DNA from: Promethearchaeota archaeon
GTDB taxonomy: Archaea; Asgardarchaeota; Lokiarchaeia; Sigyniarchaeales; SOKP01
Length of the DNA stretch: 64,000 nt
Direction: 5' to 3'
Assembly (NCBI GenBank): GCA_011364975.1
Contig: RDOE01000004.1
Span: 3,316 to 67,315, forward strand
Part shown: piece after piece, positions 1 to 64,000 of the stretch
How positions within the stretch are numbered: position 1 is the first letter of the stretch
How the letters are laid out: each line of letters begins with the position of its first letter
Made by a program: the position numbers and the translations under genes
The notes under the pieces: model-generated
What the model was told of the DNA's origin: nothing
Seen by the model: only the letters and a program-made list of their open reading frames with translations
Database searches by the model: none

Positions 1-28
1 AAAAGAAATCTATATATGAAAAAATAGG

Positions 29-3000
29 TTATAAATCTGGTATTAATTTAAGTAACGTAGCTACAGCACTTCCAATTTCTGTGGTTTGATTTAACTCATT
101 AATAAGATGAAGACTCTTTAGCTTTTCAATAGTTTTATCTATATCTTTTGATAATTTGAGATTTCTTTTATTTAAATATTTATTAATTTTCATAATGTCT
201 GTAGAGCCATCAAATATTGCAAATAGAATGTTTTTATCATCAGAATCCATGTGTTTTATATATTTTTGAAATTCGGCGATTAAATAATTTGTACGGGGAT
301 TGATTGCAAAGACAACTTTATCAGACTTAAGTTTTTGGATGCTCTCAAAAGATTTAATTTCCTCTATGCCTTTTGTTTTAAGATGGTTGATTAATTCTCG
401 TAAGTAAAAGTTAGATTCGAAATCTTCACTGCGAGCTATTACTATTATTTTTTTATCTACGTTATTTGGCATTGATGATTTGAGATAATCTTGGACTTTA
501 GTCTCTACGATTTGATGAGGATATAATAAGTCAGCTTCGAAAATATCCTCAATCATTTTTGTTACAGATGCGTCATCAAATACTTCACCAGAAAAGCTAA
601 TAAGTCTCTCCTTATAAACTTCTTCAAAAAAATGGTTAAAGAACTTAAGTTTCTCTTTTAAACTATTACTTGGGCGTCTTAAAAGGAGAAGTGCAACTCT
701 AGTATATTTACCTTCATTAAGTATAATTTTAAATTGTCTATAAGATAGCTCTTCTAATCCACCTACTCCTTCAGTAATCTTTGAACCAATTTCTTGTCCA
801 AATGAGGAAATGGCACTTAAAAAACCGGATATTAATGTCTCATCTATTGGTACATCCGCCAGACTTTTGCTAAAGCATGGGACTCCTCCATCACTAGTTA
901 GAATGATTATATATGGGATATTTTCCACATCAGATAATTTTTGATAAAGATTTTTCAAAGCTTCCACTTTCCTGCGTCTTTTTGGAACAACAACACCACG
1001 ATGTATGATAAAGATAAAAGCAACCAAAATTCCAACGGCAATTATGATATAAGGTACAAGATCTAGAAAGATTATGAATTCATTTATTACTCTGAAATTA
1101 GCGGAAGTTAATTGTGCGCTCTCATAATATTCTTCTCCAATATAATCAACTTTAATTTTATAATTATTTCCTACGGATAGGTCTAAAGATCCAATTGCAA
1201 TGCCATTTTCACAAATAGCAGTGAAATTATATATCAAATTATCATCATTATCTAGAATTTGAAAAAGGATAAATAACCCATCCAACGGATTACCTAATTC
1301 ATCGGTTACCCAAACTTCAAAAGAATAAGTACCATACATATATTGAGTTTGAGGAGGTTCTCTAAATTCCAGTTGGACTTGGATTTTTGGACTTATAGGA
1401 AAGCTAAAATTTAAAGAATACCCCTCTATTTTATTCGTCCCATCAAAAACAATGGTTAAATTTAAATCACCAGTAAAAGAGTTTGGTATGCCGTATAAAT
1501 AAACTAGCGTATTATTTTCCCCAATTAATCCCGTATAAATTTCTATAGTTGTTCCATATCTGAAAGTAAAAAATATCGGAAGATTCTGGAGGATTATTGA
1601 ACTATTTTCACAATAAAGATGTATTTCAAATCTTATAGTTTGACCAAATCTCATGACACTTGGTAATGGTTGCATGCTAAAGTTTGAAGTCCACTTTGGT
1701 TGGATTAGATCAAACTTTGAGGTGATATTATAAGCCACTGTGGTTGATCCGAGGTATTCGAAATATATTGTCAGATTCATCTTCCCATTAGCTATTTCCG
1801 GTATTTCATTATAACATAAACCGTTCTCATCTGTGTAAAGTTGATTGGTGACAAATGGGATATCAAGTTGATCATCATAATATGCTGAAAAGAAAATTAT
1901 TCGATTTTGAAGAGATTCACTCCCTTCTGTTATATTTATTTGTAAAGCATATCTAGCAGAATATCCAACTCTTAATACATTTGGATATTGAATAATGTTT
2001 AACATTATAGGTATTTTTCCTTGAATAATTTTCGTGATTTTCGCCGAAGATGCTGCAATACTGCTCTGTCCTTGATAATATGCATGGATAGTTATGTTCT
2101 GTCCTTTATATTGTTGAGGTATAATATATTGATAAGTGCTAATACCTTCGATATTTGTAATAGTTGTTATTATAAAATTCTCTGTTAGACCTACACTTAT
2201 ATTTAGATAAATGATTTGTCCTTGTATTGGGGTTGAATTTATAGCATAAGTTAATGTTGTTCTTATCTGAAACTCTTTTAATATTCTTAAAGTGGTCGGA
2301 ATTGAAATATCTAAAAGAGTAGCATCTTGAGGCAATATCGTAAAATTAATAATGTTACTTTGGCTATCTGCACAATTAATAGAAGAACCATTGATATATA
2401 TTGCATAACCTCCCGGTAAAAGACCCGATAGGTAAATTTGTTTCTGGTAAACCCCACTCATTAAGAATCCCAAAGATCCATTGAGTTTGAATGTTGTTCC
2501 TTGATATATATAATATGTTAAGTTAGCATTATTGTTTGGCTTTGGATTGAGGGGATCGATTTTATTAACAATAGTAGCGGTTGCTAAGATATTACCTTCT
2601 GCATATATCGGTTGAATATTTTGCAGTGAAATTTGAGTAGGAATTTTATCAATGAAGATAGTAATATTTACGTGTTTTATATCATAACCACTGGCGGAAC
2701 ATCTGATTTTTAAAGTTTCATTTTCAACAAACTGAGAATCCACTTTTTTAGTAGCATTTAATCCTGTTGTGTTCAATGTAAGATCATATAATCCATTTCC
2801 GATTTCTACAGCTTTAAAATAATTTTCAGTCATACCAATAGTACCAAGGACCAAACCTCCTGTTACAGGAATACCACCATCAGTTAAGTTGACCCGAATC
2901 ATACTATTAATGGTATCATTAACATAAGGAATATTATTAGACGATAAAACCCACTTCGAGTCTATTTCAGATGCGCCTGATACTATATTAAATTCGAAAA

Positions 3001-5794
3001 AATTTTCTGCTATAATCTTAAGAGAAGTGGTTAATACTTGCGTTTCATGAAGATATTTAGAAAACACAAAATAAATAGGATAAGTACCATTTGGGGCTCC
3101 TTCTGTGTATAGAGGAATCGAATAATTGCCTTGCCCTAAATAGGAGATATAACCAACTTGATAGGAACCAGTCCACACTCTTCCCCATAATCTAAGAGTT
3201 CCTGTAGAATTTTCATACACCTGTATCGTTGCACCAGATATCCCCCATCCTAAGTAAGTGGAATAATTGATCCCGAAATAGGCGGTCTCTCCAGAGGATA
3301 CTTGGCTAATCAATGAAGAAAATTCAGCATGAGTCTTATTAAGGATAAAAAACTCCATAATATAAGAACCAAATCGTAAAGCTTTACCAGTTTCAAGGTA
3401 ATTTGAGGTGTCATTCCAAAGAAATCGCAAATAATACTTCCCAATAGCATATTTTTCATCTAAATTTAGATTACCCTCTATTTTATCGTTATTTGAAGGA
3501 AAATGTTGAGGAAATTCGTTTAATAAGTTGCCAATTCCGTTGTATAGTTCAATCGTATAATTACCCATAGTAGATTCAAGCAAACTAAGATTATATAATA
3601 TTGAATTATAAGAATAAAAAGCTGGTAAACTCGAATATAGCACTGTGTTGTTAAACTTACCTGAAATAATGTAATTAGGTTGATATCCACGTAATGTCCA
3701 ATTTCCAAGCCTAAATGCACTAAAAATCGTAGCACTTTGAAGATTAAGGCTTGGTGTATGATTAAAAAGGAATAGATTCTCAGTAAAATCTGTTAAAGTG
3801 GGAGTTAATGCTTCGAAAATCTCCCAGTTTATACTATTTGATGCGTTTAAATCAAAAGCAGGCATATCAAGATATGAAATTGCATATCCAGATAAATTAA
3901 AGTATGGAGTATAATTCGCATAAAGCAATTGATTATAGGAAAAGCTATTGTCATATTTAATGTTCCATATACCTCTATCAGCGTTAGATCCAGGTATTGA
4001 ATAACTAGCAAAAGCTCCTAATGGTGTTTCAAAAGTGATTGCTAAACTTGATTTAAAGTTTAGGTATAATTTATCTTCTAAACTTAAATTATAAGTTAAA
4101 AATTGGAAACTATGTTCCGATCCTCCAATCCAATCGGAAATATTGATATAATGTACTCCCTCTGTGACATTATCCCATATAGGGGCGTTATCAGTATTGA
4201 TATATAAACGTGAATTAGAAATGGTTTGTTTGTAATTTATTGTAAAATAAACATCATCTAGATACGAGATGTAATCTATTTCATTATAATAATTGTTTTC
4301 AAATGCTACTCCGATTTTGAAGGCCAAATTATTTACCTTTAGGAGTTCTTCATATTCCTGGGAAAGACTAAAGCTCATATGGTGCCACGGTGTACCAGAA
4401 TAATCATCATAACTAACCTCTGCCATCGAAAAAGGAAGAACCCTTACATTTTGATAATTACTAGTTTCCAAGTCTCCAAGATAAAGGACTATAGAAGCAT
4501 CATTATCAAATTTAAAGGGATTTACTCCAGTACCATCAACATCAATTAATTTATAGCTGTAATCTAAACGAGCAACTTCATATTTCGTTGTGGTATTATA
4601 AAGGATTTCTATTGATTCAAAATTAACAGAAATTAAATCTTCATCTCCTCCATGGCTTGGAGCTCTAGCCCAAGCTCCAAAGTCAAATTTATTTATTCCA
4701 ACTAATCCATTGATTAAATTAGTTATGTTATAGGTACGCGATATAGTGCCATGATTGACATGGCCTATAATTTCTGGATTATTATATACCATTAGAGCAG
4801 TATCAGAACCATTATAAGGTATTTCTCCTTCCTTTGAAATCCAATTATTTCCATTGATGTACTTATTATTAATCCGAGCAATAATTTCATATTTATCTTC
4901 GGTTTCAAAGGTAGACTGTTCATCAAGACTCCATGTAATAGTCATTTGAGCATAATCTGCCTCATATGGTACTAAAATGTAATACCACCAAGCCGCTGAA
5001 GGGTTTCCTCCAAAAGAGTAACTACTTGGATCAATAATAAGCTTCAAACTTGAGAGTGATTCCTCGTAATATAAGTCTATGAAATCATAAAGAGGTTTGT
5101 AAATTCCACCATAAGGGCTTTCTGAATCCTTATAAAATCCTGGATTTGTGTTAAAAGAGTTAAAGTTTAATATAGTTTGATCTTCTTTCTGTATGATCCT
5201 CCCTCTTTGAATGGGTAAACTCTGAGGATTTATATCCAGTAAATTCTGTGTCCAAAAGGCAAAATCACCGGGGTAGAAAGCAGGGGTGCTTCTATCCTTG
5301 CTGTTATAGATTCTTGTTCTCCCATAATTATAATCCTTTAAATCGTATTGTATAAAATACCCATCACCACTCTGTCTTTTTTCTGTCCCCCAAAAATCGT
5401 ATTCATATTCAAAGGGAGAATCTTGAACTATTTGTTGTTTTGAATATGGTTCAATTTCAAATTGCATCGAAGATGCATTCCATAAGTTGGGTGTAGTGAT
5501 GTTAAAGTAATTATTTGGGACTGCGAGATGATCGTTTTCAGTAATTGTACTAGTAGCATTTTCAAGGGTTTTAAAATGAGTAGTATTAATTTTATTATAT
5601 CCTCCTATATCCCCAGAAATGTCAGATGAATGATAGAAACCTGGTTCATATGCAGGATCAAAATTCTGAGTATAATTATTATTATTTAAATCAACAATAC
5701 ATTCATTAAATTTAGACCCTTCAGAAATAACAAGAAATAAACAAAAAATAAATCCCATAATTGCGAATTGTGTAACTTTTTTATTTTTCTGCAA
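29..5794 (-). CDS. Giant (1921 aa) single-pass surface protein. It has an N-terminal signal/anchor, a very long sequon-rich beta-rich ectodomain with Ig-like repeats, one TM helix, and a roughly 320-aa cytoplasmic tail with a longin/roadblock-like alpha/beta module.
   Basis: Uninterrupted 5.8-kb ORF. Hydrophobic N-terminus FAIMGFIFCLFLVISEG. Dozens of N-x-S/T sequons (NITT, NASS, NATST and others). Hydrophobic span LVPYIIIAVGILVAFIFIIH is followed by basic PKRRRK. Tail motif is YIIILTSDGGVPCFSKS...DETLISGFLSAISSFGQEIG...FKIILNEGKYTRVALLLL. TTG start is preceded by a GGGGTGG SD-like box 6 nt upstream. Confidence 0.75.
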   Translation of the reverse strand: MQKNKKVTQFAIMGFIFCLFLVISEGSKFNECIVDLNNNNYTQNFDPAYEPGFYHSSDISGDIGGYNKINTTHFKTLENATSTITENDHLAVPNNYFNITTPNLWNASSMQFEIEPYSKQQIVQDSPFEYEYDFWGTEKRQSGDGYFIQYDLKDYNYGRTRIYNSKDRSTPAFYPGDFAFWTQNLLDINPQSLPIQRGRIIQKEDQTILNFNSFNTNPGFYKDSESPYGGIYKPLYDFIDLYYEESLSSLKLIIDPSSYSFGGNPSAAWWYYILVPYEADYAQMTITWSLDEQSTFETEDKYEIIARINNKYINGNNWISKEGEIPYNGSDTALMVYNNPEIIGHVNHGTISRTYNITNLINGLVGINKFDFGAWARAPSHGGDEDLISVNFESIEILYNTTTKYEVARLDYSYKLIDVDGTGVNPFKFDNDASIVLYLGDLETSNYQNVRVLPFSMAEVSYDDYSGTPWHHMSFSLSQEYEELLKVNNLAFKIGVAFENNYYNEIDYISYLDDVYFTINYKQTISNSRLYINTDNAPIWDNVTEGVHYINISDWIGGSEHSFQFLTYNLSLEDKLYLNFKSSLAITFETPLGAFASYSIPGSNADRGIWNIKYDNSFSYNQLLYANYTPYFNLSGYAISYLDMPAFDLNASNSINWEIFEALTPTLTDFTENLFLFNHTPSLNLQSATIFSAFRLGNWTLRGYQPNYIISGKFNNTVLYSSLPAFYSYNSILYNLSLLESTMGNYTIELYNGIGNLLNEFPQHFPSNNDKIEGNLNLDEKYAIGKYYLRFLWNDTSNYLETGKALRFGSYIMEFFILNKTHAEFSSLISQVSSGETAYFGINYSTYLGWGISGATIQVYENSTGTLRLWGRVWTGSYQVGYISYLGQGNYSIPLYTEGAPNGTYPIYFVFSKYLHETQVLTTSLKIIAENFFEFNIVSGASEIDSKWVLSSNNIPYVNDTINSMIRVNLTDGGIPVTGGLVLGTIGMTENYFKAVEIGNGLYDLTLNTTGLNATKKVDSQFVENETLKIRCSASGYDIKHVNITIFIDKIPTQISLQNIQPIYAEGNILATATIVNKIDPLNPKPNNNANLTYYIYQGTTFKLNGSLGFLMSGVYQKQIYLSGLLPGGYAIYINGSSINCADSQSNIINFTILPQDATLLDISIPTTLRILKEFQIRTTLTYAINSTPIQGQIIYLNISVGLTENFIITTITNIEGISTYQYIIPQQYKGQNITIHAYYQGQSSIAASSAKITKIIQGKIPIMLNIIQYPNVLRVGYSARYALQINITEGSESLQNRIIFFSAYYDDQLDIPFVTNQLYTDENGLCYNEIPEIANGKMNLTIYFEYLGSTTVAYNITSKFDLIQPKWTSNFSMQPLPSVMRFGQTIRFEIHLYCENSSIILQNLPIFFTFRYGTTIEIYTGLIGENNTLVYLYGIPNSFTGDLNLTIVFDGTNKIEGYSLNFSFPISPKIQVQLEFREPPQTQYMYGTYSFEVWVTDELGNPLDGLFILFQILDNDDNLIYNFTAICENGIAIGSLDLSVGNNYKIKVDYIGEEYYESAQLTSANFRVINEFIIFLDLVPYIIIAVGILVAFIFIIHRGVVVPKRRRKVEALKNLYQKLSDVENIPYIIILTSDGGVPCFSKSLADVPIDETLISGFLSAISSFGQEIGSKITEGVGGLEELSYRQFKIILNEGKYTRVALLLLRRPSNSLKEKLKFFNHFFEEVYKERLISFSGEVFDDASVTKMIEDIFEADLLYPHQIVETKVQDYLKSSMPNNVDKKIIVIARSEDFESNFYLRELINHLKTKGIEEIKSFESIQKLKSDKVVFAINPRTNYLIAEFQKYIKHMDSDDKNILFAIFDGSTDIMKINKYLNKRNLKLSKDIDKTIEKLKSLHLINELNQTTEIGSAVATLLKLIPDL

Positions 5795-6091
5795 TATATA
5801 CCACCCCTTTTCATGATATCAAGCGATTGTTCCTCTTCTTCTTAATATCATACCTATTAGAACTCATTTATCAAGTAAATATCCAATTATTTAAAATTAA
5901 GCTAATTTTGACAAAAAAATTTAAATAACCAGAAATTTATTTAATCGCCACAATATGCTTATACTATATGCTATTGTTAAGTTTGAACGAAAATGAGGTG
6001 ATTATTACTAAATAAGATTCTAAAAGTAATAAAATTTAGAAATTTTTAATTGGCAATAAAAAAACGGAAAAAAAATAGAAAAAAGTTAAAT

Positions 6092-6874
6092 TTACAAACC
6101 TTTTGGACCATTTTGGTATATATTGTAGGCCTCATCTACGGAGGCATTTTCATGGACGATTGCTCGTACAGCTTTTATCATCCCTATAGGACTGTCACTT
6201 TGAAAGATATTTCTTCCCATATCAACACCAACGGCACCTTTTTCAATCGCATCTTTAGCCATTTGTAATGCGTCTCTTTCCTCGACCTTTTTGCCACCTG
6301 CGATTACTACAGGTACAGGACAAATACTGGTGACATTTTCGAAATTCTCACAATAATAGGTTTTTACAAAAGTAGCACCCATTTCCGCAGCCATTCTACT
6401 TGCCATTCCCAAATATCGATCATCTCTAACCATCTCTCTACCAACAGCAGTTACAGCTAAGGTAGGTATTCCATATTCCTGGCCCCAATTGACTAATTTT
6501 GATAAATTCATGAGAGAGTTCTTTTCAAATTCTCCACCAATAAAAATTGAGCATGTAATGGCGGATACGTTTAACCTTATAGCATCTTCAATAGTAACAT
6601 TTATATCCTCATTAGATAATTCTTTTAACATACTTGCACCTGCTGAAACACGAAGAACAATAGGAATATCGTTATCAGGTGAAACGCAACTCCTTAACAT
6701 ACCCCGTGTAAGCATTAATGCATCAGCATGTTCAAATAGAGGATTCAGGTCTCCAAAGCATTTCAATTGTCCTGGAACGTTCCCAAAGTAACCATGATCC
6801 ACTGCAAGCATTACACAACGCCCTGATTTAGGTTTAATGATTCTCGATAAACGATTATGCATACCCCAATCCAT
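6092..6874 (-). CDS. Class I aldolase of the DhnA/FbaB/LsrF (DeoC-like TIM barrel) family. Could be fructose-bisphosphate aldolase or ADH synthase (AroA').
   Basis: 260 aa. Motifs MLAVDHGYFG, FVKTYY (Schiff-base Lys context), VVIAGGKK and GVDMGRNIFQ are typical of this family. Confidence 0.7.
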   Translation of the reverse strand: MDWGMHNRLSRIIKPKSGRCVMLAVDHGYFGNVPGQLKCFGDLNPLFEHADALMLTRGMLRSCVSPDNDIPIVLRVSAGASMLKELSNEDINVTIEDAIRLNVSAITCSIFIGGEFEKNSLMNLSKLVNWGQEYGIPTLAVTAVGREMVRDDRYLGMASRMAAEMGATFVKTYYCENFENVTSICPVPVVIAGGKKVEERDALQMAKDAIEKGAVGVDMGRNIFQSDSPIGMIKAVRAIVHENASVDEAYNIYQNGPKGL

Positions 6875-7030
6875 ACTATTATCACATCAATTAATTTTCT
6901 AAATAAATATTTCTTTAAAGAACTAATTAAGTATTAATCTAATATCTTTTTTTTACTTTTCTAAAGAAAATTGAGTACTCCCTTACAGAAATAGAGCTAG
7001 TATTCTTGTTAATAAAATTAAAAATGTGAC

Positions 7031-7876
7031 TTACTTAATTCTACTGCTAATTTCAGGTGATACTCTTCTTTCTAAAAATTTTTTAATTAATGTAACACGA
7101 TTTTTATTAATAGTGGAAACTATGAGTTTTTCCTTGAGTTTTTTAATCAATTCTTTCTCACTAATGGATCCTGAACTTTCTAAGAGTGAAGTTGTGAAAT
7201 CTACATCATTTATAAATTGAGAGATATAATGAGCTAAATATTTCAATTGATCTGTCTTATTGAGTCTTTCTAAAGCACTACTTAAGATTGATTTTTCAAA
7301 TTCATTATCAATTTCCCATGGTACTTGGATTATTAATCTGCGGTTGTTAATCAGAAATGCATTTTTTTGCTTATATTTAACCATATTATAGAAATAGTCT
7401 GCATTTGGGAAAACATATGAATCAAATTCTATATCTTTTATTACATTATCATTCTTATATTCATTTGGTATAGTATTATCTAATAGATCATTCAAATCCT
7501 CCAAACTTATTTCAAGGTCCTCATTTCTCACAATGTAGGTTGGATAATCAAATAATTTAGCATGAATGAATCCTGCTACACAATTGAATCCAAAAACATC
7601 AATTAATTTATCTAAAGATGTCTTTATATCTTCTTTAGGTGGTGATTGTATGGGTTCGACAGATATTGACGCATCAATTAAATCATATCCTACAATTTTT
7701 CCTTTGGTTGTTATAAATACTATAAAGTTATGACTTTCACATACAGCACCTTGAGGTACTTTAACTTTTACAGTGCCAAATTGTTTATTGGCAAAAAGGG
7801 AATTCGGAATACCAATCTCCTTTCCTTTCCCACATTTTGGGCAAGAAACTTCAAAATTTAGCAATTGTGTTTCCAA
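7031..7876 (-). CDS. Zn-ribbon protein of unknown function, paralog A of a tandem pair.
   Basis: 281 aa. N-terminal C-x2-C...C-x2-H module (VSCPKCGKGKEIGIPNSLF...VPQGAVCESHNFIVFITTKGKIVGYDLID). Colinear with the neighbouring 282-aa ORF. Confidence 0.6.
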   Translation of the reverse strand: METQLLNFEVSCPKCGKGKEIGIPNSLFANKQFGTVKVKVPQGAVCESHNFIVFITTKGKIVGYDLIDASISVEPIQSPPKEDIKTSLDKLIDVFGFNCVAGFIHAKLFDYPTYIVRNEDLEISLEDLNDLLDNTIPNEYKNDNVIKDIEFDSYVFPNADYFYNMVKYKQKNAFLINNRRLIIQVPWEIDNEFEKSILSSALERLNKTDQLKYLAHYISQFINDVDFTTSLLESSGSISEKELIKKLKEKLIVSTINKNRVTLIKKFLERRVSPEISSRIK

Positions 7877-8072
7877 AATAAACCTCTACCTCTTAATGAT
7901 ATAGTTTTCTATTATACATTTAGATTAGATAAATAAAAAACAATTATAATATATTCTTATATAACTTGGTAACTACAAATACGAAGATACTCTTCCTTAA
8001 AAAACTTACACATTTGCAAAAAAGGTTTTGATAGATTCTAGATAAACAATCTACTTTATAACTGATTTAAAG

Positions 8073-8921
8073 TTAAAGTAAGGCTAAAAAATCTTCAACT
8101 TTGCTCTTAATTTCGTCGGATAACTTTTTTGAAAACCTACGATTAATGAATTCTTTTAAAAGTAACAGGCGATAACGATTTATTCTAGGTTCCATTAAAT
8201 CTTGAGATAATTGATCAATTAGGTCATCCTCATAAATTATTTTAACCTTTTCTAATGCATTTTTCGCATATTCCGCCTCTTTGATTAACTTTTTTATGCC
8301 ACGTTTGAGAATTAAGAACTGTTCTTTTTCATCGAAAAATTCGAGAGCTTTCTCTATAAGATTCTCTTCAAATTTTAGCTTTAATTTTTGATCCCAAGGA
8401 GTTTGCAAGATATTTTGATGAGAGTCCATTATAAGTGCAGCATTTCCCTTTAAACGTATATTATCGTAATCGCTTTCATCAAGAAAGATAACTTTATTTG
8501 CTTCTCTATAAATTTCGGGAATTAAATTATCTAATATTCGGTTTATAAGAGCTAAAAATTTCTCATCCCTTTTTATTCTTAAGAGATATATTTGATAATT
8601 AAAAATCTTAGCATGAATTAGGCTAAGTATACCATATAGTCCAAAATTCCTAATAAAATAATTTAAGTTTAAGATCTCTACATTTTCTTTAGGTGGGCTT
8701 TCAGCTTTCATTAGCAAATCAATTGTCTCATATCCCATTATGTTACCTTTTGAATTTATAAAAACGATAAATTGGTGTTCTTTACAAACACCACCTTGAG
8801 GAACTTGGATCTTAATTATACCAAATCTTTTTTGAGTAAGAATTGATTGAGGAATTTGAATATTCTTTACAATTTCACAAATTGGGCAGGATACTTCAAT
8901 TTCTTTATAACTTTCCGCCAT
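8073..8921 (-). CDS. Zn-ribbon protein of unknown function, paralog B of a tandem pair.
   Basis: 282 aa. VSCPICEIVKNIQIPQSIL...VPQGGVCKEHQFIVFINSKGNIMGYETID. Shares the PPKE, HAK-F-Y and C-terminal helical regions with paralog A. Confidence 0.6.
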   Translation of the reverse strand: MAESYKEIEVSCPICEIVKNIQIPQSILTQKRFGIIKIQVPQGGVCKEHQFIVFINSKGNIMGYETIDLLMKAESPPKENVEILNLNYFIRNFGLYGILSLIHAKIFNYQIYLLRIKRDEKFLALINRILDNLIPEIYREANKVIFLDESDYDNIRLKGNAALIMDSHQNILQTPWDQKLKLKFEENLIEKALEFFDEKEQFLILKRGIKKLIKEAEYAKNALEKVKIIYEDDLIDQLSQDLMEPRINRYRLLLLKEFINRRFSKKLSDEIKSKVEDFLALL

Positions 8922-9089
8922 TTTTAACTAAATCTATTCCTGGTCACTAATAATAGTTAATTGAATTAGTCATAATTAATATAATATTTTATACTATCAA
9001 AAGGTATCATTTTTAACTAAACATGGTTTTTCTAATTTAGACTTAGGGATCAAATTTGAAATTAATACATATTTTAAGAGGGAAATAAT

Positions 9090-10370
9090 ATGAAATTAGA
9101 TATTTCTAATGAGGACTCTTACTTTATGTACAATTTTATCCAAGAGATTATAGATAAATGTGGGGCAAGGATGCCCTGCAGTCCCCAAGAACAAAAAGCA
9201 GCTTTAATGATAAAGAATGAAATGGATAAAGTCTGTGATAGTTGTGAGATTGAAAAGTTTTATTGTCATCCTCGTGCTTTTTTAGGATTCATTAAAGTAA
9301 TTATTGTACTCACTTTAGTTTCTTATATTGCATTTTTCTTTTTACCGTTAAATTTACCGTTTTATTGGATACAAGGGTTGACAACAACCTCATTTATACT
9401 AAATTTAATATCAATATTAATTTTATGGAACGAATTTTTTAATTATCGAGAATTTATCGACCCTTTATTTAAAAATAAAGAATCTCAGAATGTAATTGGT
9501 AAATTTAAACCAAAGGGAAAGTTGGAAAAAATCATAATCTTCTCAGGGCACCATGATAGTGCACTCCAGTTTAATTTATTAAAGACTCTTAAGATTGGAT
9601 ATCCAATAATAATATTTGCAGGTTTAATTGTTCTTTTTATTTGGTTCATTACATCTGGATTAATTTTTATCCTTTCTTTTGTAAATTTATTTGCTTTCCA
9701 AGATTTTTTCATATTTTCTATAGTTTTATTTATATTTGGAGTCCCCGCGTTAATATCTTTGTTTTTTTTTGTATCTTCCGGTGAGAAAGCAAATAAAGTT
9801 CCCGGAGCAGTCGATAATCTAAGCGCTGTTGGGATTGTGTTAGGTCTTGGACGATACTTGCAAAAAAATAAACATCTTATTCCAAATAATACGGAAATAC
9901 GATTAATATCTTTTGGGTGTGAAGAAGCGGGATTAAGAGGCGCTTACAGGTATGTAGAGCGCCATAAAGACGAATTAATGGAGTATGACGCCGAATGTGT
10001 AAATATGGATGCCATTCAAACCCCTCAGAGTATATCTATCATAAATTTCGAACCATCTACTCGAACTAAACACTCTGAGACTGTTGTAAATAAGTTAATT
10101 AAAGCTGCAAAAAATACAGAAATAAATATTACATCTTCATCTCTTGGAGGTTCTGGTTCATTTGAAAAAGTTTTTGGTCAAATTACCGGAGGAACCGACG
10201 CAACGGCATTTTCTAAATCAAATATTAAAGCAGCCAACATTTCTGCAATGAATCTAAAAAGGATGCTCGAATTCTACCACCAACCTGGTGATACTCCCGA
10301 TAAGATAGAAAAAGGAGCTCTTGAAAGTGTTTTAAAAGTGTGCTTAAACTATATCATGTTAGAAGATTGA
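9090..10370 (+). CDS. Membrane-embedded M28-family Zn metallopeptidase (aminopeptidase-like).
   Basis: 426 aa. Several hydrophobic helices interrupt a peptidase fold with ligand motifs SGHHDS, GCEEAGLRGA and YHQPGDT. Confidence 0.7.
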   Translation: MKLDISNEDSYFMYNFIQEIIDKCGARMPCSPQEQKAALMIKNEMDKVCDSCEIEKFYCHPRAFLGFIKVIIVLTLVSYIAFFFLPLNLPFYWIQGLTTTSFILNLISILILWNEFFNYREFIDPLFKNKESQNVIGKFKPKGKLEKIIIFSGHHDSALQFNLLKTLKIGYPIIIFAGLIVLFIWFITSGLIFILSFVNLFAFQDFFIFSIVLFIFGVPALISLFFFVSSGEKANKVPGAVDNLSAVGIVLGLGRYLQKNKHLIPNNTEIRLISFGCEEAGLRGAYRYVERHKDELMEYDAECVNMDAIQTPQSISIINFEPSTRTKHSETVVNKLIKAAKNTEINITSSSLGGSGSFEKVFGQITGGTDATAFSKSNIKAANISAMNLKRMLEFYHQPGDTPDKIEKGALESVLKVCLNYIMLED

Positions 10371-10397
10371 CAGAAAGAATTGAAAACTAAGAAGAGT

Positions 10398-13010
10398 TTA
10401 CCTCTTTCTCGTTAATTTCATTACAAAACTTGTAAACAGCATTCCTAATATCATTGGTATAATTCCAATTCCTAGTATAGCAAAAAAGAAGTATGAACTA
10501 AGAGTATTAAAGTATGCATTCATGAATAATTGGCCCGCGGAATCGATAAGATAATGGGTTATGATACTAGGAACTAAACTTTTAGTCTGAATGAACATAT
10601 ATCCGAATAGTAAGCCTAGAAATGTAGCAAAAACAACTTGGATTATTGTAGCAATTAGATTTTGGCCTCCAATCAAATTAACAAAGTGAAATAACCCAAA
10701 TATTACTGAAACTACAATTAAAGATGTGAACTCCGTATATTTTTTTAAATTCATTGTGGTCATAACACCTCGAAATGAGATCTCTTCCCATATCCCGGGG
10801 ATTAACATTATCACGAAATAAAACCATCCTAATCTGAAAATTGTAAGATTTGGAATACCAAATATAACTTCTAAGTCAAAATAGTAAGTCCCAAAAATGT
10901 TTGCCATAATAAATGAACTTAAAAAGAAAATTATCGAACATCCAAGTCCAATTATGATATTTCGTATAAGATTATCTCTTAAATTTAACCCGATTGATTT
11001 TGTAAATCCTCTAAGCTTTTGGTTTCCTATTGGTAGATGAATAACACGAGGAACAATAATTAACCAAAGTAAAACCATAAATCCAAAGGAAATAAAGAAA
11101 TCAATAAATAATAAGACGATATCTGGAATTACATCTACAATAAAAATTAATGGAAGCTCAATAAATCCGGGTAAGAATAGGAATATACCGTATAAAATTA
11201 AAAGTACCACTGTACCCCCCATAGGATATTTTCGGAAGCTTTCACGTATACTTATCATCTCCTTTCTACCAAACTCCTTTGGAAACATACTATTTAGAGA
11301 TAAAATAAGAAGAATTATAGCTATTAAGCTAGTACCAGCAAGAACAATTGTCATTATTATTAGGTCGCCAAATAACAAGAATAAACTTCCGATAAGAATA
11401 TATCCCGCTAGAATTAAGAATTGTGTTATAATCAGAGCTGTCCATTTCATTACTTTTTTCTCAGGGTTAACCTCCTCTAAAACAAATTTATACTTCATTC
11501 TACCAAACATACGAATCTTCATAGAAAAAGCATTAAGTAAAAATAAGAGTGCAATTGGATACCATGAAATAAATAAAGGAATAAATGGTCTCAATGAGGG
11601 AGTTATGAATAATATTACAATAACGGGTAAGAAAAAGGAAACCGTCTGAATAATAACAAGTAATATAAGTTTAGCTTTTGCTTGGTCACGAGGATTTAGA
11701 GGTAAAGCCGCCGTTATTGTTGCACCAGTATCTTCTACGTTTAAAAAACCTGATACAATCATGAGGGAAATTATTGGTTGATAAAACATTAAAAAACTCC
11801 AAAAAGCTATGAGATAACTAAAAATATCTCCAAATTCTCCACTTGGTATAAAACCAAATACGAAAACGATAAGAAGTGGCATTATCATCGGCATGAGGAG
11901 AAACATAAACATCTGAATGTCCCGAGTAGCTATTGAGAGATCTTTTTTAATATACGATTTAATGGGAGTTACTTTTTTAATTGAAATTATTTCATCTCCT
12001 GATTGTTTTAATTTATTTTCTCTTGCTTTTTTGACAATAAGTAAAGTTGAAGAAGTGATGGATCTCATTGATTTTACAGCTTTATTATACAAAATCATTG
12101 TTAATAATATTAACAGAAGCATCCCAATTATTGTTGGTATCCACTGAATAGGTGGAAAACTTAAAGGATCCATCAGCATAGTTATAAGAATACTAGGCGC
12201 AAATGGAAAAGGAATCATACTTATGAAAAATATAACAATATAGGAAACATTCATTGCCGAAACTATTATAAAAAATGAACCTATAGCACTTACTGCCCAT
12301 TGAATAAATAATGATGCCGACATTACTACTATTATATAAGCCAGCATTGTAAAAACACGAATCATGGTTGATTTTTTAGATCCTGCGCTTTCTACCTTTA
12401 ATATTCGCCCTATTTTCTCTGCGACTAATATTAAAACACTGAAGGCCAATATTACTTGAAGTATTGAAATTAATGAGCTAATTATAATTAGAAGGAAATT
12501 TTGACTAAGAATTCCAATTACTAATGGAAAAGATAGGATCATCATAATAAATGCGAGATCTAAATTTCGAAGAACTGTTATAAAGCCTAATTTTTGCAAT
12601 CTATTTTTAGAGAGAGGTAATGTTTCAAACCACTGAAAAACTTCTCCTGACATCATAGAACCAATTGCGAACATACCCATAAACGTCAAATATACTAATT
12701 GCATCCCAAAAAAGATTCCAAACATGATACTTCCGCCAAATAAAATAGATTCTATTGAAATTGTGCCACTATTTATAAATTCAGTAAGTGGAAAATAAAA
12801 CACAACAATTAATATAGCGGCCATCCCAAATATGAATCCATAGGCAAATCTCATGGCAAAAACTTGATATTTTATTGAATTCTTGTTTTTCTTAAACTTT
12901 TCCATCAATCTTGCTTGATTCGCTCCAGACGATTGCACTTGGGAATCTAATACAATCTCTAAATTCGTATATTTTGCTAGTTTATAAAGTCCAAGCTTAT
13001 TTCTACTCAT
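10398..13010 (-). CDS. Polytopic ABC-2-type permease fused to a C-terminal CPBP (CAAX/Abi) intramembrane glutamic protease domain, copy 1.
   Basis: 870 aa and almost entirely hydrophobic. The C-terminus carries the three CPBP motifs: PGIWEEISFRG (EExxxR), FGLFHFVN (FxxxH) and THYLID (HxxxD/N). Sits 14 nt downstream of an ABC ATPase gene. Confidence 0.75.
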   Translation of the reverse strand: MSRNKLGLYKLAKYTNLEIVLDSQVQSSGANQARLMEKFKKNKNSIKYQVFAMRFAYGFIFGMAAILIVVFYFPLTEFINSGTISIESILFGGSIMFGIFFGMQLVYLTFMGMFAIGSMMSGEVFQWFETLPLSKNRLQKLGFITVLRNLDLAFIMMILSFPLVIGILSQNFLLIIISSLISILQVILAFSVLILVAEKIGRILKVESAGSKKSTMIRVFTMLAYIIVVMSASLFIQWAVSAIGSFFIIVSAMNVSYIVIFFISMIPFPFAPSILITMLMDPLSFPPIQWIPTIIGMLLLILLTMILYNKAVKSMRSITSSTLLIVKKARENKLKQSGDEIISIKKVTPIKSYIKKDLSIATRDIQMFMFLLMPMIMPLLIVFVFGFIPSGEFGDIFSYLIAFWSFLMFYQPIISLMIVSGFLNVEDTGATITAALPLNPRDQAKAKLILLVIIQTVSFFLPVIVILFITPSLRPFIPLFISWYPIALLFLLNAFSMKIRMFGRMKYKFVLEEVNPEKKVMKWTALIITQFLILAGYILIGSLFLLFGDLIIMTIVLAGTSLIAIILLILSLNSMFPKEFGRKEMISIRESFRKYPMGGTVVLLILYGIFLFLPGFIELPLIFIVDVIPDIVLLFIDFFISFGFMVLLWLIIVPRVIHLPIGNQKLRGFTKSIGLNLRDNLIRNIIIGLGCSIIFFLSSFIMANIFGTYYFDLEVIFGIPNLTIFRLGWFYFVIMLIPGIWEEISFRGVMTTMNLKKYTEFTSLIVVSVIFGLFHFVNLIGGQNLIATIIQVVFATFLGLLFGYMFIQTKSLVPSIITHYLIDSAGQLFMNAYFNTLSSYFFFAILGIGIIPMILGMLFTSFVMKLTRKR

Positions 13011-13024
13011 ATCAATTAAGAACC

Positions 13025-13819
13025 TTATTTACCATTTTTGAAGGATTTCCGTAATTTTTGCACAATTTCAATTACACTAGTATCTTGTTCGGTTAAACGT
13101 AGAAATACATCCTCTAAATTAGCTCCTAATTTGTTTGCCTGTTGTCTTAACTCTTCAATTGTACCTATGCCAACCATTTTACCTTTATTAATAATTCCAA
13201 TACGATTACATAATTGTTGAGCTATTTCCATGATATGAGTAGAAAAAAGAACAGAACCCCCATTTTCAATATGAATATCTAAGATCTCCTTTACCACTTT
13301 CACGGATTTAGCGTCTAAACCAGCCAAAGGTTCATCTAAAATAAGTAGATCAGGATCATGCAGTATTGCAGCTATTATTTGGACTTTCTGCTTATTTCCA
13401 TGAGATAAAGTGGCGATAAGTTGCTCATAATAATCACTTGCCCCTAAACTGTCCATATATTCCTGAGCCTTAGCAGACACCTCTTCCTCGTCAAGTTGGC
13501 GAATAGAGGCTATAAAGCTAAATAGATCTTTTGGAGTAAGAGATTTAAAAATTAAAGGTTCTTCTGAAACATATCCAACTCTCCTCTTAATTTCCACTTC
13601 TTCCTTTTCAGGGTTCATACCGATAACTGTAATCTCACCGTCATTTGGTTCAAGTAAGCCCAATAATAATTTAATAGTAGTTGTTTTTCCAGCACCATTA
13701 GGACCTAAAAGTCCAAAAACTTCGCCCTTTTTAACATCAAATGAGATACCATCGACCGCTTTTACATCTCCAAAATATTTCTTTAAATTTCGAACAGAAA
13801 CCATCATATTATTATCCAT
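13025..13819 (-). CDS. ABC transporter ATP-binding protein, copy 1.
   Basis: Walker A GPNGAGKTT, signature LSHGNKQK, Walker B LLILDEP, H-loop STHIM. Confidence 0.9.
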   Translation of the reverse strand: MDNNMMVSVRNLKKYFGDVKAVDGISFDVKKGEVFGLLGPNGAGKTTTIKLLLGLLEPNDGEITVIGMNPEKEEVEIKRRVGYVSEEPLIFKSLTPKDLFSFIASIRQLDEEEVSAKAQEYMDSLGASDYYEQLIATLSHGNKQKVQIIAAILHDPDLLILDEPLAGLDAKSVKVVKEILDIHIENGGSVLFSTHIMEIAQQLCNRIGIINKGKMVGIGTIEELRQQANKLGANLEDVFLRLTEQDTSVIEIVQKLRKSFKNGK

Positions 13820-13831
13820 TTTTTAACCTCA

Positions 13832-16501
13832 TTATATTTGTTTTTCTAGTAATTTATTTTCAATTATCACACTTTTACTATTCCAATTTTTAGAGATAAT
13901 TCTTATAAAAAGAATGTCAATAATTGTGGGCAATATTCCTATAAAAACAATCATAAAAATCATCAATTGAATTACAGTATCGATTTGAGTTATTGAAAGT
14001 ATCAATCCTACAGTATTAATTAAATAGTGAACTATTATACTGGGAATTAAACTATTTGTTTTAATAAAAAGATACCCTAATAATAATCCCAAAAAGAAGG
14101 TGTAAATGACTTGAAATAGTACAGTTATAATGTTTCCTCCTGATAATAAAACATTAATGGCATTAAATGCATGTGCTAATCCAAAGAAGATACTACTAAT
14201 GATAATTCCTGTTATTTTTGAATATTTCTTCAATAACATAGGAATCATAACTCCCCGAAATGCAACTTCTTCCCAAATACCTGGCTGAAGCATAAATATC
14301 CAGATAAACCACCCGTAACTAAAAAACCCGGGAATCAATGGATTTGGGTCTCCAAATAATAATTCCGGAGCAAAAATAAAATTTCCCAAAAGGTTAGCAC
14401 CAATGAAAACTATAATACCATAAATAATAAACGAGCCTACACCTACCATTATATTTCTACCAACAGGTTTAACTTTTGATATTCGAATCTCCTTAGTATA
14501 GTCCTTAAATGATTTATTTTTACCAAGGAGTTTCAAACCCTTCGGAACAATATATAACAGCAAAAGAGCAAAGAATGCTTGTACCCAAAGAAATTCTATA
14601 ATTATTATTGCTACGTAAGGTAAACTCAGCATCCATGGTATAAAGAAAATTGACTCTAATAAGAAAGCGATAAAAGGAAATGCATTGAATAAAAGAAATA
14701 CTACAGAATTACCAATGATTGGTTGTTTCCTTAAAAATCCCCCTGTTTCATAACTTGGCATCTGTTCTGCTTTAGGAAACATCTTATATAACCCAAATAT
14801 TAGTAAACTTAAGCTGAATAATCCTATTAAAAATGCACTGCTTATGGCTGCGATTATTCCAAATAACGTAAACATAATTGAATTAGCGATTAATATTATG
14901 AAATATACCCCTAACTCGGCAGCTATCATGGCTATCCACTTCATAATTTTATGTCGTGTGTTGACCTCTTCCAGAACATATCGATATTTCATTTTTCCGA
15001 ATAAGGAAACTTTCATTTCAAACATTAGTAATAAAAAGGTCCAAATAATTGGAAGACTACTAAGCATTAGACCTAAAACAATGATTGATTGAGTTTGAAT
15101 CGTTAGTATAATGCTCATAAGAATCATTGAAAGGCTATGAATCGTTAACATCAATAATATTTTTGCTTTCATTTGATCTCGGGGTACCAGTGGTAATGAA
15201 GCCAATATTGAAGAACCTGATTCTTCTATGCTTAAAAGACCCCCTACCAGAATAATAGGAATGAAGATATTAGCTCCAATGATAATTGACCATAAAATCA
15301 TAATACTTACCGGTGATGTAACTTCTCTGGATATAGGAATTTGCATTGAAAAGAGCATAACTAATGGAAATACGATAGGCATAAGAATAAAGATTAATGA
15401 TTGATAATCTTTTGTAGATGCAATAATATCTTTCTTGATATATGCCTTTACAGGAGATATTATATTAAGATCTATTTCAACCATTTTTCGTTCTAACTCT
15501 TTTGGTTTCTTAGCCTTTCTATATTCAAATTCAGTAGTTGATACCGCCTTTAAAGATCTAACGGCTATATAATACATAATAAAGGTTATAAACGCAAAAA
15601 TCGCTATCCCGATTAACGTTGAGAACCAAATAACAATAGGAACTTGTCCAGGAATCATAGTTATTCCCACTAAAAATCCAGGAGCTAAAGGAAAGGGAAT
15701 AATACTTAGTATTATTGCAATTATTTCCGTCGGTGGTGAGATACTTAATGAAATAATGAGGTCAAAGATTGCATTAAATCCTATATTTAATACTAGCCCC
15801 GTGCTAAATGCAATAAAGAAATAACTAAGTAAAGATATAATCCTAAAAATATTTCTTTTTTTAGATTTCGTTCCTCCCTCTGAAAAAAGTCTACTAAATT
15901 TTTCTCCTATAATTATTAAGATACTCACGCTAAACATTGTTATAAGGAATGAAGAGATTAAACTCATTAAAAATGTAACTATATTCTGGGTCATGATTAA
16001 TAATGCTATTGGAAAAGAAAAAATCATTAATATAATCATCACCCCTTGACTTCGAAATAAACTCATATACCCTAACTTTCCTATTTTGTCTTTTGAAAGT
16101 GGTAGTGTTTGCAACCACTTGAATGCATTACCCGTCATCAAAGAACTAGTAGTAAATAAGCCAAAAAGCACAATATACAAGATTAATATGATATAAAAAG
16201 TGGTTATAAATGAACCGAAAATTATAATTGCTCCTTCATTTGAAAGAGCATAAGCATTGATTTCCCCTAAAAGTTCAAAGTAAAAGATAAAACTTAGAAA
16301 TGGAAAAAAGATCATTAATATTGCAGAAACCAATTTTAATGCTATTACTTGGTTTCTCACATAATTCTTATTCCTCTCAAATTTTTCCAATAATTTTGCT
16401 TGATGTGCTCCTGCTGACATATATTGAGATTCCATAGTGATCTCAAGTAAAGGATATTTGGATAACGAATAAAGTGAAAGTGGTTTATCTTTTTTTCTCA
16501 A
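13832..16501 (-). CDS. Polytopic ABC-2-type permease fused to a C-terminal CPBP intramembrane protease domain, copy 2.
   Basis: 889 aa and colinear with 10398..13010. The N-terminus LSLYSLSKYPLLEITMESQYMSAGAHQAKLLEKF matches LGLYKLAKYTNLEIVLDSQVQSSGANQARLMEKF. CPBP motifs are PGIWEEVAFRG, FGLAHAFN and VHYLIN. Confidence 0.75.
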   Translation of the reverse strand: MRKKDKPLSLYSLSKYPLLEITMESQYMSAGAHQAKLLEKFERNKNYVRNQVIALKLVSAILMIFFPFLSFIFYFELLGEINAYALSNEGAIIIFGSFITTFYIILILYIVLFGLFTTSSLMTGNAFKWLQTLPLSKDKIGKLGYMSLFRSQGVMIILMIFSFPIALLIMTQNIVTFLMSLISSFLITMFSVSILIIIGEKFSRLFSEGGTKSKKRNIFRIISLLSYFFIAFSTGLVLNIGFNAIFDLIISLSISPPTEIIAIILSIIPFPLAPGFLVGITMIPGQVPIVIWFSTLIGIAIFAFITFIMYYIAVRSLKAVSTTEFEYRKAKKPKELERKMVEIDLNIISPVKAYIKKDIIASTKDYQSLIFILMPIVFPLVMLFSMQIPISREVTSPVSIMILWSIIIGANIFIPIILVGGLLSIEESGSSILASLPLVPRDQMKAKILLMLTIHSLSMILMSIILTIQTQSIIVLGLMLSSLPIIWTFLLLMFEMKVSLFGKMKYRYVLEEVNTRHKIMKWIAMIAAELGVYFIILIANSIMFTLFGIIAAISSAFLIGLFSLSLLIFGLYKMFPKAEQMPSYETGGFLRKQPIIGNSVVFLLFNAFPFIAFLLESIFFIPWMLSLPYVAIIIIEFLWVQAFFALLLLYIVPKGLKLLGKNKSFKDYTKEIRISKVKPVGRNIMVGVGSFIIYGIIVFIGANLLGNFIFAPELLFGDPNPLIPGFFSYGWFIWIFMLQPGIWEEVAFRGVMIPMLLKKYSKITGIIISSIFFGLAHAFNAINVLLSGGNIITVLFQVIYTFFLGLLLGYLFIKTNSLIPSIIVHYLINTVGLILSITQIDTVIQLMIFMIVFIGILPTIIDILFIRIISKNWNSKSVIIENKLLEKQI

Positions 16502-16502
16502 A

Positions 16503-17318
16503 TTATTCCATCTCTTTTATTTTTGATTTGTAAGATTTCCTTAATTTCTTTACAATCTCAACCACAGAATTATCTTGTTCTGTAAGCCTCAGAAATACCT
16601 CTTCTAACCGCGCTCCCATTTTATTCGTTTGTTGTTTTAATTCTTCAAATGTCCCAATTCCCACAATCTTTCCCTTATTGATAATTGCGATACGATCACA
16701 CAATTCTTCAGCCAATTCCATTATGTGGGTTGAAAATATCACAGAACCTCCTTTCTCTGTATGAATATCTAATATCTCTTTAACTACACGCACACTTTTT
16801 GCATCAAGCCCTGAAAGGGGCTCATCAAGAATTAGTAAATCGGGTTCGTGAATAATTGAGGCAATTATTTGCATTTTTTGTTTATTACCATGAGATAGGG
16901 TTGCGATTATTTGTTGATAATAATCAATTGCTTCCAAACTTTCTAAATATTCTTTTACTTTTTTAGTGGTTTCTTCTTCATCTAATTTTCTTATAGATGC
17001 AATAAAATTGAATAAATCTTTTGGTGTGAGTGATTTAAAAATTAAAGGTTCTTCTGATACGTATCCAACACGACTTTTAATTTTAACTTCATCTCGCTCA
17101 GGATTCATACCAAATATCTTAATCTCTCCACCTAAAGGTTCAAGTAATCCCAGAAGAAGTTTTAGAGTTGTAGTTTTTCCAGCACCATTAGGACCTAAAA
17201 GTCCAAATACTTCTCCTTTATAAACATTAAAACTGATGTCATTTACAGCTTTCACATCATCAAAGTATTTTTTCAAATTATGTACGTTAATAATTTCACT
17301 TTCTATCATACTCATCAT
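16503..17318 (-). CDS. ABC transporter ATP-binding protein, copy 2.
   Basis: GPNGAGKTT, LSHGNKQK, LLILDEP. By eye, most residues are identical to copy 1, for example the shared run VGYVSEEPLIFKSLTPKDLF. Confidence 0.9.
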   Translation of the reverse strand: MMSMIESEIINVHNLKKYFDDVKAVNDISFNVYKGEVFGLLGPNGAGKTTTLKLLLGLLEPLGGEIKIFGMNPERDEVKIKSRVGYVSEEPLIFKSLTPKDLFNFIASIRKLDEEETTKKVKEYLESLEAIDYYQQIIATLSHGNKQKMQIIASIIHEPDLLILDEPLSGLDAKSVRVVKEILDIHTEKGGSVIFSTHIMELAEELCDRIAIINKGKIVGIGTFEELKQQTNKMGARLEEVFLRLTEQDNSVVEIVKKLRKSYKSKIKEME

Positions 17319-17542
17319 AAATTTAAATATTGGAATGTAAATGAAGTTTTATATATATTGTTATATTTTTTCATATATACGTAAATATATAAATATTTCG
17401 AATGAACAATAAACTTAATTATAAATCACAGAATACTGTAAAAAGCCCCCTAATTATAAAATATTTAAAATATTTAAAAATATACAATTAAAAAAACACT
17501 GATTTTTATTGTATATGATGCAAATTTTTGAGTTTACAGAAA

Positions 17543-18409
17543 TTATTCCATATCTGAAAAAATTCTCCTTTTTATCATTTTTCCTGTTTTAGTGGCTGCA
17601 ATTCCTCCCTTCCCTGTTTCTTTTAATTCATAAGGTAATTTACGTCCTACCTTCATCATTGCATCAATGATTTCATCAGCTGGAATAATTGAAGTAACCC
17701 CAGAAAGCGCCATCTCAGCAGCTGTGAATGCATTAACAACACCTATAACATTTCGTTTTATACAAGGAGATATTACCAATCCTGCTACGGGATCGCATAT
17801 AAGTCCTAGTAGATTCTTCAAACTAAGCGCAATGGCATTACTAATTTGTTCATGAGACCCTCCAGCTATGTAAGTAATTGCCGCTGCTGCCATAGCAGAA
17901 GCTACCCCTACTTCAGCTTGACATCCACCTTCACTCCCAGATAACATTGCTTGATTTCCGATTATGGCACCTATTGCAGCTGCAACCATTAACCCATTTA
18001 AAATATCATCATCAGACTTGCTCAAAATATCCTTAGCTTTAAATAATACTGCAGGTAAGACACCTGAAGAACCAGCTGTTGGACAAGCTACAATTAATCC
18101 CATACCACTATTATATTCTCCAATAGCCATAGCCCAAGCCATAGCTTCTTTCATATTATTTCCAAAGAATATCCCGTTAGATAATAATTTATTTGCTTGA
18201 TGACTTGCCTCTTTTATAGGTAACTCCATATCGCTAGCTAATGCTTTTTCAAGCGACTGTTTCATCACATTTAATGACTTTTTCAGTCTTTCAATTATCT
18301 TAGATTCAGGAGTATGCGTATACTCACTTTCATCTTTAAGAATAAGTTCATGTAAAGGAATCTTTTGTACTTCAGATTCGCCTAATAGTTGCGAAATTGA
18401 TTCAAACAT
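17543..18409 (-). CDS. sdaAA: Iron-sulfur-dependent L-serine dehydratase, alpha subunit.
   Basis: 288 aa. Motifs ACPTAGSSGVLPA and SGSEGGCQAEVGVASAMAA. Overlaps the beta-subunit gene by 8 nt. Confidence 0.85.
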   Translation of the reverse strand: MFESISQLLGESEVQKIPLHELILKDESEYTHTPESKIIERLKKSLNVMKQSLEKALASDMELPIKEASHQANKLLSNGIFFGNNMKEAMAWAMAIGEYNSGMGLIVACPTAGSSGVLPAVLFKAKDILSKSDDDILNGLMVAAAIGAIIGNQAMLSGSEGGCQAEVGVASAMAAAAITYIAGGSHEQISNAIALSLKNLLGLICDPVAGLVISPCIKRNVIGVVNAFTAAEMALSGVTSIIPADEIIDAMMKVGRKLPYELKETGKGGIAATKTGKMIKRRIFSDME

Positions 18410-19067
18410 TTATAATTCTCACCCATATAATTTCAGGATAAATTTTTAATGCCTCAACAACTTCATTTGATATTTCCGAATCCGCTTCGAGCCATGTTAA
18501 TGCAATCTTTTTTTTTAAATCACGGGATACTTTCATAGAACCTATATTTAATTTATATTTTGAAAGGGTATTTGTGATATTTACCAACGCCCCTATTTTA
18601 TCTTGATTCAAGATTACAAGAGTATTCGGTTCTCCTCCAAATCCTGCTTCTAAGCCATTAACCTCAATTATTTCGATATTTCCGCCCCCAATGGATGATC
18701 CAATCACTATCATCTTATCAGATTTATCGATCATTTCAATGCTTACTGAATTTGGATGATATTCTGCTCCTAAATCTACAGCTTCAAATGTATATATAAG
18801 TCCTTCTTTTTTAGCTATAGCAAATGCATCCTTAATTCGCTCATCTTCGGGAGTAAATCCTAACAATCCGCCCAATAATGCAATATCTGTACCATGTCCT
18901 CTATATGTCTCGGCAAACGAACCATGAAGACCAATTTTTACCTCTTTGGGTTTTTTTCCAAACAATAATCTAGCAACATAAGCAATTTGGCAAGCTCCCG
19001 CGGTATGACTTGAACTCGGCCCAACCATGATGTGCCCGATGACATCAAAAATTGAAGTATATTTCAC
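18402..19067 (-). CDS. sdaAB: Iron-sulfur-dependent L-serine dehydratase, beta subunit with a C-terminal ACT-like domain.
   Basis: 221 aa. The N-terminal motif VGPSSSHTAGA is typical of SdaAB. Gene order is beta then alpha. Confidence 0.85.
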   Translation of the reverse strand: MKYTSIFDVIGHIMVGPSSSHTAGACQIAYVARLLFGKKPKEVKIGLHGSFAETYRGHGTDIALLGGLLGFTPEDERIKDAFAIAKKEGLIYTFEAVDLGAEYHPNSVSIEMIDKSDKMIVIGSSIGGGNIEIIEVNGLEAGFGGEPNTLVILNQDKIGALVNITNTLSKYKLNIGSMKVSRDLKKKIALTWLEADSEISNEVVEALKIYPEIIWVRIINV

Positions 19068-19367
19068 AATTAATTACTAAATTCCTTTAATTATAACATT
19101 TTTTACTTTTTCTTTCCCGCTGGATAGTATTTTTCTCTTATATAACTAACTTTTAAATAGGTAAATTTTGTTTATAACATTAGCATGGGGAGAGATAAAA
19201 ATAAAATAAGAACTCAAAAATTAAATTTTTGGGCTCAAGGTGTTATCGAATCACATCAGAAAAATTTAAAAAGTAAAAATAATGATCATCGTGAAGAACC
19301 ACAAGCAGGAGATAACTGGTTAATCTCAAAAACAATTAATGTATGAAAATAGAAGGTTTATATTTTA

Positions 19368-19853
19368 TTATAGTAATTCTTGGCTTAATTCTTGTGCAAA
19401 ATTTTGAGCCTTTGTCATCTTAATCCTGAAAAACCCCTTAAAGACCCGTTTATTTGCCACAATTCCACCTTTCTTTTCGATTTCAGTCTGCATCAATTCA
19501 AGAGTTTTTCCCGCTAAAAATCTACATGTGCAAAAGATAACAAACTTTTTTCCATTAATATTTTGAGCTTTTGTTAAATAGCCATCAAATATAGCTGGCT
19601 GACGTCCTCCATAAACGGGATTACCAAAAAATATCAGGTCATATGGTGCAAGATTTTCAATAATTTTATTATATGTGAAATCCGAAAGGTCTCCATTTAA
19701 AATTTTTTCTTGGTTTGATATAATATTTCGAGCTTTCATAGGATACTCTATTCGTTCAATTTGTACGTCGTGTCCTTTAAGGCCTTCAAAAATGGTTTCT
19801 ACAACTTTTTTCGTACGCCCACTCATCGAAAAATATATAATTAATATTCTCAT
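19368..19853 (-). CDS. Flavodoxin-like protein.
   Basis: 161 aa. N-terminus MRILIIYFSMSGRTKK (flavodoxin phosphate-binding loop pattern). Confidence 0.65.
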   Translation of the reverse strand: MRILIIYFSMSGRTKKVVETIFEGLKGHDVQIERIEYPMKARNIISNQEKILNGDLSDFTYNKIIENLAPYDLIFFGNPVYGGRQPAIFDGYLTKAQNINGKKFVIFCTCRFLAGKTLELMQTEIEKKGGIVANKRVFKGFFRIKMTKAQNFAQELSQELL

Positions 19854-20021
19854 TTTAATTCCATTAGGTATGCTTTTTTTTACTTGTTTAGAATTTTTCT
19901 TGCTTTTTATATTTTCTGAGTAATTTAGAGGCTATGCTTCTTATTATGGATTGCCTAATATTAGTTTATTAGACAAATGACGGTTTATCTGAAAAATAAT
20001 AAAGACTCTTTAAAAATCTCT

Positions 20022-20966
20022 TTACTTCTGTTTTAAAATTACATAAATAGAAAGAATTACAAGAAAAGTGCCAACCATATGAAAAACTGTGAAGGCTTCC
20101 CCCAATATAATTGTTGCAAAAATAGCAGTGACTATGGGTGTTGGCGAAAAAATAATCGTTGCAACAGATACATCCAAATAAGAAAGAGCAAAATACCACG
20201 AAACCAAACCAGCACCATAAACAAAACCCATTAATACATAATAGAATGCATTAATAGGTATTAATAGAAGTTGGAAATTAGAAATGGGAAAAAAGATTAA
20301 ATAAGCACTGATCAATATAATCGCACTCAAAATATTTCGCAAAAACACCATTTGAATAGGAGTTGCTTCATTTCTATTGAAAATCGGTTTTGTAATGGCA
20401 TGTCCATACATCCAAAGGCATGTCATTCCTAATAATATTAAAACACCTAGCATTGCATCAAACCCAATTAATAAAAAGTTAAATGAGCCTTGCGTAATGG
20501 CAAGAATTAAACCGAAAAATAATATAATAGAAAAAATTATCTGCATTTTTGTTATTTTCTCTTTTAAGATGATATAACCGAAGAGCAATGAAAAGAAGAC
20601 AGTTGTTTTTTGTGTTAGTGAACCATTAATAGCTCCTGCATATTGGTAACCCACAAAAAAAAGAAGTTGATTAACGCCAAAAATCACACCAATAACAAGA
20701 AGAAGCCTCAAATTTTTTTTCCAATTTTGAAGTACTGATAATTGAATCTCCTTGCTCGACGTATGGTTATCTCTTTTCGAATGTTTTCTTTTTATTTCTA
20801 TTAACATAATCGGAAAGAAAATTATCGCTTCAATTAAGCATGTCATACTAGCGAAAATGAGCGCATCGAGAGATTGAGGTCGTGAGTTTGCAACAATAGG
20901 CTGGAAACCTACAAACAGATTGCCTATTATCCCAAAAAATATCCCTTTCTTCAATTTACTATCCAC
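20022..20966 (-). CDS. EamA/DMT-superfamily transporter.
   Basis: 314 aa with about 10 hydrophobic helices in two repeats. Paralogous to 25050..26012. Confidence 0.7.
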   Translation of the reverse strand: MDSKLKKGIFFGIIGNLFVGFQPIVANSRPQSLDALIFASMTCLIEAIIFFPIMLIEIKRKHSKRDNHTSSKEIQLSVLQNWKKNLRLLLVIGVIFGVNQLLFFVGYQYAGAINGSLTQKTTVFFSLLFGYIILKEKITKMQIIFSIILFFGLILAITQGSFNFLLIGFDAMLGVLILLGMTCLWMYGHAITKPIFNRNEATPIQMVFLRNILSAIILISAYLIFFPISNFQLLLIPINAFYYVLMGFVYGAGLVSWYFALSYLDVSVATIIFSPTPIVTAIFATIILGEAFTVFHMVGTFLVILSIYVILKQK

Positions 20967-21062
20967 GATATTTTAGAAAGGCAAGCAAGAATTAAAAATC
21001 TTATTTTTAAAGGTTTGTGAATTTTAAATAATATTAATTAAGATAAAGCTTAAGATCTTATT

Positions 21063-22220
21063 ATGAACAGTTTTGAGAGAATTTGGAGTGCATTGAATTT
21101 AGAGGAACCAGATATGATTCCTACACATACAATTAACATTGATGGTAATGTTTCGGACTTAATATTAGGAAAGCCTGAGAAAACAGCATTTGATGTATTC
21201 AATGAAATGCAACAGCAATATCCTGATGAGTGGGTTGACAAAATTAATGATATTCTTCATGATATCGAAATTTCTGTTATGGCAAAGTCTGTGCGGGCAG
21301 GATATGAATTAGGCTTTGATGGGGTTGGAATCCAATATATTCCTTTCATTATCGAGAACCAAGAAGAGATGACCGATATATTCGGAAAAAGACACAAAAT
21401 TCGCAACATTGATGGAAACGCTTATCCGGATTATTATGGTGGTTATATAAAAAACAGGCAAGATTGGGAAACATATCCAAAACCAGATATGAAAGAAGAA
21501 TATAATCGCGCTAAGAAGCTATATAAAGGAGTCTTACGTAAATGCAAAGATATTAAAGAAGATATCTGTATAATTGCTCAAAATGCCTTAACATCTGTCT
21601 TTCCTCCTGTATGGCAAGGAATGGGCATGACTAACTTCGTCCGCGCCTTAAAAAATGATCCTAAACTAATTGAAGAGCGATTTAGATATACAACTGATTT
21701 CGTTTTGACTGTATTTGAAGCTTATAAGGATTGTGGAGCCAAGATTTTTCTAGAAGGAGGAGACATTGCACATAGTGGTGGACCAATGATCAATCCAAAA
21801 TACTTCGATGAGTATGTGAAACCTTGCCTCCAAGAGGTAGCAGATGCTATTCATAGCTGGGGAGGAAAATACATATTACACACAGATGGAGACATTACTA
21901 GCCAATTGGATTTTATCGTAGAATGTGGGTTTGATGGGTTGCAATGCTTAGAACCTCCTCTTGTAGATTTAAATTGGGTTAAAAAGAACTATGGCGATAA
22001 GTTATGTTTATCAGGAAATATTGATACAAGATATGTCTTAGTAAAAGGTAGCAGAGAAGAAGTATTTGATGCTGTAAAAAAAGCAGTCAAATTTTTAGGA
22101 CCTAATGGCGGAGCGATGATCTCTCCAGCAAATTTTCATCCTCAGATTTCTGTAGATCGTTTAAAATGGATGATTGAAGCTGCTAATAAATTTGGGAAAT
22201 ATCCCCTAACAGAAATATAA
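21063..22220 (+). CDS. Uroporphyrinogen-decarboxylase (URO-D) family protein, MtaA/CmuA-like methyltransferase candidate.
   Basis: 385 aa. The C-terminal half (ILHTDGDITSQLDFIVECGFDGLQCLEP...LCLSGNID) matches the URO-D/MtaA TIM-barrel pattern. Confidence 0.6.
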   Translation: MNSFERIWSALNLEEPDMIPTHTINIDGNVSDLILGKPEKTAFDVFNEMQQQYPDEWVDKINDILHDIEISVMAKSVRAGYELGFDGVGIQYIPFIIENQEEMTDIFGKRHKIRNIDGNAYPDYYGGYIKNRQDWETYPKPDMKEEYNRAKKLYKGVLRKCKDIKEDICIIAQNALTSVFPPVWQGMGMTNFVRALKNDPKLIEERFRYTTDFVLTVFEAYKDCGAKIFLEGGDIAHSGGPMINPKYFDEYVKPCLQEVADAIHSWGGKYILHTDGDITSQLDFIVECGFDGLQCLEPPLVDLNWVKKNYGDKLCLSGNIDTRYVLVKGSREEVFDAVKKAVKFLGPNGGAMISPANFHPQISVDRLKWMIEAANKFGKYPLTEI

Positions 22221-22282
22221 CTAAAAACTCCCATTAATTAGTTTAAAATATAATTACAAAAAAAAAAAGAAATTGTTGAAAT

Positions 22283-22618
22283 TTACTTAATCATTAATGC
22301 TGGAACAATAGATCTGGATTTATATGAATTCTTATACTGGCGTTTGAAGTACCTAGCTAACCTTATCAGAAGAATTGTTCCAACCATTGCCATTGCAAAT
22401 AAGATCAATGTACTATATGGCGTGAATGAGCAATGTGCATAATATCCTAAGTAACATGGTTTACTTGCCTCATCAGGTAGCATAGTAAGGATTCCTGCAG
22501 AAAAACCGCCTGCTATTAATCCGACTATTAATGTTAAGTAAATTAGAATAAAAGTTGATTTTACAACCTTTAATACTACTTTAACTGCTAAATTTTTTCG
22601 TTTCAATTTTTTCACCAA
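22283..22618 (-). CDS. Small membrane protein, unknown function.
   Basis: 111 aa with two to three hydrophobic helices and basic termini. Confidence 0.45.
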   Translation of the reverse strand: MVKKLKRKNLAVKVVLKVVKSTFILIYLTLIVGLIAGGFSAGILTMLPDEASKPCYLGYYAHCSFTPYSTLILFAMAMVGTILLIRLARYFKRQYKNSYKSRSIVPALMIK

Positions 22619-22883
22619 TAAATTGTGTTAATAAAATAGGAGCGATCATCCTCATATAATTCGATGTACCCTCTTAAGATAATAAATCGATAGAAAAAGG
22701 CTTATCAATTGATGGATTTTTACCTTTTTTTAGAATAAAAGCAATAATTTATGATTACTTTATTAGCTAATTGGTTGAAAAAAATCATATTTTCATCCAT
22801 AACTTTAACGGTTTTATTCCCTTCAGTTAGAACTTACTCTTATAACCTGTTCCATTCTTTTTCTAGATTAAAATTGTTTAAAG

Positions 22884-23087
22884 GTGATTATTATAAGTTA
22901 TAGTAAACGATGCCCTTGTCCTAAAATGAATTGTCCTAATCATGGAGATTGTGAGGCATGCCAACAATATCATGAAAAGTCAAATGGTTTACCTTTTTGT
23001 AAAAGAAATCATGGATTCTTTACCAAGATTTTCTACAGGAGAAATTATAAGATGGTTCAGCAATTAATAATGGAGGGGATGCTATGA
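22884..23087 (+). CDS. Small Cys/His-rich protein, probably metal-binding, translationally coupled to a flavodoxin.
   Basis: 67 aa. Sequence CPCPKMNCPNHGDCEACQQYH...LPFC. Its TGA stop overlaps the ATG of the next gene (ATGA). Confidence 0.5.
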   Translation: MIIISYSKRCPCPKMNCPNHGDCEACQQYHEKSNGLPFCKRNHGFFTKIFYRRNYKMVQQLIMEGML

Positions 23088-23548
23088 AGAAAGCTATCAT
23101 CCTATATGATTCCTTGTACGGAAATACTAAAAAAGTCGCTATGTCATTAACTCGCGGATTAGAATCTGGAGGGGTTTATGTAGACGTCATTTCAATTCAG
23201 GAATTAGAGATCAGTGAACTTAATAACTATGAACTTATTGGTATAGGGGGTCCAACTCATTTCCATGGTGCTTCAAAACAAATGAAATCCTTTTTATCCA
23301 AAATTAAACATTTAAGATTGAAAAACAAAGTAGGGTTTGCATTTGAAACGAAAGCAGACTTTAAATTTTCAGGTTCTGCTGCTAAACGTATAGTGAGATC
23401 GTTAAAACAGATGAAAATACCACTTATTCATTCTATAATTACTGGTATAGTTCTTAACAAAGAAGGCCCATTAGAGGACTCAACTTCTAGTAGTATGGAG
23501 CAAATTGGATTAATTATCTCAGAAAAAATGAATAATAAGGTGAACTAA
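23084..23548 (+). CDS. Flavodoxin.
   Basis: 154 aa. N-terminus MKKAIILYDSLYGNTKKVA, then IGIGGPTHFHG. Confidence 0.75.
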   Translation: MKKAIILYDSLYGNTKKVAMSLTRGLESGGVYVDVISIQELEISELNNYELIGIGGPTHFHGASKQMKSFLSKIKHLRLKNKVGFAFETKADFKFSGSAAKRIVRSLKQMKIPLIHSIITGIVLNKEGPLEDSTSSSMEQIGLIISEKMNNKVN

Positions 23549-23711
23549 CTAAATGAACACTCAAGTTTTGCTAAGTCGAATAAAGTGGATATTATTATCC
23601 GGAGGGGCTTTATTTTTCTGTATTCGAGCAATTGGCCTTGCTAGTTCAGGGGGAGATTGTTTTGGAACAATAAATCCTCTCCTTTCATGAATTCTCTTAA
23701 TCTCAGAGGTC

Positions 23712-23894
23712 TTGATTTCAGGAACTGCGGCTATCGCTGGAGTAATTGGATTAATTCAATGGCTCATGTTTAAAAAACAGGATATTGAAATATCTGATAA
23801 AGGTTTAAGAAAAGTAATAGTATTTACGGGAATTACTGCATACATAATTCATTGTATAAGAGTCGCAATTTGGATTTTATTTTGCGTAATATAG
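23712..23894 (+). CDS. Small two-helix membrane protein. It may be longer; see the 23553..23894 entry under noticed_but_rejected.
   Basis: 60-aa hydrophobic ORF with a TTG start in the ORF track. The same frame stays open upstream to ATG 23553 except for one TGA at 23688..23690. Confidence 0.35.
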   Translation: MISGTAAIAGVIGLIQWLMFKKQDIEISDKGLRKVIVFTGITAYIIHCIRVAIWILFCVI

Positions 23895-23920
23895 ATAATA
23901 TTCAATCTAAATCTTTTTTT

Positions 23921-24832
23921 TTATTTGTATAATAACTTTTCCTTCCATGTATCAAAATAATATACATTGGACATGATATCGAAAAGTAATGATTCAACTT
24001 TTTCTCTTTTTATATTCTCAACTAAATCTGTAAGTTCTTTCATCGTATTAACCCACACCCAACACACGATAAGATTAGGAAGATTGCTAAATGTCCAACA
24101 ATAGAAGAGATGCGGATAATATTTTTCATTTAATTCTTTTGCTAATTGAACTTTATCTGTCATGGGTTTAGTAGATACCTGGAAAAAAGCGAAAATGTCA
24201 TTAGATTCTTGAGGATTAAAGTTAATAGTCAACTCAACAATACCTTCATCTACTAATCGAGTTAATCTACGCCTTATAGTATTTGAAGTACTACTTACAT
24301 CATCTGCGATTTCTGAAATAGGTTTCCGTGAGTCCTTATGTAATGAACGAATAATTTCTACATCTAATTTATCAAAATTCATTGTTCCTGACTTTGGGAT
24401 AATATAAGGAACAGATGATTTATATTGAACACCTGATAGGAACCCAATTTTTGGGGATTGTATTTCGGCAGTTTGGGAAACAAATGAAGCATATTCATCC
24501 AATTGGTGAATATTTTCTAACATAGCGCCAATATACATATAATTACGACTTGATAACATTATTTGCCACGTATTATCATGTTCCCCTAACTTGGATATTT
24601 TATTATTAACATCTTGAGATTTACTTTGACCAAAAATGAATGTATAAATAGCATTAATCGCATATGGTTTAATCCTTGTAACAAATCTTTCAATAATTCT
24701 TAAATCAATTAAACTTTGCACTCGTTTAAAAACTGCGTTGACTGATAAATTTAGATATTCTGAAATTTCTCTATACGTTAGTCGAGAATTATTCATCAAA
24801 GCGAGTATTATTTTAAGGTCTATTTCGTCCAT
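23921..24832 (-). CDS. Tandem-domain Lrp/AsnC-family transcriptional regulator.
   Basis: 303 aa. Two HTH_AsnC-like modules: IDLKIILALMNNSRLTYREISEYLNLSVNAVFKRVQSL and LDVEIIRSLHKDSRKPISEIADDVSSTSNTIRRRLTRL. Confidence 0.8.
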   Translation of the reverse strand: MDEIDLKIILALMNNSRLTYREISEYLNLSVNAVFKRVQSLIDLRIIERFVTRIKPYAINAIYTFIFGQSKSQDVNNKISKLGEHDNTWQIMLSSRNYMYIGAMLENIHQLDEYASFVSQTAEIQSPKIGFLSGVQYKSSVPYIIPKSGTMNFDKLDVEIIRSLHKDSRKPISEIADDVSSTSNTIRRRLTRLVDEGIVELTINFNPQESNDIFAFFQVSTKPMTDKVQLAKELNEKYYPHLFYCWTFSNLPNLIVCWVWVNTMKELTDLVENIKREKVESLLFDIMSNVYYFDTWKEKLLYK

Positions 24833-25049
24833 GGCTATGATAAATTAAAAATAACTATTAAATGGTTTCTTATACTTTTTAATTAAGCTTTTTATTGCTA
24901 TAATACTTAGGATTTTTCTAAAATATTCCTCGTAGTTTTATCCCCCATTGACTATATTTTAATTGTATTAGACTACTATTTGCTATAAACTTCTCTACTA
25001 AGCATAGTTAAAAGTATGATTATTTAACGAAAAAAAAGGAAGTTATGTT

Positions 25050-26012
25050 CTAAGTAATTTTATTTTTAGTTACCTTTTTCTCCTTAATAATCATTATAAT
25101 CGCGAAAATCATTATAATCGTTCCTAAAAAATGGTAAATAGTAAAAACTTCATTTAATAATAAGAAAGAGAAGATTGCGGTTACTATTGGCGTTAATGAA
25201 CCAATGATGGTAATTTTACCAATCTGGAAATAGGTTAATGCTTTATACCAGAAAAATAAAGTAAAGCCATAATCAACTCCATTTAAAATAAAGTAAACAT
25301 AATTAATAGGAGTTAATAAAATGCTAACATTGTCTAAAGGGAAAAAGAAAAAATAAGTAGAGATCAATAAGATTCCGCTAAAAAAATTACGAATAAACAC
25401 TACTTGAGAGGAAAAAAGTTCATTTTTTTCCAAGCTAATTTTAGTTAATGTATGAATTAAAGTAAACAGCCCTACTGTGAAAACTATTAGAATTACACCT
25501 AGATTTAATTCAATAATATTTAAAGATCCTTGAGTTACCGCCAATATTAAGCCAAAAAAGAGGATTACACAAAATACAATTTGAAGTTTACTTATACGCT
25601 CATTTAACATAAAATATCCAAAAATTAATGCAAATATAATCTCAGATTTTGAAGCAAGCGCACTATTAATAGATCCTGCCAATGAATAACCAATATATAA
25701 AAATATCGGAATAAATGAAAAACCTATTACGATTATAATTAATAAAATTAGATTATTTTTCTTTTTCCATCCATAAAGCAATAACGATACATTTTCCTGC
25801 TTGGGTGAATTTCTCATTTTTGATTTTAACTTTCTCCTCTCAATTATAAAAATAGGAAAAAAGATAAGAGCTTCAATAAGAGCAGTTATTGCACCAAAAA
25901 TATACGCATCTACGGATGATGGTCTAGCATTTGCAATGACGGGTTGTAATCCCATCAAAAATGCCCCACTAGCACTATATAATAATCCTTTCTTGAAATT
26001 GTAATTCTCCAC
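25050..26012 (-). CDS. EamA/DMT-superfamily transporter.
   Basis: 320 aa, polytopic. N-terminal pattern GLQPVIANARPSSVDAYIFGAITALIEALIFFP parallels 20022..20966. Confidence 0.7.
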   Translation of the reverse strand: MENYNFKKGLLYSASGAFLMGLQPVIANARPSSVDAYIFGAITALIEALIFFPIFIIERRKLKSKMRNSPKQENVSLLLYGWKKKNNLILLIIIVIGFSFIPIFLYIGYSLAGSINSALASKSEIIFALIFGYFMLNERISKLQIVFCVILFFGLILAVTQGSLNIIELNLGVILIVFTVGLFTLIHTLTKISLEKNELFSSQVVFIRNFFSGILLISTYFFFFPLDNVSILLTPINYVYFILNGVDYGFTLFFWYKALTYFQIGKITIIGSLTPIVTAIFSFLLLNEVFTIYHFLGTIIMIFAIIMIIKEKKVTKNKIT

Positions 26013-26068
26013 GTTATAAGAAAAAAATTAATTAAGAATTAAAAATTTGGGAAATATACAAAATCCTT

Positions 26069-26929
26069 ATGGAAAAGAACTTGTATATGGATGTAAATAA
26101 AAACTGGTTCAAAGATAAGATTAATACCTTTCTTGAAAACGATCAAAGTAATAAAATGATTAGGCTTGATGGATCCTACATATTCGAACCAAACGTGTTA
26201 GTTGGTATCGTGTCGGGTGATGATCCTATCTACATAAAATATAAAGAGATTATTGGGGATTTCCATCTTACGCCCTCAGAAGCATATGAATGGTATTGTA
26301 AAAAGCAAAACAAAGAGAATTCTACACAAGAATTAAGCGTAATTGCCTATATCCTCCCTATTAATCAAAGGACAAAGGATGAGAACTTTACTTATTCTAA
26401 AGAAATGCCCTCAGAGCGATGGGCTCATACTAGATTATTTGGAGAGCAGGCAAACATGAAGCTTCAAACATACTTGGTGGAACAACTTGCTAAATTAGAA
26501 ATAGATGCCTTTGCACCCGCTTTAGATAATAATTTATTTAAAATTAATAGAACTATTTGGGCTTCTAACTGGTCCCACCGCCATAGTTGTTTTGCTGCGG
26601 GATTAGGTACTTTTGGATTGTCAGATGGATTTATAAATCCTCGAGGCAAAGCCATGAGATGTGGATCTATTATAATTAACTTAAAATTACCCTCAGATGC
26701 TAAAAATCGAGCTTCTGACCCCTATGAATATTGTAATTATTGTGGAGATTGTATCATTAGATGCCCAGTAAACGCAATATCCTTTGAAAATCGTCATGAT
26801 AAAATAGTATGTTCTAAACATGTAATGGGTACGATCCCTTATATACAAAAGAACTACGGAATAAATATTTACGCTTGTGGGTTATGTCAAGTGGCGGTAT
26901 CATGTTCGGATGGAATTCCTAAAAAATAG
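26069..26929 (+). CDS. QueG/reductive-dehalogenase-like 4Fe-4S protein (epoxyqueuosine reductase family).
   Basis: 286 aa. Cluster motifs CNYCGDCIIRCPVNAI and ACGLCQVAVSC. The central motif WSHRHSCFAAGLGTFG is typical of the family. Confidence 0.6.
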   Translation: MEKNLYMDVNKNWFKDKINTFLENDQSNKMIRLDGSYIFEPNVLVGIVSGDDPIYIKYKEIIGDFHLTPSEAYEWYCKKQNKENSTQELSVIAYILPINQRTKDENFTYSKEMPSERWAHTRLFGEQANMKLQTYLVEQLAKLEIDAFAPALDNNLFKINRTIWASNWSHRHSCFAAGLGTFGLSDGFINPRGKAMRCGSIIINLKLPSDAKNRASDPYEYCNYCGDCIIRCPVNAISFENRHDKIVCSKHVMGTIPYIQKNYGINIYACGLCQVAVSCSDGIPKK

Positions 26930-26948
26930 AAAAGAAAAAATCTAAATA

Positions 26949-28766
26949 TTATTTTTTATAAGTTCCAAATTGAGGAAAACTTCTTAGCTGAGCGGAATTA
27001 AAGACAGGTCCGTCTTTACATACAGAGATATTGTTATCTTCACCAATGCAACACGAACCACACAATCCTACTCCACATTTCATTTTGCGCTCTAAACTAG
27101 CTTGAACCTCAATCATTTTTGAATCCGCAATTTCAAGAACTCGCTTCATCATAATCTCTGGACCGCATGTGATTATTAAATCAATTTTCTCGCTATTAAT
27201 AATCTCTTCCATTGTATCTGTCACCAGGCATTTTTTTCCGATAGAGCCATCTTCTGTTGCACACATTGTGCTTGGAATTAAATCTATTAGCCGATCTGCA
27301 AAAATCAAAGATGCATCATCCTTTGCCCCGATTGTGACAAATATATTCTTTTTATTGCGCTTTAAGGGGTTTATCAAGGAGGTTAATCCAGCAATCCCCA
27401 TTCCTCCTCCAACGATTAAAATATTTTTAGCATCCTCGTAATTGAATGAAGTCCCGAAAGGACCTCGGATTCCAATTTTTTCCCCAATCCTCATTTCAAA
27501 TAACTTGGAAGTCCCTTCCCCAATCTTCTGAACGGTGATTTCAATTTGGTTTCCCTCTACATTAGAAATAGACATAGGTAAAAAATCGTAATCCGGTATC
27601 CATAATATAATAAACATTCCAGGACGATACGCTTTTGCAATTCTTTCATTTCTAAGTATAAAACTTTTAATTTCGGAAGAATAACTTATAATATCTTCAA
27701 TTTTTACGATATCTGTTTTGTTTCTAGTTATATCCAAAATTAATCCTTCTTTATCTTTTTCAAGTGGTTGGGTTTCTAAGATTCCTTTTCTTATAGCTAA
27801 ATCAAATAGCTGCTTACCTTTTTCAGTTCTTATTATTGCGGTATTCCATCCATTAGAACTGCCAAACTCGCCAACCGATATATCAGCAAATGAGGCGGTA
27901 TAATCTGAACAAGAAAAACACGCTTTTCTAATAGCCTTATCGTAAAGATAATTTAAGGGAATATTCACAGTATTCGTATTAGTCTTAATTAATAAATTGA
28001 AATTATCCTTATCAGTAATTATCGATTTGATTTCATTTTCTATGATTCCTTTTTCTTTATAAATCTGATTGAGTATCTGATTGTAATAAGTGCCTGTACA
28101 AAATGTTCCAATCGTTAAGCTCACTAAATCATATGCCTCAAAATCAAAGCCAGGATGATTTTGTAGTTTTCTTAAAGCCTGAATTTGACATGGAGTTCCA
28201 ACAATTGCAATATCACAATAGTTCTGATTGATTGCTTTTCCAATTAATGATAAAACAGGTCCCTGAGATGGTTTATAACCTACACCTTTCACCAAGTCTT
28301 TAGTTGATTCTGCAATAAATGGAGATGGTCTGAAATTTTCATCCTTATCTGTAATAATTGCTGCATCTATTATTTTAGCTTTCATTGCAGAATGTAATAA
28401 CCCAGTAAGAGGACCAGCTTCATTAGGAAGTTCTTCTCGGGCTTTATCGGTTAACTTAATTGATATTATCTCTAAATAATGACCAAGAATTTTATCTTGC
28501 TTTTTCTGGAAAACCCATTGATCTAAGAGACTTATAGGGAAATTTTCAATTTCTGTTTTAGGGCATAAATTATAACAAACACCAAAACCATCCCGACACG
28601 TATTGATGTCTTTACATGAACCATCTTCAATAGGAACTTCTTTTTCTCGATCAAATTTAATATTATCACAGAAAGCCCCACAAGCTCCACAATATACACA
28701 TTTTCCGCTATTAATAACCTCAGAAACAAGTTCGTTCCAACCTTTTTGCGCTTTATTTATAAACAT
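26949..28766 (-). CDS. Fusion protein. The N-terminal part is F420-hydrogenase/dehydrogenase beta (FrhB/FdhB)-like. The C-terminal part is a PyrK/SudB-like FAD/NAD(P)-binding domain with a 2Fe-2S cluster.
   Basis: 605 aa. N-terminal Cys cluster CVYCGACGAFC...CYNLCPK. Central motif GTPCQIQALRKL is FrhB-like. C-terminal ILIVGGGMGIAG (Rossmann) and MKCGVGLCGSCC (PyrK-type cluster). Starts 2 nt after the OFOR gamma gene. Confidence 0.7.
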   Translation of the reverse strand: MFINKAQKGWNELVSEVINSGKCVYCGACGAFCDNIKFDREKEVPIEDGSCKDINTCRDGFGVCYNLCPKTEIENFPISLLDQWVFQKKQDKILGHYLEIISIKLTDKAREELPNEAGPLTGLLHSAMKAKIIDAAIITDKDENFRPSPFIAESTKDLVKGVGYKPSQGPVLSLIGKAINQNYCDIAIVGTPCQIQALRKLQNHPGFDFEAYDLVSLTIGTFCTGTYYNQILNQIYKEKGIIENEIKSIITDKDNFNLLIKTNTNTVNIPLNYLYDKAIRKACFSCSDYTASFADISVGEFGSSNGWNTAIIRTEKGKQLFDLAIRKGILETQPLEKDKEGLILDITRNKTDIVKIEDIISYSSEIKSFILRNERIAKAYRPGMFIILWIPDYDFLPMSISNVEGNQIEITVQKIGEGTSKLFEMRIGEKIGIRGPFGTSFNYEDAKNILIVGGGMGIAGLTSLINPLKRNKKNIFVTIGAKDDASLIFADRLIDLIPSTMCATEDGSIGKKCLVTDTMEEIINSEKIDLIITCGPEIMMKRVLEIADSKMIEVQASLERKMKCGVGLCGSCCIGEDNNISVCKDGPVFNSAQLRSFPQFGTYKK

Positions 28767-28768
28767 AA

Positions 28769-29368
28769 TTAATTTTTTGCCCCCTTTAATTGTTTTAGAA
28801 ATTCATTTGCCTCCTGCTTGCCTAATTCAAAAGCTTCTAAATTTTTATCAAGAGTAGCAGCAGGCACAAATTTCTTGATAGTTTCAATAGCAGATTCTTC
28901 AGAAAATATACCTGAAAGGATGGTAAAAATCCCAAATAAAATGGAATTTCCAAAAACCATATTCCCAAATTTCTCCACTGCCATTTTTTGAACAGGAATG
29001 CCAATAGCTTTATTAATTCGCTTTACTGATCGAAATTTTTGGATTGTAGAGGTGTCCCATACTAAAAATCCAGAATTTTCATTTATCTTAAGATGATCTG
29101 ATTTAACATCACCTGCAGCCTCCTCTGAAAGTATAATAAGGAAGTCATAGGGTTGCATCGCTTTTGGATAATCTATTAATTTAACTTTTTTATCTAAATC
29201 TATAACTATTTCTGCCCAACATTTTCCTCCACGAGCGGATGAACTATAAGCCTCAGTTTGGGTAGCTGCTAGGTCTTCATATAATGAACTCGCAGTAATT
29301 ATCATTTTTGAAAGCGTTATTACCCCTTGTCCCCCAAATCCTACAATTCTAACTTCATACCTACTCAA
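28769..29368 (-). CDS. 2-oxoacid:ferredoxin oxidoreductase, gamma subunit.
   Basis: 199 aa. N-terminus VRIVGFGGQGVITLSKM is typical of the OFOR gamma domain. Confidence 0.85.
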   Translation of the reverse strand: MSRYEVRIVGFGGQGVITLSKMIITASSLYEDLAATQTEAYSSSARGGKCWAEIVIDLDKKVKLIDYPKAMQPYDFLIILSEEAAGDVKSDHLKINENSGFLVWDTSTIQKFRSVKRINKAIGIPVQKMAVEKFGNMVFGNSILFGIFTILSGIFSEESAIETIKKFVPAATLDKNLEAFELGKQEANEFLKQLKGAKN

Positions 29369-29370
29369 AT

Positions 29371-30288
29371 TTAATCTTCCTCCATAGCCCTTTTCTGAAT
29401 TTTAGCATATTCTTCTGAATATTCGGGTTTACTATTATCGTATCGAAATTCACCGATAATATATCGATTAAATAGTTCATCATCGTCCATAAATCTTGCT
29501 TGATTTTTTCTTACGCTATTTCGTTTAATCCAATCGATCATTTTTCCTCCTGTATCCATTTTACTACCTTGAATACCTAAATATTCAGCACCTAAACTAT
29601 CAAGATTTTTACTCCCAAAATATGTTAAACAAGGAGTAATGACTTCAATTATAGAAGTACCTTTATGGTTTAATGCTTTTCTAAAGTATTTCATAAGAGT
29701 TCGCGGATGTGCTACTGTTATTCTCGCAATATACGATGCACCTGCGGCTAAAGCTAATTTCACAGCATCACTTCTATTTTCGAAGGTTTTATAAGTGGAA
29801 GTAGTGCTTTTTGAGCCATACAACGTGGTTGGGGCACCTTGACCACCTGTCATACCATAGATACTGTTATTAAATATAAGGATAACACAATCAACATTTC
29901 TACGGCAAATATGAATGAAGTGATTTCCTCCAATTCCTAGACTATCCCCATCACCTGTGAATATGATAGGTTTTAATTTAGGGTTTGCTAATTTAATACC
30001 TGTAGCTATTGCTGGTGCTCGACCGTGTAATGCAAAAATTTTTTGAGAATTGTGATGTGCAAGTGTAACTAATTGGGTATAACAACCAATTCCTATAATT
30101 AATGGAAAGGATAAAGGATCTAATTTATCATCCTCAAATACCCGAGTAAATAGGTGACCAATAATACCATATCCACACCCCGCACAAAAAAGAGAATTAT
30201 AACTGCCAAAAAGAAATCCTCCAAACGAATGTTGGACATATGGATGATCTGGTTTCTCTGTGGGATATCTTGGACCTAAACCTGACAT
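29371..30288 (-). CDS. 2-oxoacid:ferredoxin oxidoreductase, beta (TPP-binding) subunit.
   Basis: 305 aa. Motifs CAGCGYGI and GDGDSLGIGGNHFIH (TPP motif). Confidence 0.85.
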   Translation of the reverse strand: MSGLGPRYPTEKPDHPYVQHSFGGFLFGSYNSLFCAGCGYGIIGHLFTRVFEDDKLDPLSFPLIIGIGCYTQLVTLAHHNSQKIFALHGRAPAIATGIKLANPKLKPIIFTGDGDSLGIGGNHFIHICRRNVDCVILIFNNSIYGMTGGQGAPTTLYGSKSTTSTYKTFENRSDAVKLALAAGASYIARITVAHPRTLMKYFRKALNHKGTSIIEVITPCLTYFGSKNLDSLGAEYLGIQGSKMDTGGKMIDWIKRNSVRKNQARFMDDDELFNRYIIGEFRYDNSKPEYSEEYAKIQKRAMEED

Positions 30289-31472
30289 TATTTTGATACC
30301 TCCTTAATAACATTTAAAATCTCTTCTGGATGATGAAACTCACCCACTTTGGGAATTTTAACTATTGGAATTTCAAGTTTCTTAACTCTTTCTACTTGCT
30401 CAGCAATAAATCCTGTATAATTTAATTCAGGTACAATGATTGCTTTGGCATTTTTTATAACCTCCCTAACTTTTTTATCAGGAAATGGCCATACTGTTAC
30501 TAACCTAAATATTCCAACTTTTATTCCCTGCTCCCTTGCAATATCAACAGCTCGATAACTAGCTCTCACGGGCAGCCCGTAAGCTATAATAATTATTTCT
30601 GCATCCTCTAATCTATATTCTTCAGTTATCGAAATTTTATCGATATTGGAAATTATTTTTTCAATTAACATTTCCATAAACTCTAATGAATTAGATGTTG
30701 GAAGTCCTGCATAATTGTGGGGTAGATGAAGAGATGTAGGTGGGAAATATTCCGTACCGGCTATTGGAGTCTTTGGGATAACATACTGACCAGTCATATC
30801 ATCTTTATAAGAAAAAAATTTTGTATAATCTTGAGGTAGTTCACGCTTAATCACTTTCTTAATTATTTCTTCTTTCGGAGGAATATAAACTGGTTCATGA
30901 AGATGTCCTAAATAAGCATCAGAGACAATAAATACAGGGCATCGATAAGTTTCCGCAAAATTGAAAGCTGTTATGGTTAATTCGAAAAGTTCTTGGCAGT
31001 TCATTGGTGCGAGTGCGATGACTTGAAACTCTCCATGACCTGCAAAACGTATTAATCCTAAATCGTTATGGTGAGGTGAAGTAACAGGTCCATGACTACC
31101 AGGGCCAACGCGTTGAACATCACACAAAACAAAAGGAATTTCAAGATTTGCCGCCATTGAGATCGTTTCAACCATTAAAGAAAGACCAGGACCCGAAGTT
31201 GCTGTCATTGCTTTTACACCGGCTAAGGATGCTCCAATAACAGCATTGATTGATGCTAATTCATCTTCCATTTGAATACAACTTCCACCAACTTCTGGTA
31301 ACCGTTTAGTGAGATGCTCTATAACCTCAGTTGAAGGTGTTATTGGATAACCTCCAAAAAAGTTCAAACCTGCAGCTAATGCACCTTCTGACATAGCTAC
31401 GTTCCCCATCATGACATATTTACCTTCTGGTAGATACCTTTTATTATTCTTTATACTCATCTTTTTTCTCAC
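30288..31472 (-). CDS. 2-oxoacid:ferredoxin oxidoreductase, alpha subunit.
   Basis: 394 aa. Motifs GNVAMSEGALAAG...GYPITPSTE and TATSGPGLSLM. Confidence 0.85.
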   Translation of the reverse strand: MRKKMSIKNNKRYLPEGKYVMMGNVAMSEGALAAGLNFFGGYPITPSTEVIEHLTKRLPEVGGSCIQMEDELASINAVIGASLAGVKAMTATSGPGLSLMVETISMAANLEIPFVLCDVQRVGPGSHGPVTSPHHNDLGLIRFAGHGEFQVIALAPMNCQELFELTITAFNFAETYRCPVFIVSDAYLGHLHEPVYIPPKEEIIKKVIKRELPQDYTKFFSYKDDMTGQYVIPKTPIAGTEYFPPTSLHLPHNYAGLPTSNSLEFMEMLIEKIISNIDKISITEEYRLEDAEIIIIAYGLPVRASYRAVDIAREQGIKVGIFRLVTVWPFPDKKVREVIKNAKAIIVPELNYTGFIAEQVERVKKLEIPIVKIPKVGEFHHPEEILNVIKEVSK

Positions 31473-31476
31473 CTTG

Positions 31477-31758
31477 TTATGTTTTAGCTTTTTTATTTTT
31501 TATTTCTTCCTTATTTAAGACGTAAATACACCAATCAGGACATCCAAATTCACATCTTCTACATGCAGTACAATAGTTAGCTTTTCCTTCTTTTACTCGA
31601 GGAATATAGGCAATTCGCATATTTAATTCATTACTGAGCTCTAAAATACCTGTGGGGCAAACGGAAATACACATTTGACATCCTCCACAGCGATCTTTAT
31701 TAAGAAATAATGTGAATTTCTTTTCTTCATTTTCCAATAATTTTGGAATTATCATCAA
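31477..31758 (-). CDS. 2-oxoacid:ferredoxin oxidoreductase, delta subunit (2x[4Fe-4S] ferredoxin).
   Basis: 93 aa. Motifs CGGCQMCISVCP and CTACRRCEFGCP. First gene of the delta-alpha-beta-gamma operon. Confidence 0.8.
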   Translation of the reverse strand: MMIIPKLLENEEKKFTLFLNKDRCGGCQMCISVCPTGILELSNELNMRIAYIPRVKEGKANYCTACRRCEFGCPDWCIYVLNKEEIKNKKAKT

Positions 31759-31895
31759 CTCAGTTAATACTTTAATAGGTTATTAAATATTTTAGATGTT
31801 ATAAATTTCAATTAATTTAATATTAAGTATTACCAGATATAAGCTTAAATAAAATAATATCAAATCTTTTTTTAAAACTACAACTTAATCTAACT

Positions 31896-32636
31896 ATGAC
31901 GAAATTAATCTTCTTAGGGTGCTTATCAAATTCAAGATATAAGGATACCTGTACCAATGCTATAAAGATTATCAAAACCATAGATTCAGATTACAATGTA
32001 ATCGAAAATACTCCTTGCTGTGGAGCGTTGGCATATAACACTGCAAATGAAGAAGATTTAGAAACTCATGTAAAATTCGTGAATGATTGGTTTAAATTAA
32101 ACAATGTTTCTAAAATTGTCACCATTTGCGCCGGGTGTTATAATTACCTTACTAAGTATTACCCTTTAATATTAGAGTCGGAATTTAATATAGACGTAAA
32201 ACATCTATTACAATTTATTTCAATTCCAGAGAATTTAAAGAAACTTAACCTAAGTTATGGTGATAAAAAAATTAAGGTAAGTTATCACGACGCATGTCAT
32301 TTAAGAAATGCAGTAAAACCTATTATTGAAGAACCTAGAACTATTTTAAACTCAGTTGAAAATATTGAAGTATTTGAGATGGAAAATAATAAAGAAAGTA
32401 GTATTTGTTGTGGAGCAGGGGGTGGAGTATATTCTATTTTTAAAGAAAACTCAGATTATAATTCAAAGTTAATATTCGATCAATCTAAGAGAGCTAAAGC
32501 TCTATTAACGGCTTGCCCTTTCTGTTATACTGCTTTGAAAAGAGTAAAAGAGGAAAATGATCTCAAAAATCCTATTATTAAAATCGAAGACTTTATTGTA
32601 AAATTAATGGAAGGAGTTGATCCTATTAATGAGTGA
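31896..32636 (+). CDS. lutA: LutA/GlpC/HdrB-like (Fe-S) oxidoreductase with two CCG domains.
   Basis: 246 aa. Motifs PCCGA, CAGCY, HDACHL, ICCGAGGG and CPFCY. Stop is TGA at 32634..32636. Confidence 0.7.
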   Translation: MTKLIFLGCLSNSRYKDTCTNAIKIIKTIDSDYNVIENTPCCGALAYNTANEEDLETHVKFVNDWFKLNNVSKIVTICAGCYNYLTKYYPLILESEFNIDVKHLLQFISIPENLKKLNLSYGDKKIKVSYHDACHLRNAVKPIIEEPRTILNSVENIEVFEMENNKESSICCGAGGGVYSIFKENSDYNSKLIFDQSKRAKALLTACPFCYTALKRVKEENDLKNPIIKIEDFIVKLMEGVDPINE

Positions 32637-33930
32637 AAAGGGAAAAGAATTATATGAAAAAGTTAAGAAAAATATCAATACCTTACAAACCGATGGTACA
32701 TTAGAAAAAAAATTCGGTGACTTTTGGAAATTTGCCTGTACAATTAAAACTCGGCAACACGATATGAGATATTTATATGAAGATACTAGTAGGGAATTTG
32801 TTGAGAGGTATAGGGAACGTTTGATAAAAATGAGGGAAGAATTTGTTGAGAATATGCAGGATTATGTGAAAAGATGCATTGATATTATGACGAAAAATAA
32901 TATGAAAGTACTCTATGCGAAAACAAATGAAGAAGCACAACAATTTTTTATGGAAGAATTAGGGGGTAGTAAGGTAATATATAAATCTAAATCTGTTGAG
33001 GCCAAAGATATTGGAATAATCGATTTTTTAGAAAAAAATGACATTGAAATAAAGGAAACGGATTTGGGCGATGTACTTGTTCAATTATTTGACTATAAAT
33101 TACCCAGCTTTCAGGTAGGCCCTGGAGCCCATTTTACAGAAAAGGAAATTGCCGATAAATTAAAAGAAGTATACGGTGTAGAACTCGAACCTAAGGCGAA
33201 AGATATTGTTGAATATTTCCGAAAGACTTATCGAATTGAACTATTGAATAAAATTAAAATATCTTTAACTTCTGCTAATGCAATCTCCGCTGAAGATGGG
33301 ACAATTGTGTTAGGTGAAAATGAAGGCAATATTAGCTTACTCACAAGAGCAACTGAAAAACATATTGTAGTGTGTGGGATAACTAAAATTGTTCCTACTC
33401 TGTTAGATGCTGTATTGGTGACTAAACTACAATCAAGAATTAACAATGTTTCCTTTAATTATATTAGTTTAATCTCAGGTCCCTCAAATACATCTGATAT
33501 TCAAGGAACAAGTGTTCAAGGAATGTATGGTGCTAAAGAGGTGGTTGTAATCCTTGTAGATGATTGGAGAACTAAAGCCTTGGAAGAGAATCTTCTGTTC
33601 AAGGAGTTTTTAAAATGTATCGGTTGTCGAACTTGTAATTATGTTTGTACTGCTTCTCGCGCATTTGGAAACATTTACGCTTCGAAATATGGTCTTGGCT
33701 CCACTGCGATAATACGAGATTATATACATAATGGCATTGAATCTGCTGTAGCTGATGGGTTATATCTTTGTACTAATTGTGAGAATTGTTATCATTGGTG
33801 TCCTATTTCACTGAACCTTGGTGAAATTATGAAATCTATGAAAAAAGAAGCGACGGAGAAGGGATTCTGTCCCCCACCTTTAAAAGAATATCAAGATAAA
33901 ATCCTTAAAGAGAAAAATCCATTCAAATAA
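32629..33930 (+). CDS. lutB: LutB-like protein (LUD/DUF162 domain plus 4Fe-4S dicluster).
   Basis: ATG at 32629 overlaps the lutA stop (ATGAGTGA). The ORF track starts 12 nt earlier at TTG 32617. Motifs CIGCRTCNYVC and CTNCENCYHWCP. Confidence 0.7.
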   Translation: MSEKGKELYEKVKKNINTLQTDGTLEKKFGDFWKFACTIKTRQHDMRYLYEDTSREFVERYRERLIKMREEFVENMQDYVKRCIDIMTKNNMKVLYAKTNEEAQQFFMEELGGSKVIYKSKSVEAKDIGIIDFLEKNDIEIKETDLGDVLVQLFDYKLPSFQVGPGAHFTEKEIADKLKEVYGVELEPKAKDIVEYFRKTYRIELLNKIKISLTSANAISAEDGTIVLGENEGNISLLTRATEKHIVVCGITKIVPTLLDAVLVTKLQSRINNVSFNYISLISGPSNTSDIQGTSVQGMYGAKEVVVILVDDWRTKALEENLLFKEFLKCIGCRTCNYVCTASRAFGNIYASKYGLGSTAIIRDYIHNGIESAVADGLYLCTNCENCYHWCPISLNLGEIMKSMKKEATEKGFCPPPLKEYQDKILKEKNPFK

Positions 33931-33942
33931 TTTAAGATTAAC

Positions 33943-35130
33943 CTATTTGCGATGCATATAATGAAACGGGTAAGTGGTATTTCTCCATATAGCTATATCA
34001 TTAAATCCTAATTTTTCTGCTTGTGTTTTTTGTCCATTCATAATGCTTTTGATTTTTACCCAGAGAACTTCTGCAAGCTCTTCAATAGACTTTTCGCCTT
34101 TTATGATTACACTAGCATCGATATCGATATTATTCCCCATCCATTCGCAGGTTTTTGGATTTCCGCATAATTTTATCACAGGTGCTACGGGATTTCCACA
34201 AGGACTACCTCTACCCGTTGTCATAAGTATAACCTGTGCTCCTGCTGCTGCTAAACCCGTCATAGATTCAATATCAAGTCCAGGTTCGTTCATTAAATGG
34301 AGACCATTAGATTTCGGTGCTTCTGAATATTCTAAAATTCCTTGAATAGGTGACTTCCCCGATTTTGCTATGTTTCCTAAGGACTTTTCTTCTATAGTTG
34401 ATAATCCCCCTTCAATATTTCCAGGTGTTGGTTGCACACCTAAAAAATCTATTCCTAAGCGTTTAAGATGTTCTATAAAGCCATAAATAGTAGCATAAAT
34501 TTTATCCGCGACATCTTTGTTTATCGCTCTTTTAACCAAAAGGTGTTCTGTTCCAATCCATTCAGTAAATTCAGGTAAAATAGAAGTTCCTCCTAATTCA
34601 ACGACTCTATCAGAAATTAATCCCACTGTAGGATTAGCTGAGATCCCCGAAATCGAATCAGAGCCTCCACATTCTAAACCAAGGACTAAATTAGAAAAAT
34701 CAAAGGATTCCCGTTTTAAAGTGTTTGCTTCTTCTCTCATTTGATTTCCAAGCTTTATTCCATGCTTGATTGCAGCAATTGATCCTCCCTTTAAATCCTG
34801 AACATCAAAGAATTCAACAGGTTTTTTTGATCTTTGGATATTTTTCGCAAGAACTCTACTTTTTAAATTTTCACAACCTAATCCAACAACGATAACTCCA
34901 TAGATGTTTGGATTACTCCCCAGTCCTACTAGAGTTCGAAGTGTATTATTATAGTCTGGTCCAAATTGCCCGCAGCCTAGAGGATGAGTGATTGCTACAG
35001 CATCATCAACCTTATTTGCAATTTGTTGAGTTATTTGATTGACACAAACTACTGAAGAAATAACTGCAATTTTATTCCTAATTCCTACTTTTCCTTTTGA
35101 TCTTTCATATCCAAGAAATTCTTCCTTCAT
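33943..35130 (-). CDS. UxaA-family hydro-lyase, large (C-terminal) subunit (altronate/galactarate dehydratase-like).
   Basis: 395 aa. Motifs LGCGQ, GLGCEN, LECGGSDS and TTGRGSP. Confidence 0.75.
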   Translation of the reverse strand: MKEEFLGYERSKGKVGIRNKIAVISSVVCVNQITQQIANKVDDAVAITHPLGCGQFGPDYNNTLRTLVGLGSNPNIYGVIVVGLGCENLKSRVLAKNIQRSKKPVEFFDVQDLKGGSIAAIKHGIKLGNQMREEANTLKRESFDFSNLVLGLECGGSDSISGISANPTVGLISDRVVELGGTSILPEFTEWIGTEHLLVKRAINKDVADKIYATIYGFIEHLKRLGIDFLGVQPTPGNIEGGLSTIEEKSLGNIAKSGKSPIQGILEYSEAPKSNGLHLMNEPGLDIESMTGLAAAGAQVILMTTGRGSPCGNPVAPVIKLCGNPKTCEWMGNNIDIDASVIIKGEKSIEELAEVLWVKIKSIMNGQKTQAEKLGFNDIAIWRNTTYPFHYMHRK

Positions 35131-35411
35131 AGGTTTAAAACCTCTTTCAAATAATGACTAATAATATTATGTGTATGAATCCAATCTCCAATCTTAATAT
35201 CTTCGGTAGCTATCCCTATTATTTCTCCATACTTTTTGATAAGGTCACTTTTATTAATGTTTTCCAAAGCAAATTTATGCCCTAACGGAATATTATGATT
35301 TAATTTAATTTTTCGATTCTCAAGTTCCAATTCTTCATTTTCTTCTAGATCTTCTAGAGTGGTTGCGCAATTGTCCTCTTGATGCATTATTATAAACTTC
35401 TTATTCTTCAA
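35127..35411 (-). CDS. UxaA-family hydro-lyase, small N-terminal SAF-domain subunit.
   Basis: 94 aa. Motifs DNCATTLEDL...IPLGHKFAL...GDWIHTHN. Overlaps the large-subunit gene by 4 nt. Confidence 0.7.
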   Translation of the reverse strand: MKNKKFIIMHQEDNCATTLEDLEENEELELENRKIKLNHNIPLGHKFALENINKSDLIKKYGEIIGIATEDIKIGDWIHTHNIISHYLKEVLNL

Positions 35412-35631
35412 TTATATCACTTTAAACGAATAATAATAATGAATCTAATTATGAAAATGTAATAAATCATTCTAACCTCATTAAATATAGAATAAAGTCA
35501 TAAGAAATCGATGAGATTCTGCGTACATAACGCAAAACTGCATGATATTAATTGATATGAAAACACAAATCTTAATCAAAAATGATATAAATTAAAGTAT
35601 AATCTACATTATAAAATCAAAAATTAAATAG

Positions 35632-37482
35632 ATGATCTATAAAATGGCAAATGGATATATGGGTAAAATTTTATGGGTAAACCTTACAGATGAAAGTTTT
35701 AAAGAAGAAGAATTATCAGAGAAGATTTATAGACAATATCTTGGAGGCTATGGTTTAGCTACTAAATTGATTTATCAAAATATGCCCGCAAAAATAGACG
35801 CGCTTTCTTCAGAATCAGTTTTTGGATTTTTTCCTGGATTATTAACTGGTACTGTAGCACCTTTATCAGGTCGTTTTATGGTTGCTGGGAAATCTCCATT
35901 AACCGGAACGTGGGGTGATTCAAACTGTGGGGGGTATTTTGGACCAGAAATAAAAAAGTGTGGGTATGATGCGATCTTAATAAAAGGAGCTGCAAAAACT
36001 CCCAAATACATCACTATTATAGATGATAAAAAGCAAATTTTAGATGCTAGTGATATATGGGGATTAGATGCAGTTCAGACGGAAGAGGCATTAAAAAGTA
36101 AGCATGGGAAGATTCAAGTTGCTAGTATTGGTCAATCTGGAGAGAATATATCACTAATCTCGGGAATAGTAAACGATAAAGCAAGAATAGCAGGAAGATC
36201 TGGTTTCGGAGCAGTAATGGGTTCCAAAAAATTAAAAGCTATCGTTCTTAAAGGGAATAAGACAGTTTCAAGTGCTGATAAAGAGTTATTACTTGAAAAG
36301 ACTAAAACTTATAATGAACAAATTAAAGCAGCAACTGCAGGTGCTGTTGAAGCTTGGAGAACTTTAGGTACTACCTTTGGAAATGTTGTATCTTTTCAAA
36401 TTGGAGATACTCCCTGTAAAAACTGGGGTGGTACTAAAGAAGATTTTCCCGAAGAAAAAGTTAACAAGATATCCGGAACAGAACTACTAAAATACAAAGA
36501 GAAATCCTATGGTTGTTTTTCTTGTCCAGTTCAATGTGGAGCGATTATGAAAATTCCTGAAGCAAATATAGATGAAACTCACAGACCAGAATATGAAACC
36601 TGTGCAAGCTTTGGGCATTTGCTATTAAATGATGATTTAAAGACCATCTTTATCGCAAATGACTTATGCAATAGAGCTGGATTGGATACTATATCAGCGG
36701 GTGCAACAATTGCCTTTGCTATTGAATGTTTTGAGAATGGAATAATTGGAGTAGATGATACAGAAGGCATAATGCTTAAATGGGGAAATTCAGATGCAAT
36801 TATCCAAATATTGAAAAAGATGATTGATCGAGAAGGTTTTGGTCATGTGTTAGCAGATGGAAGTAAAATTGCAGCAGAAAAAATTGGGAAAGGTAGTGAA
36901 AAATACGCGATCCAAGCTATGGGACAAGAATTGGGAATGCATTCTGCTAAATATTATAAAAGCATGGGTGCTGCTTTTGCGTTTGATCCTACTCCCGGAC
37001 GACATACTACTGCATGCTTGGACATGATCGCTGGAGGCCCCATTATTAAACCAGATGGATTATTTGAAGGCTTTACACTCCCAAAAAAATTCAAACGACC
37101 GGGAGAAGATCGAAGTGAGGCTGAAAAATTAATAGCAGGACTTTGGCAAAGCTTTAATAGTTTGGGTTTATGCGAATTCCTTGCATTTTTCCAACAATAT
37201 CCTTTAATTGCTTTCATCAAAGCAATTGTAGGATGGGATTTAACTATGGATGAGATTATTAAGATTGGATTAAGAATACAAAACTTACGACAAGCATTTA
37301 CTTTAAGAGAAGGAGTTAAAATAATAGAAAGTAAAATATCCGAACGAGCCGTAGAAATTGATTATTTAGCGGATTATAAAGGATATTGTGAAAAAATGGG
37401 ATGGAATCCCGATACTGGATATCCATTACAAGAAACCTTAAAAAATCTTGATCTGGAATTTATTCTAAAAGATTTATATTAA
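35632..37482 (+). CDS. aor: Tungsten-type aldehyde:ferredoxin oxidoreductase (AOR family).
   Basis: 616 aa. N-terminus GYMGKILWVNLTDESFKEEEL...YLGGYGLATKLIY and C-terminal YYDERG-like GWNPDTGYP. The real start may be the ATG 12 nt downstream (MANGY...). Confidence 0.85.
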   Translation: MIYKMANGYMGKILWVNLTDESFKEEELSEKIYRQYLGGYGLATKLIYQNMPAKIDALSSESVFGFFPGLLTGTVAPLSGRFMVAGKSPLTGTWGDSNCGGYFGPEIKKCGYDAILIKGAAKTPKYITIIDDKKQILDASDIWGLDAVQTEEALKSKHGKIQVASIGQSGENISLISGIVNDKARIAGRSGFGAVMGSKKLKAIVLKGNKTVSSADKELLLEKTKTYNEQIKAATAGAVEAWRTLGTTFGNVVSFQIGDTPCKNWGGTKEDFPEEKVNKISGTELLKYKEKSYGCFSCPVQCGAIMKIPEANIDETHRPEYETCASFGHLLLNDDLKTIFIANDLCNRAGLDTISAGATIAFAIECFENGIIGVDDTEGIMLKWGNSDAIIQILKKMIDREGFGHVLADGSKIAAEKIGKGSEKYAIQAMGQELGMHSAKYYKSMGAAFAFDPTPGRHTTACLDMIAGGPIIKPDGLFEGFTLPKKFKRPGEDRSEAEKLIAGLWQSFNSLGLCEFLAFFQQYPLIAFIKAIVGWDLTMDEIIKIGLRIQNLRQAFTLREGVKIIESKISERAVEIDYLADYKGYCEKMGWNPDTGYPLQETLKNLDLEFILKDLY

Positions 37483-37545
37483 TCTTTTTTTCTCTTTTTT
37501 ATGAAGCTAAACGGGATATAATAAAAAAAGAAAAAAAAAATTGAA

Positions 37546-37923
37546 TTATAATACCGCTATAGCACTTACTTCTCTTAACATAGTTTCAAGAGGTAAATTT
37601 GAAACTTCAAGTGTTGCACGAGCTGGAAATTTCTCAGTTACCCCATTACCCTCGAAAAATTCTTTATAACTTCGATTCATTTCACTAAAATCTTTTATAT
37701 TTTTCAAATAAACTGTGGTATTGACAATATTAGACATCTTTCCTCCAGCCGCTTCCACAATTTTTTTAATTTTTTCTAGAGTAGTAGTGGTCTGTTCTTT
37801 AATATCTATAGCCCCTTGAGCAGGCCCTTGACCAGATATAAATAATAGATTTCCTACTTTAATTCCGGGGGTATAGGGTCCCGCAACAGGAGTTCCGGGA
37901 TTAATAATTTCTGAATCTGTCAT
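37546..37923 (-). CDS. ridA: RidA/YjgF/UK114-family reactive-intermediate deaminase.
   Basis: 125 aa. Motifs LFISGQGP, VYLKNIKDFSEMN, PARATLEVSNLP. Confidence 0.85.
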   Translation of the reverse strand: MTDSEIINPGTPVAGPYTPGIKVGNLLFISGQGPAQGAIDIKEQTTTTLEKIKKIVEAAGGKMSNIVNTTVYLKNIKDFSEMNRSYKEFFEGNGVTEKFPARATLEVSNLPLETMLREVSAIAVL

Positions 37924-38057
37924 AATTGATTTTAATTCCTTCCACTTTTATACTATATTGAAGAAAATAAAGTAAAAAAGATATTAAATAAATCGAAAAA
38001 AATATTTGTTAGAATTCTTTTATAATTTTAATTTATTGAAATCAATTTTGTGATGAC

Positions 38058-39410
38058 ATGTCAAAGAAATTTACAACTAGTCCCATACGCGGAATGGAAG
38101 ATTATTATCCAGATGATTTGAGAGAAGAAAATTGGATAATAGAAATGATAAAGGACATTGCTGAACTATATAGTTATGAAGAATTTGAGAGTCCTCAATT
38201 AGAACCTATTGAAATTTTTGAAGCTAAATCTTCCGAGGAATTAGTCAATGAACAATCATTTATAGTGGAAAAAAAAGAAGGAGAAAGATTAATACTAATA
38301 CCAGAATTAACTCCTTCTTTAGCTCGTATGATCGCCGCGAAAAGTCAAGAGCTTAAAAAACCAATAAGATGGTTTTCAGTCCCAACATGCTTTCGTTATG
38401 AACGACCTCAAAGAGGTAGAAAAAGAAGCTTTAAACAGATAAATTTTGATATACTTGGTGAGGAGAGTCTCTATGGGGATTTAGAAATATTCAATATCAT
38501 AATTGATATCTTCTCTCAATTTGGAGCAACTTCTGATCAATATCAAATCTTTTTTAATAATCGACGGTTCATAGATTCTTTATGTGAAATGATTTTGAAA
38601 ATACCTAAAGATAAAATTCCATTAGTTTATAAAATCCTAGATAAAGCAGATAAAATGGAAGAGTCTGAATACGAAAAATACGTATTAGATCATTTTAAAG
38701 ATGAGATTATTATTCAAGGTATTTATAAATTAAAGGAAGCAGAAGACATAGATGACCTTTTAAATAATTTTGAAGATATCCCAAAAGAATTTTATAAATC
38801 GAAAGGTTATACTGAATTGATTTCATTTATAAAACTCCTAAAAGATGCAGATCTTTCAGAATATTGTACCTTTTCACCGAGTATCGTAAGAGGTCTAGAT
38901 TACTATACAGGAATTGTTTATGAGGTTTTTGATACGGGAGAAGCAAATAGAAGAAGTATCTTTGGAGGCGGGAGATATGATGATCTAATTTCCCTTTATT
39001 CAGAAGAAAAGATAACTGGAACCGGATTTGGATTAGGGGTGCTAATGTTGTCCCTTTTCCTAAAAACATATAATCTAATTCCAGAAGATATCCGAAAAAA
39101 GGATTATTCAGACACAGTATATATCGCTTGCATTAATAAAGATGTCTCATCTTATGCTTTAAAGCTTGCTAAAATAGTAAGAAACGAAGATTTTCCATGC
39201 ATTATTGATTATCGATTTAATAACCTTAAAAACCAATTAGCAAAAGCGAATGAATTAGGTGTGTTAATTAGTTTAATTATCGGTCCTAAAGAAATGGAAG
39301 ATAATGAAATAACCATAAAAGATATGAACTCAGAAAAACAGAAAACAATAAAGTTGGATAACTTGATTGACGAGATTTATAATATTATTGATGAAAATAA
39401 TGAAAGTTAA
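38058..39410 (+). CDS. hisS: Histidine--tRNA ligase.
   Basis: 450 aa. Class II motif 2 context FRYERPQRGRKRSF, HisRS-specific GGGRYD, and a C-terminal anticodon-binding domain. Confidence 0.85.
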   Translation: MSKKFTTSPIRGMEDYYPDDLREENWIIEMIKDIAELYSYEEFESPQLEPIEIFEAKSSEELVNEQSFIVEKKEGERLILIPELTPSLARMIAAKSQELKKPIRWFSVPTCFRYERPQRGRKRSFKQINFDILGEESLYGDLEIFNIIIDIFSQFGATSDQYQIFFNNRRFIDSLCEMILKIPKDKIPLVYKILDKADKMEESEYEKYVLDHFKDEIIIQGIYKLKEAEDIDDLLNNFEDIPKEFYKSKGYTELISFIKLLKDADLSEYCTFSPSIVRGLDYYTGIVYEVFDTGEANRRSIFGGGRYDDLISLYSEEKITGTGFGLGVLMLSLFLKTYNLIPEDIRKKDYSDTVYIACINKDVSSYALKLAKIVRNEDFPCIIDYRFNNLKNQLAKANELGVLISLIIGPKEMEDNEITIKDMNSEKQKTIKLDNLIDEIYNIIDENNES

Positions 39411-39457
39411 ATTATCGTATTCTCTGTTTTCTTGAAAGGGTTACATATACCATATAC

Positions 39458-39511
39458 AAAAAAGTAAGTACCTCATTAGAATCAAATTTCTTTCTTCTCC
39501 CTTACTTTTTT
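39458..39511 (+). repeat. 11-bp perfect inverted repeat ending in a T-run, 48 nt after the hisS stop. Possible terminator hairpin.
   Basis: AAAAAAGTAAG (39458..39468) and CTTACTTTTTT (39501..39511) are exact reverse complements. The loop is 32 nt, so stability as a hairpin is doubtful. Confidence 0.3.
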
Positions 39512-39611
39512 ATTATAACCATTAGATTTATATCGATTTAGATGTTTCGATGAACCATAAGTATCCATTTAGCTATATAACTCATTTAATGCGTAGCAAG
39601 GAATAATTATA

Positions 39612-41006
39612 TTGAATGACACTCAAAAGGCTATACGAAGCAAAACTAAGGTTAAGAGCAATCTTTTACCTGTAGAAGAGCGTATAAATAACTTTCAAGA
39701 AGTTAATTTAGGTTACCTCAATCTTGATGAAGTAATAGAAGAATGTAAACGTTGTTATCAATGTTTTAGTAAAAGTGATCCGAATGAAAGACCTCCACCA
39801 TGCATGAAATATTGTCCTACTCATTGTAATTCTCGCGATATTATAAAGAATGTTTTAGAAGGTAAAATTAATGAGGCTCTTAACATCATTTATAAGCATT
39901 ACCCGTTTCCTAGATGTGTAGAAAGGGTGTGCCCTGGTTATTGCCAACTCCATTGTACTGCCGGAAAGAAAGGTGATCCTATTCAAATACCCATTATAAA
40001 ACGATATTTAGTTGATCATTATGGTCCAAATGATGAATTTTTTAAAAGTGAACCATTGAAACTTAAAAAAGTGGCAGTAATAGGTTCTGGACCACTAGGT
40101 TTAACAACAGCTTATTTTTTAAAAAAAGCAGGGATTGAAGTTACAATTTTTGAAAAAATGGCTATTGTAGGTGGCATGCTTTACCTTGAAATTCCAGAAT
40201 TTAGATTACCTCGCACAGTATTAAATGAAGAAATAGAAAATTTAAAGAAATTAGGTATTGAAATAATTACTAATAAAGGAATAGACGAAAAACATTCTCT
40301 CGAAGAACTATTTCTATCAGGTTATAATATGGTGGTGATTGGAATTGGGACACATAAACCAAATTGGATGCAACTTCCAGGTGAAGATTCACAAATTATT
40401 CTCCAAGCAATTGAATTTCTAAAAGATTTTCATTTAACCAAAAACTTTCCCGATTTTGATGATAAGAAAGTGCTTGTGGTTGGAGGAGGAAGTACTGCTA
40501 CCGATGCTGCAAGAGTTGCAAAAAGGTTAGGTGCGGATGTTTCCATTTTATACCGCAGAGAAAAAGAACAGATGCCTGCAGGAAAAACTGAAATTGCTGA
40601 TTCGGAAGATGAGGGAATTATTATAAAATATTTAACTACTCCAATCGAGTTTGTTTGTATTGAAGAAGAATTTCAAGGTGCTGTTTGTAAGAGAATGGAG
40701 TTAGGAGAACCTGATTCCAGCGGTAAACCCATAGTAATACCACTTGAAGATTCCGAATTTAGAGAAGAAGCAGATTTTATTATTGAAGCTATTGGTCAAC
40801 GACCTGACTTGACCGGATTTGATACGAACAAGATTAAAGTTAGTGATAAAAGTACTATTATTGTTAATGAAGAATTTTATACTTCGGTTCCTAATGTCCT
40901 CGCGGGAGGAGATTGTGTTTCTGGTTCTAAAAGTGTAGTGGAAGCTGTAGCTCACGGAAAAATTATTGCAGATCAGATTATAAGCTACTTCTCGGATCAT
41001 AAATAA
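39612..41006 (+). CDS. GltD/SudA/NfnB-like NAD(P)H-dependent oxidoreductase (glutamate synthase small-subunit family).
   Basis: 464 aa. N-terminal Cys clusters (CKRCYQC, CPTHC, CPGYCQLHC), two Rossmann motifs (VAVIGSGPLGL, VLVVGGGSTATD), and the C-terminal motif AGGDCVSG. TTG start is uncertain. Confidence 0.75.
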   Translation: MNDTQKAIRSKTKVKSNLLPVEERINNFQEVNLGYLNLDEVIEECKRCYQCFSKSDPNERPPPCMKYCPTHCNSRDIIKNVLEGKINEALNIIYKHYPFPRCVERVCPGYCQLHCTAGKKGDPIQIPIIKRYLVDHYGPNDEFFKSEPLKLKKVAVIGSGPLGLTTAYFLKKAGIEVTIFEKMAIVGGMLYLEIPEFRLPRTVLNEEIENLKKLGIEIITNKGIDEKHSLEELFLSGYNMVVIGIGTHKPNWMQLPGEDSQIILQAIEFLKDFHLTKNFPDFDDKKVLVVGGGSTATDAARVAKRLGADVSILYRREKEQMPAGKTEIADSEDEGIIIKYLTTPIEFVCIEEEFQGAVCKRMELGEPDSSGKPIVIPLEDSEFREEADFIIEAIGQRPDLTGFDTNKIKVSDKSTIIVNEEFYTSVPNVLAGGDCVSGSKSVVEAVAHGKIIADQIISYFSDHK

Positions 41007-41120
41007 TTACAGATTCATAAATCCCAAAAATATTTTTAAAGAATTATATAGGTTTTTAAAATATTTCTTATTAATTTAACAGAGAGGAATTAGAAAATTT
41101 TTTGTAAATTTTGAAAAATA

Positions 41121-41702
41121 ATGGCATCAATTACTGCATTCAAAAAAGATTTGTCACCAAAACAACGTGAAGAACTACTTAGAGCATTGAAAGCCCGTTT
41201 TGAGAAAAATATGAACCGCCATAAAGGTCTTGAATGGGTTAAAGTACAAACAAAGCTGGAAGGTAATACTGAAAAACTGTGGTCACTCAATGAAATGGAA
41301 AGAACTGGTGGTGAACCAGATGTTGTTGGTCAAGATAAAAAGACGGGTGAATATATTTTTTATGATTGTTCAGCGGAAAGTCCTAAAGGGCGCAGAAATG
41401 TTTGTTACGACCGTGAAGGGCAGGAGGCGAGGGAAAAGAAAGGGGTCCATCCAGAAGGTAACGCTATTGATATGGCAGCTGCCATGGGCATTGAGCTTTT
41501 AACAGAAGAACAATATCGAGAGTTGCAGAAACTTGGAAATTTCGATATGAAGACATCGAGCTGGGTGAAAACACCTTCTGATATTAGAAAACTCGGCGGC
41601 GCCATCTTTGCTGATCGACGCTACGATCATGTCTTCGTGTATCATAATAGTGCGCCCTCTTTCTATAGCGTTAGGGGATTCCGTGGCTCGCTAAGAGTCT
41701 AA
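41121..41702 (+). CDS. DUF4256-family protein, a bacterial-type family. Compositionally foreign.
   Basis: 193 aa. The sequence (LWSLNEMERTGGEPDVVG...YIFYDCSAESPKGRR...SSWVKTPSDIRKLGGA...RGFRGSLRV) matches my recollection of DUF4256. G+C is visibly far above the flanks. Confidence 0.7.
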   Translation: MASITAFKKDLSPKQREELLRALKARFEKNMNRHKGLEWVKVQTKLEGNTEKLWSLNEMERTGGEPDVVGQDKKTGEYIFYDCSAESPKGRRNVCYDREGQEAREKKGVHPEGNAIDMAAAMGIELLTEEQYRELQKLGNFDMKTSSWVKTPSDIRKLGGAIFADRRYDHVFVYHNSAPSFYSVRGFRGSLRV

Positions 41703-42237
41703 ATTTGGACTTTGAAATTTAGTATTTCTTTGATTTTTGCTTCTTTTTTTCTAAAAAAGATGATGGGCACTTTTTTCTTTTTCACAAAGTTTTTTAAAGT
41801 TTCTATTTGTAATGATAATATGGTAAACTGTCCAGTTTGCAAAAATCCCTAGCCATTTTTAGATGGGCAACGAGTTTAAGACAATTTGTGCGGGGCGATT
41901 GGACTTCTGGTTATTGTAAAAGTGAAATTGATAGAAAAGGAAAATTAATGAAGAAAAATGAAAAAGGTTTGATCATAAGGTTTCAAATCGAGATTTTAAT
42001 TTTCCTCAATTTTTAATTTAACTCCGTTATTGAATTGGATATAGAGAGTAAAGAATTTAAAGAAAAGAAAACATCAAATTCAAATTCTTAAAAAATTATT
42101 CATATAACAACCAGATAAAAAGTAAAATTGGAAATGAGTCTATTACCAAAAATTTCTAAAATTTGGATCATTCATTGCCAACAATTACTAAATTTATTGC
42201 CAATATTAATTAAAAAACACATTTTTTGTTCTAAATT

Positions 42238-43158
42238 ATGAATTTTATTGAAGACTTAATACGATCAATACAACAGAAAAAATGTGTAGTTTGTATGGGG
42301 CTTGATCCGCGAATGGACAGCGATGCGGAAATACCCAAATATCTAGTCAAAGATTTTGAAGAACCAAATAACATAATACTAGAATTTAATAAAACATTAA
42401 TTGATGCAACTTATGATCTAATCCCTGTAATTAAACCCCAAATCGCTTTTTATGAAAAATATGAGGCTTTACCTGCTTTAAAAGAAACAATTAAATATGC
42501 TCATAAAAAGAATCTTTTGGTAATCCTAGATTCTAAACGAAACGATATTGGCTCAACTTCTGAAGCTTATGCATTTTCAATGTTTAAAGGCTACGGAGCA
42601 GATGCTTCTACTCTTAATGCCTACCTTGGAATCGATGGGATCAAACCATTTTTAAAATACAAAGAAAAAGGTGTCTTTATTCTTGTAAAAACCTCCAATC
42701 CGAGTAGTAAAGAATTTCAAAACTTATTTAGTGTAAAGATTGAAAATATACCCGATAATACGACCGAAATAAAGGTTGATTCGATTACTTTAGATCGAAA
42801 TTATATTCATATGGCAAAATTAGTCCAAGAATGGGGCACTTCTTTGAAAAAGTTTATGAATTTTCATAATTTAGGGGTCGTTGTTGGAGCTACCTTCCCT
42901 GAAGAATTAAAAGCAATAAGAAAAATAATACATAACTCCATTATTCTAATGCCAGGTTTTGGAATGCAGGGGGCTAAATCAGAAGATGTGAAATATGGTT
43001 TTTATAGTGATGGATTGGGTGGAATTGTCAATTCATCTCGTGGAATAATTTATGCTTATAGTAAAAATAAAAATTATCCTCCTGAAAAGTTTGGTGAAGC
43101 TGCAAGAGAAGAAGTTATCCAGATGAAAGAAAATATTAATAAAGCTATTGGTTTCTGA
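42238..43158 (+). CDS. pyrF: Orotidine 5'-phosphate decarboxylase, type 2 (long form).
   Basis: 306 aa. Motifs VCMGLDPR, KPQIAFYE, LDSKRNDIGSTS, MPGFGMQGA. Confidence 0.85.
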   Translation: MNFIEDLIRSIQQKKCVVCMGLDPRMDSDAEIPKYLVKDFEEPNNIILEFNKTLIDATYDLIPVIKPQIAFYEKYEALPALKETIKYAHKKNLLVILDSKRNDIGSTSEAYAFSMFKGYGADASTLNAYLGIDGIKPFLKYKEKGVFILVKTSNPSSKEFQNLFSVKIENIPDNTTEIKVDSITLDRNYIHMAKLVQEWGTSLKKFMNFHNLGVVVGATFPEELKAIRKIIHNSIILMPGFGMQGAKSEDVKYGFYSDGLGGIVNSSRGIIYAYSKNKNYPPEKFGEAAREEVIQMKENINKAIGF

Positions 43159-43168
43159 TTGAATAATG

Positions 43169-43585
43169 CTAAAGTCTTGTTAATTGAGAAATTAAAGGGC
43201 CTAATCCAGACATTACAAAAACCATTGGAATAATAATGATAATCACGACTACAAGAGACCGCTTAAGACCGATCCTGTGAATTATATTCACTACATTTAT
43301 ATCAACTAAAGCACAAATAATTACAACTGGAATAATTGCTCCAGGATTTCCATTAAATGCTCCAATCATCCCTAATAAAAAAAGTGGTGAGCCAATCGCA
43401 AAAATGACTCCGAATTGAATAAAAAAACTAGCAGCAACCCATTTCATCTTTTTCCAGCGTTCAGCTTTAGTAATAACAAGACCAAGTTTCAACAATATTA
43501 AATCAGCAACCGTTAAGCCAAGTATTAAAAATATTGAACTCATGTCACCAGACATTGGACCAAATTGCAGCAGTTGAAAAAACAT
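43169..43585 (-). CDS. Small polytopic membrane protein, unknown function.
   Basis: 138 aa with four hydrophobic helices. A TTTTTATATAAA box lies about 25-35 nt upstream at 43609..43620. Confidence 0.5.
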   Translation of the reverse strand: MFFQLLQFGPMSGDMSSIFLILGLTVADLILLKLGLVITKAERWKKMKWVAASFFIQFGVIFAIGSPLFLLGMIGAFNGNPGAIIPVVIICALVDINVVNIIHRIGLKRSLVVVIIIIIPMVFVMSGLGPLISQLTRL

Positions 43586-43801
43586 AATCTAAAGTAATAA
43601 CCGTGGAATTTTTATATAAATTTTGGGAGTTTTGCCTTTTTTAATAAAGATGCTTATTAAACTATCATGAAACTTTTTTGATAAAAAATTAATTATCTTA
43701 ATCAGAGATTTTAAATTAAAATAAAATATTAAAATTCATAACATAAATCATTAAAATTTCTTGGAGGAATTAACAAAAAAGAACAAAAGGAATGATATGC
43801 A

Positions 43802-45766
43802 ATGGTAGAAACTGAAAATACAGATGAGGAACCAAGAATCTTCGTGGCTATATGCCAATGAGGAATTAATGTTGCTGAAATAATTGAAACTCATTCACTG
43901 GCTGAATTTACCAAAACGTTACCAAATGTCGTAGATGCTCTTGATTATATAAGCCTTTGTACAGAACCTGGTGCTGAATTTATCAAAGAAAAAATGATTG
44001 AAAGCAACGCAAATAGGTTAGTAGTTGCCTCATGTACTCCAAAAACTCATGAACCTGTTTTTAAAAGCGTTCTTGAATCTATGGGATTAGATTCATCCTA
44101 TCTTGAATTTGTAAACATTCGTGAGCATGCAAGTTTTGTCCATCGCCAAGATAAACCAGGAGCTCAAATGACAGCAGAGGATGCTATTCGTTCTGGCGTG
44201 GCAAGAGCTGCAGTTTTAGAAAAGATTTTAGTAAAAGAAGTCGATATCACAAAAAAGGCGTTAATAATCGGTGGAGGTGTAGCAGGCTTAGTTGCGGGAA
44301 TTGATTTAGCTGAGGAAGGATTTGAAGTACATTTAGTTGAAAAATCTCCAACTATTGGTGGTAAAATGGCTATGCTAGATAGAACTTTTCCTACTGATGA
44401 TTGTAGTATATGAATATTGGGACCCGTGATGTTACAAGCAGCAAGAACTCCCGGATTCAATATTTATACTTATAGCGAACTAGAGGATGTAAGTGGTTTT
44501 GTAGGTAATTTTAAAGCAAAGATCCGTAAAAGGGCGAGATATGTAACTAATGATTGTAATGGTTGTGGTTCATGCTTTGAAGTATGTCCTGCCTATGGAT
44601 ATGATGAATTTAATGAAGGAATGAACCCACGAAAAGCGATTTATGTATCATTTGCTCAAGCAGTTCCGTCAATGGCACAAATCGATATGAATAGATGTAT
44701 TAAATGTGGTATGTGCAAAGAAGTATGTGAAGTTAAGGCTGTTGATTTTGATCAAAAGGATGAAATCATAGAACTTGAAGTTGGATCTATTATTGTTGCT
44801 ACTGGTTGGGATGAATATGAACCTGATAAAGGCTATTTAGGGTATAAGGTATACCCAAATGTTATAACTCAAATGAAGCTTGAACGAATGCTTGCTCCTA
44901 ATGGTCCTACTGTTGGGCATTTAGTCCGTCCTTCAGATGGAAAAAAGCCAGAAAGAATTTTATTCATCCAATGTGTAGGTTCAAGGGACTTAAACAAACA
45001 AACGTATTGCAGTGCGGGAGTATGTTGCATGATTTCAATAAAAAATACAAAACTCATTAAACAGCATTATCCCGATATTGATATCACTGTTGCTTATATG
45101 GATATAAGAGCTGCTGGAAAAGATTATGAAGAGTATTTTACTGCATCACGAGCGGAAGGAATTAGATATGTAAGAACCAATGTTTCAAAAATCTATCAGG
45201 ATCCTGAAACAAAAAACCTTAAAGTAATTCTTCAAAATACTTTAAGTAATACAGGACTAATAGAATTTGAATACGATCTAGTAGTTTTATCGTGTGCTAT
45301 GGTACCTGCTATTGGTGTTGATAAAATTGGTAAAATACTAAAACTTGAGACTTCTCAGGATGGCTTCTTTAAAGAATTTCATTCGCGGTTAAACCCAATT
45401 GACACAAAAATCCCTGGAATTGTTTTAGCTGGTGTCGCTCAAGGTCCAAAATCAATAGCAGAGTCAATTTCACAAGGAAGAGCTGCTGCATCTTCTTTAG
45501 CTCGATTAATGAGTAAAGAAAAATACAGAATTTTATTAATCAGAGCTACTGTAGATAAGGATAAATGCGCTAAATGTGGACTTTGTGAACTAAATTGTCC
45601 ATATAATGCGATAAAATTAGAACCGGATGGAGCCGAGGTCAATGAAATTTTATGTAGAGGATGTGGTACGTGTCTAGCTAATTGTCCTTCTGAAGCAATC
45701 ACTCTCAGGTATTATCGTGAACCTCAATATGAAAAACAAATCGATGCTATACTAGAGGAAATATAG
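43802..45766 (+). CDS. hdrA: Heterodisulfide reductase subunit A (HdrA) homolog, a selenoprotein with two in-frame UGA (Sec) codons.
   Basis: One reading frame runs from ATG 43802 to TAG 45766 (654 aa). It is interrupted only by TGA at 43859..43861 (VAICQ-U-GINV, the CxCGxNI motif) and at 44411..44413 (FPTDDCSI-U-ILGP, the DCSxCIL motif). Other motifs: IIGGGVAGL (FAD) and two C-terminal ferredoxin motifs, CAKCGLCELNCP and CRGCGTCLANCP. The ORF track shows only fragments 43994..44413 and 44417..45766. Confidence 0.85.
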
Positions 45767-45779
45767 GGAGGTGGATTAA

Positions 45780-46247
45780 ATGGCAACTCAGGATAGAATC
45801 AAGATTTTAGCGTTCATGTGTTGGAAATGAGGATATGGAGCAGGAGATATGGCTGGAACAATACGCGCTCAATATCCTGCTACTATTCGCCCTATTAGAA
45901 TAAATTGTACCGGAAGAGTAACTCCTAGTCTTATGATGCGAGCAATTGGTAAAGGCGCAGATGGAATCATAGTTGCGGGATGATATGAAGGAGAATGCGA
46001 TTATGAAACAGGAAATTTAGTTGCGGCCAAAAATGTTAAATATACAAAAGAGATATTAAAAATTGCCGGTGTTTCACCAGAAAGAGTACAAATGTTCCAT
46101 TGTAGTGCCGCAGAAGGCCAGAAATTTCAAGAAGAGATGACTAGAGTTTCAAAAATTATTGAGGAATTAGGCAATAACCCTATTAAAGAATCGATCAAAC
46201 TTGAAAAAGAAAAGGAAACTAATACCGTAGAAAAATCAACAAATTAA
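45780..46247 (+). CDS. vhuD: MvhD/VhuD-type hydrogenase delta subunit homolog, a selenoprotein with two in-frame UGA (Sec) codons.
   Basis: Absent from the ORF track. ATG 45780 is preceded by GGGAGGTGG. The frame is open to TAA 46245..46247 (155 aa) except for TGA at 45828..45830 (AFMCWK-U-GYGAGDMAG) and 45981..45983 (IIVAG-U-YEGECDY). Both sit at the conserved MvhD Cys positions (FxCxWCxYxGAD and GCxxGxCHY). Confidence 0.8.
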
Positions 46248-46316
46248 ACCGAAAGAATGAATTTTACGAAAAAAAATTAGTCGTAAAATGACGAACCATT
46301 ATGCCATGGTTTCGGT
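46248..46316 (+). promoter_or_regulatory. Candidate SECIS element in the 3' UTR of hdrA-vhuD.
   Basis: Outer stem is ACCGAAA (46248..46254) with TTTCGGT (46310..46316). The internal hairpin ATTTTACGA (46261..46269) with TCGTAAAAT (46281..46289) forms a 9-bp stem capped by the A-rich loop AAAAAAATTAG. Below the stem, 5' TGA (46258..46260) faces 3' GAC (46290..46292), allowing tandem sheared G-A/A-G pairs (G46259-A46291, A46260-G46290). Confidence 0.5.
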
Positions 46317-46331
46317 ATTTTAGAATTTTTA

Positions 46332-46361
46332 AGAATTAGAAATATTACTACTTCTAATTTT
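46332..46361 (+). terminator. Hairpin plus T-tract after the SECIS candidate, a possible operon terminator.
   Basis: AATTAGAA (46334..46341) and TTCTAATT (46352..46359) are exact reverse complements. The stem extends by a G-T and an A-T pair, and a T-run follows. Confidence 0.3.
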
Positions 46362-46501
46362 GAAGTTTAACTCTATTAAACTTCTAATAATTTAAATTAT
46401 AAATGTATAAATAATACGAAAGCTAGTTTTATCCTAATCCAAATTTAATTTAAAAATGGATTTAAGTCATTAATAATATAAATGAGTTTAGATGATGAAA
46501 A

Positions 46502-47197
46502 ATGGGAGAAACAACACCAAGTAAACTTAAGTTTTCTGTTACAGCCCCCTCTGGAGCAACAAAGGTAGTTGCACTTATGGCTGCTCTTGTATTAATTCGC
46601 GAAGGAATATGGCTTTTTTGGAATACTGCAGATATAAATATCTTTTTTGGAATTATGGAAATAATCCTAGCAGGAATTTTAATTATTGTTCTAAATATAG
46701 TTGATTTTGGAGTGCCTTTCTTTAAGAAACTCTTTTTATGGTGGATAATACTAATTTTAGGAATTTTAGTATTGATGTTCGAAATATTCGCTTCTGGATA
46801 CGACATTTTAACAGCAGCGTCTACAGGATTCTTACTAGGCGGTCTATTAGTAGTAATTGCAGCTATTCTTGAACTTGTTGCGAGTAAACAGAAAATGAAA
46901 GCTTCTCAGATTGTTGCTCTGTTTGGAGCGGCATATACGATCTTTGAGGTTATTTTATTGTTTTTAAATCCATCAACACAAACTATCTATCATGGAATTC
47001 TCGGAATAATATTTGTTGCATTATTACTGATTTCAATGCAAAAAAAGATAGATTTAAAAATCAGATATGAGTGGTGGGTTGTTTTAATTATCGGTTTTGT
47101 ACTTTATTCCTGGGTAACTTCAATACCATCAGTAACCTTCGGAACTGGTGGGACTATAGTATTGATCTCCTTTATATTGATGTTATTAGCCCTTTAA
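46502..47197 (+). CDS. Polytopic membrane protein, unknown function.
   Basis: 231 aa with about 6-7 hydrophobic helices. The antisense ORF 46462..46806 is judged a shadow. Confidence 0.55.
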   Translation: MGETTPSKLKFSVTAPSGATKVVALMAALVLIREGIWLFWNTADINIFFGIMEIILAGILIIVLNIVDFGVPFFKKLFLWWIILILGILVLMFEIFASGYDILTAASTGFLLGGLLVVIAAILELVASKQKMKASQIVALFGAAYTIFEVILLFLNPSTQTIYHGILGIIFVALLLISMQKKIDLKIRYEWWVVLIIGFVLYSWVTSIPSVTFGTGGTIVLISFILMLLAL

Positions 47198-47316
47198 AAT
47201 TTTACTTTTTTTTCTTTTTCTTTTAGTTTAACATATTTTTTGTTTTAAAAAGAAAAATTATTAACTTACTTTTCAATTGTAAAATTAAATAGTTATGATA
47301 CGTACGGTGAATTTAA

Positions 47317-48624
47317 ATGGGAAAAGATCCTAAAACAACCGCTGAAAATCAATTAAAAAAAGCAGAGCAACTATATAAAGCACGGCAATTTAAAAAAGCG
47401 GGCAAGAATTTTCATTCAGCGGGTATTTCTTTTCTTAAACTAGAAGAATATGAAATAGCTAAAAATTGTTTTCTTGAGGCGATAAAACCATTTTTAGAAT
47501 TAGACAAATACGATACGATTTTAGAACTAATACGAAAGGCAAGCGAAGCTTGTTTGCAAAATAATCAATATTCAGAAGCGTTCCGACTTTATAAAGATAC
47601 AATGAACCACATCCCTAAATTAAAGAGTGAAACAGATAAAAATGATAATTATGTTCTCTTTTCTGTTTTATCCTATCTATGTTTACATGCCAATGGTGCT
47701 CCTGAGGAAGGATTAGATTATATTAAAAGAAATAGAAATAAGATAGACAATGACTTCTTCAAAGAAAATAATTTGATTCAATTAATTTCAGAGTTAACAC
47801 TTTCCATCAGAGATAAAACGGAGAAATATCTTGAAAACATTCAAAATAATCTTAATCAATTTAAATTAAGAGATCCGGAAGTAAAATTGTTAAAAGACGT
47901 TATACTGTTGACGAAATTTCAGCTTTTAATTGAAAGTTCTTTAATCTTAGATAAGGACACTTATACTACCAATGACATTATTAATTTAAATGTGGAGTTA
48001 GACACCAATCCTCTCATTCAAGTGCTTAATAACTCATTTTTTAAATTTAAAATCAATAGTTTTCAAATTATTAAACTAATTGTAAGTCTTTCGGATAATT
48101 TAACCACCAATAAAAAGCCAGACTTACCGTTTTCATTAGATATTGGTAGTAAAATTACTTTACCTTTTACATTAAAACCTCACTTTCAATTGGATAACCC
48201 AAAGATAGGCCCTATAAACTTAACGTTTGAATTGAATAATCTACTAATTTTTAATTATGATACCTCCGTTATAATCCCAAATTTAATTTCACCCCCTGCC
48301 TCCTTAGAGGCTTCAATAAAGAATTTACGCCCACCACTTTTAGATCAATCATTTCCATTAGAAATTTTAATTGAAAATCGAAGCCAAGGAGAAGCGCTAG
48401 ATGTAAATATTGATGTTGAATTTCCTGAAGAGCTTAAACTTATGAGAGGCACCACAAATAAGCAAATATATTCATTAAGAAGTAATGAAAATTTAAAATG
48501 GGAGGTCAACCTAAAACCCCTTGATGTAGGAGATTTCATCATTAAAATAAGTATAAAATTTAAAGATCCTGATGATAATCAAATCAACGATGTAAAAGAA
48601 TTCCCCTTTTCAATAAAAATGTAA
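47317..48624 (+). CDS. Two-domain protein: an N-terminal SNAP/TPR-like alpha-solenoid and a C-terminal Ig-like beta-sandwich (CARDB/ASH-like).
   Basis: 435 aa. N-terminal helical-hairpin pattern QLKKAEQLYKARQFKKAGKNFHSAGISFLKLEEYEIAKNCFLEAIKPFLEL. C-terminal strand pattern PLEILIENRSQGEALDVNIDVEFPEELKL...WEVNLKPLDVGDFIIKISIKFKD. Confidence 0.5.
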   Translation: MGKDPKTTAENQLKKAEQLYKARQFKKAGKNFHSAGISFLKLEEYEIAKNCFLEAIKPFLELDKYDTILELIRKASEACLQNNQYSEAFRLYKDTMNHIPKLKSETDKNDNYVLFSVLSYLCLHANGAPEEGLDYIKRNRNKIDNDFFKENNLIQLISELTLSIRDKTEKYLENIQNNLNQFKLRDPEVKLLKDVILLTKFQLLIESSLILDKDTYTTNDIINLNVELDTNPLIQVLNNSFFKFKINSFQIIKLIVSLSDNLTTNKKPDLPFSLDIGSKITLPFTLKPHFQLDNPKIGPINLTFELNNLLIFNYDTSVIIPNLISPPASLEASIKNLRPPLLDQSFPLEILIENRSQGEALDVNIDVEFPEELKLMRGTTNKQIYSLRSNENLKWEVNLKPLDVGDFIIKISIKFKDPDDNQINDVKEFPFSIKM

Positions 48625-48634
48625 TCATACGTCA

Positions 48635-49780
48635 TTATAATATTAACAAAGGCTCTTTATGATTATAGGTTACGACCTCACACTTATCTTTTCCAATGAT
48701 TATGTCATCTTCTAATCGAATACCCCATTTATTTTGCCAATATAACCCTGGTTCATTAGTATATACCATATTTCTTTGAAGAAAAGTATTGTCTGGGGCA
48801 TTAACAGCAACTCTTGGACCAATATCGTGAGCTTCAAAACCTAATGCATGGCCTAATCCATGATTGAAAAGTTTATCTTGATCCGGAAACCCATTATTTT
48901 GTAAATATTCACGGCATTTTATGGCTGGTAAATTACAGGGGGTACCTTCAACATAATATTTATTAGCAACTTCTTTAGCTTCATAAAGGGCATGATATGC
49001 TTTTAAAAAATCACTACTTGGTTTGTTTCCTACCCAATATGTCCATGTAATATCTGAGCACATTTCTTCTATTTGTAATCCTGTATCTATTAATAAAACC
49101 CCATCATCAATCTTTCTAAGTGAGGTATTATGGTGAGGATCAGCAGAATTTGGACCTGAGCCTACTATCGCTTCAAATGCAGGTCTTCCTAACTTCATAT
49201 ACTCATATTCAATTTTCGCTTTCACAGTTTTTTCTGTCATTCCTTTTCTTACCCAATTAGGAACATCATCAAGAATTTCTAATGTGGTTTTGCACACATT
49301 TCTTAGATCTTCTAACTGACTAGAAGATTTTACACTTCTTAATTTATAAATAATAGGAGCAGCAGAGATAAATTCTGTGTTGGGTGATAAGGATCGTAAA
49401 GCATTATAATCTCCCACATATATATAGTCTGCGAATGCAGTTTCTTGAGCACTTAAATTATTCTCCCCAAAGTTTAGTGCGATTCTTGGCTTATTTAAAA
49501 CATTAATTAATAAACTTCCTATTTCTTCAATGGATCTAAAGGCCTTAACCTCGGCATCCACGCCTGCTTTCTTTAATGACCGTTGAATCATAGGTGCTTC
49601 CATTGATACTGCTATAACTTTATGCTTTCCATCCTTAGCCACATATACAAAATGGCGAGCATGAGATTCAACACCTAACATGTATTTAGAATTTATATCA
49701 CTGTCTTCTTTACATGAAATCAACCAACCATCAGCATCTAGTTCTTGTAGTATTTCTTGAACTCTTTCAAATTTATTCAT
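48635..49780 (-). CDS. M24B-family Xaa-Pro peptidase.
   Basis: 381 aa. Metal-ligand contexts LIDTG, SDITWT, HGLGHALGFEAHD, NEPGLY, RLEDD. Confidence 0.85.
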   Translation of the reverse strand: MNKFERVQEILQELDADGWLISCKEDSDINSKYMLGVESHARHFVYVAKDGKHKVIAVSMEAPMIQRSLKKAGVDAEVKAFRSIEEIGSLLINVLNKPRIALNFGENNLSAQETAFADYIYVGDYNALRSLSPNTEFISAAPIIYKLRSVKSSSQLEDLRNVCKTTLEILDDVPNWVRKGMTEKTVKAKIEYEYMKLGRPAFEAIVGSGPNSADPHHNTSLRKIDDGVLLIDTGLQIEEMCSDITWTYWVGNKPSSDFLKAYHALYEAKEVANKYYVEGTPCNLPAIKCREYLQNNGFPDQDKLFNHGLGHALGFEAHDIGPRVAVNAPDNTFLQRNMVYTNEPGLYWQNKWGIRLEDDIIIGKDKCEVVTYNHKEPLLIL

Positions 49781-49920
49781 AATTCAAACCACACAATCTT
49801 ATGTTATTATCTTTATTAATATAAATAAAAAAAGATAACTCAAAAATACATAACAAAAATTAAAATTTTAATATTTAAGTAAAGATACATATATTAAAGA
49901 CAAAAAAATAAAAAATTAAA

Positions 49921-51003
49921 ATGCAAACTTTTAAAATAATCCCTCAGTTTCGGGATAATTGCGTAATCCAAGGAAAGAAGGATTGGTTTCAGGATCTTAG
50001 TTTAGGAGATACGATATTTTTAATCGCAAATGAGCCTACTAAAAAATTCTCTATAATTACTAAAATAGATGGCATAGAGCCTGGAGAAGAACCAATTATA
50101 TATGTAGATCAACGCAATTTGGAAAAATTTGCAGAAGGAGATAAGGTATATCTTTTAAAATATAACCCTGCAGAAGCAATTGAAGTTCGAATTCATATCT
50201 CCGATGAATATAGTCTTATTTCAAAAGGAGATTGGACCAAAAATATTAAACCTTCATTAACTAATAGATTGATTGATATAGGTCAAGAGATTTCCTTTTT
50301 AATTCCATGGGATGCGGGAGATCCAATTATCGGAGCAGGGCTAATAACCTCTACTTTGCCGAATCCTCCATTATTCATCGGTGATCGAACAAAAATTATT
50401 TTAGATAAATTTTCTAATGAGATTCTTTCTAAACTTAAACGTCTTACGATACAAAGTAAAGAAGATCGAGTAGAGATACTGGAAAAACAAATAGAGCAAA
50501 ATATCATAGAGTTTATTAAGAAAATAAAACATCAAAATTACCCCTTCAAAGGTCAAAAATATCAATTTAAAGCAACAAATCCAAAACAATTATTTGAGTC
50601 TATTCTCACATTATTTAAAGGTTTGGATATAATAGAAGAACCAGTTGAAAAAAATTTTGATGAGAAAGATCAAGATTATTTTGCATCAGTGGTCTTCTTA
50701 AATAGAGAAATTGTCCCATATTTACAACTGATTGATCTTCAAATTATTGGTCTTAAAAATACTGGCATGCTAATAATATGGGTTACTGGAGAAAAGGAAG
50801 AGATTGTTGAAGAGACATTAAACAATTATAATACAAAAATATCAGCATTAAAACAAGGTTTAGAACAACATATAAACCTAGTAAGCATACAATGCCCAGA
50901 ATGTGGCGGAGCTTTACCAATAAAAGATATTCAGATAAATGGTATTGTTGAATGTGCATACTGTGCTAGAATTTCTAAAATACCTAAAGCATTACGATAT
51001 TAA
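49921..51003 (+). CDS. Cdc48/VAT N-domain-like protein (double-psi barrel plus beta-clam) with a coiled-coil middle and a C-terminal Zn ribbon. No ATPase domain. First gene of the Ub-like operon.
   Basis: 360 aa. LSLGDTIFLIAN...IIYVDQRNLEKFAEGDKVYLLKYNPAEAIEVRI aligns by eye with VAT-N IGDVVEIE...IVRIDSVMRNNCGASIGDKVKVRKV..AKKVTL. IDIGQEISFLIP...GLITSTLPNPPLFIGDRTKIIL matches the second subdomain. C-terminus is CPECGG-x17-CAYC. Confidence 0.55.
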   Translation: MQTFKIIPQFRDNCVIQGKKDWFQDLSLGDTIFLIANEPTKKFSIITKIDGIEPGEEPIIYVDQRNLEKFAEGDKVYLLKYNPAEAIEVRIHISDEYSLISKGDWTKNIKPSLTNRLIDIGQEISFLIPWDAGDPIIGAGLITSTLPNPPLFIGDRTKIILDKFSNEILSKLKRLTIQSKEDRVEILEKQIEQNIIEFIKKIKHQNYPFKGQKYQFKATNPKQLFESILTLFKGLDIIEEPVEKNFDEKDQDYFASVVFLNREIVPYLQLIDLQIIGLKNTGMLIIWVTGEKEEIVEETLNNYNTKISALKQGLEQHINLVSIQCPECGGALPIKDIQINGIVECAYCARISKIPKALRY

Positions 51004-51008
51004 TTAAA

Positions 51009-51842
51009 GTGGAATTAATCATGGATGAAAACCGATATACTAGACTCAAAGCGCTAAAAGATTTTGGATATGAAATTAACTGGGATGATTTAAAAAGAAA
51101 AAGCGTTGCTATTATTGGTATAGGAGGTTTAGGAACTGTAAGTTCAGAAATGGTGACACGGTGTGGAGTGGGAAAATTAGCTTTATTTGACTTTGATACA
51201 GTTGAACCAGTTAATCTTAATAGAAGTATGTTTAAACCGAAGCATATTGGAAAACCAAAGGCAGAGATAGCCGCAAAAATATTAAATGAAATCAATCCTG
51301 ATGTTAAAATCTATTACTTTATTAAGGACATTATGGATATTGATTTTGAATTTACATTTGAAAAAGAACTTTCAAAGATGGACATAATTCTTAACGGACT
51401 TGATAATATTTCTGCTAGAGAATACCTTAATAGTAAATGTGTAAAGTTGAGAATTCCATATATTGATGCTGGAGCTTCTCGCAGCGGATTATCGGGTTAT
51501 ATTCACCCCATTATTCCTTTCAAAACAGCATGTGCTAAATGTATTAAAAGTATAGCAATAAATCTTCCCGAAGAGAGAGGAGAGCCTTGTGTAGCATCTC
51601 TACCAACAACTATGGCGATACTAGCAAGTATTCAAGTGCAAGAAATGTTAAAACTTCTTCTAAAATTTGGTGAAATGATTGATTATGTTATGTATCATAT
51701 GATTACTGGACAATTCCTTCATTACAATACAAAGAAAGATAATAATTGTCCTATCTGTGGTATTAGAAAAAAAGACGGTAAAAGAATAAAGTCAAAGGTT
51801 ACAGATAAAGATATAGAGGATATAATTGAAAAAATAGAATAA
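51009..51842 (+). CDS. E1-like ubiquitin-activating enzyme (ThiF/MoeB/Uba family).
   Basis: 277 aa. Motifs IIGIGGLGTVSSEMVTRCGVGKLALFDFDTVEPVNLNRSMF, CAKC...CPIC zinc pairs, and PCVASLPTT (Cys loop). An alternative ATG start at 51021 has better spacing to an AGTGGA box. Confidence 0.85.
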   Translation: MELIMDENRYTRLKALKDFGYEINWDDLKRKSVAIIGIGGLGTVSSEMVTRCGVGKLALFDFDTVEPVNLNRSMFKPKHIGKPKAEIAAKILNEINPDVKIYYFIKDIMDIDFEFTFEKELSKMDIILNGLDNISAREYLNSKCVKLRIPYIDAGASRSGLSGYIHPIIPFKTACAKCIKSIAINLPEERGEPCVASLPTTMAILASIQVQEMLKLLLKFGEMIDYVMYHMITGQFLHYNTKKDNNCPICGIRKKDGKRIKSKVTDKDIEDIIEKIE

Positions 51843-51974
51843 ATTAGGTGGTTTATCATCAAAAGGATCCAAATACCCCAAATTTTCATTGAGGTCATTA
51901 AGAATCAAGCTATCCTTAGTTACGAAGAGATATATGGATGGCTAATTGGATATTCTGAGTCAAATGTAACTAAA

Positions 51975-53051
51975 GTGTTAGCAATTTATGAATGTACACA
52001 ATTTATAGAACAAACGGTTATCCATGCAATGCCAGATATATTAGAATTTCAAGAAATTAGTTCAGTTCTTCCTCAAGGTATTGGACCAATAGGTATTTAT
52101 CATTCTCATCCAAGCCTAAGTGATATTTTTCATTCTCATACTGATGATTCAACTCTGATAAGCTTAACAAATCAATTTCAAGATTGCATCTCAATAATTA
52201 CTAATGGACAGAACATTAAATTCTACCAAATGGGGAAAAATTATAAAACTAAAGAAATAGAAGTTGAGTATATTGAACCGGAAGTACCAAAATTTATGTT
52301 AGTTTCAATTAATGAAAAATTTGAAATTTTCATTGATCCCGAATTTTTAACTCAAGAAAAAAGTTTAAGTAAATTAAATATACAAATTCAAAATTTAATC
52401 ATAAATTATTTTCAAAATAACTGGAACGAATTAGAATTTACACATAATAACTCAATAATAGGAAATAAAGATAAATTGCATAAATATTTAGTAGAGAAGT
52501 TAAATACGGAACCATTACGGCTTAAAATTCCATCTAATTTAAAGCAGCGTCATAGAAATTTATTAAAAGTTATCCAGAAAGGCAATAAGGATGATACTGT
52601 AAGTTACGAAGCTTTTGAATTTATTATTAATACAAAATTTCCACTCTATAATATTCGAAAGTATGATAATTTTGATACACTTAGTCAGAAAGTAAAGGAT
52701 GAATTTTTAGGAAATAATCTCATTCAAAAATTGCATAATTTAATCATTGATAAAGAAAACCTTAGAATTATTATACCTAATGACTATTATTTGAAGTTTT
52801 TTGGATTCTATATAAGAACTTTGAACTTCAATAAAAAAAACTTAAATGAAATCTTAATTAAGAATGAACCGTATAAGTTTGAATTGAAAATAATTCGCTT
52901 TTTGAAATCCTTCATAAATTTGGAAGTTTCAATTAAGTTTAAGAACTATTTATATGAGCTTTTGAATAATTTGGAAGATTTTGCTGAACATTTTACATGG
53001 AAAGAGAAATTAAGTGAAGATTTAAAACAACTCAAAATTAACTTAAAGTAG
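51975..53051 (+). CDS. JAMM/MPN+ metalloprotease (Rpn11-like deubiquitinase candidate) with a roughly 240-aa helical C-terminal extension. The true start is probably upstream, near 51855.
   Basis: JAMM motif GIYHSHPSLSDIFHSHTDDS. The matching catalytic Glu motif (EEIYGWLIGY) is encoded at 51924..51953, upstream of GTG 51975, in the same open frame. Confidence 0.75.
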   Translation: MLAIYECTQFIEQTVIHAMPDILEFQEISSVLPQGIGPIGIYHSHPSLSDIFHSHTDDSTLISLTNQFQDCISIITNGQNIKFYQMGKNYKTKEIEVEYIEPEVPKFMLVSINEKFEIFIDPEFLTQEKSLSKLNIQIQNLIINYFQNNWNELEFTHNNSIIGNKDKLHKYLVEKLNTEPLRLKIPSNLKQRHRNLLKVIQKGNKDDTVSYEAFEFIINTKFPLYNIRKYDNFDTLSQKVKDEFLGNNLIQKLHNLIIDKENLRIIIPNDYYLKFFGFYIRTLNFNKKNLNEILIKNEPYKFELKIIRFLKSFINLEVSIKFKNYLYELLNNLEDFAEHFTWKEKLSEDLKQLKINLK

Positions 53052-53147
53052 TAATGAAATTATTAATATTGAAAACCAAAATTAAAAAAAAATAAAAGGA
53101 ACATTTTTTTTAAATTTAATAAGATAAAAATCAGAGGTTAAAATATA

Positions 53148-53414
53148 ATGGCATCTGAATTAAATACCATCTATTTTGTTAATAAATTTGGAACAGAAAA
53201 AAAGCAAGTGCCATTCCCTGTTTCAGCAAACATTAAATTAATGGATGTTGTTCCAGAAATCTCAAAAAAGTTTGGAATCTCTTCTCAAAATGTTTGTATT
53301 GCAAATATGGGAGGACAAGTACTAACTAATACAGACCTATTAAGTCCAATTAAAGAAATTGTTGAAAAGTTCGGAAATACTTTTGATATTATTGATAGAG
53401 GGATTGTTGGGTGA
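53148..53414 (+). CDS. Ubiquitin-like beta-grasp modifier.
   Basis: 88 aa, small and operon-embedded between JAMM and E2. C-terminus is ...DIIDRGIVG directly before the stop. The TGA stop overlaps the GTG start of the E2-like gene (GTGA). Confidence 0.7.
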   Translation: MASELNTIYFVNKFGTEKKQVPFPVSANIKLMDVVPEISKKFGISSQNVCIANMGGQVLTNTDLLSPIKEIVEKFGNTFDIIDRGIVG

Positions 53415-53953
53415 CCAGTTCAGATAAAAGATGGCAAAGGTCTATAGTAGATGAATTAATTCAAGAATTTTCTAACAATTGGGTTTCCATAGGACCTAAA
53501 AATCCTGCATGGAAAGATCGGGTAAAGTTAGAGATCGAAAAAATTATGCAGTATATTAATTTCTTAAAGAATACTAAAAATAGACCTTGGTTTAAGTTAT
53601 TTCCAGAACGAAATCCTCGTTATAATTATTTAATTTGGGCAGGAAATTTGGTTGTGCCTGAACGATCTGAAATAAATTTCGATATCAAAGTATTACTTAC
53701 TTCTGAATATCCAAAAGTATGTCCAAGATGTTTCGCAGAAGAATCTATTTTAAATTACTGTGGTAAAATATTTTTGAAGAATATATGGGAACAGGATAGT
53801 AAAAAGTACGTAATGATATGTCATGAACATATGTCTGATACTAATGCATGGAATGAGCGTCTTGGTATTGTTCATTTCTTTATACGCCAGGTATGGGTAT
53901 GGTGGGCTGCTCAACAAAATGTAATTATCCAAGAATATGATAAAAAACATTAA
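53411..53953 (+). CDS. E2-like ubiquitin-conjugating enzyme (UBC fold).
   Basis: 180 aa. FDIKVLLTSEYPKVCPRCFAEE resembles the UBC YP-x-x-PP-x-x-F segment. NYCGKIFLKNIW resembles the catalytic G-x-ICL-x-x-L-x-x-x-W segment. Confidence 0.65.
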   Translation: MTSSDKRWQRSIVDELIQEFSNNWVSIGPKNPAWKDRVKLEIEKIMQYINFLKNTKNRPWFKLFPERNPRYNYLIWAGNLVVPERSEINFDIKVLLTSEYPKVCPRCFAEESILNYCGKIFLKNIWEQDSKKYVMICHEHMSDTNAWNERLGIVHFFIRQVWVWWAAQQNVIIQEYDKKH

Positions 53954-54161
53954 TTTTTGGTATCATAACCTAGTTTTAAAAAAATTATTTATTTCTTTAA
54001 TTCATGCCTTCTTCTATGCATAAATTCAAGATAAACCGTTGTTTTAGTTGAATATTATAGTTTTATTATTAATGCAAAATGATGCAATATATACCCATTA
54101 TGCAATTATTTAAATATAAGTATATCCATATAATATCATATAAAATAGCAAAGTAACAAGA

Positions 54162-55544
54162 ATGTCTAGAGAATCCAACCAACCCTCCAATACTAAGGAT
54201 ATGCCAATTAGCTTACAAGGGATTGAAAAAATCTTGATTTTTTTAAATAATAATGATAAAATCCTTTTTAGTATTAGAGAAATTGGTTACAAGACTAAGT
54301 TATCGACCCGAACGGTCAAAAATATTCTACTGCAATTAGAAAAATTTAATCAGGTTGAACGTGTCATTGAAGGGAATAATGTTATCCCAAAATGGCAAAT
54401 CACTAAATTCGGAAAAAGAGTATTAAAAGAAGCTAAGGGTGTTGGGAATAATATCACATTTTCTACAAGAGAAGAAGAATTGTTAAAAGGAATAGTGATA
54501 CCTCAAGAAAAATTTCTTGATAATGATTTAAAAAAGACTTTAGATAGAGCACTATCTGAATTAAATACTATGCAAGTTGAAATAAGTAAAATTTTGGGGT
54601 CAATTCTTAATATAAATAATCCAATTTTAGAAGAAACTACTGGATTCATTTTAAAAAGAATCAAATTTCTCAAGCAAAAACTTACTAATTTGTTTGATGA
54701 CCGAACATCTCAAATTTCTAAAGTGGGTGAAAAATCAAAGAAATTTTCCAAAGAAGAGATAAAATTTAATAAAGTGGAAAAATTGCTCTTCAACTCATTA
54801 ATTATTAATCAGATGAAGAGAATTTCAGATATAATTATAGATCTTTCCAATAATGTTGAACATCTAGAAGTTAATAATTCTCTCTCTCTTGCTAATGATT
54901 TAAGAGACGAGATTAGGATCATAAGTGACTTAATTAATCAAAGGGAATCATTAAAAATAGGTTTAAATATTCTTCTAAAAGAAGATTTAAAACAACTTTC
55001 CAATAATAAAATTGCACCTGATATTCTGGATAAAATAATTGAGATTCCCTTGTCTGAGGATATTTTAGGGAGAGAAGTTGGAGAAACGGTACTAACGTTA
55101 TTAAACAGGTTAAATAAAAATGAGACAGTTCTTATAGATCATAATTATGAATTGACAGATTTTATTCCTTTGTTTAAACTCTTTCAGCTTATTTTAGATG
55201 AAAAGCCCAATTTAAACTTTACCATCGATAAATTAGAAGAAACAATCAATGAACTCTCTGAACAAGGATACATCCCTGGAATGAAAACTATTCGGGATGC
55301 AGAAAACAATTATTTGAAAGTAGTTCAACTTAAACCTCATGATGTTTCACAAGATGAGATAGAATTAGTAAAAATTGCATTGAAGCAAGAAAAGTTTACT
55401 CTCGCAGATATTATCAAATTAACAGGTTGGTCTCCAGAACACGCATCAGAACTTTTAAATAAGCTAACAAAGCTTGGAATATTAAACTATTCCAGGTCTT
55501 TTTTACATGGAGAACGATGGTTTGTTATAACCGAGCAAAAATAA
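54162..55544 (+). CDS. Winged-helix protein: N-terminal wHTH, coiled-coil middle, and a C-terminal EAP30 (ESCRT-II Vps22/Vps36)-like tandem WH.
   Basis: 460 aa. N-terminus FSIREIGYKTKLSTRTVKNILLQLEKFNQVERV. The C-terminus KTIRDAENNYLKVVQLKP...FTLADIIKLTGWSPEHASELLNKLTKLGILNYSRSFLHGERWFV parallels the human SNF8 C-terminus (LRVFDSGVMVIELQS...[44 protein letters not shown]). Confidence 0.5.
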   Translation: MSRESNQPSNTKDMPISLQGIEKILIFLNNNDKILFSIREIGYKTKLSTRTVKNILLQLEKFNQVERVIEGNNVIPKWQITKFGKRVLKEAKGVGNNITFSTREEELLKGIVIPQEKFLDNDLKKTLDRALSELNTMQVEISKILGSILNINNPILEETTGFILKRIKFLKQKLTNLFDDRTSQISKVGEKSKKFSKEEIKFNKVEKLLFNSLIINQMKRISDIIIDLSNNVEHLEVNNSLSLANDLRDEIRIISDLINQRESLKIGLNILLKEDLKQLSNNKIAPDILDKIIEIPLSEDILGREVGETVLTLLNRLNKNETVLIDHNYELTDFIPLFKLFQLILDEKPNLNFTIDKLEETINELSEQGYIPGMKTIRDAENNYLKVVQLKPHDVSQDEIELVKIALKQEKFTLADIIKLTGWSPEHASELLNKLTKLGILNYSRSFLHGERWFVITEQK

Positions 55545-55575
55545 TAAATTTAAATTAAAAAGTGAGGATGGAGTA

Positions 55576-56676
55576 ATGTATAAGGAAATAAAAGGTAAAA
55601 GTGTTGTTGATTCCGAGCCAGAGATTATTGCTTGGCAACGTCATGGGATTGATACTAAAAATGGGCCGCTAATTTATGTATTTCCTAAACCAGGTGATGA
55701 TATAAAAAGCAAGAAATTTTTTGCTGTAAAAGATTATGAAAGAGCATTATTTTATAATAAGGGAGAACTTCTAGGAGTCCTCGGGGGCGGGGTCTATGAA
55801 CTAGAGAAAAAGGCAAAAATAAAGGGGACGGAGATCGTTTGGATTGACACCTCTTTTGTAGACATCCAGTGGGGAATACCACAATCTAGTGGTATACCCA
55901 CTTTGGATGGTACTATTCTCGGTTTACATGGAGATCTAAAATTGAAAATAAGGGATGTTAAAATATTTTACAATGATGTAGTAGCTGGTAAAAGCCCTTG
56001 GACCGTTCAAAATCTGAAAGAATTTATAATGAGTCTACTGCATACATCCTTTAGAGATATATTTAAAAAATATAAGGCTAAACAAGTTTTACTAGAGGAG
56101 CGAGAGCGAATAATTAATCTACTTACAGCGAAGGTCGCCGAGGATTTTTTAAGATATGGTTTAGAGCTAGAAACCTTGAATATACTTGGTGTTAAAACCT
56201 CTGAAGGTACAGAAACTCTTTTTAGAGTAGAAAAAGAAAAAAGTAATGTTTCAGATGAGATCGAAATTTTAAAAATAAAAAAAGATCTTGACGCTCAAAA
56301 AATGGAATTAGAGGCTGCTAAACGAGAATTTCATCGAAAAGAAGAGATTTTAGATTCTCGTATGGAATTGGAAAAATCTAAACTTCAAACTGAGGCAGAA
56401 AAGATTGAGGGAGAAGCTAAATCTGCTGTGTTGGAAAAACACGCTAGAGCGGCTGTAGCAGGAGAGATGAGAATATTGGAGGTTCATGGAGATAAAGCAT
56501 TAGAAATCGCAGATAGTAGTAGAAAGGATCAAATTCGGGCTAAGATTGATGAATTAAAAGAAAAGTTAGATAAATTTGATAATTTATTAGCAGAAGATAA
56601 AATTTCAAAGGATATTTATAAAACAAGAGTAGAGCGAATTGAAAAAGAACTGAAAGCGCTTGAACAACAACTTTAA
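55576..56676 (+). CDS. SPFH/Band-7-like (YdjI-type) domain protein with a long coiled coil and a SHOCT-like C-terminus.
   Basis: 366 aa. N-terminal pattern FAVKDYERALFYNKGELLGVLGGGVYEL...IVWIDTSFVDIQWGIP...LHGDLKLKIRDVKIFY. The C-terminal 150 aa is heptad-rich and ends LLAEDKISKDIYKTRVERIEKEL. Confidence 0.5.
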   Translation: MYKEIKGKSVVDSEPEIIAWQRHGIDTKNGPLIYVFPKPGDDIKSKKFFAVKDYERALFYNKGELLGVLGGGVYELEKKAKIKGTEIVWIDTSFVDIQWGIPQSSGIPTLDGTILGLHGDLKLKIRDVKIFYNDVVAGKSPWTVQNLKEFIMSLLHTSFRDIFKKYKAKQVLLEERERIINLLTAKVAEDFLRYGLELETLNILGVKTSEGTETLFRVEKEKSNVSDEIEILKIKKDLDAQKMELEAAKREFHRKEEILDSRMELEKSKLQTEAEKIEGEAKSAVLEKHARAAVAGEMRILEVHGDKALEIADSSRKDQIRAKIDELKEKLDKFDNLLAEDKISKDIYKTRVERIEKELKALEQQL

Positions 56677-56927
56677 TATATTCCTAATTTCCCCAATTTA
56701 CCCAAAATGCATTAATAGATCGCTTTAAGTAATCAGAGGGAATAATAAACACTAAAATGAAAAAGATATAACTTCTTTTCTTTTTCTTGTTAATTAGACA
56801 AGATCTTTGAACGATCTTCTAAAAATTTCTTATTTTTCCAAGTTATTTTTACAATTATGTCTATAACTAAGAATAATACTTATAAGCTACTTTCTTCCAA
56901 TATTACATATTTATTAAATAAATAGAG

Positions 56928-58250
56928 GTGAAATTTCAAATTAAGTCAAGATCATCAATAGTTGCCATAATAGCACTAATAATTGGCATATCTGGAGTAG
57001 GATTTGGAGTATATTCTACTTTTTTCCAGCACCCATTGGATCAAATCGATGAAAAGGATATTTCAAGCAATATAGTCGTAGGAATACTAGATCCTGACCA
57101 TGAAGAAACTGTATCAAACACAATTGAAATAAGAGCTATAGTAGCAGGTTCTAATCAATATACAACTTCAGTTTTAAGAAATGGGACTCAAATTGGGGCT
57201 CAAATTCCACTTCAATGGAACACAAAAACAGTTGTAGATGGATGGTGGAACATCACGGTAATCGCTACTGATGTGCTCTCAGGAAATCAAACCCAAGATT
57301 ATGTTAATGTATTTGTCCTTAATAATCCAGAAGAAAATCATATCTATTATTGTTCCTCACAGCAAGAAATAACTTACGCGCTAAACGCGATTTGGTCGGG
57401 GGCCGGTACCATCATAATCACAGAAAACATAATACTCAGTAATACGATAACTATCTCTGGTGGCGGAAGTTATATTATACAAGGGATCTCTCCAAGTATT
57501 ACCATCGATTGTAATGGAGATAGAGCCGCTTTTACAATACTTATGACAAAAACATGTTTAATCAAAGACTTAACATTAGATGCGGCAGATTTAACAACGA
57601 GTTTTAGAGGGATTATATATGCTATGGCTCCATCAACTTATATTCAAAACGTACGATTTTTAGGAGATTCTGATAAACTTGGCACAGGGATTTACGTCCA
57701 AAATGAAGATACTAGAGTCTCTAATTGTTACTTCAATAATTTACAAGAAGGAATATCCGTTTCTTTAATTGCAGAGTATTCATATATTTCTGAGAATACA
57801 TTTATTAACTGTAGTTCAGCTGCTATAACTATAGCAAGTAAAAGAGTCATTTGCGAAAATAATTGCATAAACTCTTGTTTTAAGGGAATAATGAATATAG
57901 GTGATTTTTGTTCCTTTAGCAATAACATTTTGTATCAATGTGAGGATACTGGAATTTATCTTTATGGTGATTTCAATACTTTTTCAGGAAATTCAATAAC
58001 AGGGATTAGTGTAAACCAAACTAAGAATAATTTCGGAATTTTCGTGGTGTCCGGATCTGACTGTAATGTTTTTACGGGGAATACAATGACATTATTTACT
58101 AATTTAGACCTCACAAATAATGGGTATGGAATGATGATACAAGTTACATGTGGTGAAAATACTGTTGTAGGAAATACAATGCTATTTAATGATATTAATT
58201 ATGCTGATTTTGCTGCTACGACGTTTGAATATGGTAATAATTATATATAA
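56928..58250 (+). CDS. Membrane-anchored surface protein with an Ig-like domain and right-handed parallel beta-helix (PbH1/NosD-like) repeats.
   Basis: 440 aa. N-terminal TM IVAIIALIIGISGVGFGVY. Repeated roughly 22-aa units with N/G-x-I/F patterns (ISENTFINC, CENNCINSC, FSNNILYQC, FSGNSITG, FTGNTMT, VVGNTML). GTG start. Confidence 0.6.
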   Translation: MKFQIKSRSSIVAIIALIIGISGVGFGVYSTFFQHPLDQIDEKDISSNIVVGILDPDHEETVSNTIEIRAIVAGSNQYTTSVLRNGTQIGAQIPLQWNTKTVVDGWWNITVIATDVLSGNQTQDYVNVFVLNNPEENHIYYCSSQQEITYALNAIWSGAGTIIITENIILSNTITISGGGSYIIQGISPSITIDCNGDRAAFTILMTKTCLIKDLTLDAADLTTSFRGIIYAMAPSTYIQNVRFLGDSDKLGTGIYVQNEDTRVSNCYFNNLQEGISVSLIAEYSYISENTFINCSSAAITIASKRVICENNCINSCFKGIMNIGDFCSFSNNILYQCEDTGIYLYGDFNTFSGNSITGISVNQTKNNFGIFVVSGSDCNVFTGNTMTLFTNLDLTNNGYGMMIQVTCGENTVVGNTMLFNDINYADFAATTFEYGNNYI

Positions 58251-58453
58251 TGAGAATCCAACTGTAAATTATATTTTTTTTTCTCTATTCTTCTTTTGAT
58301 ATAATCATTTTGTATAAAAATTGAAATAAACTTAAAGAGATTTAAAAAATAAGCTTTCATGCCCTAAAAATTAATCTGATTACAATAAAAATATATATTA
58401 TTCCTTTTTTATTTCTCTAGATTTAAAATACTTAACAAGATCTTTTTGGAATC

Positions 58454-59992
58454 ATGAAATTAAAAATTAAAAAAATTAGTTTTGAGTCTGGAAATATTAA
58501 AAATGTGATTATAAATAGTAAGGATGCTCATGAGCTAGGTCAGAAGGCTGGGGAAAGAGTAATTTTAAAAAATCCTCATTCTAAAACCATTGAAGATAAA
58601 TATTGGGTTTCGATTTTGCAGATAGATCATTCAAATTCCTTGGTTCAACCCGGAGAGATAGGAATATTTAAAGACATTTTTAACGATAAGAAATATTTGA
58701 AAGAAAATGTCATTCTTTCAATTAAACCAGCGGATCCTCCTGATTCTTTTAAATATATTCAAAGAAAAATCAAAGGGGGTAAACTTACCACAGAAGAAAT
58801 TAATAGTATTATTTCAGATGCAGTATCTGGCTCATTATCTCGTATAGATTTAGCAGCCTTTATTACAGCTGTTGCAATTAATGGCATGGATAATGAAGAA
58901 ATGACATCATTAACGTTATCAGAAGCTAGAAGTGGAGAGATCTTTGATTTTGGTCCAGAAGTTTACGATAAGCATTCAACTGGAGGAGTTCCTGGCAATA
59001 AAGTCTCATTACTTATTGTTCCTATAGTCGCAGCTGCAGGATTAACTATTCCAAAATCATCAACAAGGGCAATTACTTCACCCTCAGGAACAGCAGATTC
59101 AATGGAAGTACTTGCACCCATTGCATTCTCTCCTGAAGAGTTAAAAACTATCGTTTCAAAAGAAAAAGCATGTATCATTTGGGGAGGAGCACTAAACACA
59201 GCCCCTGCTGATAACATTTTAATTGAAATTGAACGTCCCTTGCATATGGATCCAATTGGATTAATGATTCCTTCTATACTAACTAAAAAATTAAGCTTAG
59301 GGGTGAAAAAACTAGTTCTCGACATTCCTGTTGGAGAAGGAACTAAGTTCCCCACTCCAGATAATGGAAAGCAATTTGCTTATCTATTTAAAGAGATTGC
59401 TAAAAATGTTGGTTTAGAGGTCGAATGTGCATTAACTTTAGCCCATCAACCCATCGGTCATGCGATTGGACCAGGTATAGAAGCAAAAGAAGCACTTAAT
59501 CTTTTAAAAGACTATTCTGCCGGTCCTAATTCCTTAATTGAGAAATCAACAGATTTAGCCGGTATATTATTGGAAATGGGTGGTAAAGCTCAAAAGGGAA
59601 AAGGACAATCCTTAGCAAAAGAAATATTAAAGTCTGGAAAAGCTTATAAAAAAATGCAAAGGATCATTGAAGCCCAAGGAGGTAATCCTGAGATTTCTCC
59701 TGAAGATATAAAATTAGGTCCTCATATTAAGGAATTCTATGCGTTAAAAGAAGGGCATATAACTCAAGTAAACAATGCTATAATCAATCAAATAGCTAAA
59801 GCTGCTGGGTGTCCCTTTTCTAAAAGTGCGGGAGTAGAGATTTTTAGGAAACAAGGCGCTCGGATTAAAGAAGGCGAGTTAATATTTAAAGTGTATTCTG
59901 AAAGTCAAAATAAGATTAAGAAAGCAGAAAAAATCTTTAATGCAACTGGCGGTCCTATAATTTTAGGGGGAATGATGATAGAGAGAATCTAA
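58454..59992 (+). CDS. deoA: AMP phosphorylase (archaeal long-form thymidine-phosphorylase family).
   Basis: 512 aa. N-terminal extension with MKLKIKKISFESG...NSKDAHELG, then DKHSTGGVPGNKVSL and TSPSGTADSMEVLA. Confidence 0.8.
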   Translation: MKLKIKKISFESGNIKNVIINSKDAHELGQKAGERVILKNPHSKTIEDKYWVSILQIDHSNSLVQPGEIGIFKDIFNDKKYLKENVILSIKPADPPDSFKYIQRKIKGGKLTTEEINSIISDAVSGSLSRIDLAAFITAVAINGMDNEEMTSLTLSEARSGEIFDFGPEVYDKHSTGGVPGNKVSLLIVPIVAAAGLTIPKSSTRAITSPSGTADSMEVLAPIAFSPEELKTIVSKEKACIIWGGALNTAPADNILIEIERPLHMDPIGLMIPSILTKKLSLGVKKLVLDIPVGEGTKFPTPDNGKQFAYLFKEIAKNVGLEVECALTLAHQPIGHAIGPGIEAKEALNLLKDYSAGPNSLIEKSTDLAGILLEMGGKAQKGKGQSLAKEILKSGKAYKKMQRIIEAQGGNPEISPEDIKLGPHIKEFYALKEGHITQVNNAIINQIAKAAGCPFSKSAGVEIFRKQGARIKEGELIFKVYSESQNKIKKAEKIFNATGGPIILGGMMIERI

Positions 59993-59999
59993 ATATATT

Positions 60000-61529
60000 A
60001 TGAATTACGAACCGAGAACTAGAGAAATGCCTTTAACTCCAGAAGCAATACTTAACGACTTTAAGAATAATGACTTAGATAAAACTTCTACTATTGATTT
60101 ATTAATTTCATTAATAGAAAATGCTGAAAATATTAAAACAAGACTTGAAAGCATAGAAGTTCTTGAAAAAGTTAACTTTAAGGACACAGTAATCTTTAAT
60201 ATTTTAGAAAATTTACTAATAGCTGATTCTAATGAAGATATTAGATGTCGTGCGGCTGAAGCTCTAAAAAGGCTCTTCCTTGACGATAGTATATCCCCTT
60301 TAAAATGGGCTCTTCAAAATGAGCGCTCTCTGAAATGTTGCCTTTGTATGTTAAATCTTCTTGGCGACTTAAGTTCGATTAAGGCAAGGAATATCTTAAT
60401 TAAAAAAATTCATGAAATTAAAAGGAAAAAATATAGATACAACATTCAAAGTCTTTTGAATGATTCTATTGTAAACAATCTTTCTAATAGCGAACTCTCT
60501 GAAATTCTCATCAATTTTTTTGTAATCTCTTTTCTAAAGGCAAAATTTGGTTACATCAGTTATGAGATAAATGAGAAAGGTTTAATTCAGAAATTAGATT
60601 TATCAAATATAGATTATCAAGGTTTAGGATTAAATCGCCTAGAAAAAGCATTAGAGTGTATTTTATCGCTGTCGTATTTAAAAGAGCTAGATCTAAGCAA
60701 TAACCACTTACAATTACTTCCTGATGGAATTATTAAATCAACCCACCTAGAAATATTAGATCTAAGTTTTAATAATTTGGCCAAACTACCAGAATCGATT
60801 TCTAATTTCAAAAAACTTAAAATATTAAATTTAAAATCTAATGGTTTAAAATTTTTACCTGATTCCCTGTCTAATCTTTCTTCGCTTGAAGTATTAATAT
60901 TGAGAGATAATAATCTATCTGAGTTACCTGTTTCACTTTGTTATTTAAAAAATCTTAAAGTATTAGATTTGCATCATAATGAATTAAAGCAAATTCCATA
61001 CGAGACTTATTGCCTTAAGAATCTAAAAGAACTTGAATTGGGCTGGAATGATCTGGATCAAATCCCTATATCTTTAGAAAAGCTTGATTCATTAGAAAAA
61101 TTGAACCTGGGTAGAAACTCTATAGAATCAATTCCAAAATGGATTGGAAATTTAAAATCTATTAAAGAGATTCACCTCTATGACAATCACATTTCAAGAT
61201 TGCCGGATAATGTGTGCTTACTTCATAATTTATTACATTTGAATTTAAGAAATAATAGATTCGATCAATTTCCTGATTGCTTGCGTTCGTTAACTTCATT
61301 AAAAATTCTAAATCTTAGTTGGAATAATTTAACCATTCTCCCACCATGGATTAATAACCTCATTAATTTAGAAGAATTAAATCTCTGGGGAAATAAAATT
61401 GATCTTATTCCCGATTCGATAGTTGATTTAAAACATATAAAAAGAATTTATTTAAATTTCAATAAGATCAAGCAAATGCCAAAAATATTAAAAGATCTTG
61501 AAGTAAATGGTGTAGTGATAACAATATAA
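60000..61529 (+). CDS. HEAT-repeat plus leucine-rich-repeat (LRR) protein.
   Basis: 509 aa. N-terminal HEAT-like DEDIRCRAAEALKRL. About 13 consecutive 23-aa LRRs of the form L-x-x-L-x-L-x-x-N-x-L-x-x-LP-x-x-I. Confidence 0.8.
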   Translation: MNYEPRTREMPLTPEAILNDFKNNDLDKTSTIDLLISLIENAENIKTRLESIEVLEKVNFKDTVIFNILENLLIADSNEDIRCRAAEALKRLFLDDSISPLKWALQNERSLKCCLCMLNLLGDLSSIKARNILIKKIHEIKRKKYRYNIQSLLNDSIVNNLSNSELSEILINFFVISFLKAKFGYISYEINEKGLIQKLDLSNIDYQGLGLNRLEKALECILSLSYLKELDLSNNHLQLLPDGIIKSTHLEILDLSFNNLAKLPESISNFKKLKILNLKSNGLKFLPDSLSNLSSLEVLILRDNNLSELPVSLCYLKNLKVLDLHHNELKQIPYETYCLKNLKELELGWNDLDQIPISLEKLDSLEKLNLGRNSIESIPKWIGNLKSIKEIHLYDNHISRLPDNVCLLHNLLHLNLRNNRFDQFPDCLRSLTSLKILNLSWNNLTILPPWINNLINLEELNLWGNKIDLIPDSIVDLKHIKRIYLNFNKIKQMPKILKDLEVNGVVITI

Positions 61530-61655
61530 AGATCGAAATTTTATCATATTTCAACGATGTTAACCAAAAACTAAACTTTTTTATCCTTTTTCAAAAATTT
61601 ATAAATAGAAAGAAATAAAAAAACCAAACAGCGAAGATGGGGATTATTTAACCTA

Positions 61656-61895
61656 ATGGAATCTGTTAATATTATTATTAATCAAAGTAATTGTACGGGC
61701 TGTAGGGTGTGTCAGTTAATATGCTCTTTCTTGTATCATAATGAGTTTAACCCGAGTAAAGCTAATATTCAAATTATTGAGGAGTATGAGTTGACTCCTA
61801 TCATTAAATTCATGACACAATGTAATCATTGTGGTCAATGTGCAAGAAATTGTCTCTATGATGCTTTAAAACTGGAGGTTGATGACACGAAATGA
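61656..61895 (+). CDS. Small 2x[4Fe-4S]-type ferredoxin-like protein coupled to an AOR-family gene.
   Basis: 79 aa. Motifs CTGCRVCQLICS and CNHCGQCARNC. Its stop overlaps the next gene's ATG (ATGA). Confidence 0.7.
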   Translation: MESVNIIINQSNCTGCRVCQLICSFLYHNEFNPSKANIQIIEEYELTPIIKFMTQCNHCGQCARNCLYDALKLEVDDTK

Positions 61896-63793
61896 ATTTT
61901 TTCGGATATACTGGAAATATATTAAACGTGGATTTAACGGCTAATCGGATTAGAATCATTAAAGAGAATATTGAAGATTTAAGAGATTTCATTGGGGGTT
62001 TTGGTATGAACTGTAAATTATTTGCAGAACTTTATCAACCAAATATAGATCCTTTTTCAACAGAAAATCCAATTATTTTTGGAACTGGGCCTTTAGTTGG
62101 TACGCTTACACCCGGGGCTTCTCGAACTGTCGCTATATCCAAATTTCCTGCTACTAACTCGATTGCTAATTCTTGTGGAAGCATGAGTTTCGGTTTTAAT
62201 CTTAAACAAGCAGGTTATGACCATCTATTGGTTCAAGGAAAATCCGAGGAACCATGTTACTTATATATTTTTAATAACCATATCGAATTGTGTAATGCTT
62301 CAAATATTTGGGGAAAAGATATTATTAAATCAACTGATATATTAAGAAAGCAATATGGTTCTGGTGGAATTATTGCCATTGGTCAAGCAGGGGAGAATTT
62401 AGTAAAATCCTCATTAACCTTAATAGATAAAACTTCTACATTAGGGAGAGGAGGTCTTGGGGCGTTAATGGGCTTTAAAAACTTAAAAGCAATATTTGTA
62501 AAAGGGACTCAAGGGCTTAGCATTGCTGAGCCTAAGACCTTTAATAAGTTATATTTAAAACTTAGAGAGAGAATAAAAAGGTATCCCCAGAGATCATCAT
62601 GGATAGAGCTTGGAATGTTAAGAAGCTTGCCCGTAGGGATGTTTTTACATGCAAAAGGAGAGAAGATAAAAGCTCGTCAATGTAGCGAGAAATTTTACTT
62701 AAAAAAAATGAAGAGGAGAAGGATAGCATGTCCCTCTTGTCCTATGGCAGATAAAGATATCCTTGATATTATGGAAACAGAAAATACTCACTTAATATGC
62801 TATACTTCTTCGGTAATAAATCCATTAATGATGTTTGGGATTAATGGATTAGATTCCTATGTTCAAACAATAAAATTATTTAATATCATAAACGGATATG
62901 GTTTAGATTCATTAACAATGACTTCCCTGTTTGAATTCATCAATAAGATGGTAGATCGTAAAGAGCTTGATCAAAAGGATATTGGTTTCAATTGGAAAGA
63001 AAATTTTGAATCTTATGAAAAGTTGCTTAACTTGGTTAAAGAGAGGAAAGGTTTTGGAGAAATTATTGCAGAAGGATGGGATAAATTAGCATCTCTTAAC
63101 AAAAATTTTTCCAAAATAATGACAACAGTAAAGGGATTAGATGTAGTGTTTGAACCAAGACTTTTAAAACTAGGCACTATGGAATTTGAGCAAATTGTAA
63201 ACCCTAAGGGAGCTCATGTTGCTTCAGGAGGCTCCCCCACTTATGTTGGAGCAGGTGGGTCACTTAATAAAATGCAAAGTCATTTTTATCGTATGGGAAT
63301 TCCAAAGATAGCACATAAAAGGTTATTTGTTCCTCCTAAGAAAGCGATGATAATAAACATCGGGAGAATGACTCGATATTCAGAAGATTGGTATACTATG
63401 TTAACTTCGTTGGGATTATGTGCTAGAGCGCAAATGAATCGATTTTATAATCATGAGTTAATTACTGACCTATATAATTCTATAACTGGTTTTAATCTAA
63501 CTAAGGAAGATTTACGTATAGCTGCAGAAAGATCATGGAATTTACTAAAACTATTAAATGTAAAAGAGGGTTTCTCCCGTAAAGATGATAAATATCCTGA
63601 AGAATGGTTTAATAATTTAAAATACGGTCAAAACGAGCTTAAACTTAAAGACTTTTATGGAACTACAGAAATTACTAAAAAAATTGCTGATCAGTTATTA
63701 GAGGATTACTATGATGAACGTGGATGGAATAAAGAGAACGGCACTCCCAATTATGAAAAAATTACTGAATTGGGGTTGGAAAAATTTCTTTAG
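61892..63793 (+). CDS. Aldehyde:ferredoxin oxidoreductase family protein, divergent second copy.
   Basis: 633 aa. N-terminus GYTGNILNVDLTANRI...FIGGFGMNCKLF, then IGQAGENLVKSS, and C-terminal YYDERGWNKENGTP. Confidence 0.8.
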   Translation: MNFFGYTGNILNVDLTANRIRIIKENIEDLRDFIGGFGMNCKLFAELYQPNIDPFSTENPIIFGTGPLVGTLTPGASRTVAISKFPATNSIANSCGSMSFGFNLKQAGYDHLLVQGKSEEPCYLYIFNNHIELCNASNIWGKDIIKSTDILRKQYGSGGIIAIGQAGENLVKSSLTLIDKTSTLGRGGLGALMGFKNLKAIFVKGTQGLSIAEPKTFNKLYLKLRERIKRYPQRSSWIELGMLRSLPVGMFLHAKGEKIKARQCSEKFYLKKMKRRRIACPSCPMADKDILDIMETENTHLICYTSSVINPLMMFGINGLDSYVQTIKLFNIINGYGLDSLTMTSLFEFINKMVDRKELDQKDIGFNWKENFESYEKLLNLVKERKGFGEIIAEGWDKLASLNKNFSKIMTTVKGLDVVFEPRLLKLGTMEFEQIVNPKGAHVASGGSPTYVGAGGSLNKMQSHFYRMGIPKIAHKRLFVPPKKAMIINIGRMTRYSEDWYTMLTSLGLCARAQMNRFYNHELITDLYNSITGFNLTKEDLRIAAERSWNLLKLLNVKEGFSRKDDKYPEEWFNNLKYGQNELKLKDFYGTTEITKKIADQLLEDYYDERGWNKENGTPNYEKITELGLEKFL

Positions 63794-63932
63794 GTTACAT
63801 AATTTAACGATATTTACTAGTCAAATTTTTGATTTATCTTTTATTACTTAGATTAACTGGCTAAATTAATTTGCAAATAGGAATTGATTATAATTTGAAA
63901 AAATTAGACAGAATATAGAGCTCTGAAGATTG

Positions 63933-64000
63933 ATGAATATATCTCCAAAGGATATTCTTAATCAATATAAGTTAAAAAAGTTAGATAAAGTATCTACAAT
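63933..64000 (+). CDS. 5' end of another HEAT/LRR-family paralog, truncated by the window edge.
   Basis: MNISPKDILNQYKLKKLDKVST resembles LTPEAILNDFKNNDLDKTST at the N-terminus of 60000..61529. Confidence 0.35.
   Translation, partial: MNISPKDILNQYKLKKLDKVST

Follow-up and report, generated by a model that had tools for sequence, protein, structure and literature searches.

The gene and its natural occurrence

The window (the whole stretch of DNA that was analysed, 64,000 nucleotides, G000:C149:3316-67315) belongs to a 3.74-Mb genome with 31% GC that is 99% complete, a Lokiarchaeial (Promethearchaeota) metagenome-assembled genome from sediments. Its minus strand carries one intact open reading frame of 1921 aa with a TTG start (29..5794), whose product, P0001, is identical in length and sequence to the public gene call P0155. 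Public records for proteins of this type read "hypothetical" or "Ig-like domain-containing", with the Ig-like part or nothing annotated. The features of the protein are, in window coordinates:

29..5794, minus strand: whole open reading frame, 1921 aa plus stop codon (public gene call P0155; piecewise metagenome coverage)
5705..5794, minus strand: N-terminal signal-like segment, residues 1-30 (KNKK, then hydrophobic residues 5-30, hydropathy peak 2.0)
1079..5704, minus strand: ectodomain, residues 31-1572, ~1540 aa, with 47 N-x-S/T sequons
1103..2293, minus strand: four tandem Ig-like repeats of ~105 aa each (Big_1/MG4-type), residues about 1168-1564 (hhalign)
1004..1078, minus strand: single transmembrane (TM) helix, residues about 1573-1597 (hydropathy peak 3.03)
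923..1003, minus strand: basic juxtamembrane stretch and helix, residues 1598-1624, HRGVVVPKRRRK (hydropathy and model)
524..922, minus strand: longin domain, tail residues 23-155, protein residues 1625-1757 (AlphaFold2 model, Foldseek, HHalign)
278..523, minus strand: middle small alpha/beta domain, winged-helix-like, tail residues 156-237 (model; tentative)
32..277, minus strand: C-terminal winged-helix domain, tail residues 238-319 (fold search, weak profile match)

Metagenome contigs from four different studies cover the gene piecewise, mostly at 95-99% identity or higher; no single contig spans it whole, and two of the four runs leave gaps. No indels are listed where these contigs cover the gene, so the frame is intact in natural populations over the covered parts. 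Near-identical DNA was found in 20 runs from 7 studies, mostly of marine, estuarine and mangrove sediment, and no RNA run carrying the gene's DNA was found among the public runs listed.

Contigs from two metagenome studies share about 12 densely clustered substitutions at window positions 842-1037, in the stretch coding for the last part of the TM helix, for the juxtamembrane helix and for the opening strands of the longin domain. The cluster could stem from strain variation or from recombination of this segment.

The ectodomain

The earlier note on this DNA, made from the letters alone, had described an ectodomain of about 1,500 aa packed with N-x-S/T sequons, and the counts bear this out. 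The protein contains 48 sequons, 47 in the ectodomain and one in the tail, where 5000 shuffles of the ectodomain gave 22.2 ± 4.2 sequons and never more than 38 (z 5.9). Read backwards, the motif is seen 27 times. NxT outnumbers NxS (32 vs 15) despite serine being the commoner residue. Nine orthologs also show a 2- to 3-fold sequon excess, with 0-2 sequons in their tails. The same genome encodes an oligosaccharyltransferase of the STT3/AglB type (G000:C113:44860-45438, 128.5 bits). Because it is so rich in sequons, the ectodomain is probably N-glycosylated.

The same note had proposed repeated Ig-like units, and close to the membrane repeats of a probable Ig-like type could be recognized; no assignment was obtained for roughly the first 1100 residues. 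An hhalign self-comparison of a profile built from 18 collinear orthologs gave at least four tandem units of ~105 aa (probability 85-97%), and many orthologs match Big_1, MG4 or Big_3_5 (PF02369 or PF17789) at the equivalent place; in ortholog P0004, the equivalent last unit passed Pfam MG4 (33.5 bits vs a cut-off of 24.7). Language-model features (ESM Atlas) of residues 880-1575 scored 0.93 to archaeal Ig-like repeat clusters. P0001 itself, however, has no Pfam match, Ig-like families included, and self-BLAST found no repeats in it; the units are visible only with profiles. Among the collinear orthologs, the ectodomain is 23-57% identical, compared with 27-74% for the tail.

Topology and membrane anchor

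Only two segments of the protein are strongly hydrophobic, residues 5-30 and about 1573-1597. Hydropathy places the second at 1004..1078, matching the single TM helix located earlier at 1005..1065, and the 319 aa that follow it correspond to the tail of about 320 aa described there. The TM helix is followed by KRRRK, within the basic stretch HRGVVVPKRRRK, and by the positive-inside rule the tail is therefore cytoplasmic, as had been supposed. The sequon split of 47 in the ectodomain and one in the tail agrees with this orientation. P0001 is a type I membrane protein, and the Asgard archaeon encoding it is Lokiarchaeial.

The longin domain of the tail

It had been suggested that the tail be modelled and compared with Robl_LC7 and longin structures. 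AlphaFold2, with an input alignment of 50 tails, returned a confident fold (mean pLDDT 88.2) that falls on the longin side. DSSP assigned to the model, in tail numbering, strands 26-31 and 37-42, helix 50-68, strands 80-83, 86-92 and 96-102, and helices 108-124 and 139-150, which is the beta-beta-alpha-beta-beta-beta-alpha-alpha order of longins. The beta-beta-alpha-beta-beta-beta-alpha order read from the sequence at 600..930 is thus reproduced, at about 524..922. The modelled domain superposes over its whole length on solved longin domains, and the best 50 Foldseek matches were all longin or roadblock proteins, with SNARE, TRAPP, adaptor and Fuzzy longins as the top matches among those 50 listed.

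The first reading had called this module longin/roadblock-like, and only the longin half of that description stood. Roadblock/LC7 and MglB (PF03259) have a related alpha/beta sandwich, and MglB, LAMTOR and an Asgard Roadblock3 are found further down among the Foldseek matches. Where the tail departs from Roadblock proteins is in the pair of helices following beta-5, whose alignment is that of longins. By HHalign, the family longin profile matched two standalone Fuz_longin_1 proteins of the same genome (94.6% and 95.0%) and a longin-Arf-like GTPase fusion of the same genome (96.5%), whereas six Robl_LC7 proteins of that genome gave probabilities of 1.1% or less. We therefore assign the domain to the longins and not to Roadblock/LC7. 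Sub-threshold Robl_LC7 matches were seen in 3 of 50 family members (best E 3.4e-4) and P0001 had none.

The link to a curated longin model is transitive, from the family profile to the same-genome proteins and from these to Fuz_longin_1, whose gathering score the two standalone longins pass (42 and 30.5 bits vs 26.1). P0001 has no direct Pfam longin match; Pfam and NCBIfam searches with the whole protein and with the tail gave nothing meaningful, and a sequence-profile search of the PDB with the entire tail found no significant match.

Conserved tail positions are D20, N23, G35, D49, L52, G55, F56, A59, F63, E66, R97 and A99; in an alignment of family tails, P2, D20 and N23 are nearly invariant. 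Prediction of a tail homodimer (two copies) scored 0.41 against a mark of 0.42, which we count neither for nor against dimerization.

The middle and terminal domains

Two further parts of the tail, both absent from the first reading, lie beyond the longin: a small winged-helix-like domain and, at the C-terminus, a winged helix. The middle domain (tail residues 156-237) was modelled confidently, in the order helix-strand-helix-helix-strand, and its assignment is tentative since the fold searches barely covered this region. An Atlas cluster with HTH_47 in half of its members aligns over tail residues 23-235.

A separate model of the C-terminal half of the tail reached a pLDDT of 90.4. In it, the three-helix bundle plus beta wing of the predicted terminal domain superposes on solved winged-helix domains. 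Sequence profiles gave weak matches of this domain to MarR, ZitR and CheF-C (E about 3e-3), and Foldseek with the C-terminal half returned no match at E 0.001 or better.

An Asgard-wide family

The search for paralogs with the same tail that the earlier note had proposed showed that P0001 has many relatives, several per genome. An exhaustive HMMER search with the tail yielded 750 clusters at 50% identity (E up to 0.001; 42 below 1e-30), and all named homologs are Asgard. The labels on close homologs are Promethearchaeota, Lokiarchaeota, Hodarchaeota, Heimdallarchaeota or Sigynarchaeota, which marks the host as a Loki-type Asgard archaeon. The three best structural matches in the ESM Atlas are unannotated Promethearchaeota clusters. 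The common module of the family corresponds to tail positions 1-230. It is present in 140 of 151 sampled Asgard genomes, in 24 of 27 families and in all 72 high-quality genomes, usually with 5-15 matches per genome. Among homologs with more than 60 residues upstream of the module, 112 of 123 have a TM helix directly before it, and their N-terminal parts contain a median of 3.7 sequons per 100 aa. The receptor-like architecture singled out as unusual is thus real and conserved, but it is no oddity of one protein.

The genome of P0001 holds seven strong copies (107 bits or more) plus weaker ones, among them a second giant protein on contig C195. Pfam searches on five paralogs of this genome, including a protein with about 10 TM helices, gave no matches. 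That protein (L037, 745 aa, G000:C183:6746-8980, minus strand) has its ~10 predicted TM helices followed by a longin at the C-terminus (70 bits); the longin module is therefore also joined to a polytopic membrane domain. A soluble paralog of ~457 aa with the longin-winged-helix module (G000:C137:25709-27109, plus strand; L025-L036) occurs in 12 genomes of the family. A 514-aa protein (L014:9386-10927, plus strand; P0032 and P0209) carries leucine-rich repeats (LRR) before the longin-winged-helix module and no TM helix, under the labels Sigynarchaeota or Promethearchaeota. The outer parts joined to this one longin module thus vary, from giant Ig-like ectodomains through a 10-TM domain to soluble LRR or other N-termini.

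The cultured Ca. Lokiarchaeum ossiferum has an ortholog (NEF87_001973), so experiments are possible.

Comparison with known longin systems

The eukaryotic longins compared were the N-terminal domains of Sec22b, VAMP7 and Ykt6, the TRAPP subunits Bet5, Trs23 and sedlin, the adaptor sigma and mu subunits, zeta- and delta-COP, and Fuzzy/Mon1. Sequence identity to P0001 is only 6-16%, and P0001 has no SNARE motif. Its longin also follows the TM helix, C-terminal to a giant extracellular domain, whereas longin SNAREs have the reverse layout, with an N-terminal longin and a C-terminal anchor.

Standalone Fuz_longin_1-type longins and longin-GTPase fusions of the same genome are homologous to the tail (hmmsearch E 1e-7 to 5e-9, HHalign 95-96.5%), but they are soluble proteins of 140-300 aa that lack an ectodomain, a TM helix and winged helices. 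A much tighter subfamily is made up by the TM-linked tails, at 107 bits or more vs 34 bits or less for the soluble longins.

Published work already covers the expansion of longins and roadblock proteins in Asgard archaea, as well as fusions of longins to GTPases and fusions of NPRL2-like longins (bioRxiv 10.1101/2020.10.19.343400; PMC12290439; PMC11188069). Passages of one of them report Asgard longins fused to prokaryotic signalling domains (bioRxiv 10.1101/2020.10.19.343400), and the architectures quoted from it do not include a giant ectodomain joined to a TM helix. Its NPRL2/NPRL3-like Asgard longins (Liu et al. 2021), as excerpted, resemble P0001 in that the longin is followed by small C-terminal domains; P0001 differs in having no NPR2 Pfam match, no GP motif and no NPRL2 or NPRL3 among the 50 structural matches listed. 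We found no description of giant surface proteins with a TM-linked longin-winged-helix tail in the searchable literature.

The gene neighbourhood and the GTPase question

Longins in solved systems dock small GTPases or form GEF, GAP or adaptor platforms, and Fuz_longin_1 is the longin found in the Rab-GEF subunits FUZ, MON1 and HPS1; longins also have partners that are not GTPases, such as SNARE motifs and coat subunits. By analogy with longins of eukaryotes, the tail might serve in GTPase-type signalling or cytoskeleton anchoring, as the earlier note had suggested.

The genome contains 71 Ras-superfamily matches and 11 roadblock proteins. Outside the window, at G000:C150:2108-3001 (plus strand), lies L015, a 298-aa open reading frame with a longin at residues 5-127 and an Arf/Ras-like GTPase at residues 132-264 (Arf E 1.2e-16); its N-terminal longin is related to the tail family. 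This fusion is the one specific hint at a GTPase link.

No small-GTPase gene was found near the P0001 gene on the contig of the window. Of six related loci, five of them full-length orthologs and the sixth a soluble LRR form, only two have a GTPase within 10 kb; for 71 GTPases spread over 3.7 Mb, chance alone would give ~30%, about the rate seen. No gene neighbourhood at all is conserved among the P0001 gene and the ortholog loci: the DeoC aldolase, two paralogs, MBL-fold protein and zinc alcohol dehydrogenase that neighbour it in the window are not kept beside the orthologs. For the soluble 457-aa paralog, a small GTPase was found within 6 kb at 5 of 12 loci; we rejected this as linkage because four of the five loci come from one genus.

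Two other arrangements were noted in the window. A paralogous pair of 281 and 282 aa with no Pfam match lies upstream of the P0001 gene (7031-7876 and 8073-8921, minus strand) and is not kept beside the orthologs. At 10398-17318 (minus strand) is a tandem duplicated gene pair, in each copy an ABC ATPase (264 or 271 aa) and then a membrane protein (870 or 889 aa), the latter with a C-terminal Rce1-like/CPBP intramembrane protease domain.

Interpretation

The architecture and folds of P0001 are very probable: a large ectodomain, variable and rich in sequons, has Ig-like repeats on its membrane side, a single TM helix follows, and the longin/winged-helix tail is better conserved. By analogy, this tail is likely to be a protein-docking platform, whereas a small GTPase system as its partner is a tentative proposal. 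On the whole, we lean towards a surface protein whose tail docks a shared cytoplasmic partner, the likeliest being a small GTPase or its longin/roadblock carrier. The outer part would bind or shield something at the cell surface, and the docking platform would tie each surface protein to one shared cytoplasmic partner. That partner would most readily be one of the ~70 small GTPases of the genome, or a longin/roadblock protein carrying one, given the analogy with SR-alpha and SR-beta, TRAPP, Mon1-Ccz1/Fuzzy and the adaptor sigma/mu subunits. Docking might then couple the surface to the cytoplasm or sort the surface protein. We count in favour of this the confident longin model, the Fuz_longin_1 homology, the L015 fusion, the 71 Ras-superfamily matches, the conservation of the tail, the support for a terminal winged helix, the near-confinement of sequons to the ectodomain together with the STT3/AglB gene, the TM helix in 112 of 123 homologs and the presence in 140 of 151 genomes. 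Against it stand the lack of a GTPase gene near P0001 and of any conserved neighbourhood at the loci compared, the chance-level two of six loci, the missing GP motif, the missing direct Pfam longin match and the non-GTPase partners of other longins; sharing a fold is, moreover, no proof of sharing a function.

The family might instead be a structural surface coat, which we consider unlikely. The ectodomain would be a glycocalyx, an adhesin or an S-layer-like protein, and the tail would only anchor it, self-assemble laterally or act as an export or sorting signal, with neither signalling nor a GTPase. The many paralogs per genome with fast-evolving, sequon-rich ectodomains are consistent with such a coat, as are the lack of a conserved signalling neighbour at the loci compared and the frequent pairing of longin and roadblock domains with each other in these families. 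However, anchoring would not call for a tail of 230-320 aa with three folded domains, conserved better than the ectodomain, and the same module is carried by soluble proteins with no surface part.

We give still less credence to a membrane-tethered transcription regulator, in which the terminal winged helix would bind DNA at the membrane or after proteolytic release and the longin would sense or dimerise, in the manner of ToxR/CadC-like one-component systems. Among solved folds, the DNA-binding wHTH regulators RosR, MarR and PadR are indeed closest to the last 80 aa, the profile E-value to such regulators is about 3e-3, and the source of one short family member calls it a 'predicted DNA-binding protein'. 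But the N-terminal winged helix of Rio2 is the joint top fold match, and winged helices commonly bind proteins too; the net charge of the terminal domain is only +1. Moreover, tail positions 230-319, which hold this domain, occur only in the close ortholog group of about 1900-2000 aa, while most members end after the ~230-aa module or have other C-termini.

A catalytic, NPRL2/FLCN/SMCR8-like longin that would stimulate Rag- or Arf-like GTPases at the membrane to hydrolyse GTP is very improbable: two sources describe Asgard NPRL2-like and FLCN/SMCR8-like longins (bioRxiv 10.1101/2020.10.19.343400; PMC12290439), and among 148 members the glycine before beta-2 (G35) is kept in 93% and the candidate arginine-finger position R97 in 80% (K in a further 10%), but GAP-type longins carry, where beta-2 begins or immediately ahead of it, a GP motif (PMC12290439), which the family lacks since G35 is followed by V, L, T or I and never by a conserved proline (P at +2 in only 19%), no family member scanned has an NPR2 or folliculin Pfam match, NPRL2 and FLCN are absent among the 50 structural matches listed, and the nearest Pfam family by transitive search is Fuz_longin_1.

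A surface protein with a docking tail accordingly remains our preferred reading. A more far-reaching and rather doubtful version of it is that these proteins are Asgard transmembrane or cargo receptors, in which variable glycosylated ectodomains would be wired through a common longin-winged-helix tail to small-GTPase or coat-like machinery. If so, they would represent a prokaryotic forerunner of the ways in which eukaryotes connect surface receptors to GTPases or adaptors, and would give a direct handle on the targets of the Asgard 'trafficking' proteins. Asgard genomes are rich in longin proteins, roadblock proteins and small GTPases. Here, a phylum-wide, multi-copy family sets a longin directly under the membrane on large, probably glycosylated surface proteins, and it offers a concrete, testable meeting point of the cell surface and the longin/roadblock/GTPase machinery.

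Follow-up and report, generated by a model that had tools for sequence, protein, structure and literature searches.

Organisation of the hdrA-vhuD gene pair

The window analysed here, a single stretch of DNA of 64 kb, carries on its plus strand two adjacent genes, hdrA and vhuD (mvhD), whose frames are open from start to stop except at four TGA codons. Read directly from the ATG at 43802, hdrA (43802..45766) runs for 654 codons to a TAG stop at 45764-45766, and the only stops within it are TGA at 43859-43861 (codon 20) and TGA at 44411-44413 (codon 204). The vhuD frame (45780..46247) comprises 155 codons between the ATG at 45780 and a TAA stop at 46245-46247, with TGA inside it at 45828-45830 (codon 17) and 45981-45983 (codon 68). 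These are the same four in-frame TGAs that the original prediction had reported, and the peptide contexts it gave for them (ICQ*GINV, DDCSI*ILGP, MCWK*GYGAGD and VAG*YEGECDY) proved exact. The spacer between the genes is 13 nt. A GGGAGGTGG box on the plus strand (45766..45774), which overlaps the final base of the hdrA stop and precedes the ATG at 45780, reads as a putative Shine-Dalgarno-like sequence. Directly 3' of the SECIS element described below, on the same strand, lie two oligo-T tracts (46318..46330), T4 at 46318-46321 and T5 at 46326-46330. Oligo-dT tracts are where archaeal RNA polymerase terminates, and these two probably constitute an archaeal transcription termination signal.

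It had been claimed that an open reading frame track splits the first gene and misses the second. The mechanical ORF list indeed breaks hdrA into 43994-44413 and 44417-45766 and lacks vhuD, which yields no ORF of at least 80 aa. Because both genes are cut short or overlooked by standard gene callers, the annotation of this contig should have the fragments joined and the four Sec codons and one SECIS marked.

The hdrA product matches 5odc_A with an E-value of 9e-202 over residues 9-651, and four more solved HdrA sequences with E-values of at most 1e-163. Pfam recognises two Fer4 dicluster regions and an FAD Rossmann domain in it and gives no match for its N-terminal domain. The similarity to structurally characterised HdrA is end to end and the domain order is the same, namely an N-terminal Fe-S domain, a TrxR-like FAD domain, an inserted ferredoxin and a C-terminal ferredoxin. 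The cluster cysteines were followed as columns, comprising the N-terminal CxC...C...C, the CxxC/U near residue 200, two inserted CxxCxxCxxxC motifs, Cx11Cx4CC and two further CxxCxxCxxxC motifs at the C terminus; each column holds C (or U) here and in 78-81 of 81 sequences. The four N-terminal columns are Cys in all five distinct solved HdrA sequences. The second protein is a member of the FlpD family (PF02662; E 2.5e-42); it scores 144.2 bits, the curated cut-off being 22.3, and the alignment spans the entire profile (1-123 of 123). It matches six solved MvhD/VhuD sequences with E-values from 1e-30 to 3e-35, among them 9sfi_K (E 3e-35) and 5odc_D (E 3e-31). Its Cys/Sec set of C14, C/U17, C43, C/U68 and C73 is complete, and the pattern CUCUCC occurs in 75 of 81 sequences.

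Pfam scans found no hdrB, hdrC or hydrogenase genes in the 64-kb window, so that the earlier remark that no hydrogenase subunit genes lie nearby holds for the whole of it. HdrA is not accompanied here by the genes of its complex; HdrBC and the electron-input partners (MvhAG, FdhAB or other) may be encoded elsewhere, which leaves the family membership of HdrA unaffected. The neighbours of the pair are an OMP-decarboxylase-like gene, two membrane proteins and a 435-aa TPR-like protein, and they are syntenic in about 70 of 80 loci. They were considered as Hdr partners and rejected, as neither redox motifs nor Pfam domains connect them with Hdr. Their synteny most likely reflects close relatedness.

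Conservation and decoding of the in-frame UGA codons

Species-level orthologous sequences were taken from 80 Asgard loci, all from different, independently assembled genomes and 75-89% identical at the protein level. Across these roughly 80 loci the four sites are conserved as TGA, and never appear as TAA or TAG. In HdrA, codon 20 (43859..43861, plus strand) occupies the second position of the N-terminal C-x-C/U-G-x-N motif; it is TGA in 79 of 79 orthologues covering the position, and its column is Cys in all five distinct solved HdrA sequences (vChCGvNi), corresponding to Cys13 in M. thermolithotrophicus numbering. Codon 204 (44411..44413, plus strand), in the C-x-x-U motif, is the canonical HdrA Sec position and is TGA in 81 of 81 aligned orthologues. 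It aligns with X (Sec) of 9sfi_A ('ddcamXilap') and with Cys197 of 5odc_A, that is, Cys/Sec197 in methanogen numbering; Sec197 is described for methanogen HdrA (PMC13518236).

The two VhuD sites were placed by alignment to solved chains. Codon 17 (45828..45830, plus strand; TGA in 80 of 81) is matched by X (Sec) of 9sfi_K ('vCyqXgygaaD') and by Cys of 9sw2_D. At codon 68 (45981..45983, plus strand; TGA in 80 of 80), 9sfi_K likewise has X (Sec; 'vagXkpneC') and 9sw2_D has Cys ('vtgChhgdC'). Both are the same two positions that are Sec in Methanococcales VhuD. All four TGAs therefore fall on invariant Cys columns, three of them coinciding with Sec of the solved HdrA and VhuD of Methanococcus maripaludis (PDB 9sfi, the structure of its Hdr-Vhu-Fwd complex; PMC13518236) and the fourth with Cys in five of five solved HdrA sequences. 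The alignment that the original prediction had proposed as a check, in which each U column should be a conserved Cys/Sec column, thus bears it out.

TGA also serves as an ordinary stop in this DNA. The 44 long ORFs of the window (at least 150 aa) end in TAA 34 times, TAG six times and TGA four times. The OMP-decarboxylase-like gene upstream of the pair ends in TGA, and its 66 orthologues end in TAA (35), TAG (19) or TGA (12). The three examples of genuine TGA stops put forward earlier were confirmed: the ORF at 31896-32636 ends in TGA, 53412-53414 is TGA, and a 67-aa Cys-rich ORF (22884-23087) ends in TGA. The hdrA stop is TAG here, and each of the loci listed has either TAA or TAG, as expected from the published model.

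Comparative sequence evidence strongly supports reading the four UGAs as Sec, as had been proposed, and not as the outcome of decay, of a reassigned code or of sequencing error. The Sec reading draws together the Cys columns, the conservation of TGA, the use of TGA as a stop in the lineage and the covarying SECIS downstream. Pseudogene decay, or TGAs that are assembly or sequencing errors, would account for gene callers splitting or missing hdrA and vhuD, and has no other support; against it, the same four TGAs recur in the independently assembled orthologous genomes, the frames are intact with all Fe-S Cys kept on both sides of each TGA, and in Methanococcus Sec is known from experiment at three of these positions. 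We give this explanation practically no weight. Just as hard to credit is a genome-wide reassignment by which UGA would specify Trp, Gly or Cys and a Sec mechanism would be unneeded. Of the three stops TGA is the least used in the window, as would also be expected at 31% GC, but it ends conserved genes exactly where orthologues have TAA or TAG. Among the long ORFs, moreover, only this gene pair has in-frame TGA inside a long conserved frame, and every one of these internal TGAs falls on a Cys column of one of two known selenoprotein families, with a SECIS accompanying them.

No gene for tRNA-Sec, EFSec, PSTK, SepSecS or SelD lies within the 64-kb window, and support for Sec machinery in this genome therefore comes from the literature on the clade, where the Sec trait is present in 85.9% of Lokiarchaeia/Helarchaeales genomes (PMC11227280). 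Experimental proof of Sec incorporation has not been obtained for any Asgard archaeon (PMC9622424).

A lokiSECIS element downstream of vhuD

Pattern, covariance model and covariation together identify a complete, eukaryote-like, type I lokiSECIS in the 3' UTR, at 46249..46315 of the plus strand. The element begins 2 nt past the vhuD stop, and its AUGA core lies 9 nt past the TAA. It consists of a lower helix (CCGA 46249-46252 with TCGG 46312-46315), the core AUGA (46257-46260) and core GA (46290-46291), an upper helix of 9 bp (46261-46269 with 46281-46289, strands AUUUUACGA and UCGUAAAAU), an A-rich apical loop of 11 nt that ends in AG (AAAAAAAUUAG, 46270-46280) and a 3' mini-hairpin (46295-46299 with 46306-46310), all on the plus strand. 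This element, the key part of the mechanism, had been overlooked in the original prediction.

A lokiSECIS is defined by AUGA directly before a 9-bp stem, GA directly after the stem, and a loop of 11 nt in which A predominates among the first five bases and the final two are AG (PMC4989117). Every published feature is present at 46249-46315, which also agrees with 12 of the 12 invariant columns of 60 relatives. The pattern AUGA / AUUUUACGA / AAAAAAAUUAG / UCGUAAAAU / GA, with nine of nine Watson-Crick pairs, is the sole perfect match in the window, and the covariance model scores the element at 67 bits (E 2e-13), the next best hit in 64 kb reaching 11 bits. In a sample of 60 sequences, chosen by a pattern requiring at least seven pairs, all nine stem pairs show double-sided (compensatory) changes; the covariation value is 0.641 as against 0.265 in shuffles, none of 500 shuffles reached the observed values, and slid registers gave 0.08-0.22. 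Fourteen loci that lay outside both the model and the pattern choice also have a lokiSECIS, at 45-64 bits, and the element follows vhuD in every related locus whose contig extends beyond the gene. The lower helix and 3' mini-hairpin form an extended architecture found in 72 of 81 sequences, the lower helix being invariant in the orthologue group. One further pattern match, at 60571 (12-nt loop, eight pairs, AA), lies within the ORF of an LRR protein, has no covariance-model score and was set aside as chance.

General RNA models and folding were less informative. Minimum free energy folding of the 3' UTR gave a modest z-score of -1.84, which would be unconvincing without the comparative data. 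No SECIS family was reported for the whole window at the Rfam gathering score, nor for the 3.1-kb operon and the 121-nt 3' UTR at E-values up to 10, and the hits obtained were only chance fragments of snoRNA, miRNA and rRNA. Rfam has no model of the lokiSECIS. That RF00031 does not match despite the shared core motifs is explained by the lokiSECIS helix, which is too short for the model.

With very high confidence we interpret hdrA-vhuD as a bicistronic operon of a Lokiarchaeota-type (Promethearchaeota) Asgard archaeon that encodes two selenoproteins, Sec insertion and co-transcription being presumed. Both cistrons would lie on one mRNA ending in the single lokiSECIS. The element, a kink-turn-type RNA with its AUGA...GA core, presumably recruits the archaeal elongation factor specific for Sec, together with Sec-tRNA(Sec), and would act on ribosomes paused at the four UGAs, also across the cistron boundary. 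The UGAs lie 276, 429, 1846 and 2398 nt upstream of the SECIS core, HdrA codon 20 being the farthest. The true stops would escape recoding since hdrA ends in UAG and vhuD in UAA. We infer the action of the SECIS on the upstream hdrA solely from the absence of a second element. To our knowledge, no SECIS other than that of Asgard hdrA-vhuD is known to serve two cistrons.

It could be argued that each cistron has its own recoding signal, a second or methanogen-type SECIS within or upstream of the gene, and that the downstream element serves vhuD only. A reach of 2.4 kb across a stop and a restart is unusual, and hdrA of Methanococcales does have its own SECIS (PMC4989117). Yet an unfiltered covariance-model search of 43500-46250 found no second lokiSECIS, the best score there being about 9.5 bits in contrast to the 67 bits of the element. 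The methanogen type, taken as a GC-rich 10-bp stem, an asymmetric GAA / A bulge and a 3-bp GC stem, gave two weak matches in the operon region, each with seven of ten pairs and AT-containing short stems, and the 44 matches in the whole window amount to the background rate; nor is there an Rfam match. A single-SECIS layout is moreover reported for all Loki hdrA-vhuD pairs (PMC4989117), and we allow separate signals only a very slim chance.

Another possibility concerns the outcome of decoding, for the UGAs might be recoded mostly as Cys, or serve mostly for termination when selenium is scarce, in which case the operon would be a selenium-gated switch rather than constitutive. UGA decoding efficiency varies with selenium supply, and with a UGA at codon 20 a failure of recoding would abort HdrA almost at once. 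Methanococcus under selenium limitation exchanges Vhu for the Cys isoform Vhc (PMC13518236), which also speaks for such a switch. On the other side, none of the 80 orthologues has a Cys-encoding variant of the four codons, which argues that Sec itself is selected. The sequence gives nothing that separates a switch from normal Sec insertion, and there is no Cys paralogue in the window. We hold a switch to be highly unlikely and retain ordinary Sec insertion directed by the one lokiSECIS.

Possible roles of the Sec residues and comparison with known systems

The first protein is an HdrA-type subunit of flavin-based electron bifurcation, and the second is its MvhD/VhuD [2Fe-2S] electron-entry subunit. 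Cys197 of HdrA is a ligand to the N-terminal cluster of the partner subunit (PMC9012536), and published descriptions give the ligands of that cluster as N-terminal Cys together with the partner's Cys197. Sec204, replacing Cys/Sec197 beside the FAD, may accordingly be a ligand of the partner HdrA's N-terminal [4Fe-4S] cluster or take part in a selenylsulfide relay, while Sec20 would stand in for an invariant Cys of the same N-terminal Fe-S domain. Other parts of this scheme that we infer are the SECIS-reading factor, the redox function of the individual Sec residues and the partners encoded elsewhere.

The HdrA of this locus has the Sec pattern UCCU, found in 48 of 81 sequences, which is both the commonest and the least Sec-dense form of the clade; relatives carry three or four Sec. 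The original prediction had called the module unusually Sec-dense. This is nothing new, as Loki HdrA with up to four Sec had been described by 2016. Across the clade, the HdrA positions that are ever Sec are 20, 53, 78 and 204. All of these fall within a single site, comprising the four conserved Cys of the N-terminal Fe-S domain and the partner's Cys197-equivalent reaching that cluster. A speculative and rather doubtful proposal, which we make as a single joint one, is that Asgard HdrA may possess a [4Fe-4S] cluster in which two to four of the ligands are selenolates, or else a Sec-Sec or Sec-Cys relay there, and that the conserved lower helix and 3' mini-hairpin of the SECIS may be an adaptation to long-range recoding over two cistrons. 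If true, selenium ligands or a relay at the HdrA cluster would tune the low-potential branch of electron bifurcation. The Sec sites of Loki HdrA were stated in 2016 not to be cluster ligands, in a study that predates the HdrA structure (PMC4989117), and this statement may merit a second look. A weak profile alignment between the HdrA N-terminal domain and VhuD (hhalign P 0.002, probability 13%; BLASTP E 0.23) suggests that the HdrA Sec sites could mirror those of a possibly paralogous VhuD, with Sec20 corresponding to Sec17 and position 78 to Sec68.

The hdrA-vhuD arrangement is already known and is ordinary for the lineage. Mariotti et al. (2016, Mol Biol Evol; PMC4989117) found that Loki HdrA carries as many as four Sec, distributed over five positions, and that VhuD carries two; they also described an obligate hdrA-vhuD tandem with a shared downstream SECIS. 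Huang et al. (2024, ISME J; PMC11227280) extended the Asgard hdrA-vhuD system to 227 genomes. The locus shares with these pairs an hdrA that immediately precedes vhuD in the same orientation, separated from it by a very short spacer, a multi-Sec HdrA that includes the canonical position near 200, a two-Sec VhuD, a single SECIS just 3' of vhuD and an hdrA stop that is never UGA. There is no substantive difference; the HdrA here has two Sec (20 and 204) and 88-89% identity to the nearest species representative. The locus adds a further example, with the published architecture, of the selenoprotein gene pair that is most abundant in Asgard archaea.

HdrA and VhuD of Methanococcales and Methanopyrus were reportedly recognised as selenoproteins by Wilting et al. 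in 1997. They are orthologous to the proteins described here, with Sec204 equivalent to Sec197, the same Sec17 and Sec68 in VhuD, and adjacent hdrA and vhuD. However, Methanococcales HdrA has one Sec, with Cys at position 20 where Sec20 is found here, and the Methanococcales SECIS is of the GC-rich GAA_A archaeal type, which is absent from this operon. Their genes lie beside the vhuAGU hydrogenase genes, whereas no hydrogenase or hdrBC genes occur in the window, and the present host, unlike them, is not a methanogen.

The Asgard Sec system keeps its biological importance as the evolutionary link that has been proposed between the archaeal and eukaryotic modes of Sec decoding. With the eukaryotic SECIS (RF00031, SECIS_1) the lokiSECIS shares its 3' UTR site, the AUGA...GA kink-turn core and the unpaired As of the apical loop, and with multi-UGA selenoprotein mRNAs such as SelenoP it shares a SECIS acting at a distance on several UGAs. 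It differs in its shorter upper helix of 9 bp and in its lack of an Rfam model match; SBP2 has not been found in Loki, and no lokiSECIS-binding protein is known (PMC4989117). In serving two cistrons of one polycistronic mRNA, moreover, the lokiSECIS would be unlike eukaryotic SECIS elements.

Reading frames and conservation of the in-frame UGA codons

Direct reading of the sequence gives hdrA on the forward strand from ATG 43802 to a TAG stop at 45764-45766 (43802-45766, 654 codons), its only interruptions being two in-frame TGAs, at codon 20 (43859-43861) and codon 204 (44411-44413). The vhuD gene (45780-46247, same strand) follows 13 bases after the hdrA stop; its ATG at 45780 is preceded by a GGGAGGTGG box, and the frame runs for 155 codons to a TAA stop at 46245-46247, with in-frame TGAs at codon 17 (45828-45830) and codon 68 (45981-45983). 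The mechanical ORF list breaks hdrA into fragments (43994-44413 and 44417-45766) and holds no ORF of at least 80 aa at vhuD. Both the frames and the split or missed ORFs described in the original prediction were thus confirmed.

The hdrA product, searched against solved structures with Cys substituted at the TGAs, was observed to match solved HdrA end to end (best match chain 5odc_A, E 9e-202, residues 9-651). Four further solved HdrA sequences give E values no higher than 1e-163, and the ferredoxin and FAD domains are present, as expected. The vhuD product is a complete FlpD/MvhD domain (PF02662, E 2.5e-42) and is matched by all solved MvhD/VhuD chains. In 9sfi, the M. maripaludis Hdr-Vhu-Fwd complex, selenocysteine (X) stands exactly at HdrA codon 204 ('ddcamXilap') and at VhuD codons 17 ('CyqXgyg') and 68 ('vagXkpneC'), in agreement with the earlier statement that both proteins are known selenoproteins in Methanococcales. 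HdrA codon 20 falls within the N-terminal motif 'vChCGvNi' and aligns to its second Cys, a residue that is Cys in 5/5 distinct solved HdrA sequences. The proposal that each TGA occupies a conserved Cys position, indicating Sec and not decay, therefore withstood the alignment check.

Scanning the GTDB species, each represented by one genome, yielded 80 related loci, all from Asgard MAGs mostly labelled Promethearchaeota, with HdrA 75-89% identical to that of the window. Each was translated with TGA as U and then aligned. Among the aligned orthologues, TGA was found at HdrA codon 20 in 79/79 and codon 204 in 81/81, and at VhuD codon 17 in 80/81 and codon 68 in 80/80, and no Fe-S cysteine column is disrupted before or after the TGAs. 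Pseudogenes and sequencing errors are excluded by this conservation of the TGAs and the Fe-S cysteines across about 80 Asgard loci. Relatives carry additional Sec codons at HdrA position 53 (29/80) and position 78 (3/81); the patterns at 20/53/78/204 are UCCU, as in the window (48 sequences), UUCU (28), UCUU (2) and UUUU (1).

TGA as a stop codon and genomic context

Stop usage was counted over the 44 non-overlapping ORFs of at least 150 aa in the window. These end in TAA (34), TAG (6) or TGA (4), and no internal TGA was found in any other conserved frame among them. The OMP-decarboxylase-like gene just upstream of hdrA-vhuD (42238-43158) has a TGA stop; 58 of its 66 orthologues in related loci terminate at the same residue, and over the 66 the stop is TAA in 35, TAG in 19 and TGA in 12. 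Since TGA swaps freely with the other stops at this true terminus but never at the four recoded sites, a reassigned code is ruled out. The three genes originally cited as ending in a genuine TGA (lutA, the ubiquitin-like gene and a Cys-rich gene) were all correct examples. The last is an unannotated 67-aa ORF (22884-23087, forward strand), CPCPKMNCPNHGDCEACQQYHE, whose TGA stop and the start codon of the flavodoxin gene downstream share bases in the sequence ATGA.

The window has a GC content of 31% and contains typical Loki-type genes, including two aldehyde:ferredoxin oxidoreductases, LutAB-like genes and an LRR protein. A scan of the whole window revealed no hdrBC, Sec machinery or tRNA, and no hydrogenase genes, as had been said of the large and small subunits nearby. 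The neighbours of hdrA-vhuD are syntenic in about 70 of the 80 related loci, in the order OMP-decarboxylase/HUMPS-like gene, divergent 138-aa membrane protein, hdrA-vhuD, (231-aa membrane protein), 435-aa TPR-like protein (42238-43585 and 46502-48624). The immediate neighbours, membrane or TPR-like proteins, carry no redox motifs and hence are not regarded as HdrA/VhuD partners; no functional link of the conserved neighbours to Hdr was evident.

Elsewhere, a ubiquitin-type modifier cluster (51009-53953, forward strand), eukaryote-like and of a kind typical for Asgard archaea, comprises a ThiF-family E1 (51009-51842), an unassigned 358-aa ORF, an 88-aa ubiquitin-like ORF (53148-53414) whose TGA stop overlaps the start of the following gene, and a UFC1-like E2 (53411-53953; Pfam E 6.7e-6, 26.3 bits where the cut-off is 25). 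On the reverse strand, Pfam gives no hit with E of at most 1e-5 for a 1921-aa giant ORF (29-5794), and a two-gene unit is tandemly duplicated at 10398-17318 (10398-13010 with 13025-13819; 13832-16501 with 16503-17318), each copy encoding a protein of 870-889 aa that carries an Rce1-like CAAX protease domain at its C terminus, then an ABC-transporter ATPase. A 605-aa FrhB-fusion protein (26949-28766, reverse strand), with FrhB/FdhB N- and C-terminal domains and a DHODB-type Fe-S domain, adjoins a four-gene 2-oxoacid:ferredoxin oxidoreductase cluster (28769-31758) and may be another flavin/Fe-S electron-transfer module of the region.

A SECIS element downstream of vhuD

Nine bases past the vhuD stop starts a SECIS core, AUGA-AUUUUACGA-AAAAAAAUUAG-UCGUAAAAU-GA (46257-46291, forward strand), which the original prediction missed. 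In this core, AUGA and GA flank a perfect 9-bp helix capped by an 11-nt loop (seven As first, AG last), an arrangement that satisfies in every feature the lokiSECIS definition of Mariotti et al. 2016 (PMC4989117). A strict pattern placed SECIS directly 3' of vhuD in 62/80 related loci. An ungapped alignment of 60 of these elements, which had been selected for pairing, has 12 invariant columns and double-sided changes at 9/9 helix pairs, with a helix covariation of 0.641 against 0.265 in shuffles (0/500 as high) and 0.08-0.22 in slid registers. A covariance model trained on the 60 served as an independent check: it scored 45-64 bits on 14 loci missed by the pattern, and the element is present in every related locus whose contig runs past vhuD.

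In the window (128 kb, both strands) the model gave a single match, at 46251-46297 (67 bits, E 2e-13), the runner-up scoring 11 bits; it detected no second SECIS in hdrA, the spacer or the 5' region. A pattern search found no methanogen-type GAA_A SECIS, and an Rfam search recognised no SECIS. The four UGAs, spread over both cistrons, precede the SECIS by 276, 429, 1846 and 2398 nt. Since the element is the sole match, one SECIS would serve all four.

Longer alignments place the core inside a larger conserved structure just after vhuD (46249-46315), with an invariant lower helix (CCGA 46249-46252/TCGG 46312-46315) and, between the GA and this helix, a 5-bp mini-hairpin (46295-46299/46306-46310) that is 91% paired and in which one pair clearly covaries (AU 38, UA 17, UG 8, CG 3). 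The extended pattern fits 72/81 sequences and occurs once in the window. Both additions deserve specialist attention. Oligo-T tracts follow at 46318-46330, from which we infer the transcript end.

Predicted selenocysteine sites and known Asgard systems

The analysis establishes that both genes belong to selenoprotein families, that their four conserved UGAs align to Cys/Sec columns and that a single eukaryote-like SECIS with covarying pairs follows them; a selenocysteine reading of the UGAs is supported with high confidence at the sequence level. From established knowledge, hdrA and vhuD would be co-transcribed, and the SECIS would bring EFSec with Sec-tRNA(Sec) to ribosomes at each UGA.

Predicted Sec204 corresponds to the Cys197 position, which in the M. 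thermolithotrophicus/M. wolfeii enzyme is a ligand to the partner HdrA's N-terminal [4Fe-4S] cluster (PMC9012536); the M. maripaludis residue was modelled as part of a Cys-Sec selenylsulfide in a proposed electron relay between FAD and the N-terminal cluster (PMC13518236). Predicted Sec20 stands in for one of four invariant cysteines of the N-terminal domain. Every Sec position in the clade is either a cysteine of the N-terminal domain or the Cys197 equivalent; together they would surround one [4Fe-4S] cluster. One relative has Sec at all four. The 2016 study (PMC4989117), predating the HdrA structure, states that the HdrA Sec sites are not cluster ligands. Given the post-2016 structures, the chemical meaning of the clade-invariant predicted Sec20 merits specialist attention. 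A weak hhalign profile-profile alignment of HdrA residues 1-135 (43802-44206) with VhuD (45780-46247; P 0.002, probability 13%; BLASTP E 0.23) pairs C18/U20/C53/C78 with VhuD C14/U17/C43/U68. This suggests, as a lead only, that the two domains are related with equivalent Sec sites, predicted Sec20 then being the counterpart of VhuD Sec17.

The earlier remark that Sec usage has been reported in Lokiarchaeota is borne out by PMC4989117, which describes an HdrA with as many as four Sec, distributed over five positions, a two-Sec VhuD, vhuD always directly preceded by hdrA, one lokiSECIS only, located behind vhuD, for which a role at up to six UGAs across about 2 kb was inferred, and an hdrA never terminated by UGA. 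HdrA 20/53/78/204 plus a C-terminal HdrA.2 site would, as a candidate mapping, add up to the 'five positions' given there. Huang et al. 2024 (PMC11227280) collected 1439 selenoprotein sequences from 227 Asgard genomes; HdrA and FrhD/VhuD outnumber all other families there, lie next to each other in every case and share one eSECIS-like element. A 2026 review restates these findings. The distinction originally claimed, an unusual Sec density with two Sec per protein and one of them N-terminal, did not hold: UCCU is the clade norm and its lowest-Sec variant, and the locus is accordingly of low interest in this respect. The window resembles the Lokiarchaeota arrangement in its two-Sec VhuD, hdrA directly upstream, one lokiSECIS and an hdrA stop that is not UGA (TAG here and either TAA or TAG in all relatives, which agrees with the published model). 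Its hdrA-vhuD is an ordinary member of a well-described, already known system.

Follow-up and report, generated by a model that had tools for sequence, protein, structure and literature searches.

The selenocysteine insertion signal called lokiSECIS was described by Mariotti et al. in 2016 (Mol Biol Evol 33:2441; PMC4989117). In this element, an AUGA always stands before a 9-bp stem closed by an apical loop of 11 nt; of the first five bases of this loop most are A, the last loop base is an ultraconserved G that is usually preceded by A, and the stem is directly followed by GA (AA in VhuU). The motif is found downstream of all Lokiarchaeal selenoprotein families except SPS (variant form) and of no other genes. 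Tandems of HdrA and VhuD, which are separated by a very short gap, have multiple UGAs in HdrA and, as these authors concluded, are carried by a polycistronic mRNA, have just one lokiSECIS, which lies downstream of VhuD; this shared element may act on up to six UGAs over ~2 kb (PMC4989117). Huang, Xiao and Zhang (2024, ISME J; PMC11227280) later analysed over 400 Asgard genomes; they reported that the neighbours hdrA and frhD/vhuD share a type I eSECIS-like structure and gave family-specific lower-stem pairs for frhA and selD only. When a lokiarchaeal SECIS was assayed in Methanococcus maripaludis, it showed no activity (PMC11881835), and Asgard archaea have no known homologue of SBP2 (PMC4989117, PMC11881835). 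The VhuD SECIS of Methanococcales and Methanopyrus is of the canonical archaeal type and has the motif AUGA...GAC/AAC together with an additional stem (PMC4989117).

We analyzed the whole 64-kb stretch of DNA (referred to as the window), which is AT-rich (31% G+C) and contains about 45 genes. On its + strand, where all the features described below are located, hdrA (heterodisulfide reductase subunit A-like) extends from 43802 to 45766; its translation comprises 654 codons, stops at UAG and is interrupted by two in-frame UGAs, at 43859-43861 (aa 20) and 44411-44413 (aa 204). It is followed by vhuD/mvhD (hydrogenase delta subunit) at 45780-46247, a gene of 155 codons with a UAA stop at 46245-46247 and in-frame UGAs at 45828-45830 (aa 17) and 45981-45983 (aa 68). 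As stated in the initial annotation, the two genes are separated by 13 nt (45767-45779); a Shine-Dalgarno-like GGAGGUG is present at 45767-45773, and, with the window and its relatives taken together, spacer lengths of 10-21 nt were estimated for 75 of 77 loci. As such a spacer leaves no room for a promoter or a terminator, the two genes are presumably co-transcribed, the 13-nt gap being the sole basis for this reading.

The identity of both genes is secure on sequence similarity. The hdrA product contains Fer4 and FAD/NAD domains and the vhuD product matches FlpD, the methyl-viologen-reducing hydrogenase delta subunit, with E = 2.5e-42 (Pfam). HdrA aligned with PDB 5odc_A (HdrA) with E = 1.5e-83, and a Cys was found opposite both hdrA UGAs, in the context CHCG at the first and DCSICIL at the second. 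In MvhD 9sw2_D, Cys is found opposite both vhuD UGAs; in VhuD 9sfi_K, the residue aligned with each of them is an X, which we read as Sec. Elsewhere UGA is used as an ordinary stop, ending 7 of the 47 long ORFs of the window, and a read-through ORF scan of the 64 kb revealed no selenoprotein gene besides hdrA and vhuD.

The sequence that directly follows vhuD was folded with RNAfold, and the MFE structure showed exactly a three-helix shape. The lower stem, helix I, starts 1 nt past the vhuD stop and is formed by ACCGAA (46248-46253) and UUCGGU (46311-46316), which make 6 bp. On the 5' side of the internal loop, the junction AGA (46254-46256) leads to the 5' half of the SECIS core, AUGA (46257-46260), 10 nt past the stop. 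Helix II consists of nine perfect Watson-Crick pairs between AUUUUACGA (46261-46269) and UCGUAAAAU (46281-46289), and is closed by the A-rich apical loop AAAAAAAUUAG (46270-46280), which is 11 nt long and ends in UAG. The 3' half of the core, GA (46290-46291), is followed by a C (46292) and by the linker GA (46293-46294), which connects the core to a side hairpin of 5 bp, ACCAU-UAUGCC-AUGGU (46295-46299 with 46306-46310, loop UAUGCC), whose 3' strand abuts that of helix I. By sequence and fold, the AUGA/GA quartet (putatively non-Watson-Crick), the upper helix and the unpaired A's of the apical loop of a eukaryotic SECIS are present. In such a core G46259 could pair with A46291 and A46260 with G46290 (G59·A91 and A60·G90 by their last two digits) as tandem sheared pairs, and a kink-turn geometry may result.

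Every helix proposed in the initial annotation was reproduced by RNAfold, as it had suggested checking, and the 9-bp stem with its A-rich loop was found as described. Two details were redrawn. The outer stems had been given as ACCGAAA/TTTCGGT and AACCAT/ATGGTT; both helices exist, but as drawn they share T46310/46311, whereas the fold resolves them into abutting helices of 6 bp and 5 bp. Similarly, AUGA had been placed opposite UGAC. The AUGA/GA core stands, its GA being invariant among relatives; U46289, however, is paired in the stem, which leaves GA(C) as the 3' half.

A strict pattern, which requires ATGA, a stem of nine pairs, an 11-nt loop and GA, occurred once on the two strands of the window, compared to a mean of 0.015 in dinucleotide-preserving shuffles. 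When the pattern was relaxed (stem of 7-12 bp, loop of 8-20 nt, one mismatch), dozens of matches were obtained across the window; as all of them had weak stems and non-A loops, they were treated as chance and only the strict pattern was considered informative. At -2.6 and -2.3, the folding z-scores were modest, in line with expectation for an AU-rich RNA. Because fold energy alone is unconvincing, the case for the element rests on related loci.

The structure at 46248-46316 is a copy of the lokiSECIS that Mariotti et al. described in 2016. It displays all the defining features, namely AUGA, the 9-bp stem, the 11-nt loop, the loop bases, GA, the position and the occurrence as one copy. Its core is identical to that published, with four UGAs to be served here compared to up to six there; the main text of PMC4989117 describes neither a lower helix CCGA/UCGG nor a side hairpin. 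It also fits the type I eSECIS-like model of Asgard archaea in its core GA_[G/A]A, its upper stem (7-15 bp) and its loop (8-20 nt) (PMC11227280), the main text of which does not mention the lower stem and side hairpin of hdrA-vhuD. Both the element and the idea that one copy serves both genes are therefore already known, and the window adds no new interpretation.

To collect relatives, the C-terminal 449 residues of HdrA were used as a query and 80 loci were retrieved from GTDB representative genomes. These are Asgard MAGs, mostly labelled Promethearchaeota, with a protein identity of 79-90%; four of the 80 loci are cut by a contig end and 76 are complete. All 80 carry UGAs, the set including no Cys-type loci, and the four UGAs of hdrA and vhuD are conserved at every codon covered by a contig. 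A third hdrA UGA is present at aa 53 in 27 loci, at a position where the window has a Cys, and one locus has four hdrA UGAs, at aa 20, 53, 78 and 204.

The same element was found at the same place in 76 of the 76 complete loci. In the plain MAFFT alignment (A2), standard pairs were observed in 88% of cells of the three-helix structure, a count that overstates the number of independent events since the loci share ancestry. Column shuffles of A2 gave 76% of paired cells and none of 500 reached the observed value; when the 3' partner was slid along, 31-49% of cells of the whole structure were paired. The pairing numbers were the same following a model-based realignment, and RNAalifold predicted the same three helices when no structure was supplied. 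Compensatory changes affected 9 of the 9 pairs of helix II in A2, and likewise in A4; 89.6% of its cells were paired, compared to 28-49% in the slid controls, and pair 20/40 is found as GC in 30, UA in 23 and AU in 17 sequences. This comparison of orthologous hdrA-vhuD 3' UTRs, which the initial annotation had called for, bears out the stem and the GA core. The second small hairpin that it had noticed is likewise present in all 76 complete loci and supported by covariation: 91-92% of its cells are paired, its loop varies from 3 to 6 nt, and pair 4 is AU in 42, UA in 17, UG in 8 and CG in 2 sequences. In helix I, CCGA/UCGG is nearly invariant, so that little covariation can be read there. In one relative (L062), helix I is fully swapped for AUGUGU/ACACAU and the pairing sequence of the side hairpin also differs, with the fold unchanged. 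The three-helix architecture is well supported by these comparisons of sequences.

The unpaired bases are the most conserved part of the element. In the 76 distinct sequences, the U, G and A of AUGA are invariant and its first A is kept in 74 (G in the other 2); the G located two nt upstream of AUGA is kept in 75. The GA that follows helix II is present in 76 of 76, and the next C in 75. The apical loop is 11 nt long in 69 of the 76; its positions 3-5 (AAA) and its final G never vary among the 76 sequences, and the UA before this terminal G is kept in at least 72. Beside the core, 30 of the 76 sequences have a non-canonical first pair of helix II.

Oligo-T acts as a terminator in archaea. A T5 tract lies downstream of helix I at 46326-46330, and a T run of at least 5 begins within 30 nt past helix I in 58 of 77 loci; the tract is likely to be part of an archaeal termination signal. 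Further downstream, RNAfold predicted an AU-rich hairpin, AAUUAGAA/UUCUAAUU (46334-46341 with 46352-46359), followed by UU up to 46361. The hairpin and T-run that had been reported at 46334-46361 are thus in the fold; no conservation was detected downstream of helix I in alignment A1, and this hairpin is specific to the window and outside the conserved element. A bacterial-type terminator/promoter scan gave nothing at the element, a method that is uninformative for an archaeon.

We then considered how many such signals are present. A covariance model of the whole element (R1) retrieved the site with 79.1 bits (E = 2e-20), and the next match in the window, with filters off, reached 11.7 bits (E ~0.9). 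A model restricted to the core (R2) matched the window once and each related locus exactly once, the flanking sequence searched in the latter amounting to 639 kb; no further match was obtained up to E = 1 in either, and no lokiSECIS copy was found beside other gene families in these 639 kb. RNAalifold was also slid along an alignment of 64 operons in search of conserved structure, starting 150 nt upstream of hdrA and ending 60 nt beyond the element. The windows covering the SECIS ranked first (-4.4 kcal/mol), and essentially no conserved structure was present from -20 to +60 nt around the four UGAs (0 to -1.4 kcal/mol). A segment inside hdrA (44995-45094) was nearly as low, at -3.8 kcal/mol, and had no covariation support. 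No bacterial-type local hairpin, 5'-UTR element or second lokiSECIS was visible in the window and the 64 operons. The statement in the initial annotation that no comparable structure lies upstream of hdrA agrees with the covariance models in the window and with the aligned operons, and the same applies to the inside of hdrA. No Rfam family matched the window at gathering thresholds, and Rfam SECIS families did not match 46200-46420 even at E up to 10; Rfam miRNA and snoRNA matches near the element were at chance level, e.g. snoU18 with 18 bits and E = 1.1.

The UGAs of hdrA lie 2398 and 1846 nt upstream of AUGA and those of vhuD 429 and 276 nt upstream, in accordance with the distance of about 2.4 kb, into another cistron, that had been put forward. 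Stop codons provide a further view of this range. In the window and the 76 complete loci, which share ancestry and whose stop codons are not independent events, hdrA ends with UAG in 45, with UAA in 32 and with UGA in 0 of 77. By comparison, vhuD terminates at UGA in 19 of the 77, this codon lying inside AUGA in 12 cases and 3 nt before AUGA in 7. Another 35 loci have a UAG within the 5' internal loop as their vhuD stop, which means that the 5' strand of helix I is coding sequence there. This pattern fits an element that would recode distant upstream UGAs, including any that would end hdrA, and spare a UGA that abuts it. The same argument was made by Mariotti et al., in whose data HdrA never ends in UGA (PMC4989117).

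Very probably, the element is a 3' lokiSECIS that hdrA and vhuD share on one bicistronic mRNA. The AUGA/GA core, at the base of a helix of fixed length (9 bp) that carries the 11-nt A-rich loop, would form a kink-turn-like platform, which a factor, presumably together with the Sec-specific elongation factor, would recognise. From the 3' end of the mRNA, this platform would deliver Sec-tRNA(Sec) to ribosomes paused at the four UGAs, those of hdrA as well as those of vhuD, and would thereby direct Sec insertion. The lower helix CCGA/UCGG and the small side hairpin would frame the core as a three-way junction.

It could be argued that the element is the SECIS of vhuD only and that the UGAs of hdrA use another signal, for instance a local context that has little structure or depends on a protein, or an element acting in trans. 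No SECIS is known to act from one cistron on another and over 2.4 kb, HdrA and VhuD of methanogens each have their own SECIS (PMC4989117), and the searches described above detect just conserved secondary structures or lokiSECIS-like motifs. Against this, a second match of the lokiSECIS type is absent from the window and the 76 loci, no UGA has a conserved structure between -20 and +60 nt, and the 13-nt spacer is too short for a 3'-UTR element of hdrA itself. In addition, hdrA stops are never UGA whereas vhuD stops often are, as expected if the element also reads hdrA. We consider an effect limited to vhuD to be quite unlikely.

The two other explanations set selenocysteine aside, either for the element or for the codons. 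Kink-turns are common L7Ae sites in archaea, and the structure stands at the 3' end of an operon with T runs after it, so that it might be a terminator, a stabiliser or an L7Ae-bound kink-turn; weak, sub-threshold Rfam matches to C/D-box snoRNAs also occur nearby (snoU18, see above), but are far under the gathering score. A terminator or a stabiliser would leave unexplained the invariant unpaired AUGA, GA, AAA and G and the fixed 9-bp plus 11-nt geometry, next to stem bases that vary freely. Furthermore, the element occurs once in 64 kb with ~45 genes, and the motif has been reported after Lokiarchaeal selenoprotein genes and no others (PMC4989117). A role unrelated to selenocysteine is highly improbable. 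Finally, if the UGAs resulted from pseudogenes, reassignment or read-through, no SECIS would be needed. Nothing specific speaks for this view; Sec machinery genes and tRNA-Sec are absent from the window, and Rfam detected no RNA family in it. It is hardly credible, however, given that the four UGAs are kept at the same codons wherever these are covered in 80 loci from many Asgard lineages with 79-90% protein identity, that they align with catalytic or structural Cys/Sec positions, and that UGA terminates other long ORFs of the window. The shared lokiSECIS thus remains the preferred reading.

The element bears on the origin of the eukaryotic selenocysteine insertion signal from an archaeal one and on the question of whether two cistrons can rely on one 3' signal for the recoding of their UGAs. 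Both points date from 2016, when they were based on the first Lokiarchaeum genome, and were widened to several hundred Asgard genomes in 2024, so that the window adds one orthologous copy. The model proposed in those papers gains independent support from the comparison of 76 loci, in which covariation was counted explicitly and searches for a second element came back negative. The conserved three-helix shape may be an undescribed detail, the main texts of PMC4989117 and PMC11227280 being silent on it. It is tempting to speculate that the lokiSECIS of hdrA-vhuD is a three-way junction resembling a k-junction, and that its additions might aid action over 2.4 kb and across cistrons, or help it to survive ribosomes that terminate on it; we regard this extended proposal as rather unlikely, its novelty and its functional part being speculative. 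The lower helix and the side hairpin do define a fuller construct for functional tests, the sole heterologous test reported so far having failed.

Compared to known signals, the element resembles the eukaryotic type I SECIS (RF00031, SECIS_1) in the unpaired A's on the 5' side of the apical loop and, more generally, eukaryotic SECIS in its 3' untranslated location and its presumed action at a distance. In contrast, the RF00031 covariance model gave no match to it even at E up to 10, the lokiSECIS helix is shorter than the eukaryotic one (PMC4989117), an extra hairpin is inserted on the 3' side of the internal loop, the mRNA is polycistronic and no SBP2 is known. With the methanogen VhuD SECIS it shares the gene, the 3' position, AUGA opposite GAC and a closing extra stem. 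Methanogen hdrA has its own SECIS (PMC4989117), whereas here a single element follows vhuD. The asymmetric GAA/A bulge flanked by G-C clamps of the methanogen SECIS is absent from the element of the window, as helix II is an uninterrupted, AU-rich stem of 9 bp.

Kink-turns and k-junctions, as known from the work of the Lilley laboratory, have tandem G·A/A·G pairs at the start of a helix, and in kink-turns the pair that comes after the G·A pairs is frequently non-Watson-Crick. The pair next to the core of the lokiSECIS behaves similarly (non-canonical in 30 of 76). In contrast to these motifs, the loop of the AUGA strand measures 5 nt instead of 3, and three extra nucleotides lie between GA and the side hairpin. 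As in a k-junction, the strand that faces AUGA accommodates a third helix.

The core of the Lokiarchaeal eukaryote-like SECIS (lokiSECIS, 46248-46316), formed by AUGA (46257-46260) and GA (46290-46291), is framed by two further helices on the forward strand. A lower helix, CCGA/UCGG (helix I, 46248-46253/46311-46316), is nearly invariant and a side hairpin of 5 bp is carried on the 3' strand (46295-46310), both being found at matching positions in the 76 loci not cut by a contig end among the 80 related Asgard hdrA-vhuD loci used for comparison (L001-L080). Together with the core, the lower helix and the side hairpin form a three-way junction. In locus L062, helix I reads AUGUGU/ACACAU and the sequence of the side hairpin is also wholly different, yet the shape is retained. 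Neither helix is mentioned in the main texts of the two papers on Asgard SECIS elements (PMC4989117, PMC11227280).

The vhuD stop of the relatives mostly lies within the lokiSECIS element (e.g. L024:5826, L005:5820). In 35 loci the 5' internal loop contains the stop as a UAG, in 12 the stop is the UGA within AUGA, and in 7 it is a UGA located 3 nt upstream of AUGA, so that a ribosome terminating in these relatives has to unwind helix I and the core. The window differs in that the vhuD stop, a UAA, is placed just 5' of helix I.

The number of UGA codons in hdrA also varies. A third UGA is present at aa 53 in 27 related loci (e.g. L021-L024), a position occupied by a Cys codon in the window (43958-43960), and an extra UGA at aa 78 brings the total to four in L046. 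These differences thus indicate a Sec/Cys polymorphism among close relatives with the same single SECIS. Besides the SECIS itself, a sliding RNAalifold scan gave one other segment, 44995-45094 within hdrA, with a modest consensus energy of -3.8 kcal/mol and without covariation support; this signal is probably a by-product of the conserved coding sequence.

Downstream of the SECIS, the window carries a gene for a predicted membrane protein of 231 aa (46502-47197, forward strand) and then a gene at 47317-48624, neither of which matched Pfam. Comparison by eye of at least two relatives (L049 and L062) showed a gene with a similar opening (MGKD...) as the first after the SECIS, within some 60-160 nt, so that the membrane-protein gene looks like an insertion in the lineage of the window. 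The hdrA-vhuD pair stands alone in the window, with no adjoining mvhA/G or hdrB/C; its neighbours include OMP decarboxylase, DUF4256, histidyl-tRNA synthetase and aldehyde:ferredoxin oxidoreductase. Rfam matched no RNA family at gathering thresholds over positions 1-64000, and hence no tRNA, rRNA or other known RNA in the window. At the left edge of the window lies a very long ORF (1921 aa; 29-5794, reverse strand).

The apical loop of lokiSECIS was reported as fixed at 11 nt (PMC4989117). Its length is 12 or 13 nt in seven of the relatives (L005, L006, L010, L011, L029, L032 and L044), and in L005, L029 and L032 the loop ends in UUUG instead of UAG.

Follow-up and report, generated by a model that had tools for sequence, protein, structure and literature searches.

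Organization and Conservation of the Locus

The window considered here, a stretch of 64,000 nucleotides from the genome of a lokiarchaeon, contains on its forward (+) strand five co-directional genes arranged as a compact operon. The first gene, g1 (49921-51003, +), encodes a protein of 360 aa and is followed by the genes of a UBA5-like E1 (51009-51842, +; 277 aa, GTG start), a JAMM/MPN+ metalloprotease (51843-53051, +; an open frame with a non-canonical start codon), a putative UFM1-like modifier, or Ubl (53148-53414, +; 88 aa, ending in ...DRGIVG*), and a UFC1-like E2 (53411-53953, +; 180 aa). The coordinates of these ORFs confirm the spacing described earlier, namely gaps of 5 nt, 0 nt and 96 nt, with the Ubl and E2 genes overlapping by 4 nt (GTGA). 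The 96-nt gap is an AT-rich spacer 5' of the Ubl gene (53052-53147, +), and it possibly contains a second promoter for Ubl-E2. Because the Ubl-E2 and E1-JAMM pairs are divergently transcribed in two related loci (L019 and L029), they can be separate units. Two linked genes on the same strand code for an EAP30-like protein (54162-55544, +; 460 aa) and an SPFH/Band-7 protein (55576-56676, +), while other neighbours include ordinary genes, e.g., that of an M24 peptidase. Neither RING nor HECT proteins were recognized in the operon by a Pfam scan, as the sequence-only reading had claimed, and its neighbourhood was likewise found to be free of RING and HECT proteins, of homologues of UFL1, DDRGK1, CDK5RAP3 or UfSP and of ESCRT genes.

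The same reading interpreted the genes as a eukaryote-like Ubl conjugation system of an Asgard (Lokiarchaeota) genome, and this is borne out by their recurrence. A synteny survey of Asgard genomes found the gene order kept across classes, in about 25 loci (Lokiarchaeia, Heimdallarchaeia, Hermod- and Sigyn-), which exceeds chance. The full order g1-E1-JAMM-Ubl-E2 is present in about 18 Lokiarchaeial loci, and the order E1-JAMM-Ubl-E2 was found among Heimdallarchaeia as well. The JAMM-E1 pair is divergent from Ubl-E2 in Lokiarchaeum ossiferum and Sigynarchaeum. Genomes with conserved synteny include complete ones, namely those of L. ossiferum and two species of Heimdallarchaeum. The assignments of the E1, JAMM, beta-grasp and E2 proteins were upheld by Pfam, PDB sequence matches and Foldseek, as considered below.

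Activating Enzyme

The E1 is built of a ThiF-fold adenylation domain (Pfam ThiF, 9e-53) with an in-domain catalytic Cys194 and two CxxC zinc pairs; these pairs and the motifs GIGGLG and NLNR, pointed out earlier, were all found in its sequence. It has no separate catalytic-Cys domain and no UFD domain. In comparison with PDB sequences, the protein is closest to UBA5 (1.3e-49, 172 bits), by a wide margin over MoeB (1.7e-26) or UBA1 (6e-21), and UBA3, like UBA1, reached only ~1e-21. Human UBA5 is 38% identical to it over 270 residues, and the catalytic Cys regions, 'RGEPC-VASLPTTM' in the E1 and 'REGVC-AASLPTTM' in UBA5, are aligned with each other.

The C-terminal tail of the E1 is short, acidic or hydrophobic (DKDIEDIIEKIE) and is reminiscent of what we take to be the UFC1-binding sequence (UBS) of human UBA5. 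Conservation of this motif extends over Loki and Heimdall loci, and some homologues (L013, L016, L019 and L029) have no tail at all. The UFM1-interacting sequence of UBA5 has no obvious counterpart in the E1.

The ThiF fold of the E1 and the second place of MoeB among its PDB matches could also suit a sulfur-carrier or SAMP/Urm1-like system, in which the E1 would adenylate a beta-grasp protein for thiocarboxylate formation, serving the thiolation of cofactors or tRNA, and conjugation independent of an E2 would take place occasionally; SAMP systems use a JAMM protease, too. Such a role is extremely improbable. With scores a long way under the NCBIfam cut-offs of MoeB, ThiF and SAMP-E1, the E1 falls outside the MoeB/ThiF group, and it contains no rhodanese domain; the tag is always accompanied by an adjacent conserved E2, whose Cys is invariant, and fusions of the two are frequent; and the tag itself ends in VG, not GG, and is nearer to UFM1 than to ThiS or MoaD.

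Modifier and Conjugating Enzyme

The 88-aa protein had been described as a beta-grasp protein with a terminal Gly, and both features were confirmed. Its AF2 model (pLDDT 83) was compared with the PDB using Foldseek and proved to be of the beta-grasp fold, with UFM1 chains (5ia8, 5ia7, 5xda, 5hkh, 5l95, 6h77, 8bzr and 8qfc) at the top of the matches, TM 0.77-0.83 and rmsd 1.1-1.3 Å. The best superpositions on UFM1 gave TM 0.80-0.83 and an rmsd of ~1.1 Å over 78-82 residues, whereas ubiquitin chains matched with TM 0.60-0.68 and rmsd 2.7-3.0 Å. The mature end of the protein is Val-Gly, as in UFM1, and residues D83, R84, G85, V87 and G88 are invariant. No match was obtained at the sequence level in Pfam or PDB, and the similarity to UFM1 is undetectable by sequence. 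Judging from its structure model and terminal VG, the tag appears to be closest to UFM1 and may be regarded as a UFM1-like modifier.

The E2 exceeds the Pfam UFC1 (PF08694) gathering score of 25 only just, with 26.3 bits, and the match is significant for the N-terminal two thirds only. A Heimdall homologue is also above this score, and about half of the E2 homologues carry a precomputed UFC1 annotation. Against PDB, UFC1 was matched at 3e-4 with the single sequence and at 4.5e-6 with the profile; it is the only significant PDB match of the profile, UBE2L3 and UBC9 reaching only ~0.3. Weak UEV matches in addition to UFC1 are in agreement with the UBC fold proposed earlier, and the HPN motif is absent. 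The protein thus matched, at this borderline score, seems to be closest to UFC1.

Both sequence elements reported earlier for the E2, YPKVCPRCF and YCGKIFLKNIW, are present. However, Cys117 of the C-G-x-I-F-L loop, which had been taken for the catalytic residue, is variable, several homologues having T, S or A in its place; the Heimdallarchaeum E2 is among those without Cys in this loop. Invariant are C137, H138 and H140, forming I-C-H-E-H (I-C-H-x-H in the family), with C137 located 20 residues downstream of C117. The non-conserved C117 belongs to an insertion of ~20 residues relative to UFC1 before the active-site Cys. The C-terminal half, IC.HEH...LGIVHFF, is weakly aligned with ICLTDH...FGLAHLM of UFC1, and this 1.2-bit alignment and the conservation weakly suggest that Cys137 is the equivalent of UFC1 Cys116.

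Metalloprotease

The JAMM protein consists of an Rpn11-like N-terminal domain (approximately residues 1-125; Pfam Prok-JAB 1.9e-7, above the gathering score) and a C-terminal region of ~270 aa which has no match to anything known. Its family profile matched best the Caldiarchaeum Rpn11-like enzyme (6fjv, 2.6e-7) in PDB, followed by BRCC36 and AMSH. The motif E...HSHP...S..D, recognized earlier, is present as E29, H87-S-H89-P, S98 and D101 and is invariant in 13 homologues.

No ATG, GTG or TTG is found in the JAMM frame before GTG 51975, which is located 3' of the codon of the catalytic Glu; therefore, the gene must use a non-canonical start codon. Candidates are ATT 51843 or one of two ATC codons (51855 and 51858) preceded by a Shine-Dalgarno-like AGGTGG (51846-51851, +). 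The same arrangement, GGTGA/AGGTGG, ~6 nt and then ATA/ATT/ATC, was seen in 11 of 18 Loki loci, and ATG occupies the position of this codon in four others.

The tag occurs in several forms. Counting the window and 27 related loci, VG is the end of 17 tags, a short tail is present in five and an in-frame fusion to the E2 in six. Because of these VG-ended, tailed and fused forms, the JAMM protein is predicted to process the Ubl precursor. Removal of the tag is another predicted function of this protein. The Caldiarchaeum Rpn11-like enzyme both processes and removes archaeal ubiquitin (PMC6043591).

Accessory and Linked Proteins

The g1 protein comprises a Cdc48/p97-N-like domain (~1-165), a long helix (166-204), an alpha/beta domain (209-314) and, at the C-terminus, a LysW-like C4 zinc ribbon (323-353). 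No Pfam, NCBIfam or PADLOC family matched it. Its AF2 model (pLDDT 83) gave N domains of p97/Cdc48/VAT, Ufd1, PEX1-N and NSF-N (E 7e-8) as the top Foldseek PDB matches, with TM 0.70 to the isolated p97-N chain 5x4l_B, normalised to that chain. Weak matches to Zn_ribbon_LysW were obtained for 13 of 18 family members. These data uphold the Cdc48-N fold and the C4 ribbon proposed for the first gene. The gene is the first one of the operon in Loki loci and is nearby in Heimdall loci, and its product is a candidate Ubl receptor or adaptor.

The EAP30-like protein has a winged helix at the N-terminus, a coiled coil and, at the C-terminus, a tandem winged helix similar to that of EAP30 (Vps22/Vps36), so the earlier recognition of an EAP30-like gene downstream was correct. 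EAP30 PF04157 matched 5 of 13 family members (best 3e-4), and SNF8 from PDB was aligned with residues 334-437 at E 0.085. Among remote relatives of the C-terminus, nine of ten scanned were above the EAP30 gathering score; the Heimdall counterpart reached 34.2 bits (gathering score 26.8; hhalign 1.7e-5). This gene always adjoins the operon, with varying position and orientation, and it may encode a scaffold or adaptor. The SPFH/Band-7 protein (Pfam Band_7 2e-10, Band_7_1 3e-10) has a C-terminal coiled coil; its gene is always paired with the EAP30-like gene and is syntenic in Loki and Heimdall loci.

Relation to Known Systems

Archaeal operons for a eukaryote-like Ubl cascade have been described in Caldiarchaeum subterraneum and Asgard archaea, where they encode ubiquitin, E1, E2, a small RING protein and an Rpn11-like protease acting on the Ubl precursor (PMC6043591, PMC9192718). 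A canonical ubiquitin-type system of this kind, feeding ubiquitylated cargo to ESCRT-II, would have an identical parts list (Ubl, E1, E2 and JAMM protease), and it agrees with no solved relative being closer to the JAMM domain than the Caldiarchaeum enzyme, with the EAP30-like domain in the neighbouring gene and with the presence of ubiquitin-fold chains among the Foldseek matches of the tag. Nevertheless, this explanation is very unlikely, since all three core proteins are closest to those of the UFM1 pathway: the E1 to UBA5 (1e-49 against ~1e-21 for UBA1 and UBA3), the E2 to UFC1 and the tag, in TM and rmsd, to UFM1. The ubiquitin operons include a GG tag, a UBC E2, an E1 with a Cys domain and a RING E3, unlike the present one with its VG tag, E2 without HPN, single-domain E1 and no RING protein nearby. 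The ubiquitin-to-ESCRT-II link suggested earlier was an over-reading: the neighbouring gene has the EAP30 winged-helix module only and accompanies an SPFH gene, not ESCRT genes.

Four-part operons with tag, E2, JAMM and E1 genes are also known in bacteria as Bil/Bub, along with CBASS Cap2/Cap3, and an antiviral or conflict system tagging viral proteins would have this make-up in common with the present locus. The E1 is weakly similar to Cap2 and BubCD via the Rossmann region, their cores being distantly related, three clusters of g1 homologues bear an N-terminal TIR_2 domain, and one MAG has two operon copies (L003 and L010). Even so, a defence function is very improbable. PADLOC gave no match for g1, JAMM, Ubl and SPFH and marginal, non-specific ones for the E2 and EAP30-like proteins; its E1 matches were generic and did not exceed 61 bits, compared with 172 bits for UBA5, and the ties to the bacterial proteins are, in general, much weaker than to UBA5 and UFC1. 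Vertical-looking, stable synteny in several Asgard classes, including complete genomes, and a tag 57-100% identical across Lokiarchaeia fit a housekeeping module rather than a patchy defence island, and the flanking genes are ordinary.

In our opinion, the locus is likely an archaeal UFM1-type protein conjugation cassette. It shares with the eukaryotic UFM1 pathway (UFM1, UBA5 and UFC1, the E3 UFL1-DDRGK1-CDK5RAP3 and the proteases UfSP1/2) a UBA5-like E1 with a Zn site and a single adenylation domain that includes the catalytic Cys, an E2 over the Pfam UFC1 threshold, a tag with a modelled UFM1 fold and Val-Gly C-terminus and, in some lineages, a precursor requiring C-terminal trimming. In contrast to this pathway, the Asgard genes form an operon, the protease belongs to the JAMM metalloenzymes and not to the UfSP cysteine proteases, and Cdc48-N/Zn-ribbon, EAP30-like and SPFH genes are found instead of UFL1, DDRGK1 and CDK5RAP3. 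Furthermore, the E1 is devoid of the long C-terminal region bearing the UFM1-interacting sequence, the E2 has its insertion and ICHxH for ICLTDH, and the tag, which some genomes encode as a fusion with the E2, differs from UFM1 beyond detectable sequence similarity.

UFC1 and UFM1 were reported as eukaryote-only (Picchianti et al. 2023, PMC10183829). Later, structure-based mining revealed Asgard Ufm1 homologues with limited sequence similarity to UFM1, found among prokaryotes in Asgard archaea only (Köstlbacher et al., bioRxiv 2024 / Nat Microbiol 2026, PMC12962969); the present 88-aa tag probably belongs to the same protein family, and its assignment is independently supported by that study. 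Neither UBA5 nor UFC1 is named in the main text of the article, where the words 'operon' and 'synteny' do not occur, and the operon, UFC1-like E2, fusions and linked genes are not described there. No description of the present UFM1-type operon was found in the searchable literature.

Proposed Mechanism and Significance

By homology, the E1, which is presumed to be homodimeric like UBA5 and MoeB, would adenylate Gly88 of the UFM1-like protein and form a thioester on Cys194. The tag would then be passed to Cys137 of the UFC1-like E2, perhaps recruited via the acidic or hydrophobic tail conserved at the C-terminus of the E1, and finally be joined to lysines of target proteins. Where the tag is tailed or fused to the E2, the Rpn11-like JAMM enzyme would expose Val-Gly, and it probably also strips the tag from targets, replacing the eukaryotic UfSP cysteine proteases. 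The Cdc48-N/zinc-ribbon, EAP30-like winged-helix and SPFH proteins are candidates for a receptor, scaffold or targeting layer. If the cassette is indeed of the UFM1 type, it would follow that the UFMylation core predates eukaryotes and was at that time already encoded as an operon.

Organization and distribution of the operon

The operon occupies positions 49921-53953 of the forward strand and consists of five co-directional genes. The first gene, designated here as g1 (49921-51003, 360 aa), is followed by the gene of an E1-like enzyme (51009-51842, 277 aa, GTG start), the open frame of a JAMM metalloprotease from 51843 to 53051, the gene of a small ubiquitin-like protein or tag (53148-53414, 88 aa, ending in DRGIVG before the stop codon) and that of an E2-like enzyme (53411-53953, 180 aa). 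From g1 to E2 the genes are separated by 5, 0 and 96 nt and then overlap by 4 nt (GTGA), and the G+C content of the region is about 30%. The sequence-only reading had described five such genes as an operon, and its coordinates, spacing and every motif quoted in it were found in the window sequence.

When the E2 family was used to scan genomes, one for each species, 32 related loci (L001-L032) were found. Using tblastn with the window proteins as queries, the order g1-E1-JAMM-tag-E2 was recovered in approximately 18 Lokiarchaeial loci, and the order E1-JAMM-tag-E2 was found in five Heimdallarchaeial loci, among them those of Heimdallarchaeum aukensis and H. endolithica, whose genomes are complete. 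The arrangement of five open reading frames is no chance run. In Lokiarchaeum ossiferum (L019) and Sigynarchaeum (L029), the JAMM-E1 pair is transcribed divergently from the tag-E2 pair; the AT-rich spacer of 96 nt in the window (53052-53147), located upstream of the tag gene, may contain a second promoter. No NCBIfam equivalog was found for any of the seven proteins of the operon and its linked pair of genes.

Some details of distribution are worth mentioning. The metagenome-assembled genome (MAG) JAHLWS01 (isolate 33X4) carries two copies of the operon, a compact one (L010) and one split by the genes with a PCI-type module described below (L003). Two JANBVM01 contigs labelled as Patescibacteria group bacterium AMOR_Bin_1762 (L027 and L032) contain E2 fragments 79-86% identical to Lokiarchaeial E2 and are most likely mis-binned Asgard contigs.

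The activating enzyme

The E1 protein matches ThiF in Pfam (9e-53), and a phmmer search against the PDB placed its adenylation domain nearest to human UBA5 (1.3e-49, 172 bits; 38% identity over 270 residues). E. coli MoeB (1.7e-26), ThiF (2e-22) and UBA1 (6e-21, with UBA1 and UBA3 both at about 1e-21) followed, and the protein scored far under all of the cut-offs set in NCBIfam for MoeB, ThiF and SAMP-E1. In the same alignment, Cys194 of E1, located in RGEPCVASLPTTM, pairs with the UBA5 segment REGVCAASLPTTM, so that the context of the UBA5 catalytic cysteine, REGVC-AASLPTTM, corresponds to RGEPC-VASLPTTM in E1; the human residue is Cys250. Both zinc-binding cysteine pairs also match those of UBA5 (ACAKC = ACFAC; NCPIC = QCDDRNC). 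Thus, the archaeal enzyme possesses a catalytic cysteine inside the adenylation domain together with a zinc site of two Cys pairs, as UBA5 does.

In most Lokiarchaeial and Heimdallarchaeial E1s, the second CxxC is followed by a basic linker and then by a tail of conserved sequence, [ST]xx[DE][LI][DE][DK][LIF]I..[LI], for example KVTDKDIEDIIEKIE, KISQGDLNDLIDKIKE and EGKTVDELIQNLDS, while four homologues have no tail. This motif resembles the stretch at the C-terminus of human UBA5 that binds UFC1, ...SLEDLMAKMKNM / 'LEDLMAKMKNM', and a putative UFC1-binding tail should be regarded as a lead only. No segment similar to the UFM1-interacting sequence was evident.

The ubiquitin-like tag

Sequence searches with the tag protein were unsuccessful. 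UFM1 was not matched in the PDB by a single sequence or a profile at E values up to 10, there were no matches in Pfam or NCBIfam, and BLASTP comparison with human UFM1 gave a 19-residue match of chance level only. Homology with UFM1 was not detectable in sequence, and the tag could be resolved only by a structure model. In a Foldseek search of the PDB, seven of the eight best matches of the AlphaFold2 model (pLDDT 83) were UFM1 chains, with TM of 0.79-0.83 and rmsd of 1.1-1.3 Å. For all UFM1 chains matched (5ia8, 5ia7, 5xda, 5hkh, 5l95, 6h77, 8bzr and 8qfc), TM was 0.77-0.83 and rmsd 1.1-1.3 Å, compared with TM of about 0.60-0.68 and rmsd of 2.7-3.0 Å for ubiquitin chains. The predicted beta-grasp fold is thus nearest to that of UFM1.

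The C-terminus of the family is invariantly D-R-G-x-V-G, with V87 and G88 invariant. Mature UFM1 ends in ...RDRVG, a single glycine after valine; ubiquitin, SAMPs, ThiS and MoaD end in GG. In the window and 27 loci the Val-Gly end is exposed in 17 cases, carries a short tail (WYE, GN, GF, L or ART) in five and is fused in frame to E2 in six, so it would be exposed directly or after trimming. A sulfur-carrier or SAMP-type system, in which the E1 and the tag would belong with enzymes such as MoeB or ThiF and their partners, is disfavoured by this Val-Gly end, by the obligatory E2 and by the low NCBIfam scores.

The fusions, in which 6 to 8 residues link the two parts, are located at L004 7740-8540, L006 5991-6791, L009 6283-7098, L013 3096-3908, L014 7725-8537 and L016 7740-8543. 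Many fused proteins of 266-284 aa are also present in the database (P0049, P0054, P0059, P0060, P0063, P0066, P0068, P0069, P0074, P0079 and P0083). The tag and E2 genes of the window are in different frames, with an overlap of 4 nt. The fusions are a Rosetta-stone link between the tag and E2, and their existence requires an endoprotease cutting after Gly. A Candidatus Lokiarchaeota MAG encodes a protein (locus tag EAX89_01825) with 100% identity to the window tag, and identity across Lokiarchaeia ranges from 57 to 100%.

The E2 enzyme and its probable active site

The E2 protein scored 26.3 bits with the Pfam UFC1 family PF08694 (gathering score 25), and its Heimdallarchaeum homologue scored 26.1 bits against 25, covering profile positions 5-144 of 155. 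Both are members of this family by sequence, and PF08694 is also present in the precomputed annotation of approximately half of the E2 database homologues. When a profile of 15 family members was compared with the PDB, UFC1 chains were found at 4.5e-6 and the next family at 0.06-0.3; the canonical E2s UBE2L3 and UBC9 reached about 0.3.

It had been proposed from the sequence that the loop C-G-K-I-F-L, containing C117, was catalytic. Several of 22 homologues have T, S or A in place of this cysteine, and it is missing in Heimdallarchaeum E2, which has EFAGKIY at that place; the motif I136-C137-H138-x-H140 is invariant instead. The proposal concerning C117 is not supported, and C137 is likely to be the active-site cysteine. 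Full-length HMMER alignments between E2 and UFC1 end near UFC1 residue 104-122, with GKIFL mis-paired with GKICL. A search of the family profile with the C-terminal half of UFC1 alone aligned IC.HEH...LGIVHFF...WWAA with ICLTDH...FGLAHLM...PWLA at a weak 1.2 bits. The catalytic residue of human UFC1 is Cys116, and an insertion of about 20 residues likely precedes C137 in the archaeal enzymes.

The likeness of E1, E2 and the tag to UBA5, UFC1 and UFM1, respectively, points to the UFM1 pathway for the core and not to the ubiquitin pathway. A ubiquitin-type system, which was the kind proposed in the sequence-only reading, is disfavoured since the pairwise comparisons of all three proteins favour the UFM1-pathway counterparts. 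From that interpretation, an Asgard operon for conjugation of a ubiquitin-like protein, with a Cdc48-N/zinc-ribbon gene and an EAP30-like neighbour, can be retained; the ubiquitin kind cannot, and the catalytic cysteine proposed there is probably wrong.

The JAMM metalloprotease

The catalytic residues E29, H87, H89, S98 and D101 of the protease are invariant and form the JAMM/MPN+ motif E...HxH...S..D. The protein matches Prok-JAB in Pfam above the gathering score, its nearest solved relative is the Caldiarchaeum Rpn11-like enzyme 6fjv (2.6e-7), and for the C-terminal part, about 270 residues long, there were no matches. In eukaryotes, UfSP cysteine proteases carry out both the trimming and the removal of UFM1. 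The Caldiarchaeum Rpn11-like enzyme trims the archaeal ubiquitin precursor and strips ubiquitin off conjugates (PMC6043591). In the operon, the metalloprotease appears to take the UfSP role of tag trimming and removal.

The start of this gene is unusual. Upstream of the catalytic Glu there is no ATG, GTG or TTG, either in the window or in 11 of 18 Lokiarchaeial loci. In their stead, a conserved pattern stands at 51840-51860 of the window and in L001, L003, L005, L007-L013 and L015: SD-like GGTGA/AGGTGG, about 6 nt of spacer and then ATA/ATT/ATC, with GTA in L012. The candidate starts in the window are ATT at 51843 and ATC at 51855 or 51858. An ATG stands at this place in L014, L016, L017 and L018, and the Heimdallarchaeial loci have ATG or GTG. 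These data suggest a conserved weak AUH start, which perhaps keeps the dose of the protease low. Because E1 and JAMM are in the same frame in the window, an E1-JAMM fusion by stop-codon read-through was also considered; it was set aside as less likely than re-initiation, since the pattern is kept where the two genes are not adjacent (L003 and L007).

The first gene and the linked neighbours

The structure model of g1 (pLDDT 83), for which the alignment was built from database matches, consists of an N-terminal domain of approximately 165-180 residues, a long helix, an alpha/beta domain and a ribbon. In Foldseek comparison with the PDB, the N-terminal domain matched the N domains of p97, Cdc48 and VAT (E 7e-8 to 1e-5; TM 0.70, normalised to the isolated p97-N chain 5x4l_B), along with Ufd1, PEX1-N and NSF-N. 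Residues ~1-180 are thus predicted to have the Cdc48/p97 N-domain fold (double-psi barrel and beta-clam). The only family match was a weak LysW-type C4 ribbon, and these results agree with the Cdc48-N/zinc-ribbon identity already suggested for this gene. The protein has no AAA+ module and is consequently not a Cdc48 ATPase. Since N domains of the Cdc48 type are binding sites for UBX domains and for proteins of the ubiquitin fold, it is reasonable to consider g1 as a candidate receptor or adaptor for the tag.

Three g1 homologues (P0163, P0170 and P0189) have an extra N-terminal TIR_2 domain (PF13676, with weak ThsB-like PADLOC matches), a hint that the protein takes part in conflict or signalling in certain lineages. 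A defence system of the Bil/Bub/CBASS kind has the same four-part design and gains a little from these TIR-fused homologues and from the MAG with two operon copies; against it, the tag is well conserved across Lokiarchaeia, synteny looks vertical across classes, and similarity in PADLOC is limited to the generic E1 core. Namely, E1 matched in Rossmann regions only (no more than 61 bits), and marginal, non-specific matches were obtained for E2 (E ~2e-3) and the EAP30-like protein (SoFic and AbiEi winged-helix regions). No matches were found for g1, JAMM, the tag and the SPFH protein in PADLOC 2023, which may lack Bil models. Membership in anti-phage systems such as CBASS Cap2/3 or Bil-like ones beyond the generic E1 core was not found. 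A UFM1-type system is preferred.

The operon adjoins a gene for a 460-aa protein (54162-55544), which was earlier called EAP30-like. The window protein itself showed weak winged-helix matches only and no match with EAP30 (PF04157), its top PDB match being SNF8/Vps22 (E 0.085). PF04157 was matched by 5 of 13 family members (best 3e-4) and, above the gathering score, by nine of ten scanned remote relatives of the C-terminal 120 residues. The gene at the equivalent position in Heimdallarchaeum scored 34.2 bits with EAP30 (gathering score 26.8) and aligned to the 460-aa protein at 1.7e-5. These data point to EAP30 for the C-terminal third of the protein, the only part covered by the likeness. The EAP30-like gene is always paired with an SPFH/Band-7 gene (55576-56676 in the window), and the pair may be downstream, upstream or divergent and always adjoins the operon. 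This constant adjacency is good evidence for functional linkage.

The neighbourhood contains no UFL1, DDRGK1, RING, HECT, Vps25, ESCRT-III or Vps4 gene. Either g1 or the 460-aa protein was considered as a UFL1- or DDRGK1-like component and rejected, there being no Pfam or PDB sequence signal: within the neighbourhood, neither protein nor its family matched PF09743, PF09756 or UFL1/DDRGK1 PDB entries. Thus, a UFL1-DDRGK1 type E3 was not found in the neighbourhood.

In some Lokiarchaeial loci, the operon is interrupted or flanked by extra genes, whose products include an Arf-like GTPase, LRR proteins and a membrane protein. Their common element is a C-terminal winged-helix module of the PCI type, about 85 aa in length (...EIYAEYFSS.KAIAFDQQANIEEIDKLM..YKEWE...), which matches PCI in Pfam above the gathering score in one of these genes and has no copy in the window. 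Such genes were found at L007 2252-6431, L003 3824-7619, L005 8695-9912, L006 7521-8770, L008 7504-7704 and L017 10852-11058, as well as in L027 and L032, and may simply be an expanded family. A 435-aa protein encoded at 47317-48624 of the window, with weak N-terminal SNAP/TPR and weak C-terminal TRAPPC13_C-like matches, sub-threshold in Pfam, was missing from all 32 related loci and so is not part of the module.

Origin and significance

Summarizing these data, the system is most probably of the UFM1 type; it is organized as an operon and serviced by a JAMM protease, its tag is fused to E2 in some genomes, and its accessory proteins are of unfamiliar kinds. In eukaryotes, UFMylation is an essential pathway of ER-ribosome quality control. 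According to Picchianti et al. (2023), UFM1, UFC1, C53 and UfSP2 were found only in eukaryotes, UBA5 is widespread in prokaryotes and derived from bacteria, and UFL1 and DDRGK1 were traced to Asgard archaea (PMC10183829). Using structure models, Köstlbacher et al. (bioRxiv 2024; Nat Microbiol 2026) described homologues of UFM1 from nine clades of Asgard archaea, and the main text does not mention UBA5, UFC1, an operon or synteny (PMC12962969). Mention of Asgard archaea by Liu et al. and Hatano et al. is limited to UFL1-like domains. A full-text literature search of incomplete coverage gave no prior account of Asgard UFC1/UBA5 or of the operon; an apparent match for UBA5 was the taxon name 'UBA5614'.

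In our opinion, a broader scenario deserves tentative consideration, although we regard it as rather doubtful. The full catalytic core of UFMylation (UBA5, UFC1 and UFM1) would have arisen in Asgard archaea as a single operon. Its first accessory layer would have comprised the JAMM protease, a receptor of the Cdc48-N/zinc-ribbon kind and, as scaffold, an EAP30-type winged-helix protein attached to an SPFH protein of membrane microdomains. In function, this winged-helix/membrane pairing would have foreshadowed UFL1-DDRGK1, the winged-helix E3 of the ER membrane; UFC1 and UFM1 would not be eukaryotic inventions, and UfSP would have replaced JAMM later.

The side-by-side occurrence of a UBA5-like E1, a UFC1-like E2 and a UFM1-like tag alters the eukaryote-only picture, and the linked Cdc48-N, EAP30-like and SPFH genes are concrete candidates for a primordial E3/receptor layer. 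The operon would give a minimal clonable and expressible system for studying non-canonical E1-E2 mechanics, and two features of its design are new variants, the natural fusion of tag and E2 and the use of JAMM in place of UfSP. Cultured hosts for a search for ancestral targets exist, for example, Lokiarchaeum ossiferum, which has the module in its genome. The operon bears directly on the origin of UFMylation and is open to tests in vitro and in cultured Lokiarchaeia. It is conserved from Lokiarchaeia to Heimdallarchaeia and would put the origin of the whole E1-E2-tag core before eukaryogenesis.
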